From assembly GCA_043781975.1 (NCBI GenBank), contig JAYWAZ010000165.1, positions 9,144-73,143 of the forward strand: DNA of 64,000 bases, written 5' to 3'. Source of the stretch: Bacteroidota bacterium. Its GTDB lineage: Bacteria > Bacteroidota > Bacteroidia > Chitinophagales > Chitinophagaceae. The translations under genes were made by a program, and so were the position numbers. Under the pieces are notes generated by a model. That model was not told where the DNA came from and ran no database searches. It was given only the letters and a program-made list of their open reading frames with translations. Below, one piece after another: positions 1 to 64,000 of this stretch. Each line of letters opens with the position of its first letter. The stretch's first letter is position 1.

Positions 1-2
1 CG

Positions 3-113
3 CCCACACTGATGAAGGAACTGTTGAAAAAAGACGGGGTAAAAGTGAAGAACGATACGGTTATTGATTTTAATGAACGCTTCTGGGACCCCGCCAGGGA
101 ACTGGCGCTATAG
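3..113 (+). CDS. 3' end of probable MGMT/ATL-family protein (truncated by window start)
   Basis: Manual translation PTLMKELLKKDGVKVKNDTVIDFNERFWDPARELAL* resembles the C-terminus of Bacteroidota MGMT-family proteins. Confidence 0.6.
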   Translation, partial: PTLMKELLKKDGVKVKNDTVIDFNERFWDPARELAL

Positions 114-162
114 AGGCACTGGTCAGCATCGTGCAGGATGGCGGGCGGTATAAACTCTTATC

Positions 163-873
163 ATGGACAATGCGCTAATAAAAGGAACGGTCTCTTTCGT
201 TAACCACGAAAAAAATTATATCCTCATCGAATATGAACAGAACGGAAAGAAAAAAACCGTTCGCGGAGACCTGTCAGAACAGGAATCAAAAAAAACGCGC
301 CTGTTCCATATCGGCGATACGGTGAATTGTAAAATTAAAATATCCGGCCGGGGCGACCGCATGATGGCCACTGATATTCAATTCCTGTATAACACTGCAC
401 TGGATGTGCTGATCAATAAAGCCCGTTCGGAAAATAATTTCATCGGATATTTAAAAGTGGTGGATGATAAATATTTTGTGAAAGAGCTCGACAGCTATCT
501 TTTTTTTCCGCTTCCCTTCTCGCCATGGCAAATAAAACCAACAGGAAAAGAACTTGATGATGCCGTCAGCTTTTCGCTGGAAAACACGGAAAAGAAAGAC
601 AAGATCACTGCGAAGCTGTATAATAACAACTATATCCCCGAATTTTACGCAGCGGTAAAAGCACATAAGGGTAAAACTCCCGTTATTGCTGAAGTGTACA
701 AGATCGGCCCCCATGGCGTTTATTTGAATGTCTTCGGCGAAAAGATCCGGTCTAAACTTCCGCTTGCAAAAACAGGGACTGCGGAATTAAAAGTTGGGGA
801 TAAGATAAAAGTGATGATCACGTATTTAACTACCTCGCGGATCATCGCAGAACCGGTAACCGATGATCAGTAA
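163..873 (+). CDS. Hypothetical protein with putative cold-shock/S1 OB-fold domains
   Basis: 236-aa ORF; N-terminal GTVSFVNHEKNYILI is CSD-like; C-terminal AEVYKIGPHGVYL...LKVGDKIKVMI is S1-like. Confidence 0.55.
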   Translation: MDNALIKGTVSFVNHEKNYILIEYEQNGKKKTVRGDLSEQESKKTRLFHIGDTVNCKIKISGRGDRMMATDIQFLYNTALDVLINKARSENNFIGYLKVVDDKYFVKELDSYLFFPLPFSPWQIKPTGKELDDAVSFSLENTEKKDKITAKLYNNNYIPEFYAAVKAHKGKTPVIAEVYKIGPHGVYLNVFGEKIRSKLPLAKTGTAELKVGDKIKVMITYLTTSRIIAEPVTDDQ

Positions 874-1448
874 TAAGGACGGATCAGCAGGTACACCATA
901 ACACCGGTAACCGCTACATACAACCAAACGGGCCAGGTGATTCTCACCAGTTTTTTGTGGGCCTCATATTCCCCTGTCAATGCACGGTAAGCCGTAAATA
1001 AGATAAAGGGAAGAATGACCGCTGCCAGCGGAATATGTGTTGCCAGGATAATATAGTATACCCCCCGTAAGCTTCCGGCCTGCAACTTTTCTTCATCGCT
1101 AAGTACACCATCATGGTTGATGTCGCCGAATTTTGTTTCCCCCGCCAGCAAATGATGGCTGATATAGGAAAGCAGGAACAGCACAGATAATACGATCGCG
1201 GCCAGCATTATCTTTTTATGCAACACGTATTTTTTTTGTTTGACCAGCAACAGTCCGGCCAGGAGCAGGATCGTTACAAGGGAATTGATGACCGCATTGA
1301 TCATGGCGAATACATGCACATTGAACCCGGGGTCAACATGCAGTTTGAATTTGCTGAGCAGCACCACGGCGGCAAATACCGCCAATGATACCGTGTAGAT
1401 CAGCAGCCTGGCTTTCTTATCGTTCTTTTTAAATGAGGCTTGCAGCAT
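867..1448 (-). CDS. DUF420 family membrane protein (oxidase-associated)
   Basis: Multiple TM segments, HKKIM, ILATHIPLA, HKKLVRITWPVWLYVAVTGV motifs; downstream of SCO. Confidence 0.85.
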   Translation of the reverse strand: MLQASFKKNDKKARLLIYTVSLAVFAAVVLLSKFKLHVDPGFNVHVFAMINAVINSLVTILLLAGLLLVKQKKYVLHKKIMLAAIVLSVLFLLSYISHHLLAGETKFGDINHDGVLSDEEKLQAGSLRGVYYIILATHIPLAAVILPFILFTAYRALTGEYEAHKKLVRITWPVWLYVAVTGVMVYLLIRPYY

Positions 1449-1451
1449 AAT

Positions 1452-2240
1452 TTATGATCCCTCTTTCTTTTTTTTCCTGCTGAAAATAATCACCATGATG
1501 AATACGATGCCAATGGCTACAAAAATGACCGGCAGCAGGGGGATAAAATCACGGAACAGCGATGGGGCTTTTTTATCCCTTTCCAGCATCAGCAGGGGAA
1601 TATCCCTGACCAGTGTTTCCTGTTTGGCGGTATCAAATCCATTGTACCATCCGCGAACGATGCGGTTGCTATCCAGCAAAAAAAAGTTTTCGGTATGAAT
1701 GAATGCGGTATCAATGGAAGAGTCGGCCACACTCGCTTTCAGTTCATGCAGCGCGAAATCATAGATATCTTTTTTATCGCCCGATACGAACCACCAGGTA
1801 TCATGATTGACATTGAAGCGGTCGGCGAATTTACGCAATTGCGGAACAGAATCGTGTTCGGGATCAATGCTTATGGAGATGAACTGAACGATGCTGTCGT
1901 TCTTCACGAAGGAATCCTGCAGTCTTTTCATTCGAAGGGCGAGTCCCGGGCAGATAGTAGGACATCTTGAAAAGAAGAAATCAATGACCAGCACTTTTCC
2001 ATGCAGGTCATCCAGTGTATGCTGCTTGCCGAGCTGGTTGGTAAACCGCAGGTTCTTTACCCTATGCCAGATGGTATCGGTTGTTGTCTTCCCGTTTTTT
2101 TCTTTTATGATCACAGTATCCGGCTCAAAATACCTGCGTGGCATCTGCACGGCCTCCTTACTATAATATTTCACCAGGAAATATCCTGTGAGGGGCAATA
2201 GTATTGCCAGCATCAGTGCCAGTATCGCTTTTTTACTCAT
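1452..2240 (-). CDS. SCO family copper chaperone
   Basis: DFFFSRCPTICP (CxxxC), SISIDPEHD, conserved His in FIHTENFFLLD. Confidence 0.93.
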   Translation of the reverse strand: MSKKAILALMLAILLPLTGYFLVKYYSKEAVQMPRRYFEPDTVIIKEKNGKTTTDTIWHRVKNLRFTNQLGKQHTLDDLHGKVLVIDFFFSRCPTICPGLALRMKRLQDSFVKNDSIVQFISISIDPEHDSVPQLRKFADRFNVNHDTWWFVSGDKKDIYDFALHELKASVADSSIDTAFIHTENFFLLDSNRIVRGWYNGFDTAKQETLVRDIPLLMLERDKKAPSLFRDFIPLLPVIFVAIGIVFIMVIIFSRKKKKEGS

Positions 2241-2259
2241 TCGTTTAAATGCCAGGGCA

Positions 2260-2267
2260 CAAATTTA
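2260..2267 (-). promoter_or_regulatory. Bacteroidota -7 promoter box for SCO-DUF420
   Basis: TAAATTTG on minus strand matches TAnnTTTG, about 20 nt upstream of the SCO start. Confidence 0.55.
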
Positions 2268-2292
2268 CGTCAATGCTGACCAAATAAATAAC

Positions 2293-2321
2293 AAAAACCA
2301 CCCCGGTTGTATCGGGATGGT
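2293..2321 (-). terminator. Rho-independent terminator after oxidase subunit IV
   Basis: Minus strand ACCATCCCGA-TACAA-CCGGGGTGGT followed by a T tract. Confidence 0.65.
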
Positions 2322-2347
2322 CTATATAAAATAAGGTAGCTGTTAAT

Positions 2348-2782
2348 TTATTCTTTTGTGCCTTTTTCGATAACCGCCGGCTGGTGTTCTTCGGTTTGAG
2401 CGGGCCGGCTTCCAGCATTGGTGTTCCTTAATAATTTCCAGCTGTTGCCATCCCACAGAAAGGCGGTGATGAACCAGATGAAAAGGCAGAGGGGCACAAC
2501 GATCGTCATGATCATATTCCTGATCTCATCACCCAGGTGCATGAAAATAGAAACGATATAATAGGCCTTGGCCAGGGTCAGTATGCATACCATCCCTTTA
2601 AATGCCAGTACCAGCGTTGCATTGGGATGCGCCCCTTTATGGATGGTATAGATTGACAGGCCAATACCCAATTCGATCATGGTGATAACGGATAATAACC
2701 AGAATGTTTTCCATATCCTTTTAGTGCCCGAGCCATGTTCCGGGGCAAAACTGATTTCTGCGGATGCTGCTGATGAACTCAT
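2348..2782 (-). CDS. Cytochrome c oxidase subunit IV family protein
   Basis: IWKTFWLLSVIT, LTLAKAYYIVSIFMHLGDE motif; last oxidase gene. Confidence 0.88.
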   Translation of the reverse strand: MSSSAASAEISFAPEHGSGTKRIWKTFWLLSVITMIELGIGLSIYTIHKGAHPNATLVLAFKGMVCILTLAKAYYIVSIFMHLGDEIRNMIMTIVVPLCLFIWFITAFLWDGNSWKLLRNTNAGSRPAQTEEHQPAVIEKGTKE

Positions 2783-2816
2783 AAAATGCGTTTATTAATA
2801 GTTGTTATTCAAATAA

Positions 2817-3554
2817 TTATATCAGGTAAAAACACAGGAACACGAATACCCAAACCAGGTCTACAAAGTGCCAGTACAATCCTGCTTTTTCGATCATTTC
2901 ATAATGGCCGCGCTGGTCAAAATGGCCCAGCCTTGTTTTGAGCAGCATCACCGAGTTGATGATCACCCCGCTGAATACGTGGAAACCGTGAAAGCCGGTG
3001 ATCCCGAAGAAGTAACCTCCAAAAGCAATGGGCCCAGGCGTTGCTACTTCTTCACCATTGAACATCACTTCGGGTCCCCAGGGATTTTTGCTTACCGTGG
3101 TACCCCAGTGTTCCAGGTGACCGTTGACCAATACTGCATGATCGCCGGTGATCAGGTGGGTCCATTCCCAGGCCTGGCAGCTCAGGAACGCAAGTCCGCC
3201 CAAAATGGTAAGGATCATGTATTTCTCCACGCCCTTCCGGTTCATCTTATGCCCCTCGTGTACGGCAAGCACCATAGTCACAGAACTGAAGATCAGTATA
3301 AAGGTCATCAGGCTCACAAAGGCGAGTGGCAGGTTGGCGTGGCCGGCGAGTGGAAAAGCGTTGAACACATGGTTGGGATCGGCCCAATGGTTCACGCTGA
3401 AACGGATGGTTCCATAGCTGATCAAAAATGCGCCGAAAGTGAACGCGTCACTCATTAAAAAGTACCACATCATCACTTTACCATAACTGGCGTTGAAAGG
3501 GCTTCTTCCGCCGTTCCACCATTTGGTATTTGTTGGTATCGCTGTTGTTGACAT
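2817..3554 (-). CDS. Cytochrome c oxidase subunit III (second of two subunit III-like genes)
   Basis: MWYFLMSD, ITGFHGFHV, GLYWHFVDLVW motifs. Confidence 0.93.
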   Translation of the reverse strand: MSTTAIPTNTKWWNGGRSPFNASYGKVMMWYFLMSDAFTFGAFLISYGTIRFSVNHWADPNHVFNAFPLAGHANLPLAFVSLMTFILIFSSVTMVLAVHEGHKMNRKGVEKYMILTILGGLAFLSCQAWEWTHLITGDHAVLVNGHLEHWGTTVSKNPWGPEVMFNGEEVATPGPIAFGGYFFGITGFHGFHVFSGVIINSVMLLKTRLGHFDQRGHYEMIEKAGLYWHFVDLVWVFVFLCFYLI

Positions 3555-3580
3555 TTATATAACTTTTATTTTCTTTTTTT

Positions 3581-3701
3581 GCTAAGAGATCAAAAGAGAA
3601 AATGAGCCCAAAAGAGCCAACTCCCTTATATTTTTGTATTGTTATTCTTTCAAAAAAAAATTGACCCGTCTTTTTCTCATTTTCTCTTTTGATCTCTTAG
3701 C
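3581..3701. repeat. Perfect 26-bp inverted repeat around an AT-rich spacer
   Basis: gctaagagatcaaaagagaaaatgag (3581-3606) and exact reverse complement (3676-3701); related arms at 51691-51835. Confidence 0.9.
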
Positions 3702-3715
3702 CATTAAATACTTAG

Positions 3716-4282
3716 CTATCGGATCATCAATAAAAAGATCAGCAGGTAGATCCAAAGTATACCCACAAAATGCCAGTAGGTACTTACCAGTTCCAATGGC
3801 ACGCTGTTATAGTTCCTGACTCTTTTACTGAAGGCCTTTACAAAGGTTGCCAGTAATGCAAGCACCCCTCCCGCAACGTGTAATCCATGTAATCCAACGA
3901 TCACATAGAGGAAGGAGTACGACACATTGGACTGCAATGTTACCCCTGTTGCCCACAGTTGCCGGAAACCAAAGCTCTGCAACACGATGAAAAGAACTCC
4001 CAGTATCAGCGTACCCGTTAACAGGTAACGATACTTTAGCATTTCTCTCCGCCTGAACGCATTACCGGCAAGGTAAATGCTAAGGCTGCTCAGAATGATC
4101 ACCGCGGTACTGTACCAGAACAGTTTCGGTAATTCAAATGTGATCCAGTTGGCCTGGTTACGCTTGACGATATACGCACTGGTAAGCCCAGCGAACATCA
4201 TCAATATACTGCCTATGCCTACCCACAGGGTGAACTTATGCGGGTGAATTTTTTTTCGTTGTTCTATTGCCACTGTACTCAT
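3716..4282 (-). CDS. Cytochrome c oxidase subunit III (first of two subunit III-like genes)
   Basis: MMFAGLTSAY, GLHGLHV, YWHFVGILW motifs. Confidence 0.92.
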   Translation of the reverse strand: MSTVAIEQRKKIHPHKFTLWVGIGSILMMFAGLTSAYIVKRNQANWITFELPKLFWYSTAVIILSSLSIYLAGNAFRRREMLKYRYLLTGTLILGVLFIVLQSFGFRQLWATGVTLQSNVSYSFLYVIVGLHGLHVAGGVLALLATFVKAFSKRVRNYNSVPLELVSTYWHFVGILWIYLLIFLLMIR

Positions 4283-4295
4283 AGAAATTTATTTA

Positions 4296-4486
4296 CCTCA
4301 CCTCCCTTCTCCCTCTCCTGAAGGCGAGGGAGCGGTACATTAAACAGATCCAAACATTTTATCTTCCACATCATCTTTATTTTTCTCATCATCAATACTG
4401 CAAGCAGTATTTTTTTGTGTAAAACACAATCTTCGCAACGATCTTCTACTTTTCCCTCTCCCCTTGGGGGAGAGGATAGGTGAGGG
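4296..4486. repeat. REP-doublet-like element, copy 1 (about 190 bp)
   Basis: Ends cctcacctcccttctccctctcctgaaggcgaggg and ccctctccccttgggggagaggataggtgaggg in inverted orientation; core shared with 5400-5610. Confidence 0.85.
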
Positions 4487-4488
4487 TC

Positions 4489-5397
4489 TTAAATTTTATT
4501 CGCGTATAAACTCAACAATACGATCATCAAATAAAAATAAGAGCCGAACATCACCCTCCTTGCACTGCCTACATCCATCTTCATGTATAGCCGCACACTC
4601 AGGTATACCATCGCCAGGTTACATCCCAGCAGTATCCACATGCTGACCACTCCGCTCATGTTGAAGTAGTAGGGCAGCACGCCAACCGGTATCATCAGGG
4701 CACTGTACATGATCGTTTGCAGCGCCGTGAATTTTGTAGGTCCCTTATCGCTGGGCAACAGTTTAAATCCTGCCGCGGTATAATCCCTGTGCGCCACCCA
4801 GGCGATCGCCCAAAAATGGGGGAACTGCCACAGGAACTGGATCGCAAATAAGATCAGTCCGCCCGTCCATACGATCGGCGTGTCATAAAACCCGGCTACC
4901 CACCCGATCAAACAAGGCAATGCCCCGGGAAAGGCCCCAACCAGTACGGCAACGGAATTCTTTGTCTTTAACGGCGTATAAATAAACCCGTATAAAAACA
5001 AACTGAATAATCCCAATAGCGCACTTTCGAGGTTAAACCAATACCACATAATGAATACACCGAGCGCACCTGCAATAACAGCAAAAGCAGTTGCTTCTCC
5101 AACACCCATCCTGCCGCTGGCCACGGGGCGTTTGGCAGTGCGCTTCATCAAGGCGTCGGATTTTTTTTCCAAAACCATATTAATGGCGTTGGCCGACCCG
5201 GTGATCAGCATCCCACCTGCAAAAAGTAAAAGAACTTGTATTAAATCAAACCTTATGCCTGGCGCCAGCAGGTAACTTACCACGGTGCTGAATACCACCA
5301 TGAAGCTCAAGGTGAATTTGATCAGCTGGAAGTAATCTTTCACTTTGCTCGTCAACTTAAAAGAAGTTGAGTTGCTTATTGGTGTATGCTCCTTCAT
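4489..5397 (-). CDS. cyoE: Protoheme IX farnesyltransferase (heme O synthase)
   Basis: DALMKRTAKRP, YTPLK, WQFPHFWAIAW, DYTAAG motifs. Confidence 0.95.
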   Translation of the reverse strand: MKEHTPISNSTSFKLTSKVKDYFQLIKFTLSFMVVFSTVVSYLLAPGIRFDLIQVLLLFAGGMLITGSANAINMVLEKKSDALMKRTAKRPVASGRMGVGEATAFAVIAGALGVFIMWYWFNLESALLGLFSLFLYGFIYTPLKTKNSVAVLVGAFPGALPCLIGWVAGFYDTPIVWTGGLILFAIQFLWQFPHFWAIAWVAHRDYTAAGFKLLPSDKGPTKFTALQTIMYSALMIPVGVLPYYFNMSGVVSMWILLGCNLAMVYLSVRLYMKMDVGSARRVMFGSYFYLMIVLLSLYANKI

Positions 5398-5399
5398 GG

Positions 5400-5610
5400 C
5401 CTCACCCTCCTTCTCCCTCTCCGATAGAGAGGAAGCGGTGCATCAAACATTTCTAAACATTTTATCTTCCACATCATCTGCAATTCTTCTTTCAACAAAA
5501 AGACAACCCATTTTTTAGTTTCTTACAAAACATAATCTTCGCTTCAATCTTCTCCTTTTCCCTTCCCTTCGGGGTTCCTGCAAAGGAACGAACGCAGTTC
5601 AAGGAGGGGC
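5400..5610. repeat. REP-doublet-like element, copy 2 (about 210 bp)
   Basis: Shares cctcacc..ttctccctctcc, aaacattttatcttccacatcatct and aatcttcgc..atcttct blocks with 4296-4486. Confidence 0.85.
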
Positions 5611-5611
5611 T

Positions 5612-7414
5612 TTAATGATGCGTTTCGTCTTCTCCCACCGGTACATTCTGCGGAATGAACTCGTGCCCGTCCTTCGCATAATCATAGGCACCGCGATGCA
5701 CCTCAGGTATCTCGCCCGGCCAGTTGCCATGCCCGGGGTGAATGGGCGCCGTCCATTCCAGGGTATTGGAACCCCATGGATTTTGTGTGGTCACCTTTCG
5801 TCCCTTGAACATACTGTAAAAGAAGTTGAATATGAATAAGAGTTGAACGGCGAAAACGATCATCGCCACGAAGCTGATGAATTCGTTCAGTCCACCAAAC
5901 ATTTTAAAGGATTCCCAGTTGGAGAAATCATAATACCGGCGTGGCATACCTGCCAGACCTTCGTAGTGCATTGGCCAGAAAATAAGGTACGCTCCGATGA
6001 TCGTTACCCAAAAATGGATATAGGCCAGGGTATTGTTGAGGTACCTGCCGAACATTTTAGGGAACCAATGGTACACCCCGGCGAACATGCCGAAGAAAGA
6101 CGCCACACCCATTACGATATGGAAGTGAGCCACCACGAAATAAGTATCATGCAGGTGAAGGTCTAGGGCTGAATTCCCCAGGAAGATCCCGGTTAACCCG
6201 CCGCTGATGAATAAGCTCACGAACCCGATGGCGAATAACATGGCGGGCGTGAACCGGATATTGCCCCGCCAGAGGGTGGTGAGCCAGTTAAATACTTTGA
6301 TCGCCGATGGCACCGCGATGAGCAGGGTCAGCAACACGAAGAAGGAACCGAGGAAAGGGTTGAGCCCGGTGACGAACATATGGTGCGCCCAAACCAGGAA
6401 GGCCAGGATAGCGATGGCAAACAGTGAGCCCACCATGGCCATATAGCCAAATATGGGTTTGCGGCTGTTGGTGGCGAGTATCTCGGATGACATACCCATT
6501 GCCGGTAGTAATATGATATATACTTCGGGGTGCCCCAGGAACCAGAATAAATGCTGGAACAGGATGGCGCTGCCTCCTTCATTGGGTAATATTTTTCCGG
6601 CGATAACGATATCACTTAAATAAAAACTGGTGCCGAGATTCCTGTCGAACAATAACAATATGGCGCCTGACAATAATACCGGGAACGATAAAACGCCCAA
6701 TACTGCTGTAAAGAACAAGGCCCAAATTGTTAACGGCAAACGGGTCATACTCATGCCCTTGGTGCGCATGTTGAGTATGGTGGTGATATAATTGAGGCCT
6801 CCCAGCAATGCCGATATGATGAACATGGCCATGCTCACGAGCCAGAGGTCCATGCCGATCTTGCTTCCGCTGGCCGCATCCCCCAAAGCGCTTAATGGTG
6901 GGTAGATCGTCCAGCCCCCGCTTGCCGGACCGGTTTGAACGAATAAAGAGCTGAACATAATAATGGAGGAAAGGAAAAAGAACCAGTAGCTCAGCATATT
7001 CAGGAAAGGAGAAGCCATATCCCTTGCGCCTACCTGCAATGGTATCAGGAAGTTGGCAAAAGTGCCGCTCAGTCCGGCTGTTAACACAAAGAATACGAGT
7101 ATGGTACCATGCATGGTAACCAATGCATAATAAAATTCAGGTTTCAGGCGTCCGCCCTTGGCCCAATGGCCTAAAAAGTCTTCCAGCCAGGGAAAGGTCG
7201 ATTCAGGGTATCCTAGCTGCAAGCGGAAGATCACGGAAAACAAACCGCCGATGACCGCCCATATCATACCTGTTACCAAAAACTGTTTGGCGATCATTTT
7301 GTGATCCTGGCTGAAAACGTATTTGGTGATAAACGTTTCGTGGTGATGATGCTCATGATGTGCATCATGAGCTCCATGAACACCTGCACTTTGTAATGTG
7401 GCTACGCTACTCAT
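5612..7414 (-). CDS. ctaD: Cytochrome c oxidase subunit I, type A1
   Basis: TMHG, WFLGHPEVY, WAHHMF, HDTYFVVAHFH, GMPRRY. Confidence 0.97.
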   Translation of the reverse strand: MSSVATLQSAGVHGAHDAHHEHHHHETFITKYVFSQDHKMIAKQFLVTGMIWAVIGGLFSVIFRLQLGYPESTFPWLEDFLGHWAKGGRLKPEFYYALVTMHGTILVFFVLTAGLSGTFANFLIPLQVGARDMASPFLNMLSYWFFFLSSIIMFSSLFVQTGPASGGWTIYPPLSALGDAASGSKIGMDLWLVSMAMFIISALLGGLNYITTILNMRTKGMSMTRLPLTIWALFFTAVLGVLSFPVLLSGAILLLFDRNLGTSFYLSDIVIAGKILPNEGGSAILFQHLFWFLGHPEVYIILLPAMGMSSEILATNSRKPIFGYMAMVGSLFAIAILAFLVWAHHMFVTGLNPFLGSFFVLLTLLIAVPSAIKVFNWLTTLWRGNIRFTPAMLFAIGFVSLFISGGLTGIFLGNSALDLHLHDTYFVVAHFHIVMGVASFFGMFAGVYHWFPKMFGRYLNNTLAYIHFWVTIIGAYLIFWPMHYEGLAGMPRRYYDFSNWESFKMFGGLNEFISFVAMIVFAVQLLFIFNFFYSMFKGRKVTTQNPWGSNTLEWTAPIHPGHGNWPGEIPEVHRGAYDYAKDGHEFIPQNVPVGEDETHH

Positions 7415-7456
7415 ATCTTTTTATTTTTCATCCCGATGGCTATCAGGATCTTTAAA

Positions 7457-8506
7457 TTATTTTTTTTGTTCCAATACGGCAACCACCGGTTTTGCAACAG
7501 CATTACTGTCGGCCACGGCCGGCGCCTTTTCAGGGTGCACCGTAAAATATTCCGGCTTTTGTTCTGCCAGCCATTTCTTATACTCCGCTTCGGTTTCAAC
7601 AATGATCACGCCCCGCATGGTGAAATGCCCGGCGCCGCACATCTGGTCACAGCTTATCTCATAGGTGTAATTGGGATTGCCCGTCTTAATCCTCATCTCT
7701 GCGGTGGTGAGCTTGGGTGTGAACCATTGCGTGGTGGGTATACCCGGTACCGCATCCATCTTCAACCTGAATTGCGAAAGTCCCACATCATGAATCACGT
7801 CCATTGAGTTAATGACCATTTTAACCGGTACGCCCACCGGAATGTGCATGGTGGTATTGACGTGGATGTCGTCCCTGCTGGCAGGGTCATCAAAATCAAC
7901 ACCCAATCCGTTGTTTCCCGTTGTAAGTTTATAATTTTTTCTTCCCAGCACATTGTCTGCCCCGGGGTAACGAAACTCCCATCCAAACTGGTGGCCTGTT
8001 ACTTCCACAATGATGGCGTTCTTAGGCGCGTCGTTGGTCATTTTAAACCAGTATTTTAATCCAAATACCACCAATACCGTTAAGAAGATAGCCGGTACCG
8101 TTGTCCACAGCAATTCTAGTTTGGTATTATGCGGAAAATAAAATGCTTTCCGGTTGTCGCTTTCCTGGTATTTATAGGCAAACCAGAATAGCAATACCTG
8201 GGTAATGATGAATACAACGCCTGTTACCCCGATGGTGATCCAGAGCATCAGGTCAATCTTTTCGCCTTCAACGGATGCGGAACCCTGAGGAAAAAGTGTC
8301 TTTCCATAATATAGTTCATTGCAGTACCAGGCCCCGATCAAACCAAAAACCAGGAAGCCCAGCAGGAAGAATGCGTTGATCCTGTTATTTTGTTTGCGCG
8401 TTTTGTCTTCGCCTTTTAATACGCTGACGTATTCACTGGCTTTCGCGATCTGGAAAATCACCACGAAAATCAAAACACCCAACGCTATCAGTAAGAACTC
8501 CTTCAT
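7457..8506 (-). CDS. ctaC: Cytochrome c oxidase subunit II
   Basis: DVIHDV...KMDAVPG and CuA motif CDQMCGAGHFTM. Confidence 0.95.
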   Translation of the reverse strand: MKEFLLIALGVLIFVVIFQIAKASEYVSVLKGEDKTRKQNNRINAFFLLGFLVFGLIGAWYCNELYYGKTLFPQGSASVEGEKIDLMLWITIGVTGVVFIITQVLLFWFAYKYQESDNRKAFYFPHNTKLELLWTTVPAIFLTVLVVFGLKYWFKMTNDAPKNAIIVEVTGHQFGWEFRYPGADNVLGRKNYKLTTGNNGLGVDFDDPASRDDIHVNTTMHIPVGVPVKMVINSMDVIHDVGLSQFRLKMDAVPGIPTTQWFTPKLTTAEMRIKTGNPNYTYEISCDQMCGAGHFTMRGVIIVETEAEYKKWLAEQKPEYFTVHPEKAPAVADSNAVAKPVVAVLEQKK

Positions 8507-8593
8507 GATTCAAAGTTATTTTCAGTAAATATTTATCTGTCTCTTTATATAATTACGATCCTTTTCTTTTTCATTAAGGTCTAAGTCCCCAAC

Positions 8594-9847
8594 CTATGTA
8601 TGGTGTATCATGCTTTCTTTAAGGAACGGATGATTTTTTTGCAACAGGGAATGTTTACCAAGGTACCTTCCTGCGCCCCACATGATCAACCCGATAAAGA
8701 AACAGGCGATGCCAAATTCAAAAGGCATTAATTCCGCTTTGTCATGTAGCGTGCCGGGCATCACCATCTGGTAAAAATCTATCCAGTGCCCGAATATGAT
8801 CAGTACGGCCATGATGGTCACCATGGTCCAGTTCCTTTTTGTGCCTCGTTTCATTAATATCAGCAATGGGCAAAGGAAGTTCACGATGAGGTTAAAAAAG
8901 AAAATGCCCTGGTACGGTCCGGCCTTTTCCGCGGTCCCGATCCTTTCTATGAAATATTTTGTTTCCTCGGGCTGGTTGCTGTACCAGATCAGCATGTATT
9001 GTGAGAACCAGAGGTAGGTCCAGAATACAGAGAAGGCGAACATGAACTTACCGAGGTCATGCAAATGTTCCTGGGTCACGTATTCCAGTTGACCGCGGTT
9101 CTTTAAATAGATCACGAAGAGGGCGATCAGTGAAATCCCTGAAACGAAAGTGCTGGCGAAAGTATACCAGCTGTACATGGTGCTGTACCAGTGCGGGTCA
9201 ATACTCATTAACCAGAGCCAGGGAATGGTAGAAGCCACGGTAAGTGTAAAGACCACCACAAACAGGGAAGCATATACGGTGTTTTTCCAGATCCATTTTT
9301 TTCCGGTCTCATAGTCCATTGGTCCGTCTTTATCACTCTTAAGACTTATGGAACGCATTTTTCTGCCAAGTAACCACCATAAAAAAATTGTAATGAATGA
9401 CCAGATGGTGAAGAATTCCGGGCTCAGGAATTTCTTTTTTCCATTTAGGATATGGTCTTTTGCCACTGCATTCTTGTCGAGCCAGCCGTAAATATCCGTC
9501 CGGTCGCCCCAAACGATCGCCATCAAGATGACAAAAGTGATAACACCCAATATAGGGACAACGCTGGAAATGGCTTCTGATGCCCTGCGAAAAGCTACCT
9601 GCCATGCGCCCATTGCCATGGTGGTGATGCAGATAAAGAACATACTGGCATTCACTAACAGTAACCAAAACACGCTGTTTTGCAAAAGCACGGCCCAGAA
9701 GCGTGTGCTGTTTACATTCCCCCCCTGGGCAGCGTGTGTAAACGGATGAAACGCTATTAGTCCATACAACAATGCTATTACACCGGCACCGATCAGGCCA
9801 TACGTCCACTTTTTATAACTGCCCGGTAATTCAAATTGATGGTTCAT
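8594..9847 (-). CDS. actF: Alternative complex III subunit ActF
   Basis: Multi-TM; WLMSIDPHWYSTM, HLHDLGKFMFAFS, WTYLWFSQYMLIWYSN. Confidence 0.92.
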   Translation of the reverse strand: MNHQFELPGSYKKWTYGLIGAGVIALLYGLIAFHPFTHAAQGGNVNSTRFWAVLLQNSVFWLLLVNASMFFICITTMAMGAWQVAFRRASEAISSVVPILGVITFVILMAIVWGDRTDIYGWLDKNAVAKDHILNGKKKFLSPEFFTIWSFITIFLWWLLGRKMRSISLKSDKDGPMDYETGKKWIWKNTVYASLFVVVFTLTVASTIPWLWLMSIDPHWYSTMYSWYTFASTFVSGISLIALFVIYLKNRGQLEYVTQEHLHDLGKFMFAFSVFWTYLWFSQYMLIWYSNQPEETKYFIERIGTAEKAGPYQGIFFFNLIVNFLCPLLILMKRGTKRNWTMVTIMAVLIIFGHWIDFYQMVMPGTLHDKAELMPFEFGIACFFIGLIMWGAGRYLGKHSLLQKNHPFLKESMIHHT

Positions 9848-9873
9848 CTAAACTTTATTTATTGTTAATGCTT

Positions 9874-10515
9874 TTATTTTCCTTTGGGTACCGCCGTACT
9901 GTCTGCTTTGGCAACCGGGGCGGCAACCCCTTTCGGCTGCAATGTCCTTATATACTGAATGATCATCCAGCGCTGTTTCCTGTCTAACTGGGAAGCATAG
10001 CTGCCCATATTGTTCTTTCCATAGGTGATGGAGTGAAACATCGTACCATCGGCCATGGAAACATATTGCGGAAGGGTAAGGTTGGCGATAGCCCCTATTT
10101 TACCCGATAAGGGCCCGTTGGCCACACCCTTGGCGCCGTGACAGATGGCGCAATTGATATTGAACAGCCTGGCTGCCTCCAGCATTTCGTTGTCGCTCAG
10201 TGATCCCAGCGGACTCTTCACCTCGGCACTCATTTTATAACCCATGCTGTCGTTGGGCAGGGTATAAGGAAAAAGTTCGCCTCTTTTAATGGTGCCCGCG
10301 GGTGGCAGGTTATTGTAAAATATCTTACTCCCCAGGTCGGCCGGGTTGGTAGTGAATACGGACGAATCGCGGGATGCATAGGTTTCATATGCACGGCTGT
10401 ATGCCATATCCGGCATATAGATCTTTCCGGGTTCGCGTTTACCATCACAGCTGCCCACCGTTACAATAATAACCGCTGTAATTAAAATGGCTGTTAAAAA
10501 GTTTATTCGTTTCAT
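9874..10515 (-). CDS. actE: Alternative complex III monoheme lipoprotein ActE
   Basis: Lipobox-like VGSC, YMPDM, CAICHG, MGSYASQL. Confidence 0.92.
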   Translation of the reverse strand: MKRINFLTAILITAVIIVTVGSCDGKREPGKIYMPDMAYSRAYETYASRDSSVFTTNPADLGSKIFYNNLPPAGTIKRGELFPYTLPNDSMGYKMSAEVKSPLGSLSDNEMLEAARLFNINCAICHGAKGVANGPLSGKIGAIANLTLPQYVSMADGTMFHSITYGKNNMGSYASQLDRKQRWMIIQYIRTLQPKGVAAPVAKADSTAVPKGK

Positions 10516-10536
10516 TTATCGATTATCAGTTGTCAA

Positions 10537-11127
10537 TTAATACCCTTTTTCTTCCTTGTATAATTTTTGTTCCCGGTCGTACCTTCCGATCCACCAGCCG
10601 GTTTCCGCGTTTTGTACATTCACTTCAGAAGCCCCGGCATTTTGTAAAAAAGCCTGCACTTCAGCGTCATTTGTTTTATCGGTGCACTCAATGGCCATCA
10701 CAAAAAGGTCATCCGTTGCCCTTGGATGAAAATGATGCTTTTTTACAAAGGGTGCCATCTGGCAGAGGTAGCAGAAGGTCAGCACCATCCCCACTGCTGA
10801 AAAGAGCACGGTCAATTCAAAAGTGATGGGTATCCACGCCGGCAAAGCGAAATGCGGTTTTCCACCAATGTTCAGGGGCCAGTCTTTTGTAAACACCCAG
10901 CTCATGAAGGTTAGCGCCGTGGTTGTTCCTGTAATGGCATAAATGAAACCCGCGGTATGAAGGCTGGTTTCGCGGATACCCATGGCGTGATCCAGCCCAT
11001 GCACCGGGAAGGGCGTATAAACATCATGTATCTTATACCCCGCTTTGCGAACATTCTTCACTGCGGGAAACAATACTTTTTCGTCATCGAAACAACCGAC
11101 TACAAATTTTTTAATTCCTCCAGCCAT
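10537..11127 (-). CDS. actD: Alternative complex III subunit ActD (DUF3341)
   Basis: DVYTPFPVHGLD, DWPLNIGGKP, PITFELTVL. Confidence 0.93.
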   Translation of the reverse strand: MAGGIKKFVVGCFDDEKVLFPAVKNVRKAGYKIHDVYTPFPVHGLDHAMGIRETSLHTAGFIYAITGTTTALTFMSWVFTKDWPLNIGGKPHFALPAWIPITFELTVLFSAVGMVLTFCYLCQMAPFVKKHHFHPRATDDLFVMAIECTDKTNDAEVQAFLQNAGASEVNVQNAETGWWIGRYDREQKLYKEEKGY

Positions 11128-11135
11128 AATAATTA

Positions 11136-11243
11136 CCCCCTTCTAATTCCTCCTTGAAGGGGAAGGTTTTGGTGTATAATAATTTAAATACTACTCAATT
11201 TTTAAACTCCTTAAAGTCCCCCTTCGGGGGATTTAGGGGGCCT
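11136..11243. repeat. Inverted REP-like pair
   Basis: cccccttctaattcctccttgaaggggaagg ... aaagtcccccttcgggggatttaggggg. Confidence 0.85.
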
Positions 11244-11244
11244 C

Positions 11245-12696
11245 CTAATGCGCGTGTTCTACTTCTTCAATATAAAATTTTTCCGCATCTGCTTTCTCGA
11301 TATCGGTCATCTTCACCTTATAATTTTCCCCGCTGGTCTTTAAAATAGCCTTGATCTCTGCTACGGCAATGACCGGGAAATATTTTCCAAACAGGAAGAA
11401 ACAGGTAAAGAACAAACCGAAGGTTCCCGTGTAAAAACCAATCTCCCAGATGCTCGGGCTATAGTAGGTACTCCAGGATGAAGGCAGGTAATCGCGGTAC
11501 ACCGAAGTAACGATGATCACGAAACGCTCGTACCACATACCGATATTCACGATAATGCTCATGAAAAAGGTAACAGTGATATTCCTGCGCAGCTTACGGC
11601 TCCAGAACAATTGTGGTGATACCACGTTACAGAACATCATCAGCCAATAACTCCAGCCATAGGGACTGAACAGGTTGGCGCGGTTCTGGCTGAAAGCAAA
11701 CCACTCGTATGGATTTTGGCCATACCATGCTATGAATAATTCGGTCAGATACGCACAGCCCACAATGCTTCCCGTTAGTACTATGATCTTGTTCATGGCC
11801 TCGATATGCCCCAGCGTGATATAATCCTGCAGGTTCAGCACTTTACGGACCACGATCATCAGCGTTTGCACCATGGCGAATCCGCTGAAAATGGCGCCTG
11901 CCACGAAATAAGGCGGGAAGATGGTAGTATGCCATCCAGGAACGATGGAAGTGGCGAAGTCGAACGACACGATGGTATGCACACTCAGTACCAGCGGGGT
12001 GCTAAGGCCTGCCAATACCAGCGCCAGCGATTCGTGCCGCTGCCAGTGTTTGGTACTGCCGCTCCACCCAAAGGAAGCCACGCCATAAAACATCTTCCTG
12101 AATTTTGTTTTAGCCCTGTCACGCACGGTGGCGAGGTCGGGTAATAAACCAGAATACCAGAACAATAATGATACGGTGAAATAAGTTGATATCGCAAACA
12201 CATCCCAAAGCAGAGGCGAATTAAAGTTTACCCATAACGGACCACGACTGTTGGGATAAGGCATTACGAAGAAAGCCATCCATACCCGGCCCATGTGCCA
12301 GATCGGGAACTGTCCCGCGCAGATCACCGCAAAGATCGTCATCGCTTCCGCCGCACGGTTAACCCCCGTTCTCCATCCCTGGCGGAACAATAAGAGGATC
12401 GCCGAGATCAATGTACCCGCATGACCGATACCGATCCACCATACAAAGTTGGTGATGTCCCAACCCCAGCCGATGGTCTTGTTCACGTTCCATTGTCCGA
12501 TACCATAGGTAACCTCGCGGTAAACGCTGTACACCCCAAACAACAGGAGGCAAATGCTGATGCCAAAGCCGATGTACCAGAGTTTGCTTGGCTTCATCTC
12601 TATCGGGCGAATGATATCCTCCGTTATCTGGTGGTAATCCTTATTACCGTCTACCAGCGGTTCCCTTAGTTGCGATTCGTATTTCAGTAATGACAT
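11245..12696 (-). CDS. actC: Alternative complex III subunit ActC (NrfD/PsrC family)
   Basis: WGWDITNFVWWIGIGHAGTLISA, NRAAEAMT, HMGR, SPLLWD, LVLSVHTIVS. Confidence 0.95.
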   Translation of the reverse strand: MSLLKYESQLREPLVDGNKDYHQITEDIIRPIEMKPSKLWYIGFGISICLLLFGVYSVYREVTYGIGQWNVNKTIGWGWDITNFVWWIGIGHAGTLISAILLLFRQGWRTGVNRAAEAMTIFAVICAGQFPIWHMGRVWMAFFVMPYPNSRGPLWVNFNSPLLWDVFAISTYFTVSLLFWYSGLLPDLATVRDRAKTKFRKMFYGVASFGWSGSTKHWQRHESLALVLAGLSTPLVLSVHTIVSFDFATSIVPGWHTTIFPPYFVAGAIFSGFAMVQTLMIVVRKVLNLQDYITLGHIEAMNKIIVLTGSIVGCAYLTELFIAWYGQNPYEWFAFSQNRANLFSPYGWSYWLMMFCNVVSPQLFWSRKLRRNITVTFFMSIIVNIGMWYERFVIIVTSVYRDYLPSSWSTYYSPSIWEIGFYTGTFGLFFTCFFLFGKYFPVIAVAEIKAILKTSGENYKVKMTDIEKADAEKFYIEEVEHAH

Positions 12697-12704
12697 ATCT
12701 TATT

Positions 12705-12776
12705 AAAGTCAAAAGTTAGAAGTCAAAAGTTAAAAGCGGCACTTTCAGGTTTTGAATTTTTACTTTTTATTTTTTA
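12705..12776. repeat. Heptamer tandem repeats (aaagtca/aaagtta) with degenerate inverted arm
   Basis: aaagtca aaagtta gaagtca aaagtta ... ttttgaatttttactttttattttttac. Confidence 0.75.
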
Positions 12777-12786
12777 CGTATGATAA

Positions 12787-15700
12787 TTATCCTGCTTTTT
12801 TTTCTTCTTTCTTATTTTCGCTTCCTTCTTCCACTCCAATATGCCTGTCTGTATTCCTTACCTTGGCCAGGTAACTAACGTTGGGCAATACGTGCAACTG
12901 CTCCAGCACGTAAAAGTTGCGGTGCTTCTGGTCTACGTGCCTTATCTTATACACATCGCTTTCCTTGTCGTTGACGTTGCCGAAATGGATGGCGTTGGTT
13001 GGACAGGCCTGCATACAGGCCACTTTTACATTTCTTACCAGGGTAGGGTCCTGCTGCTTCTTGGCTTCCAGCTTGGTTTCCTGCAAACGCTGAACGCAGA
13101 AAGAACATTTCTCGATGACCCCTCTTGAACGAACAGTCACATCGGGATTCAGTACCATGCGGGTAAGGTCGTCATTCATCGACATCACCACATCGTCCAT
13201 ATAGATACCAATAAGTGGCTGCTGGTTGTCAGGGAAGCTATCGGCACCGGTATAATCCAACCAGTTGAACCGGCGGACTTTATATGGGCAGTTGTTGGCG
13301 CAATATCTTGTACCGATGCAACGGTTATAGGTCATCTGGTTAAGGCCCTCACTGCTATGGTTAGTGGCAGCAACAGGACAAACGTTCTCGCAGGGGGCGT
13401 TATCACAATGCTGGCAAAGCATGGGCTGGAACACCACATCGGGATTCTCCAGATCGCCGGTGAAATAACGGTCGATGCGCAGCCAATGCATTTCATGGGC
13501 CCGCTGTACCTGCATTTTGCCCACCACACTCACATTATTCTCGGCCGTACAGGCCACCACGCAGGAGCTACAACCCGTACAGGTGTTCAGGTCAATGCTC
13601 ATCCCCCATTTAATGCCCGGCTTTTCATAATCGGGATACATGGTACCGTCTTTCACAAAATCCTCGCTTCCGTTTATGGTATTATCCAGCCTTTCTTTAT
13701 TAACTTCTTCCAACACGGCTTCCGGGTTGGATACATAACTACTGAGATTGGTTTCAAATAATATCGGCCTGTTTTCGGTGAACCCATGCACCTGCGTTTG
13801 TGCAAGGGGGTAAGTCTTCCCGGTCTTTTCAACAGTTGCAACCGCCGTATAGCTGTTCGTTCCGTCGAAACCAACCAGGTTATACACGTTCACACCGGCG
13901 CCATTGGCCGCCCTGCCTATATTTTCTGCGGTCTTTGTCTTATCGGCGCTTTGTCTTCCGTAACCAACGGCCATGGCAATAACGTTGGCATGCATTCCGG
14001 GGATAACGATCACCGGAAGTTCCGCTGATCTACCGTTTACGGTAACCTTAACAACCGGTTTTTCCGGGTGCACTTCATAATTGCTTTGGTTCCCATACTC
14101 CTGGTTCATCACGTCAAGACCCAACAATGATTTGGCCATAGCCGGACTCATCATCGCGTAGTTATCCCAGGTTACCCTGGTAACGGGATCGGGTAACTCC
14201 TGCAGCCATGGGTTATTGGCCTGGCTGCCATTACCTACAGAAACTTTCTGGTACAACACGATCTCTGTGGCGCCACTCTTGGTTTGCCCGATCTTGTCGG
14301 CCGCTTCGCTCAGTTTTCCGCCATTAAAAGCGCTTGTTCCAACAGGCATCGTTGCCGGTTCTACCACCCCATCCTGCAAGGCTTTATCATAAGTATCCGG
14401 ACTGCCCAGTTTGGTGGTCCAGTAATTTTTAAAATAGGTTTCATAATCCCTCACACTGCTTACCCCTGTCTGCCCGGCAGGCAGTGTTGGCTGGCTCCAT
14501 TTCATTAAAGAGGTCTGGAAGGCCCTTGTTTTAAATAGTGGATTGATGGTTGGCTGCATCAAACTGAAATAACCTGTCTTGGGTTCCGCATCGCCCCAGC
14601 TTTCCAGCCAGTGGTGGGCGGGAATAACATATTTGCAGTATTCCGTGGTCTCATCCATGATGCCGTTAAAGGATATGCCTGCCACTTTATTCAGTCCGTC
14701 GGTGAATTTTTTGCTGTCGGCATAGGAATAGGCGGGGTTAACACCATACACCAATAAGGCGCCCACGGCATCGGTATTCATGTCATCCACCAGTTTTACC
14801 ATATCCGCATCTATCCCTTTACGGTAGTTAGAGGTCATGGCCCAGTTGATGGTCTTTCCATCGGCGCCAATGGCATCATTGATGGCGTTAACGATCATCT
14901 GGATATTCATATCGTTGCTGCCGCAAACCACCAGGGACGCCCCTTTGTTGGCATTCAACGCGGCGGCGGCCGTTTCAATTCCTTTTAGCAATTTAGGATC
15001 TGTTAGAGAAGGCGCGGCCAGTCCAAGTCCCACTTTGGCAAGCAGTGCCAACGCGATGGCGCCGGTCTCGGAAGGTTTGTGCACATAGCGGTCATCGGCA
15101 TTACTGCCCGTCATGCTCATCATGCTTTCGAACTGAAAGTGTTTGCTGAGCTCGGGTTTTTCACCGGTTACTTTCCTGTTCTGTGAATATTGTTTGCTGA
15201 ATTCGGCCGGACTGAGCCAGGTTCCCAGGAAATCAGCGCCGAGGCTTACGATCACTTTTGCATTTTCAAAATGATAGGATGGGATGGCTTTTTTGCCATA
15301 ACAGGTTTCATTGGCCAGTATCATGCCACTATAGCTCACTGCATCATACTGCACATGACGGCTGCCGGGGTATTTCGCTAAAAATTCATTGATGATCTGC
15401 AAAGTGGATGGCGAACTGATGGTGGAGGTGAGCAATACCACCGGTTTGACTTTCAACCCGGCCAGCGCGTTTTCCACCATTGTATCGAATGCATCAAAAT
15501 TGGTCACTTCCTTGAAAGCGTTACCATCCTTCTGCATCGGGTAACGGAGACGGGCATTATCATACAGGTCGAGCACGGAAGCCTGTGCCTGTGCGGTGGT
15601 GGCGCCTTTGGTGATCGTTGATAATTCGTTGCCTTCGATCTTTATGGGTCGTCCGTCTCTTTGTTTAACGACAACTGAGATAACATCTCCGCCATTTACA

Positions 15701-15993
15701 TAAGTAGACGCATAATAATTGGCCACCCCGGGTATAACGTTATCGGGTCTTTGTAAATAAGGTACCACTTTACGTACCGGCATTTCGCAACTCGCCGCGA
15801 TAGCAGCGGCTGCCGTACTGAAGCCAAGATATTTAAGAAAGTCCCTCCGGGGCGTTTTGGCGTCCATGATACCCTTATCATCGAGGTCAGATAATGGCAG
15901 TAACGATTCCTGGAATTCATTTTTAGCCGATTGCTGAAAACTTTCGGTCTGATTCAGCTCTCCAAAACTTTGCCAGTACTTTTTCTTGCTCAT
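12787..15993 (-). CDS. actB: Alternative complex III subunit ActB (molybdopterin-oxidoreductase-like plus Fe-S domain)
   Basis: Twin-arginine PRRDFLK and ASC lipid site; Fe-S motifs CTGCSSCVVAC, CQHCDNAPC, CIGTRYCANNCP, CSFC. Confidence 0.95.
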   Translation of the reverse strand: MSKKKYWQSFGELNQTESFQQSAKNEFQESLLPLSDLDDKGIMDAKTPRRDFLKYLGFSTAAAAIAASCEMPVRKVVPYLQRPDNVIPGVANYYASTYVNGGDVISVVVKQRDGRPIKIEGNELSTITKGATTAQAQASVLDLYDNARLRYPMQKDGNAFKEVTNFDAFDTMVENALAGLKVKPVVLLTSTISSPSTLQIINEFLAKYPGSRHVQYDAVSYSGMILANETCYGKKAIPSYHFENAKVIVSLGADFLGTWLSPAEFSKQYSQNRKVTGEKPELSKHFQFESMMSMTGSNADDRYVHKPSETGAIALALLAKVGLGLAAPSLTDPKLLKGIETAAAALNANKGASLVVCGSNDMNIQMIVNAINDAIGADGKTINWAMTSNYRKGIDADMVKLVDDMNTDAVGALLVYGVNPAYSYADSKKFTDGLNKVAGISFNGIMDETTEYCKYVIPAHHWLESWGDAEPKTGYFSLMQPTINPLFKTRAFQTSLMKWSQPTLPAGQTGVSSVRDYETYFKNYWTTKLGSPDTYDKALQDGVVEPATMPVGTSAFNGGKLSEAADKIGQTKSGATEIVLYQKVSVGNGSQANNPWLQELPDPVTRVTWDNYAMMSPAMAKSLLGLDVMNQEYGNQSNYEVHPEKPVVKVTVNGRSAELPVIVIPGMHANVIAMAVGYGRQSADKTKTAENIGRAANGAGVNVYNLVGFDGTNSYTAVATVEKTGKTYPLAQTQVHGFTENRPILFETNLSSYVSNPEAVLEEVNKERLDNTINGSEDFVKDGTMYPDYEKPGIKWGMSIDLNTCTGCSSCVVACTAENNVSVVGKMQVQRAHEMHWLRIDRYFTGDLENPDVVFQPMLCQHCDNAPCENVCPVAATNHSSEGLNQMTYNRCIGTRYCANNCPYKVRRFNWLDYTGADSFPDNQQPLIGIYMDDVVMSMNDDLTRMVLNPDVTVRSRGVIEKCSFCVQRLQETKLEAKKQQDPTLVRNVKVACMQACPTNAIHFGNVNDKESDVYKIRHVDQKHRNFYVLEQLHVLPNVSYLAKVRNTDRHIGVEEGSENKKEEKKAG

Positions 15994-16003
15994 AATGTAT
16001 TCG

Positions 16004-16126
16004 GTTGACAGTTGGCAGTTGACAATTAGCAGTTGGCAGTTAGCAGTTGCCAGTTAGCAGGTCAACAACCTATTCATTGTTCAATTTCAAAAATGTTACA
16101 GACTGCAAACTGCAGACTGCAAACTG
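16004..16126. repeat. Inverted heptamer arrays: 8 x gttRgca-type and 4 x caRactg
   Basis: 16004-16059 gttgaca gttggca gttgaca attagca gttggca gttagca gttgcca gttagca; 16099-16126 cagactg caaactg cagactg caaactg. Confidence 0.9.
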
Positions 16127-16128
16127 TT

Positions 16129-17400
16129 CTAATAGTGACATTTCTGACACTCCGTTCCTCCGATCTTTTCAACAGTTATGCTGTCCAGTTTATGATTTTT
16201 GATATCGGTGTGGAATTTCTCGTAAATGCTGTAAAATTTATTCCCGGTGCTGTCGTCTTTATTAAAGAAGTCAACCTTGGTCTCGCGGTGACAGTTGATA
16301 CACCATCCCATACTTAATTCGGTGAACTGGTAAACTTCTGGCATTTCCTGTATCGGGCCATGGCAGGTCTGGCATTGCTGTTTTCCTACTTTTATGTGCT
16401 GGCTATGGTTAAAGTAAACATGGTCGGGCAGGTTGTGGATCTTTACCCACTCAATGGGCCTGGCACCATCGGGTATACCATCACCGTTGGTATCGGGATT
16501 GTATTGCTTGGTATTCGCATTCCAGCCTGCATAAGCGTATAATTTCTGGATCTCGCTCGTTCCGTCAACCCCGGTACCATCTTCACGCTCCAGTTTATCC
16601 GGACCTTCATATTTACCGATGGCCTTATGACAGTTCATACAAACATTGACCGAGGGGATACCCGCCGTTTTGCTGTCCTGCGAGCTGCCATGGCAGTACA
16701 GACAACTGATCTGGTTGGTACCGGCGTGTACCTTATGAGAGTAGTAGATCGGCTGAACAGGCTGGTAGTTTTGCTGGCGTCCCAGGCCAATCGCCCCGTT
16801 AACGAAGAAGTATCCGGCCAGGGTAAATAATACCAATATCCCTGCCATCAGGTAGGTCTTGTTCTTATAAAAAGGTACGGGTTCGGTGCGAAGAACCCCT
16901 TCTTTTTCGTCTGATAATTTGCGGAGATTACTGTTAACCTGTAATAATATGAACGCGATAAGCGCCAATACCAGGGTAAGTATACCAAAAAGCAGAGAAT
17001 TGTCTGTTTCGCCACCAGTCTTTGTTTCGCCCGTAGGAAGTGGCGGTGGCGCATAGGCATCCGCCCAATCCAGTATCGCTTTGATCTCTTCCTGCTTCAG
17101 GTTCTGCTGGGTCATTGGTGAACCATATTTCACCATCAATGCCTTTGCATAAGCGTCTGATTGAAGCATGGAGTTCACGTTATTCACCCACTTGTAAGCC
17201 CAGTCTGGGTTTGGCTCCCTTTCCCTGGCCCCTTTTAACATCGGACCGGTAAAATCCTTATCCGGTTTATGACAACTGGCGCAGTTGGCTTTGAATAGCG
17301 CTTCGCCGTCAATGGCAAAGGATTGTTGAGTGAAACTGAGCAGTGAGATAAAGAAAAAACCGGTAAATATTCTGTTAAAGATTTTTCTGGAACGACTCAT
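16129..17400 (-). CDS. actA: Alternative complex III multiheme cytochrome c ActA (1+5 hemes)
   Basis: CASCH, then TM segments, then CLYCH, CMNCH, CQTCH, CINCH, CQKCH. Confidence 0.95.
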   Translation of the reverse strand: MSRSRKIFNRIFTGFFFISLLSFTQQSFAIDGEALFKANCASCHKPDKDFTGPMLKGAREREPNPDWAYKWVNNVNSMLQSDAYAKALMVKYGSPMTQQNLKQEEIKAILDWADAYAPPPLPTGETKTGGETDNSLLFGILTLVLALIAFILLQVNSNLRKLSDEKEGVLRTEPVPFYKNKTYLMAGILVLFTLAGYFFVNGAIGLGRQQNYQPVQPIYYSHKVHAGTNQISCLYCHGSSQDSKTAGIPSVNVCMNCHKAIGKYEGPDKLEREDGTGVDGTSEIQKLYAYAGWNANTKQYNPDTNGDGIPDGARPIEWVKIHNLPDHVYFNHSQHIKVGKQQCQTCHGPIQEMPEVYQFTELSMGWCINCHRETKVDFFNKDDSTGNKFYSIYEKFHTDIKNHKLDSITVEKIGGTECQKCHY

Positions 17401-17445
17401 ACAGTTATATCGGGGCTAATGTGGAAAAATATCCTGATTTGGTTG

Positions 17446-17453
17446 CAAAAATA
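17446..17453 (-). promoter_or_regulatory. -7 promoter box of the act-cox operon
   Basis: TATTTTTG (TAnnTTTG) about 45 nt upstream of actA. Confidence 0.55.
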
Positions 17454-17634
17454 AGGCAGGATACTGACAATATATCAACATGATGGAGTTTTTTTTTTCC
17501 TTGACTGGCGTGGGTTTCAGCCAATTGTTACATTTCCCGTATGCGAATTGTCATGCATTTGTAAATAGTTTTTTAAAGACAATATTTTTTGACTCCCTGT
17601 CATAATTCACGATTTTTTATTCCACTTTTGCCGA

Positions 17635-18498
17635 ATGCTTCAAAAACTCAAAAGGCACTGGAAGGTGAACGATCTTAATTTGGTGCTTATCCTTGCCACG
17701 TTCATATTGGGTGGAAGCCTTTGCGGCAGGGCCGCCGCATGGATTATAAAATATTTTCCCGCGGTTGACCGATGGCTGGAAATTGTAATTTTTGTATTAC
17801 TCTGTACCCTGCTCTGGCCTTTATGCGTGATCCTTATCAGTATTCCCCTGGGACAATTCGCTTTTTTTAAAAGATACATCATCAGGGTTTATAATCGGCT
17901 GAGGAGAATTCATCCTGCCGCTGCATCTGTGACCCGGATCGCCATTTTTGCCTCGGGATCCGGAACCAACGCACAACGGATCATTGATCATTTCAGGTCA
18001 TCGCCCCTGGCAAAGATCGCATTGATAGCCTGTAATAAAACAGGGGCGGGCGTATTGTCGATAGCGGCAAAAGAAAATATCCCTGCTTTGCTCATCGAAA
18101 AAGAAAGATTTAATAACGGGGATGCTTTTTTGCCCGAATTGCGAGATCATCATATCGATCTTATTGTACTGGCGGGCTTTTTATGGAAGATACCGGGTCC
18201 CCTGCTTGCGGCCTATCCCAAAAAGATCATAAACATACATCCCGCCCTGCTCCCAAAATACGGAGGGCCGGGCATGTACGGCCACTTTGTTCATGACGCC
18301 GTGATCGCCGCCGGAGAAAAGGAAAGCGGCATCACCATTCATTACGTGGATGAATTGTACGACCATGGTGCGATCATTTTCCAGTCAGCATGCGCTGTTG
18401 ATGAAAAAGATACTGCTGAGTCATTGGCAAAAAAGATACAAGCGCTTGAGCATGCCAGTTATCCCACAATTATTGAAAAAATAATTACGAACGGTTAA
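17635..18498 (+). CDS. purN: Phosphoribosylglycinamide formyltransferase with N-terminal 2-TM DUF6787-like domain
   Basis: AIFASGSGTN, LAGF, INIHPALLPKYGG, SGITIH...D.G; first ~95 aa hydrophobic (LKRHWKV...LGQFAFF). Confidence 0.9.
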   Translation: MLQKLKRHWKVNDLNLVLILATFILGGSLCGRAAAWIIKYFPAVDRWLEIVIFVLLCTLLWPLCVILISIPLGQFAFFKRYIIRVYNRLRRIHPAAASVTRIAIFASGSGTNAQRIIDHFRSSPLAKIALIACNKTGAGVLSIAAKENIPALLIEKERFNNGDAFLPELRDHHIDLIVLAGFLWKIPGPLLAAYPKKIINIHPALLPKYGGPGMYGHFVHDAVIAAGEKESGITIHYVDELYDHGAIIFQSACAVDEKDTAESLAKKIQALEHASYPTIIEKIITNG

Positions 18499-18545
18499 CG
18501 TATGCTCTTCTTTTCTCTTTAACTTACCCTTCTCAAATCCTGTTT

Positions 18546-20072
18546 ATGAAACGTATATTATTGCTATTGCCATGCCTTGTTTTTGCATGGTCGGTATCCA
18601 ATGCACAGAATGATACCATCCCTTTTTTCGTTAAAGACAGTATCGACAATTATATTAACAAAGCCCTGCGGGACTGGGAGATCCCCGGCCTCTCGGTATG
18701 CATCATAAAGAACGGGAAGGTGGTACTGATGAAAGGCTATGGCGTAAAGGAGTTTGGCACTACTGACAAAGTGGATGAGAATACCCTCTTCATGATCGGG
18801 AGCAATACCAAAGCCTTTACCGCAACGGCTATTGCGACACTTGACGCGGAAAATAAATTATCCCTTGACGACAAGGTGACCAAATGGATGCCCTCCTTCA
18901 AACTGGACAATAAAGCCGCCGGTGAACAGGCCATTGTAAGAGACCTGCTTTGCCACCGAATCGGCTTCAGGACCTTCCAGGGCGACTTCACTTACTGGAC
19001 GAGTAACCTTACCCGTAAGGAAGTGATCGAAAAGATGGGACATATCAAGGCGGTGTATCCCTTCCGTACCAAATGGGGCTATACCAATGCGGCTTTTCTC
19101 ACCGCGGGTGAGATCATACCGGCAGTCACTGGCAAACAATGGGAAGATTATATCAAAGAAAAAATATTCATTCCGCTGGGCATGAACAATACGCTTGCCT
19201 TAAGCAGGGATTTCCCAAATGCCGCCAATAAGGCGGTACCCTACACGATGGATAACGGAAAGATCGTAAAGATCCCTTATTGCCTCATTGATAACCTGGC
19301 GCCTGCCGGAAGCATCGCTTCCTCGGCCAGAGATATGAGCAGGTGGGTGATGATGCAGCTGGACAATGGGAAGTATGATGGCAAGGAAATTGTTCCTCAA
19401 AAAGCGATACAGAGCATCCGTTATCCCAACTCGATCATAGGCAACGGTAGTACCATATTCAATAAAAGTAATTTCACTTTATACGGGCTTGGGCTGGAAC
19501 TGCAGGATTATGAAAGCAGAAGGATCGTGTCACATACGGGTGGCGTGAATGGTTATGTGAGCAGCGTAACGATGATCCCGCAGGAAAAACTGGGCATCGT
19601 TGTTCTGACCAATACTGATCAGAATGCATTATATGAAGCATTAAAATGGGAGATCCTGGATGCCTACCTGGGCCTGCCGTATCGCAATTACAGTAAGGTG
19701 TACCTGGACTTTACCAGGAACCAGCGTAAAAACGAAGCGGCGGCAGATAAAAAATTGACAGACTCTGTAGCCCTGATGATAAAACCGTCATTGCCCCTCG
19801 CCGCATATACCGGCGATTATTTCAATGACGTGTATGGAAAGATGAAAGTGGTGTTGGAAGATAATGAACTGCGGATGAGATTTGAGCACCACCCGGCCTT
19901 CTATGCCAAACTTGGCGCACTTGGCGGCAACCGTTTCTATTGCGCATTCACTGATCCCGAATTCGGAACAGCCGTATTTCCATTCAATGTGGTAAATGGA
20001 AAAGTGAAAGGGGTGACTGTAAAAGTTGCCGACTTTGTGGAATATACGCCTTACGAGTTCACAAAAAAATAA
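18546..20072 (+). CDS. Secreted serine hydrolase (beta-lactamase/AmpC-like) with DUF3471-like C-terminus
   Basis: Signal peptide, SNTK (SxxK), YTN, HTG motifs. Confidence 0.9.
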   Translation: MKRILLLLPCLVFAWSVSNAQNDTIPFFVKDSIDNYINKALRDWEIPGLSVCIIKNGKVVLMKGYGVKEFGTTDKVDENTLFMIGSNTKAFTATAIATLDAENKLSLDDKVTKWMPSFKLDNKAAGEQAIVRDLLCHRIGFRTFQGDFTYWTSNLTRKEVIEKMGHIKAVYPFRTKWGYTNAAFLTAGEIIPAVTGKQWEDYIKEKIFIPLGMNNTLALSRDFPNAANKAVPYTMDNGKIVKIPYCLIDNLAPAGSIASSARDMSRWVMMQLDNGKYDGKEIVPQKAIQSIRYPNSIIGNGSTIFNKSNFTLYGLGLELQDYESRRIVSHTGGVNGYVSSVTMIPQEKLGIVVLTNTDQNALYEALKWEILDAYLGLPYRNYSKVYLDFTRNQRKNEAAADKKLTDSVALMIKPSLPLAAYTGDYFNDVYGKMKVVLEDNELRMRFEHHPAFYAKLGALGGNRFYCAFTDPEFGTAVFPFNVVNGKVKGVTVKVADFVEYTPYEFTKK

Positions 20073-20167
20073 CCACGCGAAAAGCAAAATCGCCGTTAAA
20101 TAGAAGCGGGGCCGGGTCAGTTCTTGATTTGTTGCCGTAATATTACGCCTTCAAATTAGATTATCAT

Positions 20168-20932
20168 TTGCGCCTGTCTTTAAAAATCATCTTACTGTCC
20201 CTGTATCTTGTGTTCGCTGCCAGGCCGGGCCGGGCACAACTCACCCTCAGCGGCACCGTGTATGATTCTTCCAAAATAAACCAGGTGGAGGGAGTAAGGG
20301 TGATCAGTACAGGCGGTTTGTTCACCATCACCGATTCGCTGGGCAACTTTCATATACTGGTAAACGAAAAGGATTCCGTTTCCTTTTATTTTCGCAATAA
20401 ACCCACTCAAAAATTTGCAGTAAAAAATATCACCGACCCTGCTCATTTCGATATTTCCTTGCGCATCACCGTAAAGGGAAAATACAGTACGCTGAAGGAA
20501 GTGGTGGTGCATTCCAAATCCTACCGGCAGGATTCGCTGGAGAACCGAAAGACCTATGCGGACGTATTTGAATACCGGAAGCCGGGCGTCCGTACAAATA
20601 TTTCACCCGATGGTATGGTGGGCGCCGACCTGGATGAACTGATCAATATCTTCCGTTTCAAAAGAAACAAGAGGCTGCATGCTTTCCAGACCCGGCTGGA
20701 AGCGCAGGAGAAAGAAAAATATGTGAATTACCGTTTTAATAAAACACTGGTGAAAAGAATTACACAATTACAGGATGAACAGTTAGATCTTTTTATGATT
20801 CGATACCGGCCATCTTATGAATTTGTAAGCAGAACAAATGAACTGTCTTTTTACCAATATGTACTAAACTGCTCTTATCAATTCAAAATGGATCTGCTGA
20901 AAGAGGATGCAAAAAAAATTTCCCCGCGGTAA
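20168..20932 (+). CDS. Carboxypeptidase-regulatory-like domain protein
   Basis: Signal peptide, LSGTVYDS..., TDSLGNF, LKEVVV pattern; TTG start. Confidence 0.7.
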   Translation: MRLSLKIILLSLYLVFAARPGRAQLTLSGTVYDSSKINQVEGVRVISTGGLFTITDSLGNFHILVNEKDSVSFYFRNKPTQKFAVKNITDPAHFDISLRITVKGKYSTLKEVVVHSKSYRQDSLENRKTYADVFEYRKPGVRTNISPDGMVGADLDELINIFRFKRNKRLHAFQTRLEAQEKEKYVNYRFNKTLVKRITQLQDEQLDLFMIRYRPSYEFVSRTNELSFYQYVLNCSYQFKMDLLKEDAKKISPR

Positions 20933-21015
20933 TGCATCCCTGGCACTTACCCCAAAACTGTTTTCTGTTTTTTATTGTGCTCAGCAATGAGTAGCTTGTT
21001 GTTCATATCATTTGA

Positions 21016-21918
21016 ATGAAAGAAAAAAAACAGCCGGAAGATAACAGCCAACAGTCTGAGGCTGGAGCCCAGCAACCGGGTGAATATACATCTGTAGCCT
21101 GCCCCGGCGGGGAAGAAAAAACGAATCCTCAGAACGAAATAAGAACCGAATCGGAACAACTCAAAACTAAAGCTATGGAGACCCATGCCCAACACCTGCA
21201 CCATGCCCCCGGAAAAAAATTCTGGCATTATTTCTATGAATTCCTCATGCTTTTCCTTGCTGTGTTCGCAGGGTTTTTGGCTGAGAACCAACGTGAACAT
21301 TACGTGGAAGGTAAGCGGGAAAAAGAATTCATGGTATCCCTGGTGAAAGACCTTCAGCTTGACACGGCACAGTTTTCTATAATCAGGAATTACCGAACCA
21401 CAAAGATCAGGACAATCGATTCATTGATCATTTTCTTTGCAAACCATGCAAACGGATCCGTTCCGGCCTTTGGATATACTTTGGGTATGAAACTTTTTGG
21501 TCACCTTGGTTTTTACCAGAACAGTGGTACGCTCGATCAACTAAAAAGCTCGGGCGGTTACCGGCTTATCCGTCACAGGAATGTAGTGGATTCCATCGAA
21601 GCCTATGACCAGCAAACCAAACGTGTGGCCTTGCGTGACCTCTACGAAACAAACTTTTCTTTTACCTATACCGATCTCCTTCATAAATTATTTGACGGCA
21701 GAGCGCTTACCAGGATCTTTGCCGATACCAGTTATTTTAAAAAACCTGCCGACCCTAATGCAATGATAAAACTGAATGAACAATTCCTGGGTGAATACCT
21801 GAATAACTTAAGGACCTTTCAATTACTGGTGATAAAGAACATGGACCTGCAAATAATCGTAAAGAAAAAAGGAACGAGCCTGATCAGCCTGATCAAAAAA
21901 GAATATGGCCTGGAATAA
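21016..21918 (+). CDS. Hypothetical single-TM protein, paralog of 43786..44736
   Basis: HHAPGKKFWHYFYEFLMLFLAVFAGFLAENQREH..E..REKEFMVSLVKDL..DT; QLKSSG; KKEYGLE. Confidence 0.75.
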   Translation: MKEKKQPEDNSQQSEAGAQQPGEYTSVACPGGEEKTNPQNEIRTESEQLKTKAMETHAQHLHHAPGKKFWHYFYEFLMLFLAVFAGFLAENQREHYVEGKREKEFMVSLVKDLQLDTAQFSIIRNYRTTKIRTIDSLIIFFANHANGSVPAFGYTLGMKLFGHLGFYQNSGTLDQLKSSGGYRLIRHRNVVDSIEAYDQQTKRVALRDLYETNFSFTYTDLLHKLFDGRALTRIFADTSYFKKPADPNAMIKLNEQFLGEYLNNLRTFQLLVIKNMDLQIIVKKKGTSLISLIKKEYGLE

Positions 21919-22022
21919 ACCAGTAAGGTAATTTGTAATTTACCGCCTTTGAAAAAATATTGTACGTAAGTTCCGGTATTCAAAAATGCTCTTATAAAAT
22001 AGTATCTTTTCAAAAAAATCAT

Positions 22023-23459
22023 ATGAAACCAGGTTCATTCTGCCGTTCCCACATGTTTTTTGTAATCCTGATCCTCATGGGTAAACCATGTACTGCACAG
22101 GAATTCAGCCCCCTGGTGCAGCAGTTCATCAGTACGAAAGGAGATACCCTTGCATTCACGCATGTAAATATCATTGACGGTACCGGGCAGACGCCAAAAA
22201 CGGATCAAACCCTGGTCATCATAAAAGGGCGGATCGCTGTCATTGGCAATTCGTTAAATGTACCAATACCCGCTACCGCCAGGATCTCGGACTGCACCGG
22301 TAAAACCATCATTCCCGGAATGATCATGATGCATGAACATATGTTCTATGGTGAATTCGTACCGCCCATGTACCTCGGCGTGGAAATGCCGGTTTCCTTC
22401 CCCCGCCTTTACCTGGCGGGCGGCGTAACCACCATGCGAACCACCGGAAGCCTGGAACCGCAAACCGATCTGAATATCCGCGACCAGGTGAATGAAGGAA
22501 AAATCCCGGGACCGGATATTGATGTTACCGGACCCTATATCGAAAGGGCCGGTATTCCCATCCCCGAAATATTATTCATAAAAACGCCCGAGGATGCCGC
22601 GAAACAAGTGAGCTATTGGATAAGCAACGGTGTCACTTCTTTTAAAGTGTATACGGATATCACCAGAGCCGACCTGGCTGAAGTGGTAAGGCTGGCTCAT
22701 CAAAAAAACATAAAGGTCACGGGTCATCTGTGTTCCATCACTTACCATGAGGCGGCCGACCTGGGTATTGATAATCTTGAACATGGTTTCTGGGTAAGCA
22801 GCGATTTTGATAAAACTAAAAAGGCAGACGCCTGCAATACCGCTTTACAAACCGCGTCACTCAACAAACTGGATGAAAACAGCCAGGAGATGAAAGACCT
22901 GATGGCATACCTGATCAAAAAGAATGTAACGGTTACGTCTACCCTCCCTGTATTTGAACCTTATACCGGCAGGGAGGTTTTTCCCGGGGCCGGCGGTGAG
23001 GCATTGACAACCGTTATAAAAGAAACCATTGAAAAGAATTATGCCCCCCGTGTAGGAAAGGATTCGGTGGGCAGGGCCATGTTCAAAAAAGAAATGGCCT
23101 GGGAAAAACAATTCGTTGATATGGGCGGAAGGTTGATGGCGGGCATTGATCCCACCGGCGCCGGCCGCGTGATACCGGGTTATGCCGACCGTCATGTACT
23201 CGAATTGTTGGTGGAATCCGGTTTTTCTTTTCCGCAGGCGGTAAAGATCTGCAGCCTTAACGCAGCTCAATATCTTGGACGTGATAAGGATATCGGAACC
23301 ATTGAGGTTGGTAAAAAAGCCGACCTGGTATTGATCAACGGCGATCCGTTGACCGATATCAAAACGGTAAGAAATACCGAGACCGTTTTTAAGAACGGAG
23401 TGGGCTTCGATTCAAAAAAATTATTTGAATCGGTGAAAGGAAAAGTGGGGTTGTATTGA
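22023..23459 (+). CDS. Metal-dependent amidohydrolase family protein
   Basis: IPGMIMMHEH, GGVTTMR, GHL, LEHG, GTIEVGKKADLV; ATG at 22023 preferred to TTG at 21960. Confidence 0.9.
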   Translation: MKPGSFCRSHMFFVILILMGKPCTAQEFSPLVQQFISTKGDTLAFTHVNIIDGTGQTPKTDQTLVIIKGRIAVIGNSLNVPIPATARISDCTGKTIIPGMIMMHEHMFYGEFVPPMYLGVEMPVSFPRLYLAGGVTTMRTTGSLEPQTDLNIRDQVNEGKIPGPDIDVTGPYIERAGIPIPEILFIKTPEDAAKQVSYWISNGVTSFKVYTDITRADLAEVVRLAHQKNIKVTGHLCSITYHEAADLGIDNLEHGFWVSSDFDKTKKADACNTALQTASLNKLDENSQEMKDLMAYLIKKNVTVTSTLPVFEPYTGREVFPGAGGEALTTVIKETIEKNYAPRVGKDSVGRAMFKKEMAWEKQFVDMGGRLMAGIDPTGAGRVIPGYADRHVLELLVESGFSFPQAVKICSLNAAQYLGRDKDIGTIEVGKKADLVLINGDPLTDIKTVRNTETVFKNGVGFDSKKLFESVKGKVGLY

Positions 23460-23544
23460 TAACAAAATAACTTCTTTCTTGTAAGCCAATGACAAGCAGC
23501 GATCAAAAACGCACCCATTAAACCTTGCAGGAGCCTCGCCGTTC

Positions 23545-24999
23545 TTATTTTTTTATAACATATCCGGCTACCAATAACCCATTACTGATCAAAGAAGTTA
23601 ACCACTGAATATTCCCGGATGGATTTTTTTTGATGCTGTCAATAAGGGAGACTGCCAGGTTGCCTGCACGGGCGCCTGTATGCAGCCAATGCCCCGGGCC
23701 TTTTAACAGGGTTTTAGATGCAAGCGATCCTATATGCATGCCCGCCTGCAGCAATGACTTCGAGATAAAATCGGGGGTAAGCGCTTTGTATGAGGGATAA
23801 GTTCCTTCAAAAATACCCGCGATGATATCGGCATATTGCTTATCTGTCTTGGCCCTTTCGATCAGCACTTCCATGATCTCCATCCATAGGGGTGCCAGGG
23901 CCCTGTTTCGGGCAAACTGGATCAGGAGGTTTGATAAGGCAAAATCATATCCCAATTCTTCGTTTATCTTTTTGCGGAAGGCGAATAAAGTATTTGCTGA
24001 GAAATCATTTTTGTGTACACAGTCGATGATGCATTCGCCGGCCCAGCGGGCGCTCAGCAACGCATATTGTATGCCATCGCCGCTCAACGGATTTATTAAC
24101 CCGGCTGCATCGCCTATCAGTAATACCCTGTTACCGGTGATGCTGTTTTGTGGATTATAAAAAGTGAGGGGCCATCCGGATATCTTGCCTTTGATGGTAC
24201 CCTTGCCAATGCGTTCAGCCATGTCCTTATTCTGCTCAATATGCTTTGTCAATAAGGTTTTTACATGCTGTTCATTTTTTGGCATGGTGCTGGCTACCAT
24301 GGCCAACCCGATGTTGGCTTTGTTTTTCCCTACCGGGAACATCCAGTATATTCCGGGAAAATTGTACTTTGTAAAAAAGATGTCTACGCGGTCATTGGGC
24401 CCGTTCACATTTTCATAATAAGCCCGCAACCCCAGGAGTTTAAATTTTTCACCGGCTTTTTCACCATGCAGGATACGGGCCACGGTTGAATTACTGCCAT
24501 CGGCGCCTACGATCATTTTTGACCGGATGTATTGGATGTCATCACCTCGTTTCACCTCGGCGATAGCGGCTGTTTCTGTGATTGTAAAATTGACAAGACG
24601 GGTATCTTCCAGGAAAACGGCACCCTTGTTTTTTGCGGCATCATAGATCCAGTTATCAAGCTGCATCCTTGGAATTATTCTTGCATGAAAAGGCAGGTGG
24701 CCGGTCTCGGGCAGGTCAATAAATACTTTTTCATCTTTGATGAACAAGCCTACTTTGGTGATCTCATTTTCCCGTTTAAATTTTTGTAAACGGGTAATGC
24801 CCAGTTTCTGAAGTTCGGCCAACGCGATCGGGCTTACCCCGTCGCCGCATACTTTGTCTCTTGGAAATGTATGCGCTTCCAGTACCATCGTCTTTATTCC
24901 TTTTTCGGCCAATTGATATGCAAGCGCACTGCCCCCCGGGCCTCCGCCCACGATGAGTACATCACAATCGTATTTTTGTACTACCCGTAAGTTTATCAT
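23545..24999 (-). CDS. Geranylgeranyl reductase family flavoprotein with extended helical C-terminus
   Basis: VGGGPGGS, FPRDKVCGDG, GADG, YWMFP, GDAAGLINPLSGDGI. Confidence 0.9.
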   Translation of the reverse strand: MINLRVVQKYDCDVLIVGGGPGGSALAYQLAEKGIKTMVLEAHTFPRDKVCGDGVSPIALAELQKLGITRLQKFKRENEITKVGLFIKDEKVFIDLPETGHLPFHARIIPRMQLDNWIYDAAKNKGAVFLEDTRLVNFTITETAAIAEVKRGDDIQYIRSKMIVGADGSNSTVARILHGEKAGEKFKLLGLRAYYENVNGPNDRVDIFFTKYNFPGIYWMFPVGKNKANIGLAMVASTMPKNEQHVKTLLTKHIEQNKDMAERIGKGTIKGKISGWPLTFYNPQNSITGNRVLLIGDAAGLINPLSGDGIQYALLSARWAGECIIDCVHKNDFSANTLFAFRKKINEELGYDFALSNLLIQFARNRALAPLWMEIMEVLIERAKTDKQYADIIAGIFEGTYPSYKALTPDFISKSLLQAGMHIGSLASKTLLKGPGHWLHTGARAGNLAVSLIDSIKKNPSGNIQWLTSLISNGLLVAGYVIKK

Positions 25000-25008
25000 T
25001 TGATTCGC

Positions 25009-26037
25009 TTAATAATCCCGGTTGATCATGTAAACAATTATTTCTTCTATGAATTTTTTGTCTTTGGAGGCGGGTAACACAGAAAAGATCGAATAGAATT
25101 CTTTTAAAGCGGCGCCTGCCATATACTTTGAGGTGCTTTTGGCGTATTCAATGCTTCCATAAGTATGCATCCATTTTAAGATCAACGCGGCGACCGCTTC
25201 CCGGTTGCCAGGATCCGTTCCCGCCAGGAATTCTTTTATCACCGCGTGTTCATCTTTGGTACAATGATTCAGCAGGTGAATAAGCATCAGTGTTCTTTTG
25301 CCTTCAATGATATCGCCGCCGATTTCTTTACCATATTTATGCTCTTCGGCCACCAGGTTAAGGACATCATCCTGTATTTGAAAAGCAGTGCCCATAAAAT
25401 AACCGAAGCGATCAAATTGTTCCGGTTTTATTTTATTACCGGTACCGATGATGGCCCCGATCCGTACCGGGTGAATACAGGTATACCAGCATGTTTTTTT
25501 AAGGATCATGCGCAGGTAGTCGGCATCCTGCAGGTCGCATACATTGTCTTTTCGCCAACCCAGCTCCATCGCCTGCCCCTCCACCGTTTCCGTTACCATA
25601 TGTTGTATTTCCTGGAATACGGTCATGGTAAGTTTGGGGCCCAGTATCTCTTTGTTCTGCATCAATGGTTTCAGGCTTAATACATTCATGGCATCACCAA
25701 CGTTTACGGCTATGGCCACATTGTTGTATTGATGCATGGTGGGTTTATTGCGGCGCATATAACTGTTATCTTCCACATCATCATGTATCAAAAAAGCATT
25801 ATGAAACAATTCCAATGCGACGGCGGAATTCATCACCATCTCCAGGCTGCCTCCAAATGCTCGGCAGGCAGCGATACACAGGCCCGGCCGGAACGCCTTG
25901 CCACCGCGACGGGGATAATCTTCAATGAGGCTGTATAGGTATTTCCGGGGCTCTTTATCCGGGATAAAATGTTCGATGCCCCTGAGGGTGAAAGCGGCAT
26001 ATTCCGAGAGCATTGATTTCATTACTGAATCTTCCAT
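25009..26037 (-). CDS. Polyprenyl diphosphate synthase (probably short-chain, GGPP-synthase-like)
   Basis: GGKAFRP, HNAFLIHDDVED..RR (FARM), GQAME, KKT, FQIQDDVLN (SARM), GGDIIEGKRT. Confidence 0.93.
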   Translation of the reverse strand: MEDSVMKSMLSEYAAFTLRGIEHFIPDKEPRKYLYSLIEDYPRRGGKAFRPGLCIAACRAFGGSLEMVMNSAVALELFHNAFLIHDDVEDNSYMRRNKPTMHQYNNVAIAVNVGDAMNVLSLKPLMQNKEILGPKLTMTVFQEIQHMVTETVEGQAMELGWRKDNVCDLQDADYLRMILKKTCWYTCIHPVRIGAIIGTGNKIKPEQFDRFGYFMGTAFQIQDDVLNLVAEEHKYGKEIGGDIIEGKRTLMLIHLLNHCTKDEHAVIKEFLAGTDPGNREAVAALILKWMHTYGSIEYAKSTSKYMAGAALKEFYSIFSVLPASKDKKFIEEIIVYMINRDY

Positions 26038-26047
26038 GAGCCGTTAT

Positions 26048-26755
26048 TTATGCCACATTAATATTTACGACCGTACACAGGTATGCATTTGTAGTGTCGC
26101 ATAACAGCCCTGAATAAGTTCCGGGTTTACAGGTTCTGGGGATTTTTATTTTAAGGATCGTTTCCCTGCTAACACCCGGCTTCAGCGTTAAGGTCGCCGG
26201 GCGTATGCTTATATGACTCGCCAGTATTTTAAGATTTTTCGGGCCTAAAAGTGTTGGATGCTGGATCACGATCTTTATGGGTTCCTTACTGTCGTTACTA
26301 AGGGATAGGGAAAGTTCCACGGTACTGCCCGCTTTTGCAAAGCCGCTATTTTGAATGATCGGTATCGACTCTTTTTTATCAGCCGGCTTCGGATCTGATC
26401 CGGGTGCTTTGGTTTGCTTTTCCTTATTTACCACCCCCGAAAGACTGCTGATATGATTTGTCAGTGTAGTAAGGGCATCCAGAAAAATATCGATGGCTTC
26501 ATGTGTGTCCCTGCGAATGCGGCTCATTAATTCATCCGGGTTGCCGCGTATCTCATCCACGTTTATTACCTTTTTTTCCAGTTTTTTGGCGGCTAAGATA
26601 CCAGCGGCTATTTCTTCTTCAAGCACATCAACGGCCGTACTTAAAATTTGCTGGGCGCTGTTTAGTACTTTACCCGGATTAATGTTCTTTAGCCAGTCCG
26701 CGGCATCCTTCATCCTGTCATTATTCTTTGATGTGTTTTCTTTTTCGTCTTTCAC
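26048..26755 (-). CDS. Hypothetical protein: N-terminal helical region plus C-terminal Ig-like domain
   Basis: 235-aa ORF overlapping the upstream stop; LSLSN...LTLKPG...LKIKIP..PGTYSG motif; no signal peptide. Confidence 0.75.
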   Translation of the reverse strand: MKDEKENTSKNNDRMKDAADWLKNINPGKVLNSAQQILSTAVDVLEEEIAAGILAAKKLEKKVINVDEIRGNPDELMSRIRRDTHEAIDIFLDALTTLTNHISSLSGVVNKEKQTKAPGSDPKPADKKESIPIIQNSGFAKAGSTVELSLSLSNDSKEPIKIVIQHPTLLGPKNLKILASHISIRPATLTLKPGVSRETILKIKIPRTCKPGTYSGLLCDTTNAYLCTVVNINVA

Positions 26756-27408
26756 TTCTTTCTTTTGGTTTTAGTTGCCGCTGTTTTTTTCGGAGTTACG
26801 GTTAAGAATAAGGAAAAATAAGTGTGTTCAAATCCTTGTACCAAAATATTGGTTTTGTACAGGCCCTGCTTTGTTTCAGCGGGAATCTTCACCGTTATTT
26901 CAACTTTTTGTGATTGGCCGGGCAGAATTTCAAATGATTGCGGGGTGAAAATTGTTTCAAAGGCGTATCGCCCGCTGGCATCGTCTTGCATGGTATAATC
27001 AGTTTGCTTGAAATTACAAATGATGTTCTCTTTTTTATCACTATCCAGTAAAAAAACCGTGTTGGCAGTAGCGCCAGGCTGACCAGAAACCTGCAACACG
27101 AATGCCGGTTCATTTGTTACTGGTTCTTCCGGGGTTCCGGTACCGCCGGGGTCATTAAATTTCCTGGATAATGCTATTCCCAGATCAACCAGGTTAGTGG
27201 CGTGCTGTATATTCAGTTTCATAAAGAGATTAAAAGCCTCTTTCATGAGATCCGTTTGTTTGGAAAACATTTCTTCCCCGTCCTTTTTAGAAAAATTCAA
27301 TTCCTTTACGAATTTTGTGCCCTCTGATATGAACACCCGGTTAGCCTCGGTTGTTTTTTTAAACAGGGTTTCCAGTTCTTTTGACAAAGAATTTGATTGA
27401 TCACTCAT
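26752..27408 (-). CDS. Hypothetical protein: phasin-like N-terminal helices plus C-terminal Ig-like domain
   Basis: 218-aa ORF; FEILPGQSQKVEITVKIP..QGLY motif; no signal peptide. Confidence 0.75.
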   Translation of the reverse strand: MSDQSNSLSKELETLFKKTTEANRVFISEGTKFVKELNFSKKDGEEMFSKQTDLMKEAFNLFMKLNIQHATNLVDLGIALSRKFNDPGGTGTPEEPVTNEPAFVLQVSGQPGATANTVFLLDSDKKENIICNFKQTDYTMQDDASGRYAFETIFTPQSFEILPGQSQKVEITVKIPAETKQGLYKTNILVQGFEHTYFSLFLTVTPKKTAATKTKRKK

Positions 27409-27529
27409 TAAGGATAATTTAATTGGGGTTAAATATTAAACCATTGCACGGAATGCTACCGGCTTATTTTTAAATTTTTATACGTATTGAGATGCAACGT
27501 AAAAAACAAAATGACAATGGCTTTAAAAG

Positions 27530-28195
27530 TTATTGTCCGGTTGCTCTTTTGGGTTCGCAGTAAAAATGGCTTTGCCAGCTTTGCCACCGCAGCATGTATT
27601 TTTTTTCATCCTGGGGTTTTGCTACGGGTGCGCCAACAAGACTGTCCACCACCAGGGTAAAACAAATATTCTGATTGATATTTTTTTCGCGGACAACGAT
27701 CTCGGCATTGTACGTACCGGTTTTGTTGAATTTTTCCAGGTCGATGCCCATTAATACCATTTCTTCGGCGCCCGCGTCAAGGGTTACCGTTTTCTTATTC
27801 AGCCCTGGCTGAGAGGGTGCTACCGTTCCGTCTATATGTTTCAGTACACGTATACCAACCCTGTAGTTTCTTTGCGCATTGCAGGTGTTCTTAATGATAA
27901 ACGGCACCAGGATCCTTTCCCCGATCAATGCGTGCCGCCCGATTTGTAAGATACAATGTGGCGGGCACTCTTCCTGCGGGGCGCAACAATCTTTTTTTGC
28001 GCCGCCGCCAAACAAAGCAGGCATTTTAAAAGTCGGCAATCCCATATCGGCGATCACTTTATTAAAATTTTCTGTCGTTTTAGCTGAATTATCCATGGTG
28101 GACTTAAACGTTGCCATCGACATGTCGGCCAGCATTTGCAGGCCTTTAGACAAATTTTGTTGCAACCCAGCGGTATTGATTTCTTTATTTTCCAT
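27530..28195 (-). CDS. Hypothetical protein: helical N-terminus, Cys cluster, Ig-like domain
   Basis: 221-aa ORF; DCCAPQEECPPHC; FIIKN...VTLDAG...GTYNAEI. Confidence 0.75.
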   Translation of the reverse strand: MENKEINTAGLQQNLSKGLQMLADMSMATFKSTMDNSAKTTENFNKVIADMGLPTFKMPALFGGGAKKDCCAPQEECPPHCILQIGRHALIGERILVPFIIKNTCNAQRNYRVGIRVLKHIDGTVAPSQPGLNKKTVTLDAGAEEMVLMGIDLEKFNKTGTYNAEIVVREKNINQNICFTLVVDSLVGAPVAKPQDEKKYMLRWQSWQSHFYCEPKRATGQ

Positions 28196-28224
28196 GTTTT
28201 AACTATTTGCGATGCAGGAGCATC

Positions 28225-28962
28225 TTATGCTTTAATATTAAAGGAAATGGCCTTATTCCAAAACCGGATGTCCCCGAAATAATCTTTTTTTGAATCTGCA
28301 TTATCGGGTAATGTTATTGTAAACTGTAATTCCGTTCTTTCACCCGGAGCCAGTACTTTTCCTTTTTCTTTAATGGATACCTCCGCCCAGCCCGCCATGT
28401 CCCTGTATACGTTTTTTGTGATCTCATCCATCATCGCCATATATCCTTCTTTGCCTTTTTCCCGCATGGCCATTGCGGTAGCCCTGCATAAATAGTCCGG
28501 GTCTAAGGTGGTTACGTGTTTTATATCGGGAACAGTAAAGGGAACATTGCCATTATTGGTCAAAGAAAGTATCGCAGTATATGATTTCCCGGGCGCCACT
28601 TCACTAAAATGCAATTGCCCGGGCGACAAATAAATATCCATGTTCTGCTGTACAATGAATTTTATTTTTCTTTTTTGGCCAGCCACTTCAACCGTATTTT
28701 CATAAATGCCCGGAGCTGTCCTCCTGGGCAGCTGGTACCTGATCAGGTGATTTCTTTCTTCGTCCGGTAAAAGGGATGTAATGAATTGTATAGCCTCCTG
28801 CTTACCGCCGGATAGCGCCAACTCTTTAATGAAAAGCCTTTCGGTATCATTATTCCGCATAAAAATATGCCCGGTCAGTTTATGGGGAGGTCCGTTCAGC
28901 ACGATCTCTTGCTCACCGATATGCAATTTTTCATGCATTTTATTTGCTGTCAGCGTTATCAT
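28225..28962 (-). CDS. Hypothetical protein with two tandem Ig-like domains
   Basis: 245-aa ORF; LLPDE..YQLP..APGIY and LSLTNNGN...LAPGE..FTITLP..Y.GDI. Confidence 0.75.
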   Translation of the reverse strand: MITLTANKMHEKLHIGEQEIVLNGPPHKLTGHIFMRNNDTERLFIKELALSGGKQEAIQFITSLLPDEERNHLIRYQLPRRTAPGIYENTVEVAGQKRKIKFIVQQNMDIYLSPGQLHFSEVAPGKSYTAILSLTNNGNVPFTVPDIKHVTTLDPDYLCRATAMAMREKGKEGYMAMMDEITKNVYRDMAGWAEVSIKEKGKVLAPGERTELQFTITLPDNADSKKDYFGDIRFWNKAISFNIKA

Positions 28963-28998
28963 AAACGATCATTTAATAAGTATAAACAGGATGCCAGT

Positions 28999-29475
28999 CT
29001 ACCTCCCTTTTTTAATAACAACCACGCGGTCCTTATCTTCCGGGAAAGGCCTGGTATCGGGTTCGCAGCATTCTACTTCACATCTTTCCAGCGCATTGGG
29101 AACATAGGGTTCTGTAATGACCTGGCTTTCGCCATTCATACAGATCGTAAAGAATTCCTGCCCTAATAATTTGAAACAGACCTGCGAGTAATTGGGTATA
29201 CGTACCCTTACTTTCATCATATCCTTAATATCCTGGAGTGTAAACCTGGGGAGGTTAAGCAGTTCCACTTTGCTATCGGTAAAAACCGGTTGCTTCGGGT
29301 CTCCTATTATTAAAGTGGCCACCGGTTGATTTCGATCACCGGTAATCTTAGCGTTGGAATTGGAGTTAAGCGTAGCATCTACCTTGCTGTTAAGATTGCC
29401 GTCTATATGCGCGGCTATATCTCCTTTTAGGTTGGTGTCAATAGTATAATGATCTGGAATAGTTGGTGAGCCCAT
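28999..29475 (-). CDS. Hypothetical protein, first gene of the isoprenoid cluster
   Basis: ATG at 29475 (MGSPTIPD) preferred to TTG at 29547; Asn/Asp-rich N half, duplicated I.GD..QPV, C-terminal CEVECCEP. Confidence 0.7.
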   Translation of the reverse strand: MGSPTIPDHYTIDTNLKGDIAAHIDGNLNSKVDATLNSNSNAKITGDRNQPVATLIIGDPKQPVFTDSKVELLNLPRFTLQDIKDMMKVRVRIPNYSQVCFKLLGQEFFTICMNGESQVITEPYVPNALERCEVECCEPDTRPFPEDKDRVVVIKKGR

Positions 29476-29730
29476 AAAAAAAGGTTTTAATATAGAGTAA
29501 GATATAAAATAAATTACATATTTCAAGCTATTTCCAAAATTTCTCAAATAAAAGTTCCGCTACCATAAAAAAGGGGTGTTTTTCATGGTAAAATACAGAC
29601 TCCACTAAGCCTGATCGGGCATTTGCTATCATAAATTGTATTGAAGAAGCAAGGAGAACGGTCAGCAGTTAAGAAAACGATTGATGAATTGAAAAAAGGG
29701 AACTAAGTTTATAGGATCAAAAACTGTTTC

Positions 29731-31923
29731 ATGAAAAAATTAATTGGCCTTTTATTTTTCATAATAATCAGTTCCAAAAATTTTTCCCAGCAGTTTCAAA
29801 GTTCTGAAATATCCCATTGGGAAAAACAATCAAAAAATGTAACCATCATACGCGACAACTGGGGCATTCCACATATCTATGGCAAAACAGATGCGGATGC
29901 GGTGTTTGGACTGCTGTATGCGCAATGCGAAGATGATTTCCACAGGGTGGAGATGAACTATATTGAAAAGCTGGGACGATTGGCGGAAGTAAAGGGCGAG
30001 TCGTCGCTTTATGCCGACCTGCTGATACGGATGATCATTGATCCGGCTGACGCGATACGCGATTATAAAAAAAGTCCGCCCTGGCTGCATAAATTACTGG
30101 ATGCATTTGCCGACGGCATCAATTATTATTTATACAAACACCCCGACGTAAAACCCGCGCTCCTCTATCATTTTGAACCCTGGTATCCTTTATTGTGGAC
30201 CGACGGCAGCATCGGCGCCATCAGTACCGGCGGAGTTACGGAAGAGGAACTGAAAAATTTTTATACCGGCAGCAATGTTGAGCTGGCCATAAACAAAGAC
30301 CCGGAGGAGGAATTGTTAACGGGCTCCAATGGTTTTGCTTTTTCGCCCTCCATTACCGCATCAAAAAATGCAATACTTTATATCAACCCCCACGTGACCT
30401 TTTATTTTCGTCCCGAAGTACAGGTGGCGAGCGAAGAGGGCCTGAATGTATACGGGGCCGTTACCTGGGGGCAGTTCTTCGTGTACCAGGGTTTCAATGA
30501 ACATTGTGGGTGGATGCACACGTCCAGTGTGGTGGATGTAGCGGATATGTACGCCGAAAAGGTAACCGCTAAAAATAATGGTTGGGTTTATGAATACGAT
30601 AAGGCACAGAAAGCGGTAACCGAAAAAAAGATAACAATTCGGTACCTGGCCCAAAATAAAATCGTTTCCAAAACCATTCAGGCCTTTTTTACCCATCATG
30701 GCCCGGTAATGGCTAAACGCAACGGGCGATGGATCAGCATGCGGTCGCACAATCGTTCCATGGACGGTCTCATCCAGTCCTGGCAACGCACCAAGACCAG
30801 GAGCTTCGCCGAATACAAAAAAGTGATGGACATCCGGGCCAATACCTCCAATAATACGGTATATGCCGATGCAGAAGGCAATATCGCCTACTGGCATGGC
30901 AACTTCATTCCTAAAAGGAATAGTTCAATTGACTGGTCAAAACCTGTGGACGGCAGTATTTCGGCCACCGAATGGAAAGGAATACATACCGTGGAAGATG
31001 GGATACATCTTTACAACCCTCTCAATGGCTGGCTGCAGAATTGCAATTCAACTCCTTTTACCGTGGCGGGAACCAATAGCCCCAAAAGAGATGATTATCC
31101 TGCATACATGGCACCCGATGGTGAGAATTTCCGCGGGCTCAATGCCGTAAGGGTATTAAGTAAAGGTAATGGCTACACGCTTGATAAGGTGATCAGTGCC
31201 GGATACGACACCTACCTGGCCGGTTTTGAAAAACTGGTACCCGCCCTCGTGAATTCCTTTGAAAAGAATATCTCAAAAGACGATTCGCTATACAACCTGT
31301 TGCTTGAACCCATATCCACACTAAAGAACTGGGACCTGCGCTGCGGGGAAAATTCCATCGCCACCACACTGGCTGTTGAATGGGGACAAAAATTATTGCC
31401 ACTGATCAATAAGATACAAACGGACAATACGGTTTCGGACCTGGTGGATAAGACCAACCTTTTTGCAGCATCCGCAAGTTCAACCACTTTGCTACAGCCA
31501 TTTAAAGCGGTATTGGTTGAATTGAAAACCAAATATGGCAGTTGGCAAACCCCCTGGGGAAGCCTTAACCGTTACCAGCGCATATCCGGCGATATTGACC
31601 AGCAATACAGGGATGACCAGCCCAGTCTGCCTGTTGGATTCGCTTCATCACAATGGGGCATATTGCCATCGTATGCAAGTCGTTATTATCCGGGTACCAA
31701 AAAAAGATATGGCTTGAATGGCAATAGTTTTATCTGTGCGGTGGAGTTTGGTAAAAAGATAAGCGCAAAGTCCTTACTGGCCGGCGGTGAAAGTGGTGAT
31801 CCCAACTCGCCACACTTTAAAGACCAGGCATTGATGTATACAAAGGGACAGTTTAAGGAAGTACTTTTTTATAAAGAAGATGTGCTGAAGCATGCGGAAA
31901 GAACTTATCACCCCGGGGAGTAG
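29731..31923 (+). CDS. Penicillin acylase family (Ntn-hydrolase, peptidase S45)
   Basis: IIRDNWGIPHIYG, GSNG cleavage site, INPH, QNCN, GGESGDPNSPHFKDQ. Confidence 0.93.
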   Translation: MKKLIGLLFFIIISSKNFSQQFQSSEISHWEKQSKNVTIIRDNWGIPHIYGKTDADAVFGLLYAQCEDDFHRVEMNYIEKLGRLAEVKGESSLYADLLIRMIIDPADAIRDYKKSPPWLHKLLDAFADGINYYLYKHPDVKPALLYHFEPWYPLLWTDGSIGAISTGGVTEEELKNFYTGSNVELAINKDPEEELLTGSNGFAFSPSITASKNAILYINPHVTFYFRPEVQVASEEGLNVYGAVTWGQFFVYQGFNEHCGWMHTSSVVDVADMYAEKVTAKNNGWVYEYDKAQKAVTEKKITIRYLAQNKIVSKTIQAFFTHHGPVMAKRNGRWISMRSHNRSMDGLIQSWQRTKTRSFAEYKKVMDIRANTSNNTVYADAEGNIAYWHGNFIPKRNSSIDWSKPVDGSISATEWKGIHTVEDGIHLYNPLNGWLQNCNSTPFTVAGTNSPKRDDYPAYMAPDGENFRGLNAVRVLSKGNGYTLDKVISAGYDTYLAGFEKLVPALVNSFEKNISKDDSLYNLLLEPISTLKNWDLRCGENSIATTLAVEWGQKLLPLINKIQTDNTVSDLVDKTNLFAASASSTTLLQPFKAVLVELKTKYGSWQTPWGSLNRYQRISGDIDQQYRDDQPSLPVGFASSQWGILPSYASRYYPGTKKRYGLNGNSFICAVEFGKKISAKSLLAGGESGDPNSPHFKDQALMYTKGQFKEVLFYKEDVLKHAERTYHPGE

Positions 31924-31967
31924 ATTAAATTGATGGGAAAGATGCAGTACATTTCGTAAAGAAATTA

Positions 31968-32420
31968 TTATTTTTTACTTTTTGATTTTTGTTCCAACCA
32001 CAGACATATCCCTACAATTTTTTCAGCGCCGAATACTTTTACTAATTCAAAAAAACTTTTGACCGCATGCCGTAAAGTATCGTGTTGATAATTCACCAGG
32101 CTGAAATCCTGGTTTATCACAACCGGGGCCAGGGCAATAATGATCACAAACACCTTTAGATACTTCATGGATGTCTGAATATGAACATCATCCATCCTCA
32201 GGCGCCTGAGATTTTTAATAAATTGACAAAAATAGAAAGTAAACAGTAAGGTCATCATCCCTAAACTAGCCAGGTTTATTCCATACATACCTTTCAGATA
32301 ATTTACGCTGTCGGCATAAAGAAATGAGAGGTTTCCGATCGCCAGGCTTTTTACTAAAATCGAGAAGGAAAAAAATTCTGAAATCCATTTCATGATTGTA
32401 ATTAGAATATTTTTCATCAT
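31968..32420 (-). CDS. Hypothetical membrane protein, divergent from the P-loop gene
   Basis: 150-aa AT-rich ORF with about 3 hydrophobic segments. Confidence 0.55.
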   Translation of the reverse strand: MMKNILITIMKWISEFFSFSILVKSLAIGNLSFLYADSVNYLKGMYGINLASLGMMTLLFTFYFCQFIKNLRRLRMDDVHIQTSMKYLKVFVIIIALAPVVINQDFSLVNYQHDTLRHAVKSFFELVKVFGAEKIVGICLWLEQKSKSKK

Positions 32421-32506
32421 TATTTATTTTTCAGCAAATTGGTTAATGATGCTATCCTGACTGTGGATTAATGGCATTATTTTAGGATAAATAGCGGACA
32501 AATGAA

Positions 32507-32514
32507 TAAATTTG
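32507..32514 (+). promoter_or_regulatory. -7 box directly before the P-loop gene (very short or no leader)
   Basis: TAAATTTG ends 4 nt before ATG 32519. Confidence 0.5.
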
Positions 32515-32518
32515 GGCG

Positions 32519-35500
32519 ATGCCCGCCGCCAGCAACCCATATAACCCCTGTGAAATCATTCTTCTTAAGGCTTTGATAGCTAAGACATTTAACAATTCAG
32601 GGCCACAGGAATTGAGCAATAAGATTTATTTCGATCTGGCGGAGGCCATTAATTATGCAGCTAAAAAGTCTGGTAATACTGAAAATGTAAATGACGAATA
32701 TTTAAAAAAAATAATCGGTAATGGGGTTAATCTTAAGTTCAGGCTATCAAAAAAGAATTATATCCTGCTTACTAATTACGTAAATGTAAATAACGAGAAT
32801 TTTAACTTTAATGACTTTTATACGAGTCTTTTTAACGAGTCTATTATAATAATGTATAAAGATATAAATTGGGATAATGCTCAAGATCGTCAGGATGAAG
32901 TAAAGGAGATAAATGCCTGGGCCCTGGAAAAGATAAGGAATCACTTCGCTCCCATAATTCCCTATTCACAGCCGGCTGACAGAAGCCTGAAAGGCGCTTA
33001 TTTTATTGACGAGGATTATATCAGCATTATAGAGGGAAAACCAAAAGACGCACATAAGGCCATTGATTTTTACACCGCCAAGAGAGATGATGACTGCCAA
33101 TGGTTTGGGATTTTACAAAAATGGGATTTGATCCGTACTGGCTACAAATCTTTTAGACAAGCAATTCTTAACAGCTTTGCCAATAATATCAACAGCCGAC
33201 TGGTTGGTCTGGTATCTGGTCCGGGCGGGAGCGGCAAATCAACCTTACTCCGTCGCCTAGCGATAGACACGGTTAAGGAAGAGTTCAGGACGATATGGGT
33301 AAGTAATATAAACGATTTCCTTGCAAATGATTTTGATACTTCATTCGAAGCAACGGCCCGGTATCTAATTATTATTGAAGACTGGTATCAATTGGCCATG
33401 GATGATATGGTCAGCAAATCTTTTTTGCAAAAAATAAATGAGTTTAAAAACATTCGTATTGTAATAGGTGACAGGGACATTACCGGGAAATTTTATAAAA
33501 GGTATTTGTATGGAGAAAATATCTTGCCCCTGAGTTCAGAAGATAATTTAGAGGTACTCCGTAAACTGAAAGCGCTGGAACCAATTTGGTCGAATACGAT
33601 TGACAAATTAATGAATCATGCCGCCAACACTTCATTGTATCTATTATTATTTTTGTTTGCGCATGTTGAAACGAACAAGAATGAAGGTGATCTAAAGATT
33701 GATTTGAATGATGTAATGGCCGATTTCCGGGAAATAATTCAAAGCGATCTGAAAAAAATATACTTACTCTACCCCGGAATCGCCAAAGCCCTCTTTTATT
33801 GGTCCAATGTATATAAAGTACATAAAATAAAGATTAGTGACAGTGCCTTTTGGGCTATTGCCTATTATTACCAGCAAGATCTTAGCAGAAACCTTCAGTT
33901 AACTGGAAACACTAATATTGGTCAGCTGGTTTTTAAATACATATATTTCGATAAATCAGATCAAAGTAAAGTAAAAAACAACGGCATCGAGCTATTAAAC
34001 TTCAATCATGACCTTCTTGCCGAAGAAGGGTTGGCTTATGCGTTGCTGGAAGGCTTTGACGCTTATGATGATAATGATAAAAGAAATATTCTGAATGCCG
34101 TTGTACATAACAACGAGCACTATTCCTCCTCGGTACTCTTTGATATTTTCTATCGCAATGAAAGGCAGATCTTTCATGATGACTCAGAAATAAAAGAATT
34201 TTTTTTCGCCCTTTTTAATAAAAAAAACAATCAGCATCACTACCTGGTAAATATGTTAAGTTTTGATTTTGTTTCTAAAGAAGAAAAGCTTTCCCTTATT
34301 AACCAGGCTACTGATTTTTGTAATAAAAATAATTGGTTTTGGAGCTACTCACCCGAATGGATCAATTCTGTTTTTTCCAAACTGGAACGAAAGGATATTT
34401 TTCAATTTCTTTTTTCAAAAATTACTAATACCCATATTTGGACCAGCTATAGAAAAATACTGGAGCGAAGGGAATTATATCATTTAGCAATTGATTTGTT
34501 GACTAAATTTTGTAACCGGGAGAAATTATACCAAATGATTAGTTATGGCATTATCTGTAATTGCCTTACTATAACCGGAGATAAAAGATTTGCAGAAATA
34601 ATTTTAAAACTCTATTGCGATGATGAAATATTAGACCAAAGTATTGCAGCCGATATTATTTGCACCTGCCTTACATTAACCCATGATAAAACATCAGCAG
34701 AAAAGATATTAAAAGTGTATTGTGGCGAGGAAAAAGAGGCTATCGAATTAAAAGTCGAGCTTATTTGTACTTGTCTTACTATAACAGGGGATAAAAGATA
34801 TGCAGAAAAGATTTTAAATTTCTATTGTGGCGGAGAAAAATTAGAGCAAAATATTGTAGCCGGGCTTACTTGTACTTGTCTTGCTATAACTGAAGACAAA
34901 AATACTGCAGAAAAGATTTTAGAATTGTATTGCAGCGGGGGTAAATTAGATCGAAATATTCCATTTGACCTTATTTGCACTTGCCTTACAATAACAGGTA
35001 ATAAAAACTCTGCAGAAAAGATTTTAAAAATATATTTTAGCGCTGAAAAATTTGACCAACCCATTGCATCACAAATTATAAGCACTTGTCTTACAATAAC
35101 TGGAGATAAAATATCAGCGGAAGAGATTTTAAAAATATATTTTAGTGCTGAAAAACTAGACCAGGCCATTGCATTTGATATTGTCTGCTCCTGTCTTAAC
35201 GTAACCGGGGATAAAATTGCTGCAGAAAGGATTTTGAATAAATTTATCTCAGGAGAAAAGATTGTGCCAGAAATTCTAAGTCCTGCAACTCGAATCTTTT
35301 ATAATAATAAAGATTATGAAATATTGATTCGTGATGTTTTAACAAAAAGTGTCAGCCTGAATCAATTTAAAGCTATATGGAACAGTATAAATATTTTGCA
35401 TTCAATCAACCCGGAAAATGAAGAATTACAGAAGGTTGTTTCCCAATTTTTCAGTCACTTTTTTGATAAAACCAAATCACATGAATTACTTAATGCCCAT

Positions 35501-35917
35501 TCTCAATTATTAAAAATCCCATTGTTCGAAAATAGAGATTGGTGTGCTGCTGTGAATTATATAGATCAAAATTACCGCTACCTTTACCGAAAATTTGTGT
35601 TTGGGTATATCATCGGTCAAAAAGAAGATATCAGAAAAACAGAATCCATTTGCAGATATTTTCTCGAGAACTGGCAAAGAGAAGTTGATTTTCAGAAACT
35701 AAAACGAATACCATATTACCAGCATATTATGCTTTCTTTCCAGCATCCCGCCCTTGAAAAGCTTGCTAAAGAAATTGCTCCCAAACTCTATGCCTATATT
35801 ACAGAAAATAATATTCAATTTTTAAAGGATAATATGAAGGTACTTGAAGACATCGTAATGAATGGAATTATCAAACCCTGGCCAATCAAAGAAGCACTAA
35901 CAGATGAGCCGATATAA
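32519..35917 (+). CDS. Large P-loop NTPase (STAND-like) with C-terminal 35-aa helical repeats
   Basis: Walker A GPGGSGKST, Walker B-like LIIIED, FNHDLL winged-helix-like motif, 7 tandem repeats. Confidence 0.8.
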   Translation: MPAASNPYNPCEIILLKALIAKTFNNSGPQELSNKIYFDLAEAINYAAKKSGNTENVNDEYLKKIIGNGVNLKFRLSKKNYILLTNYVNVNNENFNFNDFYTSLFNESIIIMYKDINWDNAQDRQDEVKEINAWALEKIRNHFAPIIPYSQPADRSLKGAYFIDEDYISIIEGKPKDAHKAIDFYTAKRDDDCQWFGILQKWDLIRTGYKSFRQAILNSFANNINSRLVGLVSGPGGSGKSTLLRRLAIDTVKEEFRTIWVSNINDFLANDFDTSFEATARYLIIIEDWYQLAMDDMVSKSFLQKINEFKNIRIVIGDRDITGKFYKRYLYGENILPLSSEDNLEVLRKLKALEPIWSNTIDKLMNHAANTSLYLLLFLFAHVETNKNEGDLKIDLNDVMADFREIIQSDLKKIYLLYPGIAKALFYWSNVYKVHKIKISDSAFWAIAYYYQQDLSRNLQLTGNTNIGQLVFKYIYFDKSDQSKVKNNGIELLNFNHDLLAEEGLAYALLEGFDAYDDNDKRNILNAVVHNNEHYSSSVLFDIFYRNERQIFHDDSEIKEFFFALFNKKNNQHHYLVNMLSFDFVSKEEKLSLINQATDFCNKNNWFWSYSPEWINSVFSKLERKDIFQFLFSKITNTHIWTSYRKILERRELYHLAIDLLTKFCNREKLYQMISYGIICNCLTITGDKRFAEIILKLYCDDEILDQSIAADIICTCLTLTHDKTSAEKILKVYCGEEKEAIELKVELICTCLTITGDKRYAEKILNFYCGGEKLEQNIVAGLTCTCLAITEDKNTAEKILELYCSGGKLDRNIPFDLICTCLTITGNKNSAEKILKIYFSAEKFDQPIASQIISTCLTITGDKISAEEILKIYFSAEKLDQAIAFDIVCSCLNVTGDKIAAERILNKFISGEKIVPEILSPATRIFYNNKDYEILIRDVLTKSVSLNQFKAIWNSINILHSINPENEELQKVVSQFFSHFFDKTKSHELLNAHSQLLKIPLFENRDWCAAVNYIDQNYRYLYRKFVFGYIIGQKEDIRKTESICRYFLENWQREVDFQKLKRIPYYQHIMLSFQHPALEKLAKEIAPKLYAYITENNIQFLKDNMKVLEDIVMNGIIKPWPIKEALTDEPI
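34550..35284 (+). repeat. Coding tandem repeat, 7 x 105 bp (35 aa)
   Basis: Units start at 34550, 34655, 34760, 34865, 34970, 35075, 35180; consensus IICTCLTITGDKxxAEKILKxYxxxEKLDQxIAxD. Confidence 0.95.
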
Positions 35918-36118
35918 GATGACACTTTAAACCAGAATCATTTTACATGCTCTTATTTTAAATTTACGGTCACAAAAAAATAATAAACTATTTGCCAGAT
36001 TAGACTTGCAACCACTGATTATACGAAGAATTATGAAAATATGCAATCGGTTACGGGCATAAAACCATTTGAGCAATTTGAACAAAACAATAAGTAATTT
36101 TGACAATAAAATGATCGC

Positions 36119-36667
36119 ATGGAACAACAACTCACCTTAGGCATCGGCACACGCCTGCAGCACACGCAATTCGGGCCAGGTGTGATCATTGGCGTTCGCT
36201 ACGCCACCTACCTTATTTCATTTATCCACCACGGCACTAAAGAGATCGATAAAACCGATACCAACCTGGACGAGATCATACCCGAACATGTTACTGCCGA
36301 AGTGGAAACGGTTTCGGAGGTCGAGAGATCCCTGTTGAAGATACTGCGGCAGTGGAGCGATGTGACCGAAATCGTTCCTATCGGCGACAAGTGGCATGGA
36401 GGTATGATGTCATTACAAACCGCTGACAAATCCTTAAAGCCAAAAGAAATTCCCATCGATGATTTCTTTCACAAGATCGTGATGCTGCGCGACCGGCTGC
36501 GGGTGCTGGAACAAAACATCAATAGCCATAAAAAACTGACCGATGAGGAGAAGGTGAACATTCAGCAGTATATTACAAGGTGCTACGGCTCGCTCACCAC
36601 ATTCAATGTGTTGTTTAAGAATAAAGAGCATTGGTTTGTGGGGGATAAATCAGGGAAGGAAGATTGA
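36119..36667 (+). CDS. Conserved Bacteroidota hypothetical protein
   Basis: LGIGTRLQH..FG.G, KEIPIDDFFHKIVMLRDRLRVLEQNIN, QQYITRCYGSLTTFN; TAATTTTG box at 36095. Confidence 0.8.
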   Translation: MEQQLTLGIGTRLQHTQFGPGVIIGVRYATYLISFIHHGTKEIDKTDTNLDEIIPEHVTAEVETVSEVERSLLKILRQWSDVTEIVPIGDKWHGGMMSLQTADKSLKPKEIPIDDFFHKIVMLRDRLRVLEQNINSHKKLTDEEKVNIQQYITRCYGSLTTFNVLFKNKEHWFVGDKSGKED

Positions 36668-36675
36668 TTTCTGAT

Positions 36676-36826
36676 AAATAGGCAACTGGCAATATGCAAA
36701 AATAGTCTGTAAATCTCAAACTACTTTTACTTTCCAAAATATTTATTACTCATTGCTTAGTGCCCATTGCATATCGCTTAGTGTCTAGTGCATTTTATGA
36801 CTAGCTGCTTATTGTTTATTCATTTT
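36676..36826. repeat. Degenerate inverted heptamer arrays
   Basis: ggcaact ggcaata tgcaaaa ... ttgctta gtgccca ttgcata tcgctta gtgtcta. Confidence 0.6.
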
Positions 36827-37182
36827 ATCCGTCATCTTATTTATCATTTTTTTTCCTGTTATCGTCAAAGGTTAAGTTGCTGAAGCTGCCTTTTCTATTT
36901 TTTATTTCTTTCCAACGCCGTGGGTGTTCCTGTCAACATCCGAAAGCCACCCCAACCACCCGTGAGCGCCGCCCCTTGGACCAGGCGGGGCGTTCTGAAT
37001 AGGATGAATATTTTAAGTTTGTAAGATGGAACACCCAGGGTTGCGAAATTTTTCAAATAGAGATATTGCCAGATATAAGCTGTTACATATTTATTTAAAT
37101 ACCGTGGCAACCATTTTTGCATGCATTACGATTAAAATATTATAGTAACTTTAAGACTTAAATACTACTAAATTGTCCCATT

Positions 37183-37770
37183 TTGTCAGGCAGTAACACG
37201 CTTGAGCATATTATCCGGGGTTGCATAAAAGCAAACAGGGATAGCCAAAAGCAGTTGTATATGCTGTACTTCGGTTTCTCTATGGGTATTTGTATGCGGT
37301 ATAGCGCCCATTACACGGAGGCAGAGGAAATAGTAAATGACGGGTTTTTAAAGATTTTTCATAAGATAGAAACATTTAGGCCAAGTTATGAAAGTTATGA
37401 GGCCTCTTTTGTTGGTTGGATAAAGAAGATATTTATTTATACAGCTATAGATCATTACAGAAAAAATAATAAATCGATAGCAATACCTATACTTGATGAC
37501 AGACACCTGGAAATCATTGAAAATTCAGCCAGCCCGATAGATAAAATGTCTTACAATGAAATAATAGCGCTTGTACAGAAACTATCACCTGCCTACCGAA
37601 CAGTTTTTAATTTATATGTATTGGATGGATATCCGCATGAGGAAATTTCAAAACAGCTGAATATTTCTGTGGGTACTTCTAAATCAAATCTTGCTAAAGC
37701 CAGAATAAACATTCAAAAAATGTTTAAGCTAACAAATGTTAAACTGTATGAGCAACGAAGAGCAATATAA
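37183..37770 (+). CDS. ECF sigma-70 factor
   Basis: SQKQLY, AEEIVNDGFLKIF, WIKKIFIYTAIDHYR, LSPAYRTVFNL, ISVGTSKSNLAKAR. Confidence 0.93.
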   Translation: MSGSNTLEHIIRGCIKANRDSQKQLYMLYFGFSMGICMRYSAHYTEAEEIVNDGFLKIFHKIETFRPSYESYEASFVGWIKKIFIYTAIDHYRKNNKSIAIPILDDRHLEIIENSASPIDKMSYNEIIALVQKLSPAYRTVFNLYVLDGYPHEEISKQLNISVGTSKSNLAKARINIQKMFKLTNVKLYEQRRAI

Positions 37771-38989
37771 ATATATAGAAAATAAGATAATAGAGGCATT
37801 AAATGCATCTGACCATGCATTTAATGAAGCATCATGGAAAAAAATGGAGGCGATGCTGGATCAAAAGAAAGACAAACGCAGGCCTTTATTCTGGATCTTC
37901 AGTGCGCTTATCTTGGGAGTATTGCTTTTGGGCGCCGGAATTATTTATCGGGCAATTAATAAAAATGAGCAATCAGAAAATACAGGTAAACAAATTGCTA
38001 ATAAAAACACGGATAAGCAAACACCACCTACATTAAATGGCACCGATGATATAGCAACCGTGCCACAAACGGCTCAGCCGGAAAAAAAAACAAATAACAC
38101 TAATGCGGCCGATGATAATTACAATACGGCTAATAAAAATATTTACAAAGACAAAGCCGGGTATGCCCTGAGGATCAGGGCGCCGGAGCTGGAAAATGAT
38201 CAGAATAAAAGTGAAAATAAAACAGAGAGGGGCATTTATACTTATAAAATAGCTACCAAAAAAACAACAACTCATTACAAAGGAACCGACATCAATAAAC
38301 CTGAAACAGTTAATAAGTCTGACACAGCCCTTAAAAAAATCGGCACCGTAGCAAAAACCGAAGACAAAAAAGAGAAAAAGAAAAAAAGCAATGCAGGTTT
38401 TTACGTGTTTGCCGCTGTGGGCATGGAAGCGAATGCTACCAAATTATTAATGGTTAAAAACAGCAGTATTACGCCGGTATATGGAATTGGTTTAGGTTAC
38501 CAGTTTAACAGGCGACTGAGTGTGCAAACCGGATTTTATGCCGGTGCAAAAAAATATATAGCCGGCCCCAATGATTATACTGCAAAAGCAGGGTCTTATT
38601 TAACTACAGTAAAAATAATAAAAGTAAATGCCAACTGTATGGTATATCAGGTGCCGGTTACTGTACAATATAACTGGCTTATCAGGCCTAAAGCAAATTA
38701 TTATGCAGCTATTGGTGTATCCAGCTATATCATGAAAAAAGAAAAGTATGATTACACTTTCGAAAGAAATTCTATGCAGTATAGCTATCCTTATGAGTAT
38801 ACAAAGAATAAACACCTGTTTGCCTCCTTACAGTTATCGCTTGGCATGGAAAAGCAAATAGGGCATAAATTATTTATACAAGCAGCTCCTGCCATTATTT
38901 TACCGCTGCGGGGTGTTGGCGAGGGCAGCGTAAAAATATTTACAACGAATCTACATGTGGGGCTTAAATATTTTCCGTTTAAGCAGTAA
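37748..38989 (+). CDS. Putative anti-sigma-like protein: TM anchor, low-complexity linker, C-terminal outer-membrane beta-barrel
   Basis: Overlaps the sigma stop; WKKMEAMLD then TM; N/K/T-rich linker; beta strands ending GLKYFPF; start 37748 or 37736. Confidence 0.75.
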   Translation: MSNEEQYKYIENKIIEALNASDHAFNEASWKKMEAMLDQKKDKRRPLFWIFSALILGVLLLGAGIIYRAINKNEQSENTGKQIANKNTDKQTPPTLNGTDDIATVPQTAQPEKKTNNTNAADDNYNTANKNIYKDKAGYALRIRAPELENDQNKSENKTERGIYTYKIATKKTTTHYKGTDINKPETVNKSDTALKKIGTVAKTEDKKEKKKKSNAGFYVFAAVGMEANATKLLMVKNSSITPVYGIGLGYQFNRRLSVQTGFYAGAKKYIAGPNDYTAKAGSYLTTVKIIKVNANCMVYQVPVTVQYNWLIRPKANYYAAIGVSSYIMKKEKYDYTFERNSMQYSYPYEYTKNKHLFASLQLSLGMEKQIGHKLFIQAAPAIILPLRGVGEGSVKIFTTNLHVGLKYFPFKQ

Positions 38990-39041
38990 AATCAAGGCAA
39001 CCTTTTTCAAAAAAATTGCGTTCTCATTTAAACTACTATTA

Positions 39042-40352
39042 ATGAAAAAAATATTCACTTTAATTACAGCATCCTCTTTGTGCATGATCATTTTGGATGT
39101 AAGCTGCAGTAAAGGCAGCTCTACGCCGCCGCCGCCTTCAAATCCCTGTGCCGGCGTTACCATTGTTGTAACGGGCTCCACCACCCCAACGTCAACTCCA
39201 ACGGCATCGAATGGCAGTATCATTGCATCGGCATCTGGCAGCACAGGCTTTACCTTTAGTTTGAACGGAGGTACGGCACAGACATCGGGTACATTCAGCG
39301 GTCTTGCTGCCGGCAGCTATTCTGTTACTGCAAAAGATGCCAACGGATGTGCAGGTTCCCAAACATTTTCCGTAACAGCAACACCCTGTCCTTCTATAAC
39401 AATAACAGCAACCATAACACAAACTACTACCCCAAGTGCAACAAACGGATCAATAGCTGCCACGGCTGCCGGCAGTACCGGGTTCACCTATAATATTAAC
39501 GGAGGCACTTTTCAGGTAAGCGGCACTTTTACTAACCTGGCTGTAGGCAGCTATACCATTATTGCAAAAGATGTGAATGGCTGCACTGGTTCAAATTCCT
39601 TTAGTGTAACATCAGCATCCTGCCCTATCATCAATTTAAACACAACACCGACAAATACATCGGGGCCAACTGCAACAAATGGGAGTATAGTTGCCGTTGC
39701 AAGTGGAGGTATTGCACCGCATACTTACAGTAAGGATGGCGGTATTAGTTTTCAGCCAACAGGTACATTTAATAATCTGGCAGTTGGTACCTATGCCGTT
39801 GTAGCAAAGGATGTAAATGGTTGCTTAAGTGCATCGGTTAGTACAGTTGTTGGTTCTACCTGTCCTACCATTACTGCAAGTACTACAACTGTGAATACCA
39901 TTAAGTGCGAGAGTAACACAGGCAGTATTACCATAACTGCAGGGGGCAGTACAGGTTTTATGTATAACTTAAACGGCGGTTCTTTCCAGGTTTCCAATTT
40001 ATTCAGTTCATTGGCAGCGGGTACTTTTAACTATGGAGTAAGAGACCTGAACGGTTGTTTAAAAACAGGTACTGCTACCGTAAACCTGGCTCCCGCCGGC
40101 CCCTTATTTTTAGCCGTTAAAGCAGTATTGGCTGTTAATTGTGCCATACCCGGATGTCACAGTTTACCATCACCACAAAATGGGCTTGATTTTGCCGATG
40201 ATTGTACCATTGTATCACAGGGATTAAGAATTAAAGCAAGGGCTGTGGATGCAAACCCATCGCAAATGCCACCAACCGGGCCGCCATTATCAAATGCCGA
40301 CAAACAAAAAATTATTGATTGGTTAAATGCAGGAGGAAAGCATAATAATTAA
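39042..40352 (+). CDS. Lipoprotein with four SprB-type repeats and C-terminal cytochrome c-like domain
   Basis: MKK...LDVSC lipobox; 4 repeats with GSI...F..LA.G.Y....KD.NGC; CAIPGCH...MPP...IIDWLNAG. Confidence 0.8.
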   Translation: MKKIFTLITASSLCMIILDVSCSKGSSTPPPPSNPCAGVTIVVTGSTTPTSTPTASNGSIIASASGSTGFTFSLNGGTAQTSGTFSGLAAGSYSVTAKDANGCAGSQTFSVTATPCPSITITATITQTTTPSATNGSIAATAAGSTGFTYNINGGTFQVSGTFTNLAVGSYTIIAKDVNGCTGSNSFSVTSASCPIINLNTTPTNTSGPTATNGSIVAVASGGIAPHTYSKDGGISFQPTGTFNNLAVGTYAVVAKDVNGCLSASVSTVVGSTCPTITASTTTVNTIKCESNTGSITITAGGSTGFMYNLNGGSFQVSNLFSSLAAGTFNYGVRDLNGCLKTGTATVNLAPAGPLFLAVKAVLAVNCAIPGCHSLPSPQNGLDFADDCTIVSQGLRIKARAVDANPSQMPPTGPPLSNADKQKIIDWLNAGGKHNN

Positions 40353-40388
40353 ATCCGTTGCCATGCATTCAAAAAGTAAAACAGGCAC

Positions 40389-41273
40389 ATGAAAAAAATT
40401 GTATTCGCTGTTATTTTGGGGCTAACTGTTGGTCAGGCTATGGCTCAGGATTCAACCCATCGCTTACATCGTTATGAGGATAAAGCGGCTTTGCAAAAAA
40501 TAACCGGCACTTTCAAATCAACCAGAGTAATTAATGCACACTCTACCGAAATGCTGCATAAAGGCGAGTTAGACTTCAGGATCATGCATCGCTTTGGTGT
40601 GATCAAAAATGGGCTTAAAGATCTTTTTGGGTTGGATGTTGCCAGTATGCGGATGAGTTTTGATTATGGCATCAGTGATAAATGGATGGTTGGTTTGGGC
40701 AGAAGTACTATTTTAAAAGATTTAGATGTATTTGTAAAAACAAGAATACTGCAACAGGCAAATGGGGGAAATAGAATACCGGTTTCCCTCTTATTAGCCG
40801 CCGGGTATATTGTAACAACAATACAATCTTTTGCGGCTGTAAAGCCCGGCTTTGGCGACCGGTCATCTTATTATGTACAGCTTATTGCCGGTCGGAAATT
40901 CAACAAAAACTTCTCCATGCAGCTAAGCCCTTTGTTACTGCATAACAATTCTACTTTAAACCCTACGGATGATAACACTATTTTTGGATTGGGTGGGGGC
41001 CTGAGGTATAAAGTGAGTAAGCGTATCGCAATCATGCTCGATTATCATCATGCTTTTGGCCAGCTTGATGCTGCCATAACCGATCCCCTCTCTGTTGGTG
41101 TAGATATTGAAAGCGGGGGCCACGTATTTCAACTTCATTTTTCCAATGCGACCGGTATGAATGAAAAGGGTTATCTGACACAAACTACCGGAAAGTTCTT
41201 TGAAGGCGGTATTCGGTTTGGATTTAACCTCTCCAGGATATTTCACGTGGGCAAAAACCCGAAAAAATGGTAA
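40389..41273 (+). CDS. DUF5777 family outer-membrane beta-barrel protein
   Basis: FKSTRVIN.HS, LDFRIMHRFG, DIESGGHVFQLHFSN, FGFNLSR.F. Confidence 0.88.
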   Translation: MKKIVFAVILGLTVGQAMAQDSTHRLHRYEDKAALQKITGTFKSTRVINAHSTEMLHKGELDFRIMHRFGVIKNGLKDLFGLDVASMRMSFDYGISDKWMVGLGRSTILKDLDVFVKTRILQQANGGNRIPVSLLLAAGYIVTTIQSFAAVKPGFGDRSSYYVQLIAGRKFNKNFSMQLSPLLLHNNSTLNPTDDNTIFGLGGGLRYKVSKRIAIMLDYHHAFGQLDAAITDPLSVGVDIESGGHVFQLHFSNATGMNEKGYLTQTTGKFFEGGIRFGFNLSRIFHVGKNPKKW

Positions 41274-41471
41274 GACTAATTTTTATCCCTTCACCCCGAT
41301 ACTCCAGATAGCTATCAGATGCTGGCGGAGCTAAATGGCACAACTTGTCCCGATAAAAGGGGAAGTGATCCCACGATCATCATGTTCTGTAATTAATCAT
41401 TTTTGGAAGGGAACACCTTGCGCCAGTAGAAGAGAGCCTATCGACGGCTGTACTTTTGTAAATGTTGTTCT

Positions 41472-41805
41472 TTACCAATCTCTTTCTCTAATCGCATCTT
41501 TAATATCGATGTCAACGTTAAAGTATGTAAGTATATTTTCAACTGTGACACCGATCGAATCTCTGGCAACCATTTCAATATCACTTTCATTCTCATCAAA
41601 TTCTTCTCTAAGCTCATTTATTCTTACCGTCATTTGATCAAGTGCTTTTTGAATTTCATCTTTTGTGTGATTCCCCTCTTCCATCAACTTTACAGTTTCC
41701 TTGATTGCGCCGCTAAATTTGTCAACTAAAAAAAACAGAGAAGTATTTGTCATTGTACATATTTTTCAAGTACTCAAAATCTTCCGGAAGCCTATTTGCA
41801 TCCAT
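41472..41805 (-). pseudogene. DUF5713-like gene interrupted by a +1 frameshift in a T8 tract
   Basis: ATG 41805 gives MDANRLPEDFEYLKNMYNDKYFSVFFS*; removing one T at 41728-41735 gives VFLVDKFS...SDIEMVARDSI...RDW. Confidence 0.75.
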
Positions 41806-42162
41806 TGCAATATTTTTTTCTACTGTACAAATAGCTGATCATTTTGACAACTGTATTACACCACTTCCATAAAAATACATTTACCCAAAATTCTATTGTA
41901 ATGATAAAAATAATTATGGCGGATGATGAGATAAAAAATGTTTACTGTTAGCAAAATCCTAAAACAGGCTGAAGGGGTTTTGAATAGTTATAGCTTTTCC
42001 CTGCCATACAAATCGTATATTAGCAACCTGGCTATATTAAGACCTATATTCGGGGAAACGGGGGCACCATTGTGCTTATAGATGGAAGTGAAGTTGAGTT
42101 GAGCCGGGAGAAAAAAATGATCTTTTACAGCTATTTGAAAAACCATAACAAAACCAATCTGC

Positions 42163-43374
42163 ATGAAAAAAATAACACTGGTAACCTTATCCTTATTACT
42201 GATATTGAGTTCTGCAAATGGACAGGAATACAAAAAACTCCACTTCAAATCCATCGTAGTGGATACGCACAATGATATTCTAACCACCGCTATTGACAAG
42301 AATTTGATCATTGACCAAGACCTCAAAGGCAAGACCAATTCTGATTTGAAACGCTGGGCGGAAGGCGGCGTTGATGTACAAATATTTTCGGTTTGGTGCG
42401 ACGGGCTGAAACAAAACCCCTATGCCTGGGCCAACAGGGAGATGGATACCTTGTTTGCCGTTGCCAATCGTAACCCAGGAAAGATCGCAATGGTAGGCAA
42501 TCCAACAGAACTCTTACAAGCCGTTAAGGAAAAAAAATTAGCCGTCATGTTTGGTGTAGAGGGCGGGCACATGATAGAGAACGACCTCAATAAATTAGAT
42601 AGCTTTTATAAAAAGGGGGTACGGTATATGACCCTCACCTGGAATAATTCCAGCGACTGGGCAACATCAGCACTGGATGAAAGTACGGCCCCGCCTAAAT
42701 CCTCCCCCGAGGGGAGGGCTTCCAAAGACTCTGCAAGGCGAAAAGGTTTAACAGATTTCGGAAAGCAGGTCGTCAGGCGGATGAATGAACTGGGCATGAT
42801 GGTGGACCTTTCTCACGTTGGCGAACAAACGTTTTGGGATGCCATCAATACCACCACTAAACCAGTCATTGTTTCGCACAGCAATGCCTATGCATTATGC
42901 CCCTTCAGGAGGAATTTAAAAGACGACCAGATCCTGGCCGTGGGAAAGAACGGGGGCGTGATACATCTTAATTTCTTTTCTGGTTTTATTGACAGTAATT
43001 TTTTTAAACGCAGTGACGCTTTCAATGAACGACATAAAGCAGAAAGGGATTCAATGCTTAAAATAAACCCGGAGCCTTATTTCAGCGATACCTATCTTTT
43101 TGATAAATATCCTGATGAAGTAAAAGCCCTGCGTCCGCCTTTATCCATGTTAATCGATCATCTGGATTACATTGTAAAACTCATTGGGGTGGATCATGTC
43201 GGACTGGGAAGCGATTTCGACGGCGTCAACTCATTGCCGCTGGAACTGGATGATGTTACGGCCATGCCACTCATCACCAGGGAATTACTAAAAAGAGGTT
43301 ACAGCAAAAAAAATATACGGAAAATACTGGGTGGAAATTTCATGCGCCTTTTTGAAGTCAATATGCCTAAATAA
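42163..43374 (+). CDS. Membrane dipeptidase (peptidase M19)
   Basis: VDTHND, GVEGG, YMTLTWN, DLSH, SHSN, GLGSDFDG, KILGGN. Confidence 0.93.
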   Translation: MKKITLVTLSLLLILSSANGQEYKKLHFKSIVVDTHNDILTTAIDKNLIIDQDLKGKTNSDLKRWAEGGVDVQIFSVWCDGLKQNPYAWANREMDTLFAVANRNPGKIAMVGNPTELLQAVKEKKLAVMFGVEGGHMIENDLNKLDSFYKKGVRYMTLTWNNSSDWATSALDESTAPPKSSPEGRASKDSARRKGLTDFGKQVVRRMNELGMMVDLSHVGEQTFWDAINTTTKPVIVSHSNAYALCPFRRNLKDDQILAVGKNGGVIHLNFFSGFIDSNFFKRSDAFNERHKAERDSMLKINPEPYFSDTYLFDKYPDEVKALRPPLSMLIDHLDYIVKLIGVDHVGLGSDFDGVNSLPLELDDVTAMPLITRELLKRGYSKKNIRKILGGNFMRLFEVNMPK

Positions 43375-43474
43375 ACTCGGCACATATTGCAAAGACCGAA
43401 ATAAAACTTTAGATTAGAGGCATTATCCGATCGTTCAAATTCACCAGACAGAATCATTTCTCTAAATCTTTTAT

Positions 43475-43770
43475 ATGGATGCACTAACTGCAAATAAACC
43501 CCGTATCCAATCCATTGACCTGCTTCGTGGCCTGGTGATGATCATCATGGCGCTGGACCATGTACGTGATTTTTTTCATGCCGGCATGTTCGATCCTACC
43601 GATCTTACCAAAACAAATATGCCGATGGGCCGCTGCCCGGGTATGGGTATAACCTCGGAATTGTATACGGCGTATGGATATCGGTCATCCTCGCATTGTA
43701 CCCCCTTTGTAAATGGTACGATAAATATAAAACAAGCCACAAGGAAAATAAATGGCTGAGTTATTTATGA
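43475..43770 (+). pseudogene. DUF1624/HGSNAT-like membrane protein remnant with large internal deletion
   Basis: N-terminal [25 protein letters not shown] joined out of frame to C-terminal [11 protein letters not shown]...[12 protein letters not shown]...WLSYL*. Confidence 0.85.
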
Positions 43771-43785
43771 CCTATTTAAGATAAA

Positions 43786-44736
43786 ATGTCAGAAGAGCAA
43801 AAACAAGTCCCGGACAATTCTTCACAGCAGCCAGCAGACGCCGTACCTGGACATTTGCATCAAAATATCCCGGCCAGCCATCCTGGGCCACAGGGAGATT
43901 TTGAAAATGTAAATAATCCTGAAGGCACCGACCCCTCCATTGTTAACCTGGCCGCCGAACTGGCCGGCCTGCAACCCGCCATCAAGCAAATGGAAATCCA
44001 TCATCAACACGCGCCACACAAAAAGAGATTACTGGATTATCTCTTTGAATTCTTCATGCTATTCCTTGCCATCACGCTGGGCTTCTTTGTCGAGAACAAA
44101 CGAGAACACCTGACGGAAAGCAAACGTGAACGGCAATACATCCGTTCATTGGTGGAAGACCTGAAGACGGATACTGGAAAGGTCAATTTTATCATGGGCT
44201 ATAACAGCAGCGTGCTCGGAGGCCTCGATTCACTGATCAATACCATTTACCGGTATAAACAAAATGATACGGCCATTGTTTCCAGAATGTACCAGTGGTA
44301 TATCTATTACGCCAGGAACAATTATACCGTGAACTTCACCGACCGGACCATGAGCCAGTTAAAGAATGCCGGGAATTTAAGACTGATCGAATCCCAGCAG
44401 GTGTCAGACAGTATCATTGATTACGATGATGGCGTTAAACTCTGTAATGCACAGGCCTCCGTGAACAGGGAAAAATGTGAAAAAGCCCTGGACTTCTCCG
44501 CTACGATCTTTGATTACCGGTACATCCGTTACGACCCTTCAACCCCGGTCAACAGCAACTACCCCGTTCTTCATTATAAATTGCTGACCGATGATCCCAC
44601 TGTGCTCAGCAGGTATGCCAACCTGTTGGAATTGTGGAAACAGGTGGTCGCGGTTTATATGTCTGATACGCAGGGACAAAAAATAAAAGCCCAACGCCTT
44701 ATGGCTTTCCTGAAAAAAGAATACGACCTCAAATAA
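43786..44736 (+). CDS. Hypothetical single-TM protein, paralog of 21016..21918
   Basis: EFFMLFLAITLGFFVENKREH..E..RERQYIRSLVEDLKTDT; QLKNAGNLRLI; KKEYDLK. Confidence 0.75.
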   Translation: MSEEQKQVPDNSSQQPADAVPGHLHQNIPASHPGPQGDFENVNNPEGTDPSIVNLAAELAGLQPAIKQMEIHHQHAPHKKRLLDYLFEFFMLFLAITLGFFVENKREHLTESKRERQYIRSLVEDLKTDTGKVNFIMGYNSSVLGGLDSLINTIYRYKQNDTAIVSRMYQWYIYYARNNYTVNFTDRTMSQLKNAGNLRLIESQQVSDSIIDYDDGVKLCNAQASVNREKCEKALDFSATIFDYRYIRYDPSTPVNSNYPVLHYKLLTDDPTVLSRYANLLELWKQVVAVYMSDTQGQKIKAQRLMAFLKKEYDLK

Positions 44737-44770
44737 AAAATCATCAGTACCTTATGCAAAATCTCTGAAT

Positions 44771-46114
44771 ATGAAAAAATGGCTCCTTCTTATTTTTTTT
44801 CCGGTTGCTGTTGCCGCGCAAAAAAACACTTCCAAAGAACTGGAAAAATACATGCAGGCCCAGATGACGGTAAAAGGATTCAGCGGCTCCGTGCTGGTGA
44901 TGCAGCACGATAAGGTTTTGCTGAAAAAAGGATACGGCCTGGCCAACAGGGAATGGAATGTTGCCAATACTCCCGATACAAAATTCCGCATCGGGTCCAT
45001 CACCAAACAGTTTACCGCTTCCTGTGTACTGCAATTGGTTGAGTTAGGAAAGCTGAACCTCGATGACAAACTCAGTAAATTCTTCCCCGGTTATCCAAAA
45101 GGTGACAGCGTGACCATCCACATGTTGTTGAACCATACTTCGGGCATTGCCAATTATACCGATCTTCCGGAATTTGATAATGTAGCCCGTTTGTCACGCA
45201 GCAAAGATTCGATGATCGCTTTTTTTAAGAATGCTCCTTATAATTATTCTCCCGGGGCAAAATTCAAATACACGAATTCAGGGTATTTTTTGCTGGGATG
45301 CATCATTGAAAAGATCACGGGGCAATCCTATGAAACTTATGTAAGGGACCACCTCTTTAATATCCTGGAGATGAGCAATACAGGTGTAGACAAGCTGGAC
45401 TCCATTATCCCGATGCATGCGATGGGATATTCAAAAGAAAAAAACAAGATATGGCCGGCGGATTTCATATCGCTGGACTGGCCCTTCAGCGCGGGTATTT
45501 TATTTTCAACGACCGGCGATCTGTATAAATGGGATCGGGCCCTGAATGAAACGGCGATCCTTTCCGCGGCTTCCAAGCAAAAGATGTTTACGCCTGGCAT
45601 GGGCAGGTATGGCTATGGTTTTATAACGGATTCGCTGGAGAACCATTACCGCAACTGGCACAACGGCGGCATTCCCGGTTTTTTTAGCAATATCAGCCGC
45701 TATCCCAATGAAGATGTTTGTGTTATTGTTTTGGCAAATACCGATATCCAGTTGTCCAATGGCCTTACCATTTCAGATGCAATAGCCGACGGCCTTTCCG
45801 GTATCGTTTTTGGGCTGCCGGTAGAAACACCCTATGTGCACACTGCCATGAACATTGATACGTCTTTGCTTGACCGTTATGTTGGAAAATACAAGGCCTT
45901 TTTAACACTGGAGGTCATCAAAAAAGGGGGAATGCTTTTCCGGCACCGAGATAAATCTACGGATATCGAACTGATCCCTGAATCCGATACCAAGTTCTTC
46001 TATAATGACGGCAGCGACCGCCAGTTGGAATTTGAAGTGGATAAGAATGGAAAGGTAGTGAAGATATGGTTCATCAACAATGAGCAACGGGGAGAGATGA
46101 AGAAGGTGGAATAA
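44771..46114 (+). CDS. Secreted serine hydrolase (beta-lactamase-like) with DUF3471-like tail
   Basis: FRIGSITK (SxxK), LLNHTSG, YTNSGY, WHNGG. Confidence 0.9.
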   Translation: MKKWLLLIFFPVAVAAQKNTSKELEKYMQAQMTVKGFSGSVLVMQHDKVLLKKGYGLANREWNVANTPDTKFRIGSITKQFTASCVLQLVELGKLNLDDKLSKFFPGYPKGDSVTIHMLLNHTSGIANYTDLPEFDNVARLSRSKDSMIAFFKNAPYNYSPGAKFKYTNSGYFLLGCIIEKITGQSYETYVRDHLFNILEMSNTGVDKLDSIIPMHAMGYSKEKNKIWPADFISLDWPFSAGILFSTTGDLYKWDRALNETAILSAASKQKMFTPGMGRYGYGFITDSLENHYRNWHNGGIPGFFSNISRYPNEDVCVIVLANTDIQLSNGLTISDAIADGLSGIVFGLPVETPYVHTAMNIDTSLLDRYVGKYKAFLTLEVIKKGGMLFRHRDKSTDIELIPESDTKFFYNDGSDRQLEFEVDKNGKVVKIWFINNEQRGEMKKVE

Positions 46115-46115
46115 A

Positions 46116-46161
46116 GGTAATAGAGTTTACACCTTTCCGGAAAGGTGTAAACTCTATTACC
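46116..46161. repeat. Perfect 46-bp palindrome between convergent genes (possible bidirectional terminator)
   Basis: ggtaatagagtttacacctttcc|ggaaaggtgtaaactctattacc, no spacer. Confidence 0.9.
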
Positions 46162-48319
46162 AACTGATCTTCGCCGATAAATTGATTACCCTGCCATCGA
46201 TCGGCGCCCAGATTGATTTAAAACCGGGATTGCTGTTTGGCGGAATAATTATGCTTTCCTTTCTTGTTTGCCTGTAATCCAGCAGGTCTTCGCCATTCAG
46301 CACAAATGAAATATTTTTTATGTCGTACCGTACCATCGCGTTGGTAAGAAAATATCCCGGTGTTCTTGTACCGTCATCCAGGTATTGCCGCCCGGTGTAA
46401 GATGCTTCAATGCAGGCGCGGAAACGGCTGCTGAATTCATTGGATATCACACAGGCGAATTTACTTCCGGCGCTCAGTGGCACAAAGGGCTGCGTGGTAT
46501 TGTACAGTTGCTTTGCTATCGTATAGGCGTATCCGAGATATAGCTCCAGCTCATCATATTTGACCTGTACATAGGTTTCAAATCCACTTGTTCTTACCGG
46601 TTTGCCGGCATTGACGTAATAATGGATGGCGGCAGACGAATCAATGACCAACGGATGGTTCACCGCTGTGATAAAGAACATCTGGTTAATGGTTACCGTC
46701 ATTTCATCTGTCCGTTTATGATAATTAATATCCCAGTTGATCCCCTGCGACCTTTCGGGCCTGACGAAAGGGGCAAGGGCGATATACTGCAGGCCCCTTT
46801 CATCCACTTCACTGTTGAAGACCGAGGGAGTCTTATATCCCAGCCCTCCCCCGATCCTTGTAGAGACCTGCTTATTGATCTTGTATAAAAAGGACATCCG
46901 CGGTAATAAGAATGAATGGTAAGTACTGCTGCGATCCAATCGCAAGCCCATTTGTACAGTTATCGCAGGTGCGATCTTCCAGTCATCCTGGATGAATGCC
47001 CCCGCAACCACTTCATTGTAATTGTTCATGGAAGAAGAATCAGGCTGCTTCTTCTTAAAGTATTCTCCCGAAAAATTCAGGCCGGCGACAAAGCTGTGCA
47101 ATGTTGTTTTTTTAAGGTAAGAAAATTCGGTGAAGAAGGAGCGCTGTATGGCCTTCATGCCAAAAGTGGCGGTGGATATCTCCCTGTTAAAAAAGCTGAT
47201 GGTCGCCCTTCCGTTCAGCCGGTCTGTTGCATTCAACCTGTTTTCCCAGCCCGCATCCAGCGTATTTCGTAATGACTTATTTTCAATGAAAAAACGGTGC
47301 AGGTTATCCGCCGTATGATGCAGGACCTGCATATCCCCGCCCATGCGGTCTTCATAAGTTGCATTATAACCGATGTTCAGGCTGTTTTTCGCGTCTGGAT
47401 AATAGAACAGCCTGGGATGAAAGAAAAAACTTTTAATATCAGGCACATCGCTAAAACCATCCCCATTCACATCCGTTGCCCTTTGGATCGTGGTTCCGGA
47501 AAAAAAAGTGTAGCCCGTTTTGTTTTTCCGGTTACTGAAATATGTGTTGAGATTGCTTTCATTCAAGGTAGAATGGTTTACCAAAATAATGTGTTCGGGT
47601 TTATTGAGTTGTGGTGTTTTGGAGACCAGGTTGATCATTCCCGCAATGGCGCCGCCGCCGTATAAAGTGGAACTTGATCCTTTCACGATCTCCGCCTGTT
47701 TCAGATCAAGTGGCGGTATCTGTAAAATGCTGAAGCTGCCCGAGTAGCCGCCAAACAATGGCAATCCGTCGCGTAACAGTTGCGTGTATTTGCCCGGCAG
47801 CCCCTGTACCCGCAACTCCGCATTGCCTGTGGTTGCCGATGCCAGCTGGTTTTGAATGCCCGCCACATCACCCAGCAGGCGGGCGATATTCCCGGGTATA
47901 GTGGTCGACTCTTCATCCATTTCTTCACTGCCGATTACTTCCACCTTGGTGGGCAGGTCTTCTATACGGCTGCTGGTACGGGAAGAAGAAATAATAACTT
48001 CTTCCATTTTAAAATTATTTATCTGTAAAAAAATAACGGGGATCGTATCGCTCTGTGGAATTTGAAAAATTACGGACCGGTCATTATATCCTACAATGGA
48101 AAATATAACCTTAATCTTACCCGGCGAAAGGTTGCGGAAAATTATTTGCCCGTTATGATCGGAAATAGTTGTTTTTTTTGTACCTGTAATCTGTGCTGTT
48201 ACATCTGGTAATACCGATTGGCCCCTGGTTGTTTTAAGAATACATGCAAAATTATTTTGCCCTTTTACTTCGCATAATGCGATGCAATTCAAAAAAAGGA
48301 AAAAAAGAAATCGTTTCAA
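46157..48319 (-). CDS. TonB-dependent receptor
   Basis: N-terminal CarboxypepD-like domain, plug (RVQGLPGKYTQLLRDG, EIVKGSSSTLYGGGAIAG), C-terminal W. Confidence 0.92.
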   Translation of the reverse strand: MKRFLFFLFLNCIALCEVKGQNNFACILKTTRGQSVLPDVTAQITGTKKTTISDHNGQIIFRNLSPGKIKVIFSIVGYNDRSVIFQIPQSDTIPVIFLQINNFKMEEVIISSSRTSSRIEDLPTKVEVIGSEEMDEESTTIPGNIARLLGDVAGIQNQLASATTGNAELRVQGLPGKYTQLLRDGLPLFGGYSGSFSILQIPPLDLKQAEIVKGSSSTLYGGGAIAGMINLVSKTPQLNKPEHIILVNHSTLNESNLNTYFSNRKNKTGYTFFSGTTIQRATDVNGDGFSDVPDIKSFFFHPRLFYYPDAKNSLNIGYNATYEDRMGGDMQVLHHTADNLHRFFIENKSLRNTLDAGWENRLNATDRLNGRATISFFNREISTATFGMKAIQRSFFTEFSYLKKTTLHSFVAGLNFSGEYFKKKQPDSSSMNNYNEVVAGAFIQDDWKIAPAITVQMGLRLDRSSTYHSFLLPRMSFLYKINKQVSTRIGGGLGYKTPSVFNSEVDERGLQYIALAPFVRPERSQGINWDINYHKRTDEMTVTINQMFFITAVNHPLVIDSSAAIHYYVNAGKPVRTSGFETYVQVKYDELELYLGYAYTIAKQLYNTTQPFVPLSAGSKFACVISNEFSSRFRACIEASYTGRQYLDDGTRTPGYFLTNAMVRYDIKNISFVLNGEDLLDYRQTRKESIIIPPNSNPGFKSIWAPIDGRVINLSAKISW

Positions 48320-48327
48320 AGTTGAAG

Positions 48328-50325
48328 CTAATAATTTACAGTTTTTTTGATCATTTCATCCAGCCTGCTATAAGCCATGAAATTTTTCTCCAGGTCGAGG
48401 TTGAATGGGACAGGGGTATCCAATGAAGCGCAACGCATAACCGGGGCGTCTAAATGCTCAAAACAGTTCTCCATGATCCAGGCCGCGATCTCCCCGCCAA
48501 TGCCGCCAATGAGCGTGTCTTCATGTAAGAGTAAAACCTTTCCGGTGGCAATGACCGCCGCACGGATGGCGTCATAATCCAGCGGAAGTAATGTCCTGAG
48601 GTCCAGAATATGGATTGATATCTGTGTATGATTTTTCGCATAATCCAGGGCCCAGTGCACCCCTGCTCCATAAGTAATGATGCTGATATCGTCGCCGCTG
48701 GTGACCAGCCTTCCTTTACCGATCTCTGTTTCATAGTATGCTTCGGGCACCGGGCCGCTGACACTTCGGTACAGCGCTTTGTGTTCAAAATACAATACCG
48801 GGTTGGGATCATTGATGGCCGCGATCAATAGTCCCTTCGCGTCCATGGGCGTGGAAGGATACACCACTTTCAATCCCGGTGTATGTATGAACCAGGCTTC
48901 ATTGCTCTGGCTGTGGAAAGGGCCGGCGCCTACGCCGCCGCCGGTTGGCATGCGGATCACCACATCGGCGTTTTGCCCCCAGCGGTAGTGTATCTTGGCC
49001 AGGTTGTTGATGATCTGGTTGAAGCCTACCGTCGCAAAATCCGCAAACTGCATTTCCATCATGCTTTTGTAACCTTCCAGGCTTAATCCCAGTGCAGCGC
49101 CCACGATGGCGCTTTCGCAGAGTGGCGTATTGCGCACTCTTTCTTTTCCGAATTCATTTACAAAGCCCTCCGTTATTTTAAACGCGCCCCCATACTCCGC
49201 AATGTCCTGTCCCATCAGGACCAGGTTGGGATGTTTTTGCATGGATTGATGAAGCGCTTCCTTGATGCCGTCTACAAAACGTTTGTCTGGATGCTGAATG
49301 CCAGATGTAGCGTCTTCGAATAACTCCCTTTCAGGGGATGGGGGCAAATTGGCATAAACATCCCCCAATTCCTCCTCCATGTCTACCACCATCGGACCTG
49401 CTTCACCGGCGGTTCTTAATTCCGCTTCAATAAGGTCCTTGAATCCATTCCGCAGTTCGGCGATATTCATTTCATTCAATACCTGCTCACTGATCAGCCA
49501 GCGCTCATAATTCTTGACCGGGTCTTTGGCGCCCCATTCTTCAATCAGTGCTTTGGGAACATATTTTGTTCCGCTGGCCTCTTCATGTCCCCGCATCCGG
49601 AAGGTCATGCATTCTATCAGGTAGGGTTTTTGGTTTTTGATGCAGTATTCTCTTACGCCCTTAATGGTATCATACACTTCCAGGATGTTATTGCCGTCAA
49701 TGCGCACCCCTTCCATGCCATACCCCTTTGCTTTATCAACCAGTTTTTCGCAACGGTATTGCTCGCTTACCGGCGTGCTTAACCCGTACCCGTTGTTTTC
49801 AATGAGGAAGATCACCCGCAGGTCCCATACCGCCGCCGTATTCAGGGCTTCATGAAAATCACCCTCGCTGGTGCCTCCATCTCCCGTGAATGCCAGGGAT
49901 ATCTTATCTTCTTTTTTTAATTTATTCGCCAATGCTACCCCATCCGCGATGGCCAGCTGCGGGCCAAGGTGAGAGATCATTCCGCAGATATGATGTTCTT
50001 TGGAACCAAAATGAAAACTTCTTTCACGCCCTTTGCTGTATCCCTCCTTATTGCCCTGCCACTGCATGAATAATTTACTTAATGGCATGTTACGGGTGGT
50101 GAATACGCCCAGGTTGCGGTGCAGGGGCATCATCCATTCATCAGGTTGTAAAGCCATGGTTGCACCAACCGATATCGCCTCCTGACCGATGCCGCTGAAC
50201 CATTTGCTGATCTTCCCCTGGCGCAGCAATACCAGCATCTTCTCTTCGATCATCCTTGGCAGCAGCAGGTTTTTATACATGCTGACCAATTCTTCGTTGC
50301 TCAGATCTTTTCTGTGGAATTGCAT
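48328..50325 (-). CDS. 2-oxoacid (probably branched-chain) dehydrogenase E1, fused alpha/beta
   Basis: GDGGTSEGDFHE...ENN (TPP), FRMRGHEE, NTPLCE, EMQFADF, GPFHSQ. Confidence 0.93.
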   Translation of the reverse strand: MQFHRKDLSNEELVSMYKNLLLPRMIEEKMLVLLRQGKISKWFSGIGQEAISVGATMALQPDEWMMPLHRNLGVFTTRNMPLSKLFMQWQGNKEGYSKGRERSFHFGSKEHHICGMISHLGPQLAIADGVALANKLKKEDKISLAFTGDGGTSEGDFHEALNTAAVWDLRVIFLIENNGYGLSTPVSEQYRCEKLVDKAKGYGMEGVRIDGNNILEVYDTIKGVREYCIKNQKPYLIECMTFRMRGHEEASGTKYVPKALIEEWGAKDPVKNYERWLISEQVLNEMNIAELRNGFKDLIEAELRTAGEAGPMVVDMEEELGDVYANLPPSPERELFEDATSGIQHPDKRFVDGIKEALHQSMQKHPNLVLMGQDIAEYGGAFKITEGFVNEFGKERVRNTPLCESAIVGAALGLSLEGYKSMMEMQFADFATVGFNQIINNLAKIHYRWGQNADVVIRMPTGGGVGAGPFHSQSNEAWFIHTPGLKVVYPSTPMDAKGLLIAAINDPNPVLYFEHKALYRSVSGPVPEAYYETEIGKGRLVTSGDDISIITYGAGVHWALDYAKNHTQISIHILDLRTLLPLDYDAIRAAVIATGKVLLLHEDTLIGGIGGEIAAWIMENCFEHLDAPVMRCASLDTPVPFNLDLEKNFMAYSRLDEMIKKTVNY

Positions 50326-50379
50326 AATTGAGTGCTGAATAAATTATTGACGAAGTTAACTGATGTTTGATAATGTTTT

Positions 50380-50428
50380 TGTTTTCCCGGGTGAGTCACC
50401 CCGGGAGGGTGGCTCACCCGGGAAAACA
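50380..50428. repeat. GC-rich hairpin (REP-like) between divergent genes
   Basis: tgttttcccgggtgagtcaccc-cggga-gggtggctcacccgggaaaaca, 22-bp arms, one mismatch (G.U pair). Confidence 0.85.
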
Positions 50429-50522
50429 ACCAAATTGTTAATTAAATGTAAAGGAGACGGTTTTTACACAGCCCGCTTGTGCAAATGTAAATCCCCCTGC
50501 ATCCTTTTCAAAACAACCAACC

Positions 50523-51683
50523 ATGCAAGTAATTTTTAAACCAATCGCTGCCGTATTTACCCTCCTTGCAGCTTTTATGCTGCTTTCCATGACAACGCCC
50601 GGAAAAAGATCCGTGAAACGGGTCAAAGCGCCTGCCCCCAAGATCCAGGTAGCCATCTTGCTCGATGTAAGCAACAGCATGGACGGCCTCATTGAACAGG
50701 CCAAGGCACAATTATGGAACATGGTGAGCACCATGGGTAAGGCGCAATGCGACAATGCCACCCCAAAAATTGAGATTGCCCTGTATGAATACGGGAGGAG
50801 CACGAATAACGTAAAGGAGGGCTATGTAAAACAGATCAATGGTTTTACCGGCGACCTTGACCAGGTTTCAAAAAATCTTTTCGGCCTCACTACGAACGGG
50901 GGTGATGAATTTTGCGGTCACGTGATCTTCACTTCCATGAAAGAACTGAACTGGGATAATTCCGCATCAAGTTACAAAGTGATCTTTATCGCCGGTAATG
51001 AGGATTTTTTACAGGGCGATATCCTTTATACCAGGGCCTGTGCGGAAGCAAAGCAAAAAGGCGTGACCGTCAATACCATTTATTGCGGCGACAGGATGCA
51101 GGGCATCAGGGAGCACTGGAACCTTAGCGCCGAATGTGGCAACGGCAGTTTCACTAATATCAACCAGGACGCGAAGATCGAAGACATCCCCACGCCTTAC
51201 GACAGTATCATCTTTTCACTGAACGAAAAACTGAACGGCACGTATATCGCTTACGGATATGCCGGCAGGACAAACCTCGCCAAGCAAGCGGAAGTAGACC
51301 AATTGAATACCACCATGAGTAAAACGGCGGGCATTAAACGTATCGCGGTGAAGGGAAATAATAAAGTGTATAAGAATGCGTCATGGGACCTCGTGGACGC
51401 CTATGACGGGGATGAAAAATCCATCGCCAAATTAGACATGAAAACTTTGCCCGACAGTTTACAGAAAAAAAGCAAGGAAGAAATAAAAGTAATTGTAACG
51501 GAAAAAGGCAGGGAACGCGGGCTGGTTCAAAAAGAAATTGAAAAAGTGAATACCCAAAGGGAGGCCTATATCGCAAAAGAAAAAGCAAAGAATGTTTTAA
51601 AAGTTAACAACGCCACAATGGAAACAGAAGTGGAGAAGATCATCAAAGTGCAGGCAAAGCGATATAATATGATCATTCAGTAG
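50523..51683 (+). CDS. Secreted von Willebrand factor A domain protein
   Basis: ILLDVSNSM MIDAS, NGGDEFCG, IFIAGNE. Confidence 0.88.
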   Translation: MQVIFKPIAAVFTLLAAFMLLSMTTPGKRSVKRVKAPAPKIQVAILLDVSNSMDGLIEQAKAQLWNMVSTMGKAQCDNATPKIEIALYEYGRSTNNVKEGYVKQINGFTGDLDQVSKNLFGLTTNGGDEFCGHVIFTSMKELNWDNSASSYKVIFIAGNEDFLQGDILYTRACAEAKQKGVTVNTIYCGDRMQGIREHWNLSAECGNGSFTNINQDAKIEDIPTPYDSIIFSLNEKLNGTYIAYGYAGRTNLAKQAEVDQLNTTMSKTAGIKRIAVKGNNKVYKNASWDLVDAYDGDEKSIAKLDMKTLPDSLQKKSKEEIKVIVTEKGRERGLVQKEIEKVNTQREAYIAKEKAKNVLKVNNATMETEVEKIIKVQAKRYNMIIQ

Positions 51684-51690
51684 AAGATGG

Positions 51691-51835
51691 AATTGGCTAA
51701 GAGGTCAAAGGAGAAAAAGAGGTAACAGAAAGAAATGCAACCTCTTTTTCTCCTTTTCTCTTTTTGCTCTTAGTCAATCTCTTTCTTGTCTGTTTTCCCC
51801 TTTTCTCCTTTTCTCTTTTTTGCTTTTAGCCAATT
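51691..51835. repeat. Inverted repeat element related to 3581-3701
   Basis: aattggctaagaggtcaaaggagaaaaagagg with two reverse arms (..ttttctctttttgctcttagtcaat, ..ttttctcttttttgcttttagccaatt). Confidence 0.75.
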
Positions 51836-52191
51836 TTCTCTTTTTTCTCATCCGGGAATGCCCGCCTATGAACCACGGAATTAAAAAAAGACAGCGCCGC
51901 ACCAAACAGCAACGCATACCAGAAACTTCTTACCTCGAAGCCATGAACAAAATGCGCATCCAGTAAAATGATACCGGCATTGATCACAAACAGGAATAGG
52001 CCAAGCGTGAGTATGGTGGCGGGAAGGGTGAGTAAGATGAGCAGGGGCTTTACTACGGCATCGAGCAGGGATAGCACCAGGGCCACCATGATGGCGGTGA
52101 AAAAATCAACAATGGAAATGCCCGGCAGGATATAGGCCAGGATAAAAACATTGACCGAGCAAACCAATACTTTTAAAATCCATTTTTGCAT
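51826..52191 (-). CDS. YvlD-like 4-TM membrane protein (phage holin superfamily IV)
   Basis: VKPLLILLTLPATILTLGLFLFVINA, GFEV.SFW.AL. Confidence 0.88.
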   Translation of the reverse strand: MQKWILKVLVCSVNVFILAYILPGISIVDFFTAIMVALVLSLLDAVVKPLLILLTLPATILTLGLFLFVINAGIILLDAHFVHGFEVRSFWYALLFGAALSFFNSVVHRRAFPDEKKEKIG

Positions 52192-52219
52192 ACAATCGTT
52201 TTATGTTTCCGGTATGAGA

Positions 52220-53500
52220 TCAGGTAACGACCAGTTCATAAAAATCCTCCGGTACCAGGTATTTTTTCGCCAGTTCACGCAGTTCTTCCGCAGAGATCGT
52301 TTTTATCGTTTGTATCGAATCATAAAAATAGCTATCGTCGAGTTTATTCAGGATCAAATTTTTCCACCTACCCATGATCTGGAAGGGCCCGTCGAGGTCG
52401 CCCAGTATGGTGCCCATCAGGTAATTGCGTACCAGCGACAATTCCTCTTCATCGGCCACTTCCTCCCGCATTGATCCCATTTCCTTATACACTTCCGCGA
52501 TCGTTTCTTCACATACTTCTTTGCCCGCCTCGGTGCTGATCATCCAGGCCGATTGTTGCAAGTGGTTCTGCACATAACTATGGATGCCATAAGTGTATCC
52601 CTTTTCTTCGCGGATATTACTCATCAGCCTTGAACCAAAATAGCCCCCGAATAAAGTATTCAGCACCATCACTTTCATGAAGTCGGGATGATGCCTGTTG
52701 GGGAAGGGCCTTGCGATCCGGATGGCGCCCTGTACACCGTTGGGGTCGTTCTGTATCCTGAATTTCTTTTCAGTAGCGGGTTTGCTTTCTATATTGTTTA
52801 CGCTGAAGGTTGGTCTTCCTATGGCGTGTTTTCCAAAACTGTTATTCAGTTGCTCCTGTATGTTGGCCGGCAATTTTCCCGAAACAAAGATCACACAGTG
52901 GCCATGCAGGTAATGCTGTTGAAAATATTTTTTGAGTGTGGCCGTTTCCAGCGCATCAATATCCGCTGCATTGGTATAGGTTCCGTAAGGATGGTCCTCT
53001 CCGTACACATAGGCATCGATGAGGCGGCCTGCTACAAAATCGCTTTTTTGTAAACTAACGCTCAGCCGTTGTTTTGTATTTTGTTTGTATATCGCCAGTT
53101 CGGTTTCAGGGAAGGTGGAATCCGTGATCATTTCCTCCAGCACGGACAATAATTCGGGAAGATGCTTGCTGAGCGTTGACAGGGTGATCACCGCGGTTTC
53201 ATTATAACAGGCCCTGCTGCAATAGGCGCCGTAATATTCAAAATCTTCATTGAGCTGGAAGGCGGTTCGTTTACCCGTTCCGTTCTTAAGCATGAAATTG
53301 GTGGCGGAGGCCACGGAACGCTGATCTTCGAACCAGTTGCCCGCATAAAACACCAGCTCCAGTTGCAGCACGTCCTGTGCCCCTGCGTCAATAGCGTATA
53401 CAGGCACCCCGTTATCGAGCGTAAACTGTTCACAGGGTTTCAGTTGCAGGTTGAATTCAACGGCATCTTTTATCTGCGGTGGTACTGAACGGTTGATCAT
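52220..53500 (-). CDS. M16 peptidase family, non-catalytic partner subunit
   Basis: No HxxEH; GGYFGSRLMSNIREEKGYTYGI. Confidence 0.88.
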   Translation of the reverse strand: MINRSVPPQIKDAVEFNLQLKPCEQFTLDNGVPVYAIDAGAQDVLQLELVFYAGNWFEDQRSVASATNFMLKNGTGKRTAFQLNEDFEYYGAYCSRACYNETAVITLSTLSKHLPELLSVLEEMITDSTFPETELAIYKQNTKQRLSVSLQKSDFVAGRLIDAYVYGEDHPYGTYTNAADIDALETATLKKYFQQHYLHGHCVIFVSGKLPANIQEQLNNSFGKHAIGRPTFSVNNIESKPATEKKFRIQNDPNGVQGAIRIARPFPNRHHPDFMKVMVLNTLFGGYFGSRLMSNIREEKGYTYGIHSYVQNHLQQSAWMISTEAGKEVCEETIAEVYKEMGSMREEVADEEELSLVRNYLMGTILGDLDGPFQIMGRWKNLILNKLDDSYFYDSIQTIKTISAEELRELAKKYLVPEDFYELVVT

Positions 53501-54144
53501 TTATTCTTGAATTTTTTTCTGCTAAAAAAGATGAGCATCGGGCCAACCATTAAAAAAATATAACCAAAGGGGTGATAGCTAAGCGGCATGATTGCTATCC
53601 AGGTAATGGCCAGTGTAAATGCAATGACCATGGTTGCCTGTGAAAACATTGCTTTATGAAAACTTATATCAGCATTACCTTTCAAGTGTTTTTTATTTAC
53701 CAGTTTATACATCCGGTATAAGATCAAATTACAGGAAAGCGGAACACCAAGGTAAAAGAACACCTGTAGTTTAGTTACGCCCCCATAAAAAATTGAATTA
53801 AATAAAAAACTGGTACTGAAAGGAAAAAGTATGATGATAAAAAGCAGCCAGAGGTTGATGGCCATGAAGCGAATATCAAAATTATCAACATACTTAAAGA
53901 GCTGGTGGTGACGAAGCCAGGTGCTACCTATTAACCAGAAGCTTACCATCAAACCAAATAACTGAGGTAATATTACTTTGAATTTTTCCCATACCATTGT
54001 TCCCGTGTCGCCTTTGTTTACTAGGGGTGGATGGATTTCAATGGCCATCAACGTGATGGCAATGGCAAATACGGCATCACTGAAAAAAGCGATGCGCTCT
54101 ATCATGAAATTATGCCGGGGATGTCGGGTCTCTGTCATCAGCAA
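53497..54144 (-). CDS. TMEM175 family potassium channel (DUF1211)
   Basis: ERIAFFSDAVFAIAITL, W..HHQLF, PFST. Confidence 0.88.
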   Translation of the reverse strand: MLMTETRHPRHNFMIERIAFFSDAVFAIAITLMAIEIHPPLVNKGDTGTMVWEKFKVILPQLFGLMVSFWLIGSTWLRHHQLFKYVDNFDIRFMAINLWLLFIIILFPFSTSFLFNSIFYGGVTKLQVFFYLGVPLSCNLILYRMYKLVNKKHLKGNADISFHKAMFSQATMVIAFTLAITWIAIMPLSYHPFGYIFLMVGPMLIFFSRKKFKNK

Positions 54145-55383
54145 TTATAATTGAGCATGATAATACAAAGTATTGCAATTATTTTCATCAAAAATGATCC
54201 TGCATTCGTCCTGCAGCTGTGCAGCCGTCACTGCCTGGTAACGTTGCAGTTCCTTGTTGACGAGGTCGACATCACCCAGTAACTCGTACATGGCCAGGCT
54301 GGCGGCCCTGTTCATGATGCTCATGTCTTCGAAGGCGATCATGCTTTCGGTCTTATTCTTCACTTTTTCCAGCTCTTTTTCGCTTATCCCTTCCTGTTGA
54401 AGCTTTTGCAGTTCTTCGTTCACGGCAGCCTCCGCGTCTTCCATCCGAACGCCCTTCACCAGTTTGCCCTCGATGGTCAGCAAGCCCGCATCGGTACTGC
54501 CCAGGTGGTAACACTCAATATTACTGAAGAGTTGTTTTTCCTTTACCAGCGACTGGTACAACCTGGATGAACCGCCACCACTCAGTATCTCCGTGATCAG
54601 GTCGGCCACGTAATAACGCATATCCGTACGGGTATAAATATGCCAGCATTTGTACAGGGCGTCCAGGGGAACCTTCGCTTTTACCGTTTTTGTTCTTGGC
54701 GCTGCTTGTTTGGGTTCCTGCAGTAGATCACGATCATATTTTTCGCCGGCAGGTATGGGTCCAAACCATTTTTCAGCAAGCTGTAAAACAGTTGCGGTAT
54801 CTACATTCCCGGCAACCGACAATATCGCGTTGGCGGGCGTGTAATGCTTGAAGAAAAAAGCCTTCACATCATCCAGCGTGGCATTTTCAACATGGCTCAG
54901 GGAAGCACCGATGGTCATCCAGCGGTAAGGATGCACCGTGTAGGCCAGTTCCCGCATTTTGTGCCATACATCGCCATAAGGCTTATTGATATAATGTTCC
55001 TTGAATTCTTCGCAAACTACTTTACGCTGCACTTCCAGGCTTTTTTTACTGAAAGCCAGCGATAACATGCGGTCGCTCTCGAGCCAGAATGCGGTCTCGA
55101 TATTTTCCGCCGGCAACTGGCAATAATAATTGGTAAGGTCGTTGGTGGTATACGCATTGTTTTCTCCGCCCGCCTGTTGCAGGGGCTCGTCGTATACCGG
55201 GATGTTGACGCTGCCACCAAACATCAGGTGTTCGAACAGGTGGGCAAAGCCCGTTTTGTAGGGGTCTTCATCCCTTGCCCCCACATCATACAACACATTG
55301 ACCACCGCCATCGGGGTGCTTTTATCCTCATGTACCAATACACGCAGGCCATTGGATAAAATAAATCGTTCAAATCGGATCAT
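54145..55383 (-). CDS. M16 zinc peptidase, catalytic subunit
   Basis: TGFAHLFEHLMF (HxxEH), NAYTTND, LESDRM. Confidence 0.93.
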   Translation of the reverse strand: MIRFERFILSNGLRVLVHEDKSTPMAVVNVLYDVGARDEDPYKTGFAHLFEHLMFGGSVNIPVYDEPLQQAGGENNAYTTNDLTNYYCQLPAENIETAFWLESDRMLSLAFSKKSLEVQRKVVCEEFKEHYINKPYGDVWHKMRELAYTVHPYRWMTIGASLSHVENATLDDVKAFFFKHYTPANAILSVAGNVDTATVLQLAEKWFGPIPAGEKYDRDLLQEPKQAAPRTKTVKAKVPLDALYKCWHIYTRTDMRYYVADLITEILSGGGSSRLYQSLVKEKQLFSNIECYHLGSTDAGLLTIEGKLVKGVRMEDAEAAVNEELQKLQQEGISEKELEKVKNKTESMIAFEDMSIMNRAASLAMYELLGDVDLVNKELQRYQAVTAAQLQDECRIIFDENNCNTLYYHAQL

Positions 55384-55387
55384 GTTG

Positions 55388-55395
55388 CAAATGTA
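55388..55395 (-). promoter_or_regulatory. -7 box just upstream of the M16 operon
   Basis: TACATTTG ends 4 nt before the ATG. Confidence 0.55.
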
Positions 55396-55424
55396 CGGAG
55401 GAGAGCAATGCCGACATCAATCGT

Positions 55425-56621
55425 TTAATCAACACTGATGGGCCGGATGGAAAGAAGGATCAGTTTCCCGTTCCGGTTCACGATCACTTTCATCTCTTCG
55501 TTGGGCGATTGCAGCAGGTTTTTATATACCTGAACATTGTGTGAAATATTCGTGCCGATGGAAATGATCTCATCGCCCACTTTAAAATGCCCTTTGTCGG
55601 CCGGTGAACCCTCAATGACGTCTTCTACCATGATCTTTCCCTGCACATAATAAATGCCCATCCCGGTATAGGCATAATCAAATGGTTCCGCGTAATGGGA
55701 ATTGGGGCTTAAATGGATCTCGTGGCCCGGATAATTAAGCACCAGGTTGAACCGTCGGATCAGGTCATTCCCCACCAGCCCGCCCACATAGGGATAGGAG
55801 GTAACATTGTACTCATCCTGGTATAAATAGGTAGGTACATTGCGAAACCGGTAAGGGCCTATTTTCACCTCCTTTATAACGGTAAGGCGCATTTGCAACC
55901 GGCCGCCCATTCCCTCTGCCTGGGTGACCACCGGTTTGCGGCGGGAAAGCAGGATATTGCTGTCCCGGGCATATTGCTCGCTCATCAGGAAACAAAGCCC
56001 GGCGCCCGTATCGAAATAAAAATTAAAATCCGTTCTCTTCCTGTCCTTGATGTGCATCCACTGAATGGGTAGGGCCGTAAAAACCGGATGAAGCATGGTG
56101 CCGTCACTGGGATAGTCGAATTTACCGGGGCTGAACACCTCGATCATATTGGTCTCGAAATTGATCTTTACGATATAGCGGCTGAAAAGGCCATAGCCGA
56201 TGATGCCATCCACTTTTTCGCCATACACGCTGCTCAGTACATCGTAATCATTCACATGAAAATTGAGGTGATGCACCGAAAGTCCGGGCAGGTGCAGGGT
56301 CTGGTCGAAGGAGAACGATACTTTATGAATACCCCCGATGCCGGTGATGGTGGTATCGGTTGCCCTTAGTGGAATTTTGAATTCAGCACAGGTGGAAGAA
56401 TCCAGGGAGATGCCCCCGCTGCCGGTATCCAGGATAAAATTGAGGGTATCGGCGATATTGGCGAACCTCGCCCTGATCACCATCACGCCGCCGCTGAATT
56501 GTTTGAACGGGAAACTGGTGATGAATTTCGATTCGGGCTGGGATAAGATCTCCTGCGCCTGCGGGAGCATGCCTGAAAACAGGAGCAATATGGTCAGATA
56601 GCAATTTCTCATCGCACTCAA
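55425..56621 (-). CDS. Aspartyl protease (two retropepsin-like domains) with PDZ domain
   Basis: FILDTGS and FYFDTGA, GIIG/GLVG, C-terminal GSPADK..GDEII. Confidence 0.88.
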   Translation of the reverse strand: MSAMRNCYLTILLLFSGMLPQAQEILSQPESKFITSFPFKQFSGGVMVIRARFANIADTLNFILDTGSGGISLDSSTCAEFKIPLRATDTTITGIGGIHKVSFSFDQTLHLPGLSVHHLNFHVNDYDVLSSVYGEKVDGIIGYGLFSRYIVKINFETNMIEVFSPGKFDYPSDGTMLHPVFTALPIQWMHIKDRKRTDFNFYFDTGAGLCFLMSEQYARDSNILLSRRKPVVTQAEGMGGRLQMRLTVIKEVKIGPYRFRNVPTYLYQDEYNVTSYPYVGGLVGNDLIRRFNLVLNYPGHEIHLSPNSHYAEPFDYAYTGMGIYYVQGKIMVEDVIEGSPADKGHFKVGDEIISIGTNISHNVQVYKNLLQSPNEEMKVIVNRNGKLILLSIRPISVD

Positions 56622-56678
56622 ATTCGAATTTACAACCTATTGGATGTACTTTTGCTCTTTATTACACAAACGGCTTTT

Positions 56679-57803
56679 ATGGAATTAAATGAATTGTACC
56701 GGCGGGCCCTGGACCTTGAAATGCTGAGCGTAGAAGAAGGAGTTTTCCTTTTTGAGAATGCGCCTCTGGCCGAATTGATGTATGTGGCGGATGAATTAAG
56801 GAAGAAGCAGGTGCCCCACGGAAAAGTTACCTGGCAGATCGACCGGAATGTGAATACCACCAATGTATGCATCGCTAACTGCAAGTTCTGCAATTTCTAC
56901 CGTGTGCCCGGGCATGCAGATGCCTATATCACCGATATAGAGACCTACAAAAAGAAGATTGAGGAAACGATCCGGTTCGGCGGCGACCAGCTGTTGCTGC
57001 AGGGCGGGCATCATCCCGAACTGGGACTGAAATTTTACACCGACCTTTTTAAACAGCTTAAAGCATTATACCCAGGTATCAAATTACATACTCTGGGCCC
57101 GCCCGAAGTGGCGCATATCACTAAACTGGAAAGGTCGACCCACCGGGAAGTGCTGATGGCATTGAAAGCAGCGGGGATGGACAGCCTTCCCGGCGCCGGT
57201 GCGGAGATACTAACGGATAGGGTAAGACGATTAATAAGCAAGGGAAAATGCGGGGCGCAGGAATGGCTGGACATCATGCATGAAGCGCATGAACTGGACA
57301 TCACCACCTCGGCCACGATGATGTTCGGCCACGTGGAGACCATTACCGAACGATTTGAACACCTGGTGAAACTCAGGGAGGTGCAAAGCCGCAAACCTCC
57401 GCAGGCAAAAGGATTCCTGGCCTTCATCCCCTGGACATTCCAGGACGTGGATACCCTGCTGGCCAGGATACGCGGCGTGCACAATCTGACCACATCGGAA
57501 GAATATATCCGTATGATCGCCCTTAGCCGCATCATGTTGCCCAACATCAAGAACATACAGGCCAGCTGGCTCACCGTGGGCAAGGCGGTGGCCCAATTAT
57601 GCCTGAACGCCGGTGCCAACGATTTCGGAAGCATCATGATCGAAGAGAATGTGGTGAGCGCTGCGGGTGCCCCTCACCGTTTTACCAGTACCACCATACA
57701 GGAAGCCATCAAAGCCGCCGGTTTTGAACCCCAGCTGCGCAACCAGCAATATGAATGGCGCGAGATACCCGAAGCCATCATTGAACAGGTGATCGATTAT
57801 TAA
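56679..57803 (+). CDS. mqnC: Cyclic dehypoxanthine futalosine synthase (CofH/MqnC radical SAM)
   Basis: RNVNTTNVCIANCKFCNF, LLQGGHHP, PGAGAEIL, ATMMFGH, GANDFGS.MIEENVV; TACTTTTG box at 56647 favours ATG 56679. Confidence 0.85.
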   Translation: MELNELYRRALDLEMLSVEEGVFLFENAPLAELMYVADELRKKQVPHGKVTWQIDRNVNTTNVCIANCKFCNFYRVPGHADAYITDIETYKKKIEETIRFGGDQLLLQGGHHPELGLKFYTDLFKQLKALYPGIKLHTLGPPEVAHITKLERSTHREVLMALKAAGMDSLPGAGAEILTDRVRRLISKGKCGAQEWLDIMHEAHELDITTSATMMFGHVETITERFEHLVKLREVQSRKPPQAKGFLAFIPWTFQDVDTLLARIRGVHNLTTSEEYIRMIALSRIMLPNIKNIQASWLTVGKAVAQLCLNAGANDFGSIMIEENVVSAAGAPHRFTSTTIQEAIKAAGFEPQLRNQQYEWREIPEAIIEQVIDY

Positions 57804-57826
57804 ACCTATCCTTTAAAAACTTAATT

Positions 57827-58150
57827 ATGAAGAACGAAACCTCCTTGAAGACCATACTGCACCGCTTCAGGATCGCGGGAATAGCTGAAGGCATCTCCTT
57901 CCTGGTATTGCTGCTGGTGGCCATGCCGCTGAAATATTTCTTTCATCTTCCCGAAGCGGTAAAGATATTCGGATGGATGCATGGTGCCCTGTTCGTTACC
58001 TTCATCTACCTGGCGTTTGACGTCATGGGAGCCCTTAAAAAAAAGTTGGGTTGGTTTGGCCGGGCCTTTGCCGCCGCCATCATCCCCTGCGGCACTTTTA
58101 TTTTCGACAGGCAGCTTAAAAGGGAAGAAGCGGTTTTGCCGGAAACATGA
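57827..58150 (+). CDS. DUF3817 membrane protein
   Basis: AEGISFLVLL.VAMPLKY, GWMHGALF, IPCGTF. Confidence 0.88.
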   Translation: MKNETSLKTILHRFRIAGIAEGISFLVLLLVAMPLKYFFHLPEAVKIFGWMHGALFVTFIYLAFDVMGALKKKLGWFGRAFAAAIIPCGTFIFDRQLKREEAVLPET

Positions 58151-58290
58151 TCCCGTAAATCACAGGCCCGCTTTGGCTCCCGCCCGCATTGAGCATATCC
58201 ATCCTGCATGATAATATTGCCGGAAGACAATCAACTATTTTTTCTAAATTTGTCGGGTCCTTTTTAACCCAGTTCATCAATATTATCGCC

Positions 58291-59610
58291 ATGTTCAAGA
58301 GTAAGTCTATCCTCATACTTTTATTGCTGCCAGTTTTCGGTACGGTTTCATTGAGCGCCGGCGGCCAGCAGAAAGAAAAAATATTCCGCGACCTGAACAA
58401 CCTTTTGATCAATACCGTTATGGACGACCTTTTTCCGCCCCCCATAACCAGTCGCATTTATGTTTACCCGCATATCGCTTTTTATGAATGCATCCGAAGG
58501 GATGACCCCGCCCTAAAGTCCTTCGCCGGCAAACTGAACGGCTTAAATACGATACCTGCACCTGGTAAACCGGTAGATAATTTTACCGCAGCCTGCGTTT
58601 CTTTCAGCTATGTTGCGCAAGCCCTGGTAGGAACAGAGTACAAAATAGAAGTTTGGCGCAAAGCTTTTACCGATTCCTTATCGTTGCATGCCGATGAAGA
58701 CATCACTAAAAACTCTATACAATACGGACACCAGGTGGCCGACAGCATCATCGCCTGGACAAAAAAAGACAATTACCTGAAGTCGCGTGGAATGATGCGC
58801 AACGTGCTTTCCCATAAGCCTGGCGCCTGGCAGCCCACACCGGTTGATTATGCGCAGGGATTAGAACCCAACTGGAATACCATCCGACCGTTAACACTAA
58901 CATCAGCATCACAATTTTCACCCAAAGAAAAACTGGTATACAGCAAATCAAAAACATCCCTGTTCTATAAAAATGTAAAGCAGGTATATACAATCGTCAA
59001 TACCTTGGACAGTTCCAGAAAATCCATCGCCCTCTACTGGGATGACAACCCCAATGTATCCGTATCCGACGGGCACCTCAATTATTTTATCCATAAGATA
59101 TCACCGAGTGGCCATTGGATGATGATCGCCCAGCAAGCCTGCCTGCAAAAGAACGAACCCGTTACCCGCAGTTCCTATGTTTGCACACTAACGGCGATCG
59201 CTCTTTTTGACGCCTTCATCTGTTGCTGGGATGAAAAATACAAGACCAACCTTATCCGCCCCATCACGATCATCAACCAATTGATTGACCCCCGGTGGAA
59301 GTCCTATATCCAAACACCGCCATTCCCCGAATTCACCAGCGGTCATGCCGTCATTTCCAATGCGGCAGCTACCATCCTCACTTCCCTGCTGGGTGATAAT
59401 TTTGATTTTACCGATGAAACAGAAATACCATTTGGAAACAAGGCCCGTCATTTCAAATCATTTTACGCGGCTTCCGCTGAATCTTCCGTGAGCCGCGTAT
59501 ATGGCGGCATCCATTATCCCGAAACTGCCCGTATCAGTATCGGCCAGGGAAAGGATATCGGAAATCATGTATTAAAAACTTTATACTTTTCGGCTATCTC
59601 CAAACAATAA
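58291..59610 (+). CDS. Vanadium-dependent haloperoxidase / PAP2-superfamily protein
   Basis: KYKTNLIRP, PPFPEFTSGH, SRVYGGIHY; TAAATTTG box at 58245 favours ATG 58291. Confidence 0.85.
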   Translation: MFKSKSILILLLLPVFGTVSLSAGGQQKEKIFRDLNNLLINTVMDDLFPPPITSRIYVYPHIAFYECIRRDDPALKSFAGKLNGLNTIPAPGKPVDNFTAACVSFSYVAQALVGTEYKIEVWRKAFTDSLSLHADEDITKNSIQYGHQVADSIIAWTKKDNYLKSRGMMRNVLSHKPGAWQPTPVDYAQGLEPNWNTIRPLTLTSASQFSPKEKLVYSKSKTSLFYKNVKQVYTIVNTLDSSRKSIALYWDDNPNVSVSDGHLNYFIHKISPSGHWMMIAQQACLQKNEPVTRSSYVCTLTAIALFDAFICCWDEKYKTNLIRPITIINQLIDPRWKSYIQTPPFPEFTSGHAVISNAAATILTSLLGDNFDFTDETEIPFGNKARHFKSFYAASAESSVSRVYGGIHYPETARISIGQGKDIGNHVLKTLYFSAISKQ

Positions 59611-59614
59611 GCAC

Positions 59615-62600
59615 ATGCCAAAACTGTATGCCCGTTTCTGTTCCATATTGTTACTTCTATTTTTTTCTGCAACGGTATGCGGACAGCAAAACAAGAAACT
59701 ATTCACCTTATTGCCTTCCACTTCCACGGGAGTGAACTTCAGGAACGATATTACCGAAGACGCCAACATGTATTATTACCTCTATGAATACCTCTATAAC
59801 GGGGCGGGGGTCAGTATCGGCGATTTTAACAATGACGGGCTGCCCGATCTTTATTTTTCGTCTAACCTTGGTTCCAACAAACTTTTTTTGAACGAAGGGA
59901 ACTTTCATTTTAAGGACATCACCAAATCGGCCGGTGTTGACGGAGGTGCCGGTTTAAAAACGGGCGTGAACGTGATCGACATCAATAACGACGGGTATCC
60001 CGATATTTTCATCTGCAAATCGGGGATGACCGATCCTAAACTCCGGAAAAAGATCTTATACATCAACAACCACGACCTGACCTTCACCAACAAGGCAGCA
60101 CAGTACGGGTTAGACGATGACAGTTACACCACGCAGGCCTATTTTTTTGATTACGACAAGGATGGCGACATGGATGTTTTCTTCGCCAATCACCCCAGGG
60201 ATTTTAGCAATGCGGTAGACATTGTTTTCACTCAAAAAAATGGTAAGCTGGAGCTCGCGCAAGACACCGCCCATCAATATATAAGTGATCGCCTGTTTGA
60301 AAACAGGAATGGTCATTTCGTTGATGTAACAAAAAAAGCGGGTATGCTCAGTCACGCCTTCGGACTCAGTGCCGCCATCTTTGATTTCAACAACGACGGC
60401 TGGCCCGACATCTTTGTGGCCAATGATTTTAACCAGCCCGACTTCCTTTACATCAACAATAAGAACGGCACTTTCACCAACCACCTGAAGGATTATTTCA
60501 AGCACACCAGTTTTTTTTCCATGGGTACTGATATGAACGATATCAACAATGACGGCCTTGAAGACCTGATGGTGCTCGACATGGCCATTGAAGACCCCGT
60601 GCGTCAGAAACAATTGTTCACACTCAATGTAAATTACGACAAGCAAAAGCTGATGGAACGGTACAACCTCTTCCTGCAATATACCCGCAATACCCTGCAA
60701 CTCAATAACGGCAACAACACTTTCAGCGATATCGCCTACCATGCGGGAATGTCGCAGACCGACTGGAGCTGGTGCCCCCTCATCGCCGATTTTGACAATG
60801 ACGGATGGAAAGACATGTATATCACCAACGGATTAAAGCGGGATATCACCGACTGGGATTACAAAGAGTTCGTCCTGGATTCGGTAAAGAATCTTTTTAG
60901 GAAAGGATTATCTGTAAACCTGGCCGAATGGTTCAACCAGATTCCTGTTACCCGGATCAAAAATTATTTTTATCACAATAACGGCACTTTAAGATTTGAC
61001 AACTATTCTGATACCTGGTGCGACCAGGTTCCTTCTTTTTCCAATGGGGCGGCCTACGTTGACCTCGATAATGACGGTGACCTGGACCTGGTGGTGAATA
61101 ATGTAGATGATGAGGCATTCATTTACAGGAATAACAACAATGAACTTAACCCCGCATCGCATTATATCAATTTCCGCTTCTTAAAGGACCGTCAGTCTCC
61201 TGCCGAGGTGTATGGCGCTTCCGTTAAACTGACGGACGCTAACGGTAACATACAGGTGCAGCATTATGACCCGCAGCGGGGTTATATGTCTACCGTTGAA
61301 CACCAGCTCCATTTTGGAACGGGTGAGCAATCAGTTATTCCCGCTGTTGAAATTATTTTCCCTTCACAAAAAAAGATAACGCTCAGCAATGTAAAGACCA
61401 ACCAGCTTGTTAAGGTATATGAATCGGATGCGATGTTACAATCTGCCGTTATTCCAGTGATCAAACCTTTGCTTAAAGACGTAACGGCACAAAATAAATT
61501 CAAATACACCCATGTTGAAAACGATTTCATCGATTTTAAAAGGGAGCCCCTCATTCCTTACCAGTGCAGCCGTAAAGGGCCCTACTACTCGCAGGCCGAT
61601 GTGAATGGCGATAAGAAGGAAGATGTTTTTATCGGGGGCGCGGCGGGTATAGCCGGAAAACTGATGATACAATCCGCCAACGGAACTTTTACTGAAAGCA
61701 GGCAGGATTGTTTTGAAAAGGACAAAGCAAAGGAAGATAACGGCGTTTTGTTCTTCGACGCGGATGGCGACGGGGATGCCGACCTTTACGTAGTGAGCGG
61801 TGGTGCGCAATTTCCGGCGGGCGATCACCTTTATCAGGACAGGTTATACATCAATGACGGGAAAGGGCATTTTACAAAAGCCATCAATGCATTACCAGTC
61901 GAAACAAACAACGGTTCCTGCGTGATACCACTGGATTTTAATGCTGACGGCGCTATTGATCTTTTTGTTGGCGGTGGTGTATTCCCCGGCAAATTCCCTT
62001 TACACGACAAGTGTATGTTGCTGCAGAATAACAAAGGTGTTTTTAGAGATGTGACCAATGAGATCGCCCCTGAGATCAACGATCTGGGCATCGTTAATTC
62101 AGCAACCTGGGCCGATATGGATGGTGATAAGATAAATGAACTGATCGTTACCGGAGAATGGATGGCGCCAACTATCTTCAAGATGGTGAACGGGAAGTTC
62201 AGGAAAATGAGCAATACGGTTCATTTTAATATTTCCGGAAAAGATACAGCTGCCAGCCTGGATGCCCTGAAGGGTTGGTGGAACTGTATCAAAGCGGTGG
62301 ATATCGACAACGACGGCGACCTTGACCTTATCATTGGTAACAGGGGAACCAATTCAAAAGTGAATGCGAATATGAATCATCCCTGCAAGATCTATGCGAA
62401 GGACTTCGATGGCAATGGAAGTTATGATGCGGTATTGGGTTATTATATCGGCGACAAGTGTTACCCTATGTTCAGTCGCGACCAGTTGATCGACCAGATG
62501 CCCATGTTCCGGAAAAAATATTATCGCTATAAGATGTATGCGGGCAGGACCATGGATGAATTGTTCACCCCGGAACAGCAGGTTGGGATGCAGACATTTT

Positions 62601-62971
62601 CGGCTGGTTGCTTTGAATCGGGTGTGCTGGTCAATGATGGCAATGGCAGTTATCATTTTCGGCCTCTTCCGGAAATGGCACAACTGTCAACCATAAACGA
62701 TTTCATTATGGATGATTTTAACGGTGATGGGATCAATGACATGCTGTTATGCGGCAATTCCAATGACGCCGACGCGGGCACGGGCAATTACGATGCCACG
62801 GCCGCGCTGCTTTTAATCGGCGACGGTAAAGGCGGCTTTAAGGTGGTGAAGCCGCTTGCATCAGGATTGAATATTCGGGGGGAGGTCAGGAAGATCGTTT
62901 ACCTGAAAGAAAGCGGAACCTTATTTTTTCTAAAGAACAGTGAGGGGGCTGAGGTGTTCTCGGTAAAATAA
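59615..62971 (+). CDS. VCBS/FG-GAP repeat protein with ASPIC-UnbV domain (CRTAC1-like)
   Basis: Many D.N.DG..D repeats, RGYMS...LHFG motif, signal peptide. Confidence 0.92.
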   Translation: MPKLYARFCSILLLLFFSATVCGQQNKKLFTLLPSTSTGVNFRNDITEDANMYYYLYEYLYNGAGVSIGDFNNDGLPDLYFSSNLGSNKLFLNEGNFHFKDITKSAGVDGGAGLKTGVNVIDINNDGYPDIFICKSGMTDPKLRKKILYINNHDLTFTNKAAQYGLDDDSYTTQAYFFDYDKDGDMDVFFANHPRDFSNAVDIVFTQKNGKLELAQDTAHQYISDRLFENRNGHFVDVTKKAGMLSHAFGLSAAIFDFNNDGWPDIFVANDFNQPDFLYINNKNGTFTNHLKDYFKHTSFFSMGTDMNDINNDGLEDLMVLDMAIEDPVRQKQLFTLNVNYDKQKLMERYNLFLQYTRNTLQLNNGNNTFSDIAYHAGMSQTDWSWCPLIADFDNDGWKDMYITNGLKRDITDWDYKEFVLDSVKNLFRKGLSVNLAEWFNQIPVTRIKNYFYHNNGTLRFDNYSDTWCDQVPSFSNGAAYVDLDNDGDLDLVVNNVDDEAFIYRNNNNELNPASHYINFRFLKDRQSPAEVYGASVKLTDANGNIQVQHYDPQRGYMSTVEHQLHFGTGEQSVIPAVEIIFPSQKKITLSNVKTNQLVKVYESDAMLQSAVIPVIKPLLKDVTAQNKFKYTHVENDFIDFKREPLIPYQCSRKGPYYSQADVNGDKKEDVFIGGAAGIAGKLMIQSANGTFTESRQDCFEKDKAKEDNGVLFFDADGDGDADLYVVSGGAQFPAGDHLYQDRLYINDGKGHFTKAINALPVETNNGSCVIPLDFNADGAIDLFVGGGVFPGKFPLHDKCMLLQNNKGVFRDVTNEIAPEINDLGIVNSATWADMDGDKINELIVTGEWMAPTIFKMVNGKFRKMSNTVHFNISGKDTAASLDALKGWWNCIKAVDIDNDGDLDLIIGNRGTNSKVNANMNHPCKIYAKDFDGNGSYDAVLGYYIGDKCYPMFSRDQLIDQMPMFRKKYYRYKMYAGRTMDELFTPEQQVGMQTFSAGCFESGVLVNDGNGSYHFRPLPEMAQLSTINDFIMDDFNGDGINDMLLCGNSNDADAGTGNYDATAALLLIGDGKGGFKVVKPLASGLNIRGEVRKIVYLKESGTLFFLKNSEGAEVFSVK

Positions 62972-63024
62972 ATTTAAATGGAATACAACCTTCTATATGC
63001 CGGTATCCGTAAAATAATTATTTC

Positions 63025-64000
63025 ATGAGAATAACACTTACCGGTCTTTTAATATGCATGGCTTTTGTGAATTCAGGCTTTTCACAGCCCAACGCACCCT
63101 TAAAACTGTTTACCGCCCTTCCTTCCAGCGAAACGGGGGTGAATTTCCGGAACGATGTAATTGAAAATGTAGATGTCTTCTACTATAAATATGAATATTT
63201 ATACAATGGGGCAGGAGTTGCCATTGGTGATATCAATAACGACGGGTTGCCGGATATTTATTTTTCTTCCACCCTTGGTTATAACAAACTATACCTGAAC
63301 CTCGGAAATTTGAAATTCAAGGATATTACAGAACAGGCCGGTGTGAAGGGTGTAAAGGGAATAATGACAGGGGTCAATATGATCGATATCAACAACGACG
63401 GGTTTTTGGATATCCTGGTCTGCAAATCAGACCCCTTCGACGTCAATTCAGGATCCAAGATCATCTATATCAACAACGGCAACGGTACATTCACCAACAG
63501 GGCCAAAGAATATGGACTGGATGATAACAGCTATTCCATCCAGGCTTATTTTTTTGATTATGATAATGATGGTGATATGGACGTGTTCTTTGTGAACCAT
63601 CCCCGCGATTTCACCAGTTCCATGGACATCAATGTAAAAATGGAAAAAGGGAAATTGGTAAGGATAGAAGATACGGTTACGGTAAAATCAAGTAATCGTC
63701 TGTACGAAAACAGGAATGGACATTTTGTAGATGTGACAAAAAAAGCTGGACTACTTTCCTACGAAGCCTTTGGCCTTAGTGCCGGTATTTATGATTTTAA
63801 CCGGGACGGCAGGCCCGATATCTATGTGGCCAATGACTTTAACAAACCCGACCGGCTGTACATAAATAAAGGCAATGGAACTTTTGCTGAAGAATTTAAT
63901 TCTTATTTTGACCATGGTTGTTTTTTCTCCATGGGCATGGATATTAACGACCTGAATAATGACGGGCAGGAAGATCTCTTTAACCTTGATATGGCTTCAG
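63025..64000 (+). CDS. Second VCBS/FG-GAP protein, tandem paralog (truncated by window end)
   Basis: Manual translation MRITLTGLLICM...TGVNFRNDV...YEYLYNGAGVAIGDINNDGLPDIYF, collinear with the previous gene. Confidence 0.9.
   Translation, partial: MRITLTGLLICMAFVNSGFSQPNAPLKLFTALPSSETGVNFRNDVIENVDVFYYKYEYLYNGAGVAIGDINNDGLPDIYFSSTLGYNKLYLNLGNLKFKDITEQAGVKGVKGIMTGVNMIDINNDGFLDILVCKSDPFDVNSGSKIIYINNGNGTFTNRAKEYGLDDNSYSIQAYFFDYDNDGDMDVFFVNHPRDFTSSMDINVKMEKGKLVRIEDTVTVKSSNRLYENRNGHFVDVTKKAGLLSYEAFGLSAGIYDFNRDGRPDIYVANDFNKPDRLYINKGNGTFAEEFNSYFDHGCFFSMGMDINDLNNDGQEDLFNLDMAS

Follow-up and report, generated by a model that had tools for sequence, protein, structure and literature searches.

A STAND ATPase with a repeat array and a predicted repressor-like N-terminus in a Bacteroidota genome

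The window, i.e. the whole stretch of 64,000 nt that was analysed, contains an intact gene for a protein of 1132 aa (P0001), in which a STAND NTPase module is followed by a helical arm, a repeat array and a C-terminal cap (Table 1). The gene is present in a single copy in the source genome. Its GC content is 34.4%, compared with 45.7% and 44.8% in the flanks, so the AT-rich region of the preliminary description is confirmed. The GC3 value is 33%. Of seven comparison genes, five have 48–60%; the remaining two, both nearby, are low as well, at 35–36%. The AT-rich stretch is small (about 4.1 kb, two genes); no convincing repeats were found in the two end regions scanned, and no tRNA was found at its borders. 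The contigs of three of four public runs cover the whole stretch with no joint and no indel, so the number of repeats does not stem from faulty assembly. A single study produced all four runs and may be the source of this DNA. No repeat-number variant was seen in their contigs, which drop rare variants.

Table 1. Features of the P0001 locus, in positions of the window
Feature	Position	Strand	Remarks
Divergent hydrophobic ORF, 150 aa, candidate target	31968..32420	-	Same AT-rich stretch; may not be a conserved gene
Divergent intergenic region, 98 bp, candidate operator region	32421..32518	.	Judged from sequence
TAAATTTG, fits TAnnTTTG	32507-32514		
P0001 gene, 1132 aa, HTH-like / STAND / repeat protein	32519..35917	+	ORF intact
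N-terminal four-to-five-helix domain, aa 7-105	32537..32833	+	Predicted lambda-repressor/XRE-like HTH; model
Two extra helices, aa 106-150	32834..32968	+	Common to closest relative P0002
STAND nucleotide-binding oligomerisation module (NBD, helical domain, winged helix), aa 157-510	32987..34048	+	PF25199, fold model; inner borders approximate
Walker A GPGGSGKST, aa 234-242	33218..33244	+	G234, G237, G239 and K240 invariant in 45 sequences
Walker B LIIIED, aa 283-288	33365..33382	+	E287 and D288 invariant in 45 sequences
RIVIGDR, with R319	33455..33475	+	R319 conserved in >=90% of 45 sequences
FNHD	34001..34012	+	F495 invariant, H497/D498 >=90% in 45 sequences
Helical linker/arm, aa 511-665	34049..34513	+	Structure model
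Seven 35-aa two-helix repeats	34514..35248	+	Tandem Repeats Finder, repeat profile, model
Variable pairs YG, AD, VE, AG, FD, SQ, FD	Codons 34544-34549, then every 105 bases	+	
Conserved C-terminal helical cap, aa 930-1125	35306..35893	+	Ends in HP..L and PxW-type motifs

By its sequence and predicted fold, the NTPase belongs to the STAND class. PF25199 (nSTAND_NTPase5) scores 38.6 bits on P0001, above its cut-off of 34, and nSTAND3 scores 22.6 bits, under its cut-off of 27.2. The protein has the Walker A lysine and an acidic Walker B, with a domain in the N-terminal effector position and a repeat sensor at the C-terminus. The arginine R319 is, judging from STAND motifs, presumably sensor-1-like, and FNHD probably corresponds to the MHD motif found in the winged helix of NB-ARC proteins. 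The pLDDT values of the modelled module are mostly 78–95. Residues 152–579 of the model align with SAMD9, Avs5, NLRC4 and Apaf-1 at Z values of 12–17, which yields the order NBD, helical domain and winged helix; MalT-type structures are also among the best fold matches. The closest solved fold of the core is human SAMD9, the top match to the nucleotide-binding oligomerisation domain (NOD) plus arm (Foldseek E 1e-8; Z 17.1, rmsd 7.0, 414 aligned), at a sequence identity of 10–13%, and the Avs5 structure 9jap matches the NOD fold with Z 14.5. The preliminary description of a STAND/NLR-type protein is thus borne out by the profile score, the best folds and the conserved motifs. The GxP motif, which we assume to be an expected feature of STAND helical domains, is absent; the consensus there is YxxxLFLLLF, with no conserved G-P. 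With the fold retained, this is a variant of the clade. The lists from structure searches with the full model are filled by NOD matches.

Several known proteins share parts of this layout. PF25199 covers the common NTPase domain, but as a domain label it is silent on the HTH, the repeats and the mobile-element context, and no paper under the name nSTAND_NTPase5 was found in the literature. Avs5 (SIR2-nSTAND3-repeats) has the same tripartite layout, the same NOD fold and a Glu-type Walker B, which is IIFIE in PaAvs5-1 (PMC12931631). In contrast to Avs5, P0001 lacks SIR2, stays below the nSTAND3 cut-off and has other repeats and another cap. SAMD9 and Avs9 combine AlbA_2, SIR2, an NTPase, TPRs and an OB-fold. 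P0001 differs from SAMD9/SAMD9L and the bacterial Avs6/Avs9 in having no AlbA_2, SIR2 or OB-fold; SIR2 (PF13289) and AlbA_2 do not match P0001, and its C-terminus is modelled as all helical. The Walker A lysine is retained, unlike in SAMD9, where Walker A has GGT/S (PMC5445408).

Tandem Repeats Finder detected a period of 105 (score 446, 34561-35163, with a second row reaching 35235), and a repeat profile identified seven full units, preceded by one degenerate partial unit. The units still resemble each other in DNA, as described before. Six contain the motif C-x-C-L, and these are 55–75% identical in DNA and 40–57% in protein. A CxC motif had been assigned to every repeat, which holds for these six, but the sixth of the seven units reads S-T-C-L, and the motif is not a family trait, since relatives have S-T-A-L or V-A-A-F at this site. 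A metal-binding role of CxC was rejected because the motif is not conserved in relatives. The synonymous divergence between the repeats of the window is 0.555 and the non-synonymous divergence 0.273, the lower value of the latter fitting a gene under selection. The array had been called recently expanded; the expansion is specific to the lineage, but with such a synonymous divergence it is not very recent.

Among relatives the repeat period ranges from 30 to 42 aa and the repeat number varies widely, in agreement with the earlier view of an unrecognised repeat type of variable number. For 71 of 83 units the nearest neighbour lies within the same protein. By sequence, the repeats belong to a two-helix family that has no name and is homogenised inside each protein. 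Positions −2 and −1 are the most variable (mean relative entropy 2.9 and 2.7, six genes) and form a pair of residues where helix A begins. In the window repeats the variability of the pair is weaker (ranks 4 and 8 of 35). The same pairs recur among the 83 units, i.e. HQ (10), YQ (7), and FE, NQ, FG and DS (4 each). Since the variation comes down to a small recurring pair, the specificity of the sensor could be tested directly by swapping two residues per repeat.

Units of 34–35 aa with two helices and a recurring two-residue vocabulary could point to base-by-base reading of nucleic acid, as in PPR or TALE arrays. However, the array of the window is net acidic (29 K+R versus 37 D+E), as are those of three of six relatives, the rest being mildly basic at most; the period is not constant, and the second residue is mostly Q, E, D, S or G, residues that are favoured at helix starts anyway. 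We consider base reading very improbable. Up to E 10, and subject to the HMMER filter, no PPR, TPR or HEAT model matched P0001 or any of five repeat arrays, and identity with these families was rejected. The link to PPR proteins that had been drawn from the length of 35 aa is abandoned, given the missing PPR profile and the period of the relatives, and the proposed nucleic-acid binding by the repeats does not agree with the acidic array and the lack of such models. Where Pfam families score high on the arrays, the score adds up short matches to families that are unrelated. Sequence searches of the PDB with the repeats plus cap or with the family profile gave nothing useful, and the best Atlas match to the repeats (0.83) is unnamed.

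A closer parallel is found in fungal NLRs (HET-E WD40, TPR and ANK types), the repeats of which are homogenised within a gene apart from few hypervariable positions (PMC4986451, PMC13449251). The variable pair and the homogenised repeats of the P0001 family resemble this pattern, and the relative L035 fits it closely, with 88% identity and a pN of 0.574 at the pair versus 0.051 elsewhere. When high internal conservation is defined as repeats at least 85% identical over 100 aa, L035 (0.88) and P0011 (0.91) pass, but the P0001 repeats (about 0.56) do not. The repeat family differs from those of the fungal proteins, and so does the effector, which in P0001 is predicted to bind DNA.

The N-terminal domain was modelled with a pLDDT of 83.7 and a pTM of 0.81, and weakly resembles the lambda-repressor/XRE fold. 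XRE, POU and CI domains prevail in the VIA list, although the best Z is only 4.9 (rmsd 2.9–3.2, 68–77 aligned); of the 50 rows listed, about 40 can be assigned to the lambda-repressor-like HTH domains from their titles and fold classes, among them CI, ImmR, Stl and P2 C. The top Atlas match, an HTH cro/C1 cluster (0.82), serves as a lead only. Neither the PDB nor the viral library contained a Foldseek match at E <= 0.001, and Pfam HTH models matched none of 18 family N-termini. A profile of the N-termini of 22 other members scores P0001 at 14.1 bits, compared with maxima of 9.3 for 300 shuffles and 8.4 for 340 control segments; its match to P0002 is out of register. A PDB sequence search with this profile gave nothing useful, none of 215 candidates for short stand-alone relatives scored, and the best probability in pairwise profile comparisons of N-terminal groups was 5.6%. 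The preliminary description mentioned neither the HTH prediction nor the tie of such members to mobilisable elements.

The family is small (about 290–400 clusters), and PF25199 is above its cut-off in nearly all relatives scanned. The gene occurs in one of 338 other genomes of the genus and in none of 300 genomes of the family, and is therefore sporadic and not a housekeeping gene, which agrees with the earlier reading. P0001 and P0002 form a separate deep branch, for which the window is the only known neighbourhood. Among 150 representatives this core with its repeats is joined to SIR2, the Avs5-type effector (27), to a nuclease (16), to PRTase-CE (3) or to a caspase (1). In about a third of the family, the same sensor is combined with an antiphage-type enzyme. 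Judged by these architectures, the family swaps its N-terminal effectors, which can also be a non-enzymatic domain.

Such fusions are compatible with abortive infection of the Avs type, the main alternative for P0001, in which the repeats would sense a conserved phage protein, the oligomerised N-terminal domain would itself harm the cell through non-specific DNA binding or by binding a host target, and the gene would be cargo of an element. Named defence genes lie within 5 kb at 7 of the 28 enzyme-type loci, the only type scanned; the closest folds are the antiviral SAMD9 and Avs5, the distribution is patchy, the GC content is low, and most Avs sensors consist of TPR-like helical repeats (PMC12803255). 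However, P0001 has no enzymatic effector, none of the Avs models of PADLOC 2.0 matches it or 27 relatives, and no defence gene was found beside it with Pfam or PADLOC. We regard this alternative as possible, though on balance unlikely. Lee et al. (2026) grouped Avs families into 589 clades, 198 of them defence-associated; five accessions and the name “Chryseobacterium” are absent from seven supplementary files of that study.

The neighbourhoods separate the two kinds of members. Among the non-enzymatic loci, 14 extend for 3 kb or more on the upstream side, and 12 of these have a gene for a conjugative coupling protein upstream on the opposite strand, compared with none of 17 enzyme-type loci; these are not 31 independent cases, because the 14 loci stem from about two STAND lineages. 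The coupling proteins belong to four lineages with mutual identities of at most 33%, and this fixed head-to-head place beside four lineages fits a regulator better than cargo. A relaxase and a serine recombinase are often found near the divergent operon of HTH-type relatives. Co-divergence of STAND and coupling proteins (rho 0.42, 49 of 5000 permutations) was set aside, as it is confounded by kinship. The XRE-type fold predicted for P0001 from weak matches recalls lambda CI, ImmR and Stl, which are divergent repressors of mobile elements, as does the head-to-head position of most relatives with such a domain beside element genes. Those repressors are small proteins that cleavage or an antirepressor releases, whereas the predicted HTH of P0001 is fused to an NLR-type ATPase and a sensor.

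Regulation might also involve no invader at all. A MalT-like protein would sense a small molecule or a host protein; STAND regulators exist (PMC13581612), and the maltose-system structure 8bob and the STAND-TPR structure 6mfv match with Z 12.2–12.6. The swapping of SIR2 and nuclease effectors, the homogenised repeats with a variable pair and the rarity of the gene point to conflict instead, and no metabolic operon is linked across relatives, so that a MalT-like role appears quite improbable.

On the other side of the intergenic region, the 150-aa ORF has just two weak, stop-containing matches in 150 other genomes of the genus; DUF2975 stays below its cut-off, and there is no match to the first operon gene of the relative L036. 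The motif TAnnTTTG is presumably the -7 promoter consensus of Bacteroidota. Thirteen intergenic regions share no palindrome, and a scan for sigma-70 promoters and terminators gave results near chance. No coupling protein, relaxase or element gene was matched in the source genome (86% complete). The gene could thus be what is left of an element that has been lost, and have no role today, in keeping with the divergent ORF that has no clear relatives. Yet its 1132-aa frame is open, all motifs are intact and the repeats carry a purifying signal, and we give this explanation a small chance.

A repressor-like domain, as predicted, at the front instead of a toxic enzyme makes a gene switch likely, and together with the ties to mobilisable elements it shifts the best reading from a cell-killing Avs towards a regulator. 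We put the chances at about even that P0001, an intact STAND ATPase with a helical-repeat C-terminus and a lambda-repressor-like predicted N-terminus, is a ligand-gated transcription switch. In the proposed cycle, which follows Avs7, Avs5 and SAMD9, the NOD with bound ADP would be kept closed by the repeats and the cap. When a conjugative element or a phage enters, one of its proteins would bind the repeats, with a specificity tuned by their variable residue pair. ATP exchange and oligomerisation would then cluster or reorient the HTH domains, and the divergent promoter would be switched. Because the divergent operons of most HTH-type relatives carry a coupling protein, we infer that the ancestral job was to time the transfer genes of a mobilisable element. 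In the source genome, with no element alongside, the target of P0001 may be the small membrane-protein gene that diverges from it, or P0001 may act in trans. Against the switch speak the weak HTH match, the lack of a shared palindrome, the absence of a coupling-protein or relaxase match in the source genome, the antiphage-type enzymes in part of the family, and the shortest members borne by elements, which have no repeats at all.

To our knowledge, the bacterial NLR-like proteins studied so far couple phage sensing to a killing enzyme. In the present family, a single sensor module appears to serve two outputs, either killing enzymes or a DNA-binding domain, the members with the latter being tied to a mobile-element transfer operon. 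If true, innate-immune receptors would be linked to the control of horizontal transfer, and the family would be a natural example of effector swapping between immunity and regulation. In a bolder version, which we rate as rather unlikely, the NLR-type receptor would act as master switch for a whole family of mobilisable elements in Bacteroidota. It would read a protein of a helper element or phage by a code of two residues per repeat, rewritten by repeat shuffling, and turn on the transfer genes directly via its own HTH; with SIR2, nuclease, PRTase or caspase in place of the HTH, the same receptor would turn into an antiphage killer. Plasmid and phage collections contained no match, and a scan of IMG/VR gave at least two weak partial matches.

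The P0001 gene is a single open frame encoding 1132 aa, and the genome assembly of the window carries one copy of it. Its GC content is 34.4%, versus 45.7% upstream and 44.8% downstream, so that the AT-rich island of the preliminary description is confirmed as a stretch of ~4.1 kb with two ORFs, the P0001 gene and a divergent hydrophobic ORF. One-piece, indel-free contigs cover the low-GC stretch in three of four public runs, which belong to one study and are possibly the source of the window. The gene is real and intact; that it is a functionless remnant is improbable. At position 32358, the window has an A and all four runs have a T, i.e. one amino-acid change in the divergent ORF.

Features of the window around the P0001 gene
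Feature	Position	Strand or orientation	Remark
Gene whose ortholog can adjoin that of the 36119 gene	20168-20929		
Operon: geranylgeranyl-reductase-like gene, polyprenyl synthase, five unannotated small proteins	23545-29547	-	
Divergent hydrophobic ORF, 150 aa	31968-32420	divergent from P0001 gene	within low-GC stretch
P0001 gene	32519-35917	+	
Downstream gene	36119		
ECF sigma factor, beta-barrel outer-membrane protein, Thr/Ser-rich repeat protein	37183-40352		

The STAND class proposed earlier was upheld. The Pfam model nSTAND_NTPase5 matches P0001 with 38.6 bits (cut-off 34), and nSTAND3 stays below its cut-off (22.6 versus 27.2 bits). Across 45 aligned sequences, G234, G237, G239 and K240 of Walker A, E287 and D288 of Walker B, and F495 are invariant, R319, H497 and D498 are conserved at ≥90%, and the usual STAND GxP motif is absent. 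By comparison with STAND motifs, we take R319 to be sensor-1 and FNHD to be MHD-like. The full-length model (mean pLDDT 78.5) has human SAMD9 as its best structural match (Foldseek E 1e-8; Z 17.1, rmsd 7.0, 414 aligned residues), followed by EfAvs5 (Z 14.5), NLRC4, a STAND-TPR protein and Apaf-1. By membership criteria, P0001 lies outside both SAMD9/Avs9 and Avs5. DefenseFinder/PADLOC had been suggested as a check, and PADLOC 2.0 gave no match to any Avs model for P0001 or 27 relatives.

The N-terminal domain is badly modelled in the full-length prediction, and a separate model with an 18-row alignment reached a pLDDT of 83.7 and a pTM of 0.81. Against 48,161 PDB representatives the best Z was only 4.9, and Foldseek gave no match at E ≤ 0.001. 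About 40 of the best 50 rows are lambda-repressor-like domains, judged by title and fold class; they include Oct4/Brn-5 POU, C.EcoT38IS, TP901-1 CI, XRE proteins, Stl, ImmR, P2 C, SinR and CapH. A profile built from the N-termini of 22 other members, excluding P0001 and its closest relative P0002, gave the P0001 N-terminus 14.1 bits across helices 2-4, more than any of the 300 shuffles or 340 control segments; P0002 scored 12.0 bits with an alignment out of register. The top match in the Atlas was a cro/C1 HTH cluster (0.82), which is a lead only. The domain is likely, but not proven, to be an HTH.

A first search found 44 relatives with 30-41% identity, and a profile search of 1.84 billion representatives yielded 289, 402 and 501 clusters at E ≤ 1e-30, 1e-10 and 1e-3, respectively. 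Named hosts are mainly Bacteroidota, and also Cloacimonadota, Proteobacteria and others; P0002 is listed at its source as Ferruginibacter sp. The gene was found in one of 338 other genomes of the genus, where the copy starts with a SIR2-type motif, and in none of 300 family genomes examined. The N-termini of the best 150 representatives are SIR2-like (27), nuclease-like (16), PRTase-CE (3), transmembrane (2), winged helix (1), caspase (1), unassigned or truncated (15) and non-enzymatic "HTH-like" (85), the last including default-labelled members and the L042/L045 subgroup with only putative membership of the fold. In a FastTree phylogeny of 79 cores with an uncertain root, P0001 and P0002 share a deep branch (support 0.97), the third beside about two lineages of element-borne members. 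The N-terminal domain groups of P0018, P0041, P0029 and L042 disagree with this tree, which suggests that N-terminal domains were swapped between elements. In several relatives (L035 at 7150-10784, L054, L055 and L039), stop codons, broken frames or gaps in the assembly split the gene.

When genome and metagenome collections were scanned for relatives, 25 and 41 loci came up. Leaving out eight weak matches (L056, L057, L095-L100), seven duplicates (L062, L073, L074, L076, L079, L093, L094), four truncated N-termini (L053, L071, L081, L090) and L065, which is of the membrane type, we classed 46 by hand, according to their N-termini, as 18 non-enzymatic and 28 enzyme-type. A type IV coupling protein lies upstream on the opposite strand in 12 of the 14 non-enzymatic loci with at least 3 kb upstream, versus none of 17 such enzyme-type loci, the loci being kin, with element-borne members forming about two lineages in the core tree and SIR2 and PRTase clades between them. 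Most of the 12 also have a relaxase or serine recombinase nearby, and the remaining two of the 14 (L037, L043) have operon genes in common with L045. Four lineages of coupling proteins can be told apart, with identities of no more than 33% between them. Named defence genes, counted for the enzyme-type loci only, occur within 5 kb in seven of 28. The window's assembly (86% complete) yielded no coupling protein or relaxase, and its ORF divergent from the P0001 gene is unlike the gene that opens the L036 operon.

In eight related elements (L036-L087 members), the STAND core is on average 35% conserved versus 57% for the coupling protein. Immediately in front of the coupling-protein gene, L042 (3486-5498) and L046 (3194-5153) carry genes for a small protein, a JAB-domain protein and a ThiF/E1 protein, by their sequences a ubiquitin-like conjugation set within the transfer operon. 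Seven short members (~510-690 aa; L036, L041, L044, L050, L061, L067, L087) have no repeats or cap; a conserved ~193-aa ORF follows the STAND gene, possibly a separate sensor or partner, with no Pfam/NCBIfam match in the copies scanned.

P0001 carries seven 35-aa units (aa 666-910), each a two-helix hairpin in the full-length model, followed by a conserved helical cap. The motif is C-x-C-L in six and S-T-C-L in one, and six compared units share 55-75% DNA identity. The seven Cys repeats described earlier are present, but related units in relatives have 30, 33, 34, 35, 40 or 42 aa and about two to 13 detectable copies, and the corresponding position reads S-T-A-L, V-A-A-F or C-x-C-L, so that neither length nor cysteines define the family. 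Pentatricopeptide identity was rejected, the unit length of relatives not being fixed at 35 aa; the type is indeed a repeat family without a name. Among 83 unit cores from 12 proteins, identity is 63% within and 28% between proteins, and the nearest neighbour is in the same protein for 71, indicating from sequence similarity that each lineage rebuilt its own array.

The two residues opening helix A (positions -2, -1) are the most variable columns over six genes, with mean relative entropies of 2.9 and 2.7 versus 1.7 for the column that ranks after them. In L035 the pairs are FG, FG, HQ, NS, FG, FG, HQ, QP and NE, with pN 0.574 at the pair versus 0.051 elsewhere (pS 0.249). The signal is weaker in the window (pN 0.527 versus 0.257, pS 0.555; ranks 4 and 8 of 35), and position -1 ranks 18 of 35 in L040. 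HQ (10) and YQ (7) recur across proteins among the 83 units; the second residue is mostly Q, E, D, S or G, which are favoured at helix starts. An array reading nucleic acids, an option of the preliminary description, is very improbable, as the window's repeats have 29 K+R versus 37 D+E. PMC13449251 reports internally conserved, hypervariable NLR repeats for bacteria in general.

According to PMC12803255, Avs7 rests closed on ADP, and a phage trigger bound via helical repeats leads to ADP-ATP exchange and oligomerisation. P0001 might run a similar cycle, from an ADP-closed rest via a trigger on the repeats to ATP exchange and oligomerisation, with an HTH in place of a killing enzyme as output and a divergent gene arrangement as known from repressors of mobile elements. 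Together, these points lead to a ligand-gated transcription switch as the preferred reading, at about even odds. Direct abortive infection would be a good deal less probable, and the two readings converge if the switch induces a toxic membrane protein during infection. A metabolite-sensing regulator is unlikely; non-defence STAND regulators are known (PMC13581612). Possibly, the 589 clades of that study already include the family, which gave no match in seven of its supplements. No paper was found with nSTAND5 terms, nor a report of HTH-STAND regulators of mobilisable elements in titles and abstract openings of mostly open-access papers; further literature cited is PMC12680541, PMC12931631, PMC8195603, PMC4986451 and PMC5445408. 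P0001 is of interest for an output predicted to bind DNA, for the link with mobilisable elements and for repeats with a variable residue pair.

The ortholog of the downstream gene adjoins that of the first gene of the table in six of the 18 genus genomes having the former, so that the region from 20.9 to 36.1 kb looks like accessory DNA. The polyprenyl synthase operon lies in the same stretch; three of its small proteins have weak Ig-like C-terminal matches and one a weak phasin match. The beta-barrel and Thr/Ser-rich repeat proteins likewise have a low GC3.
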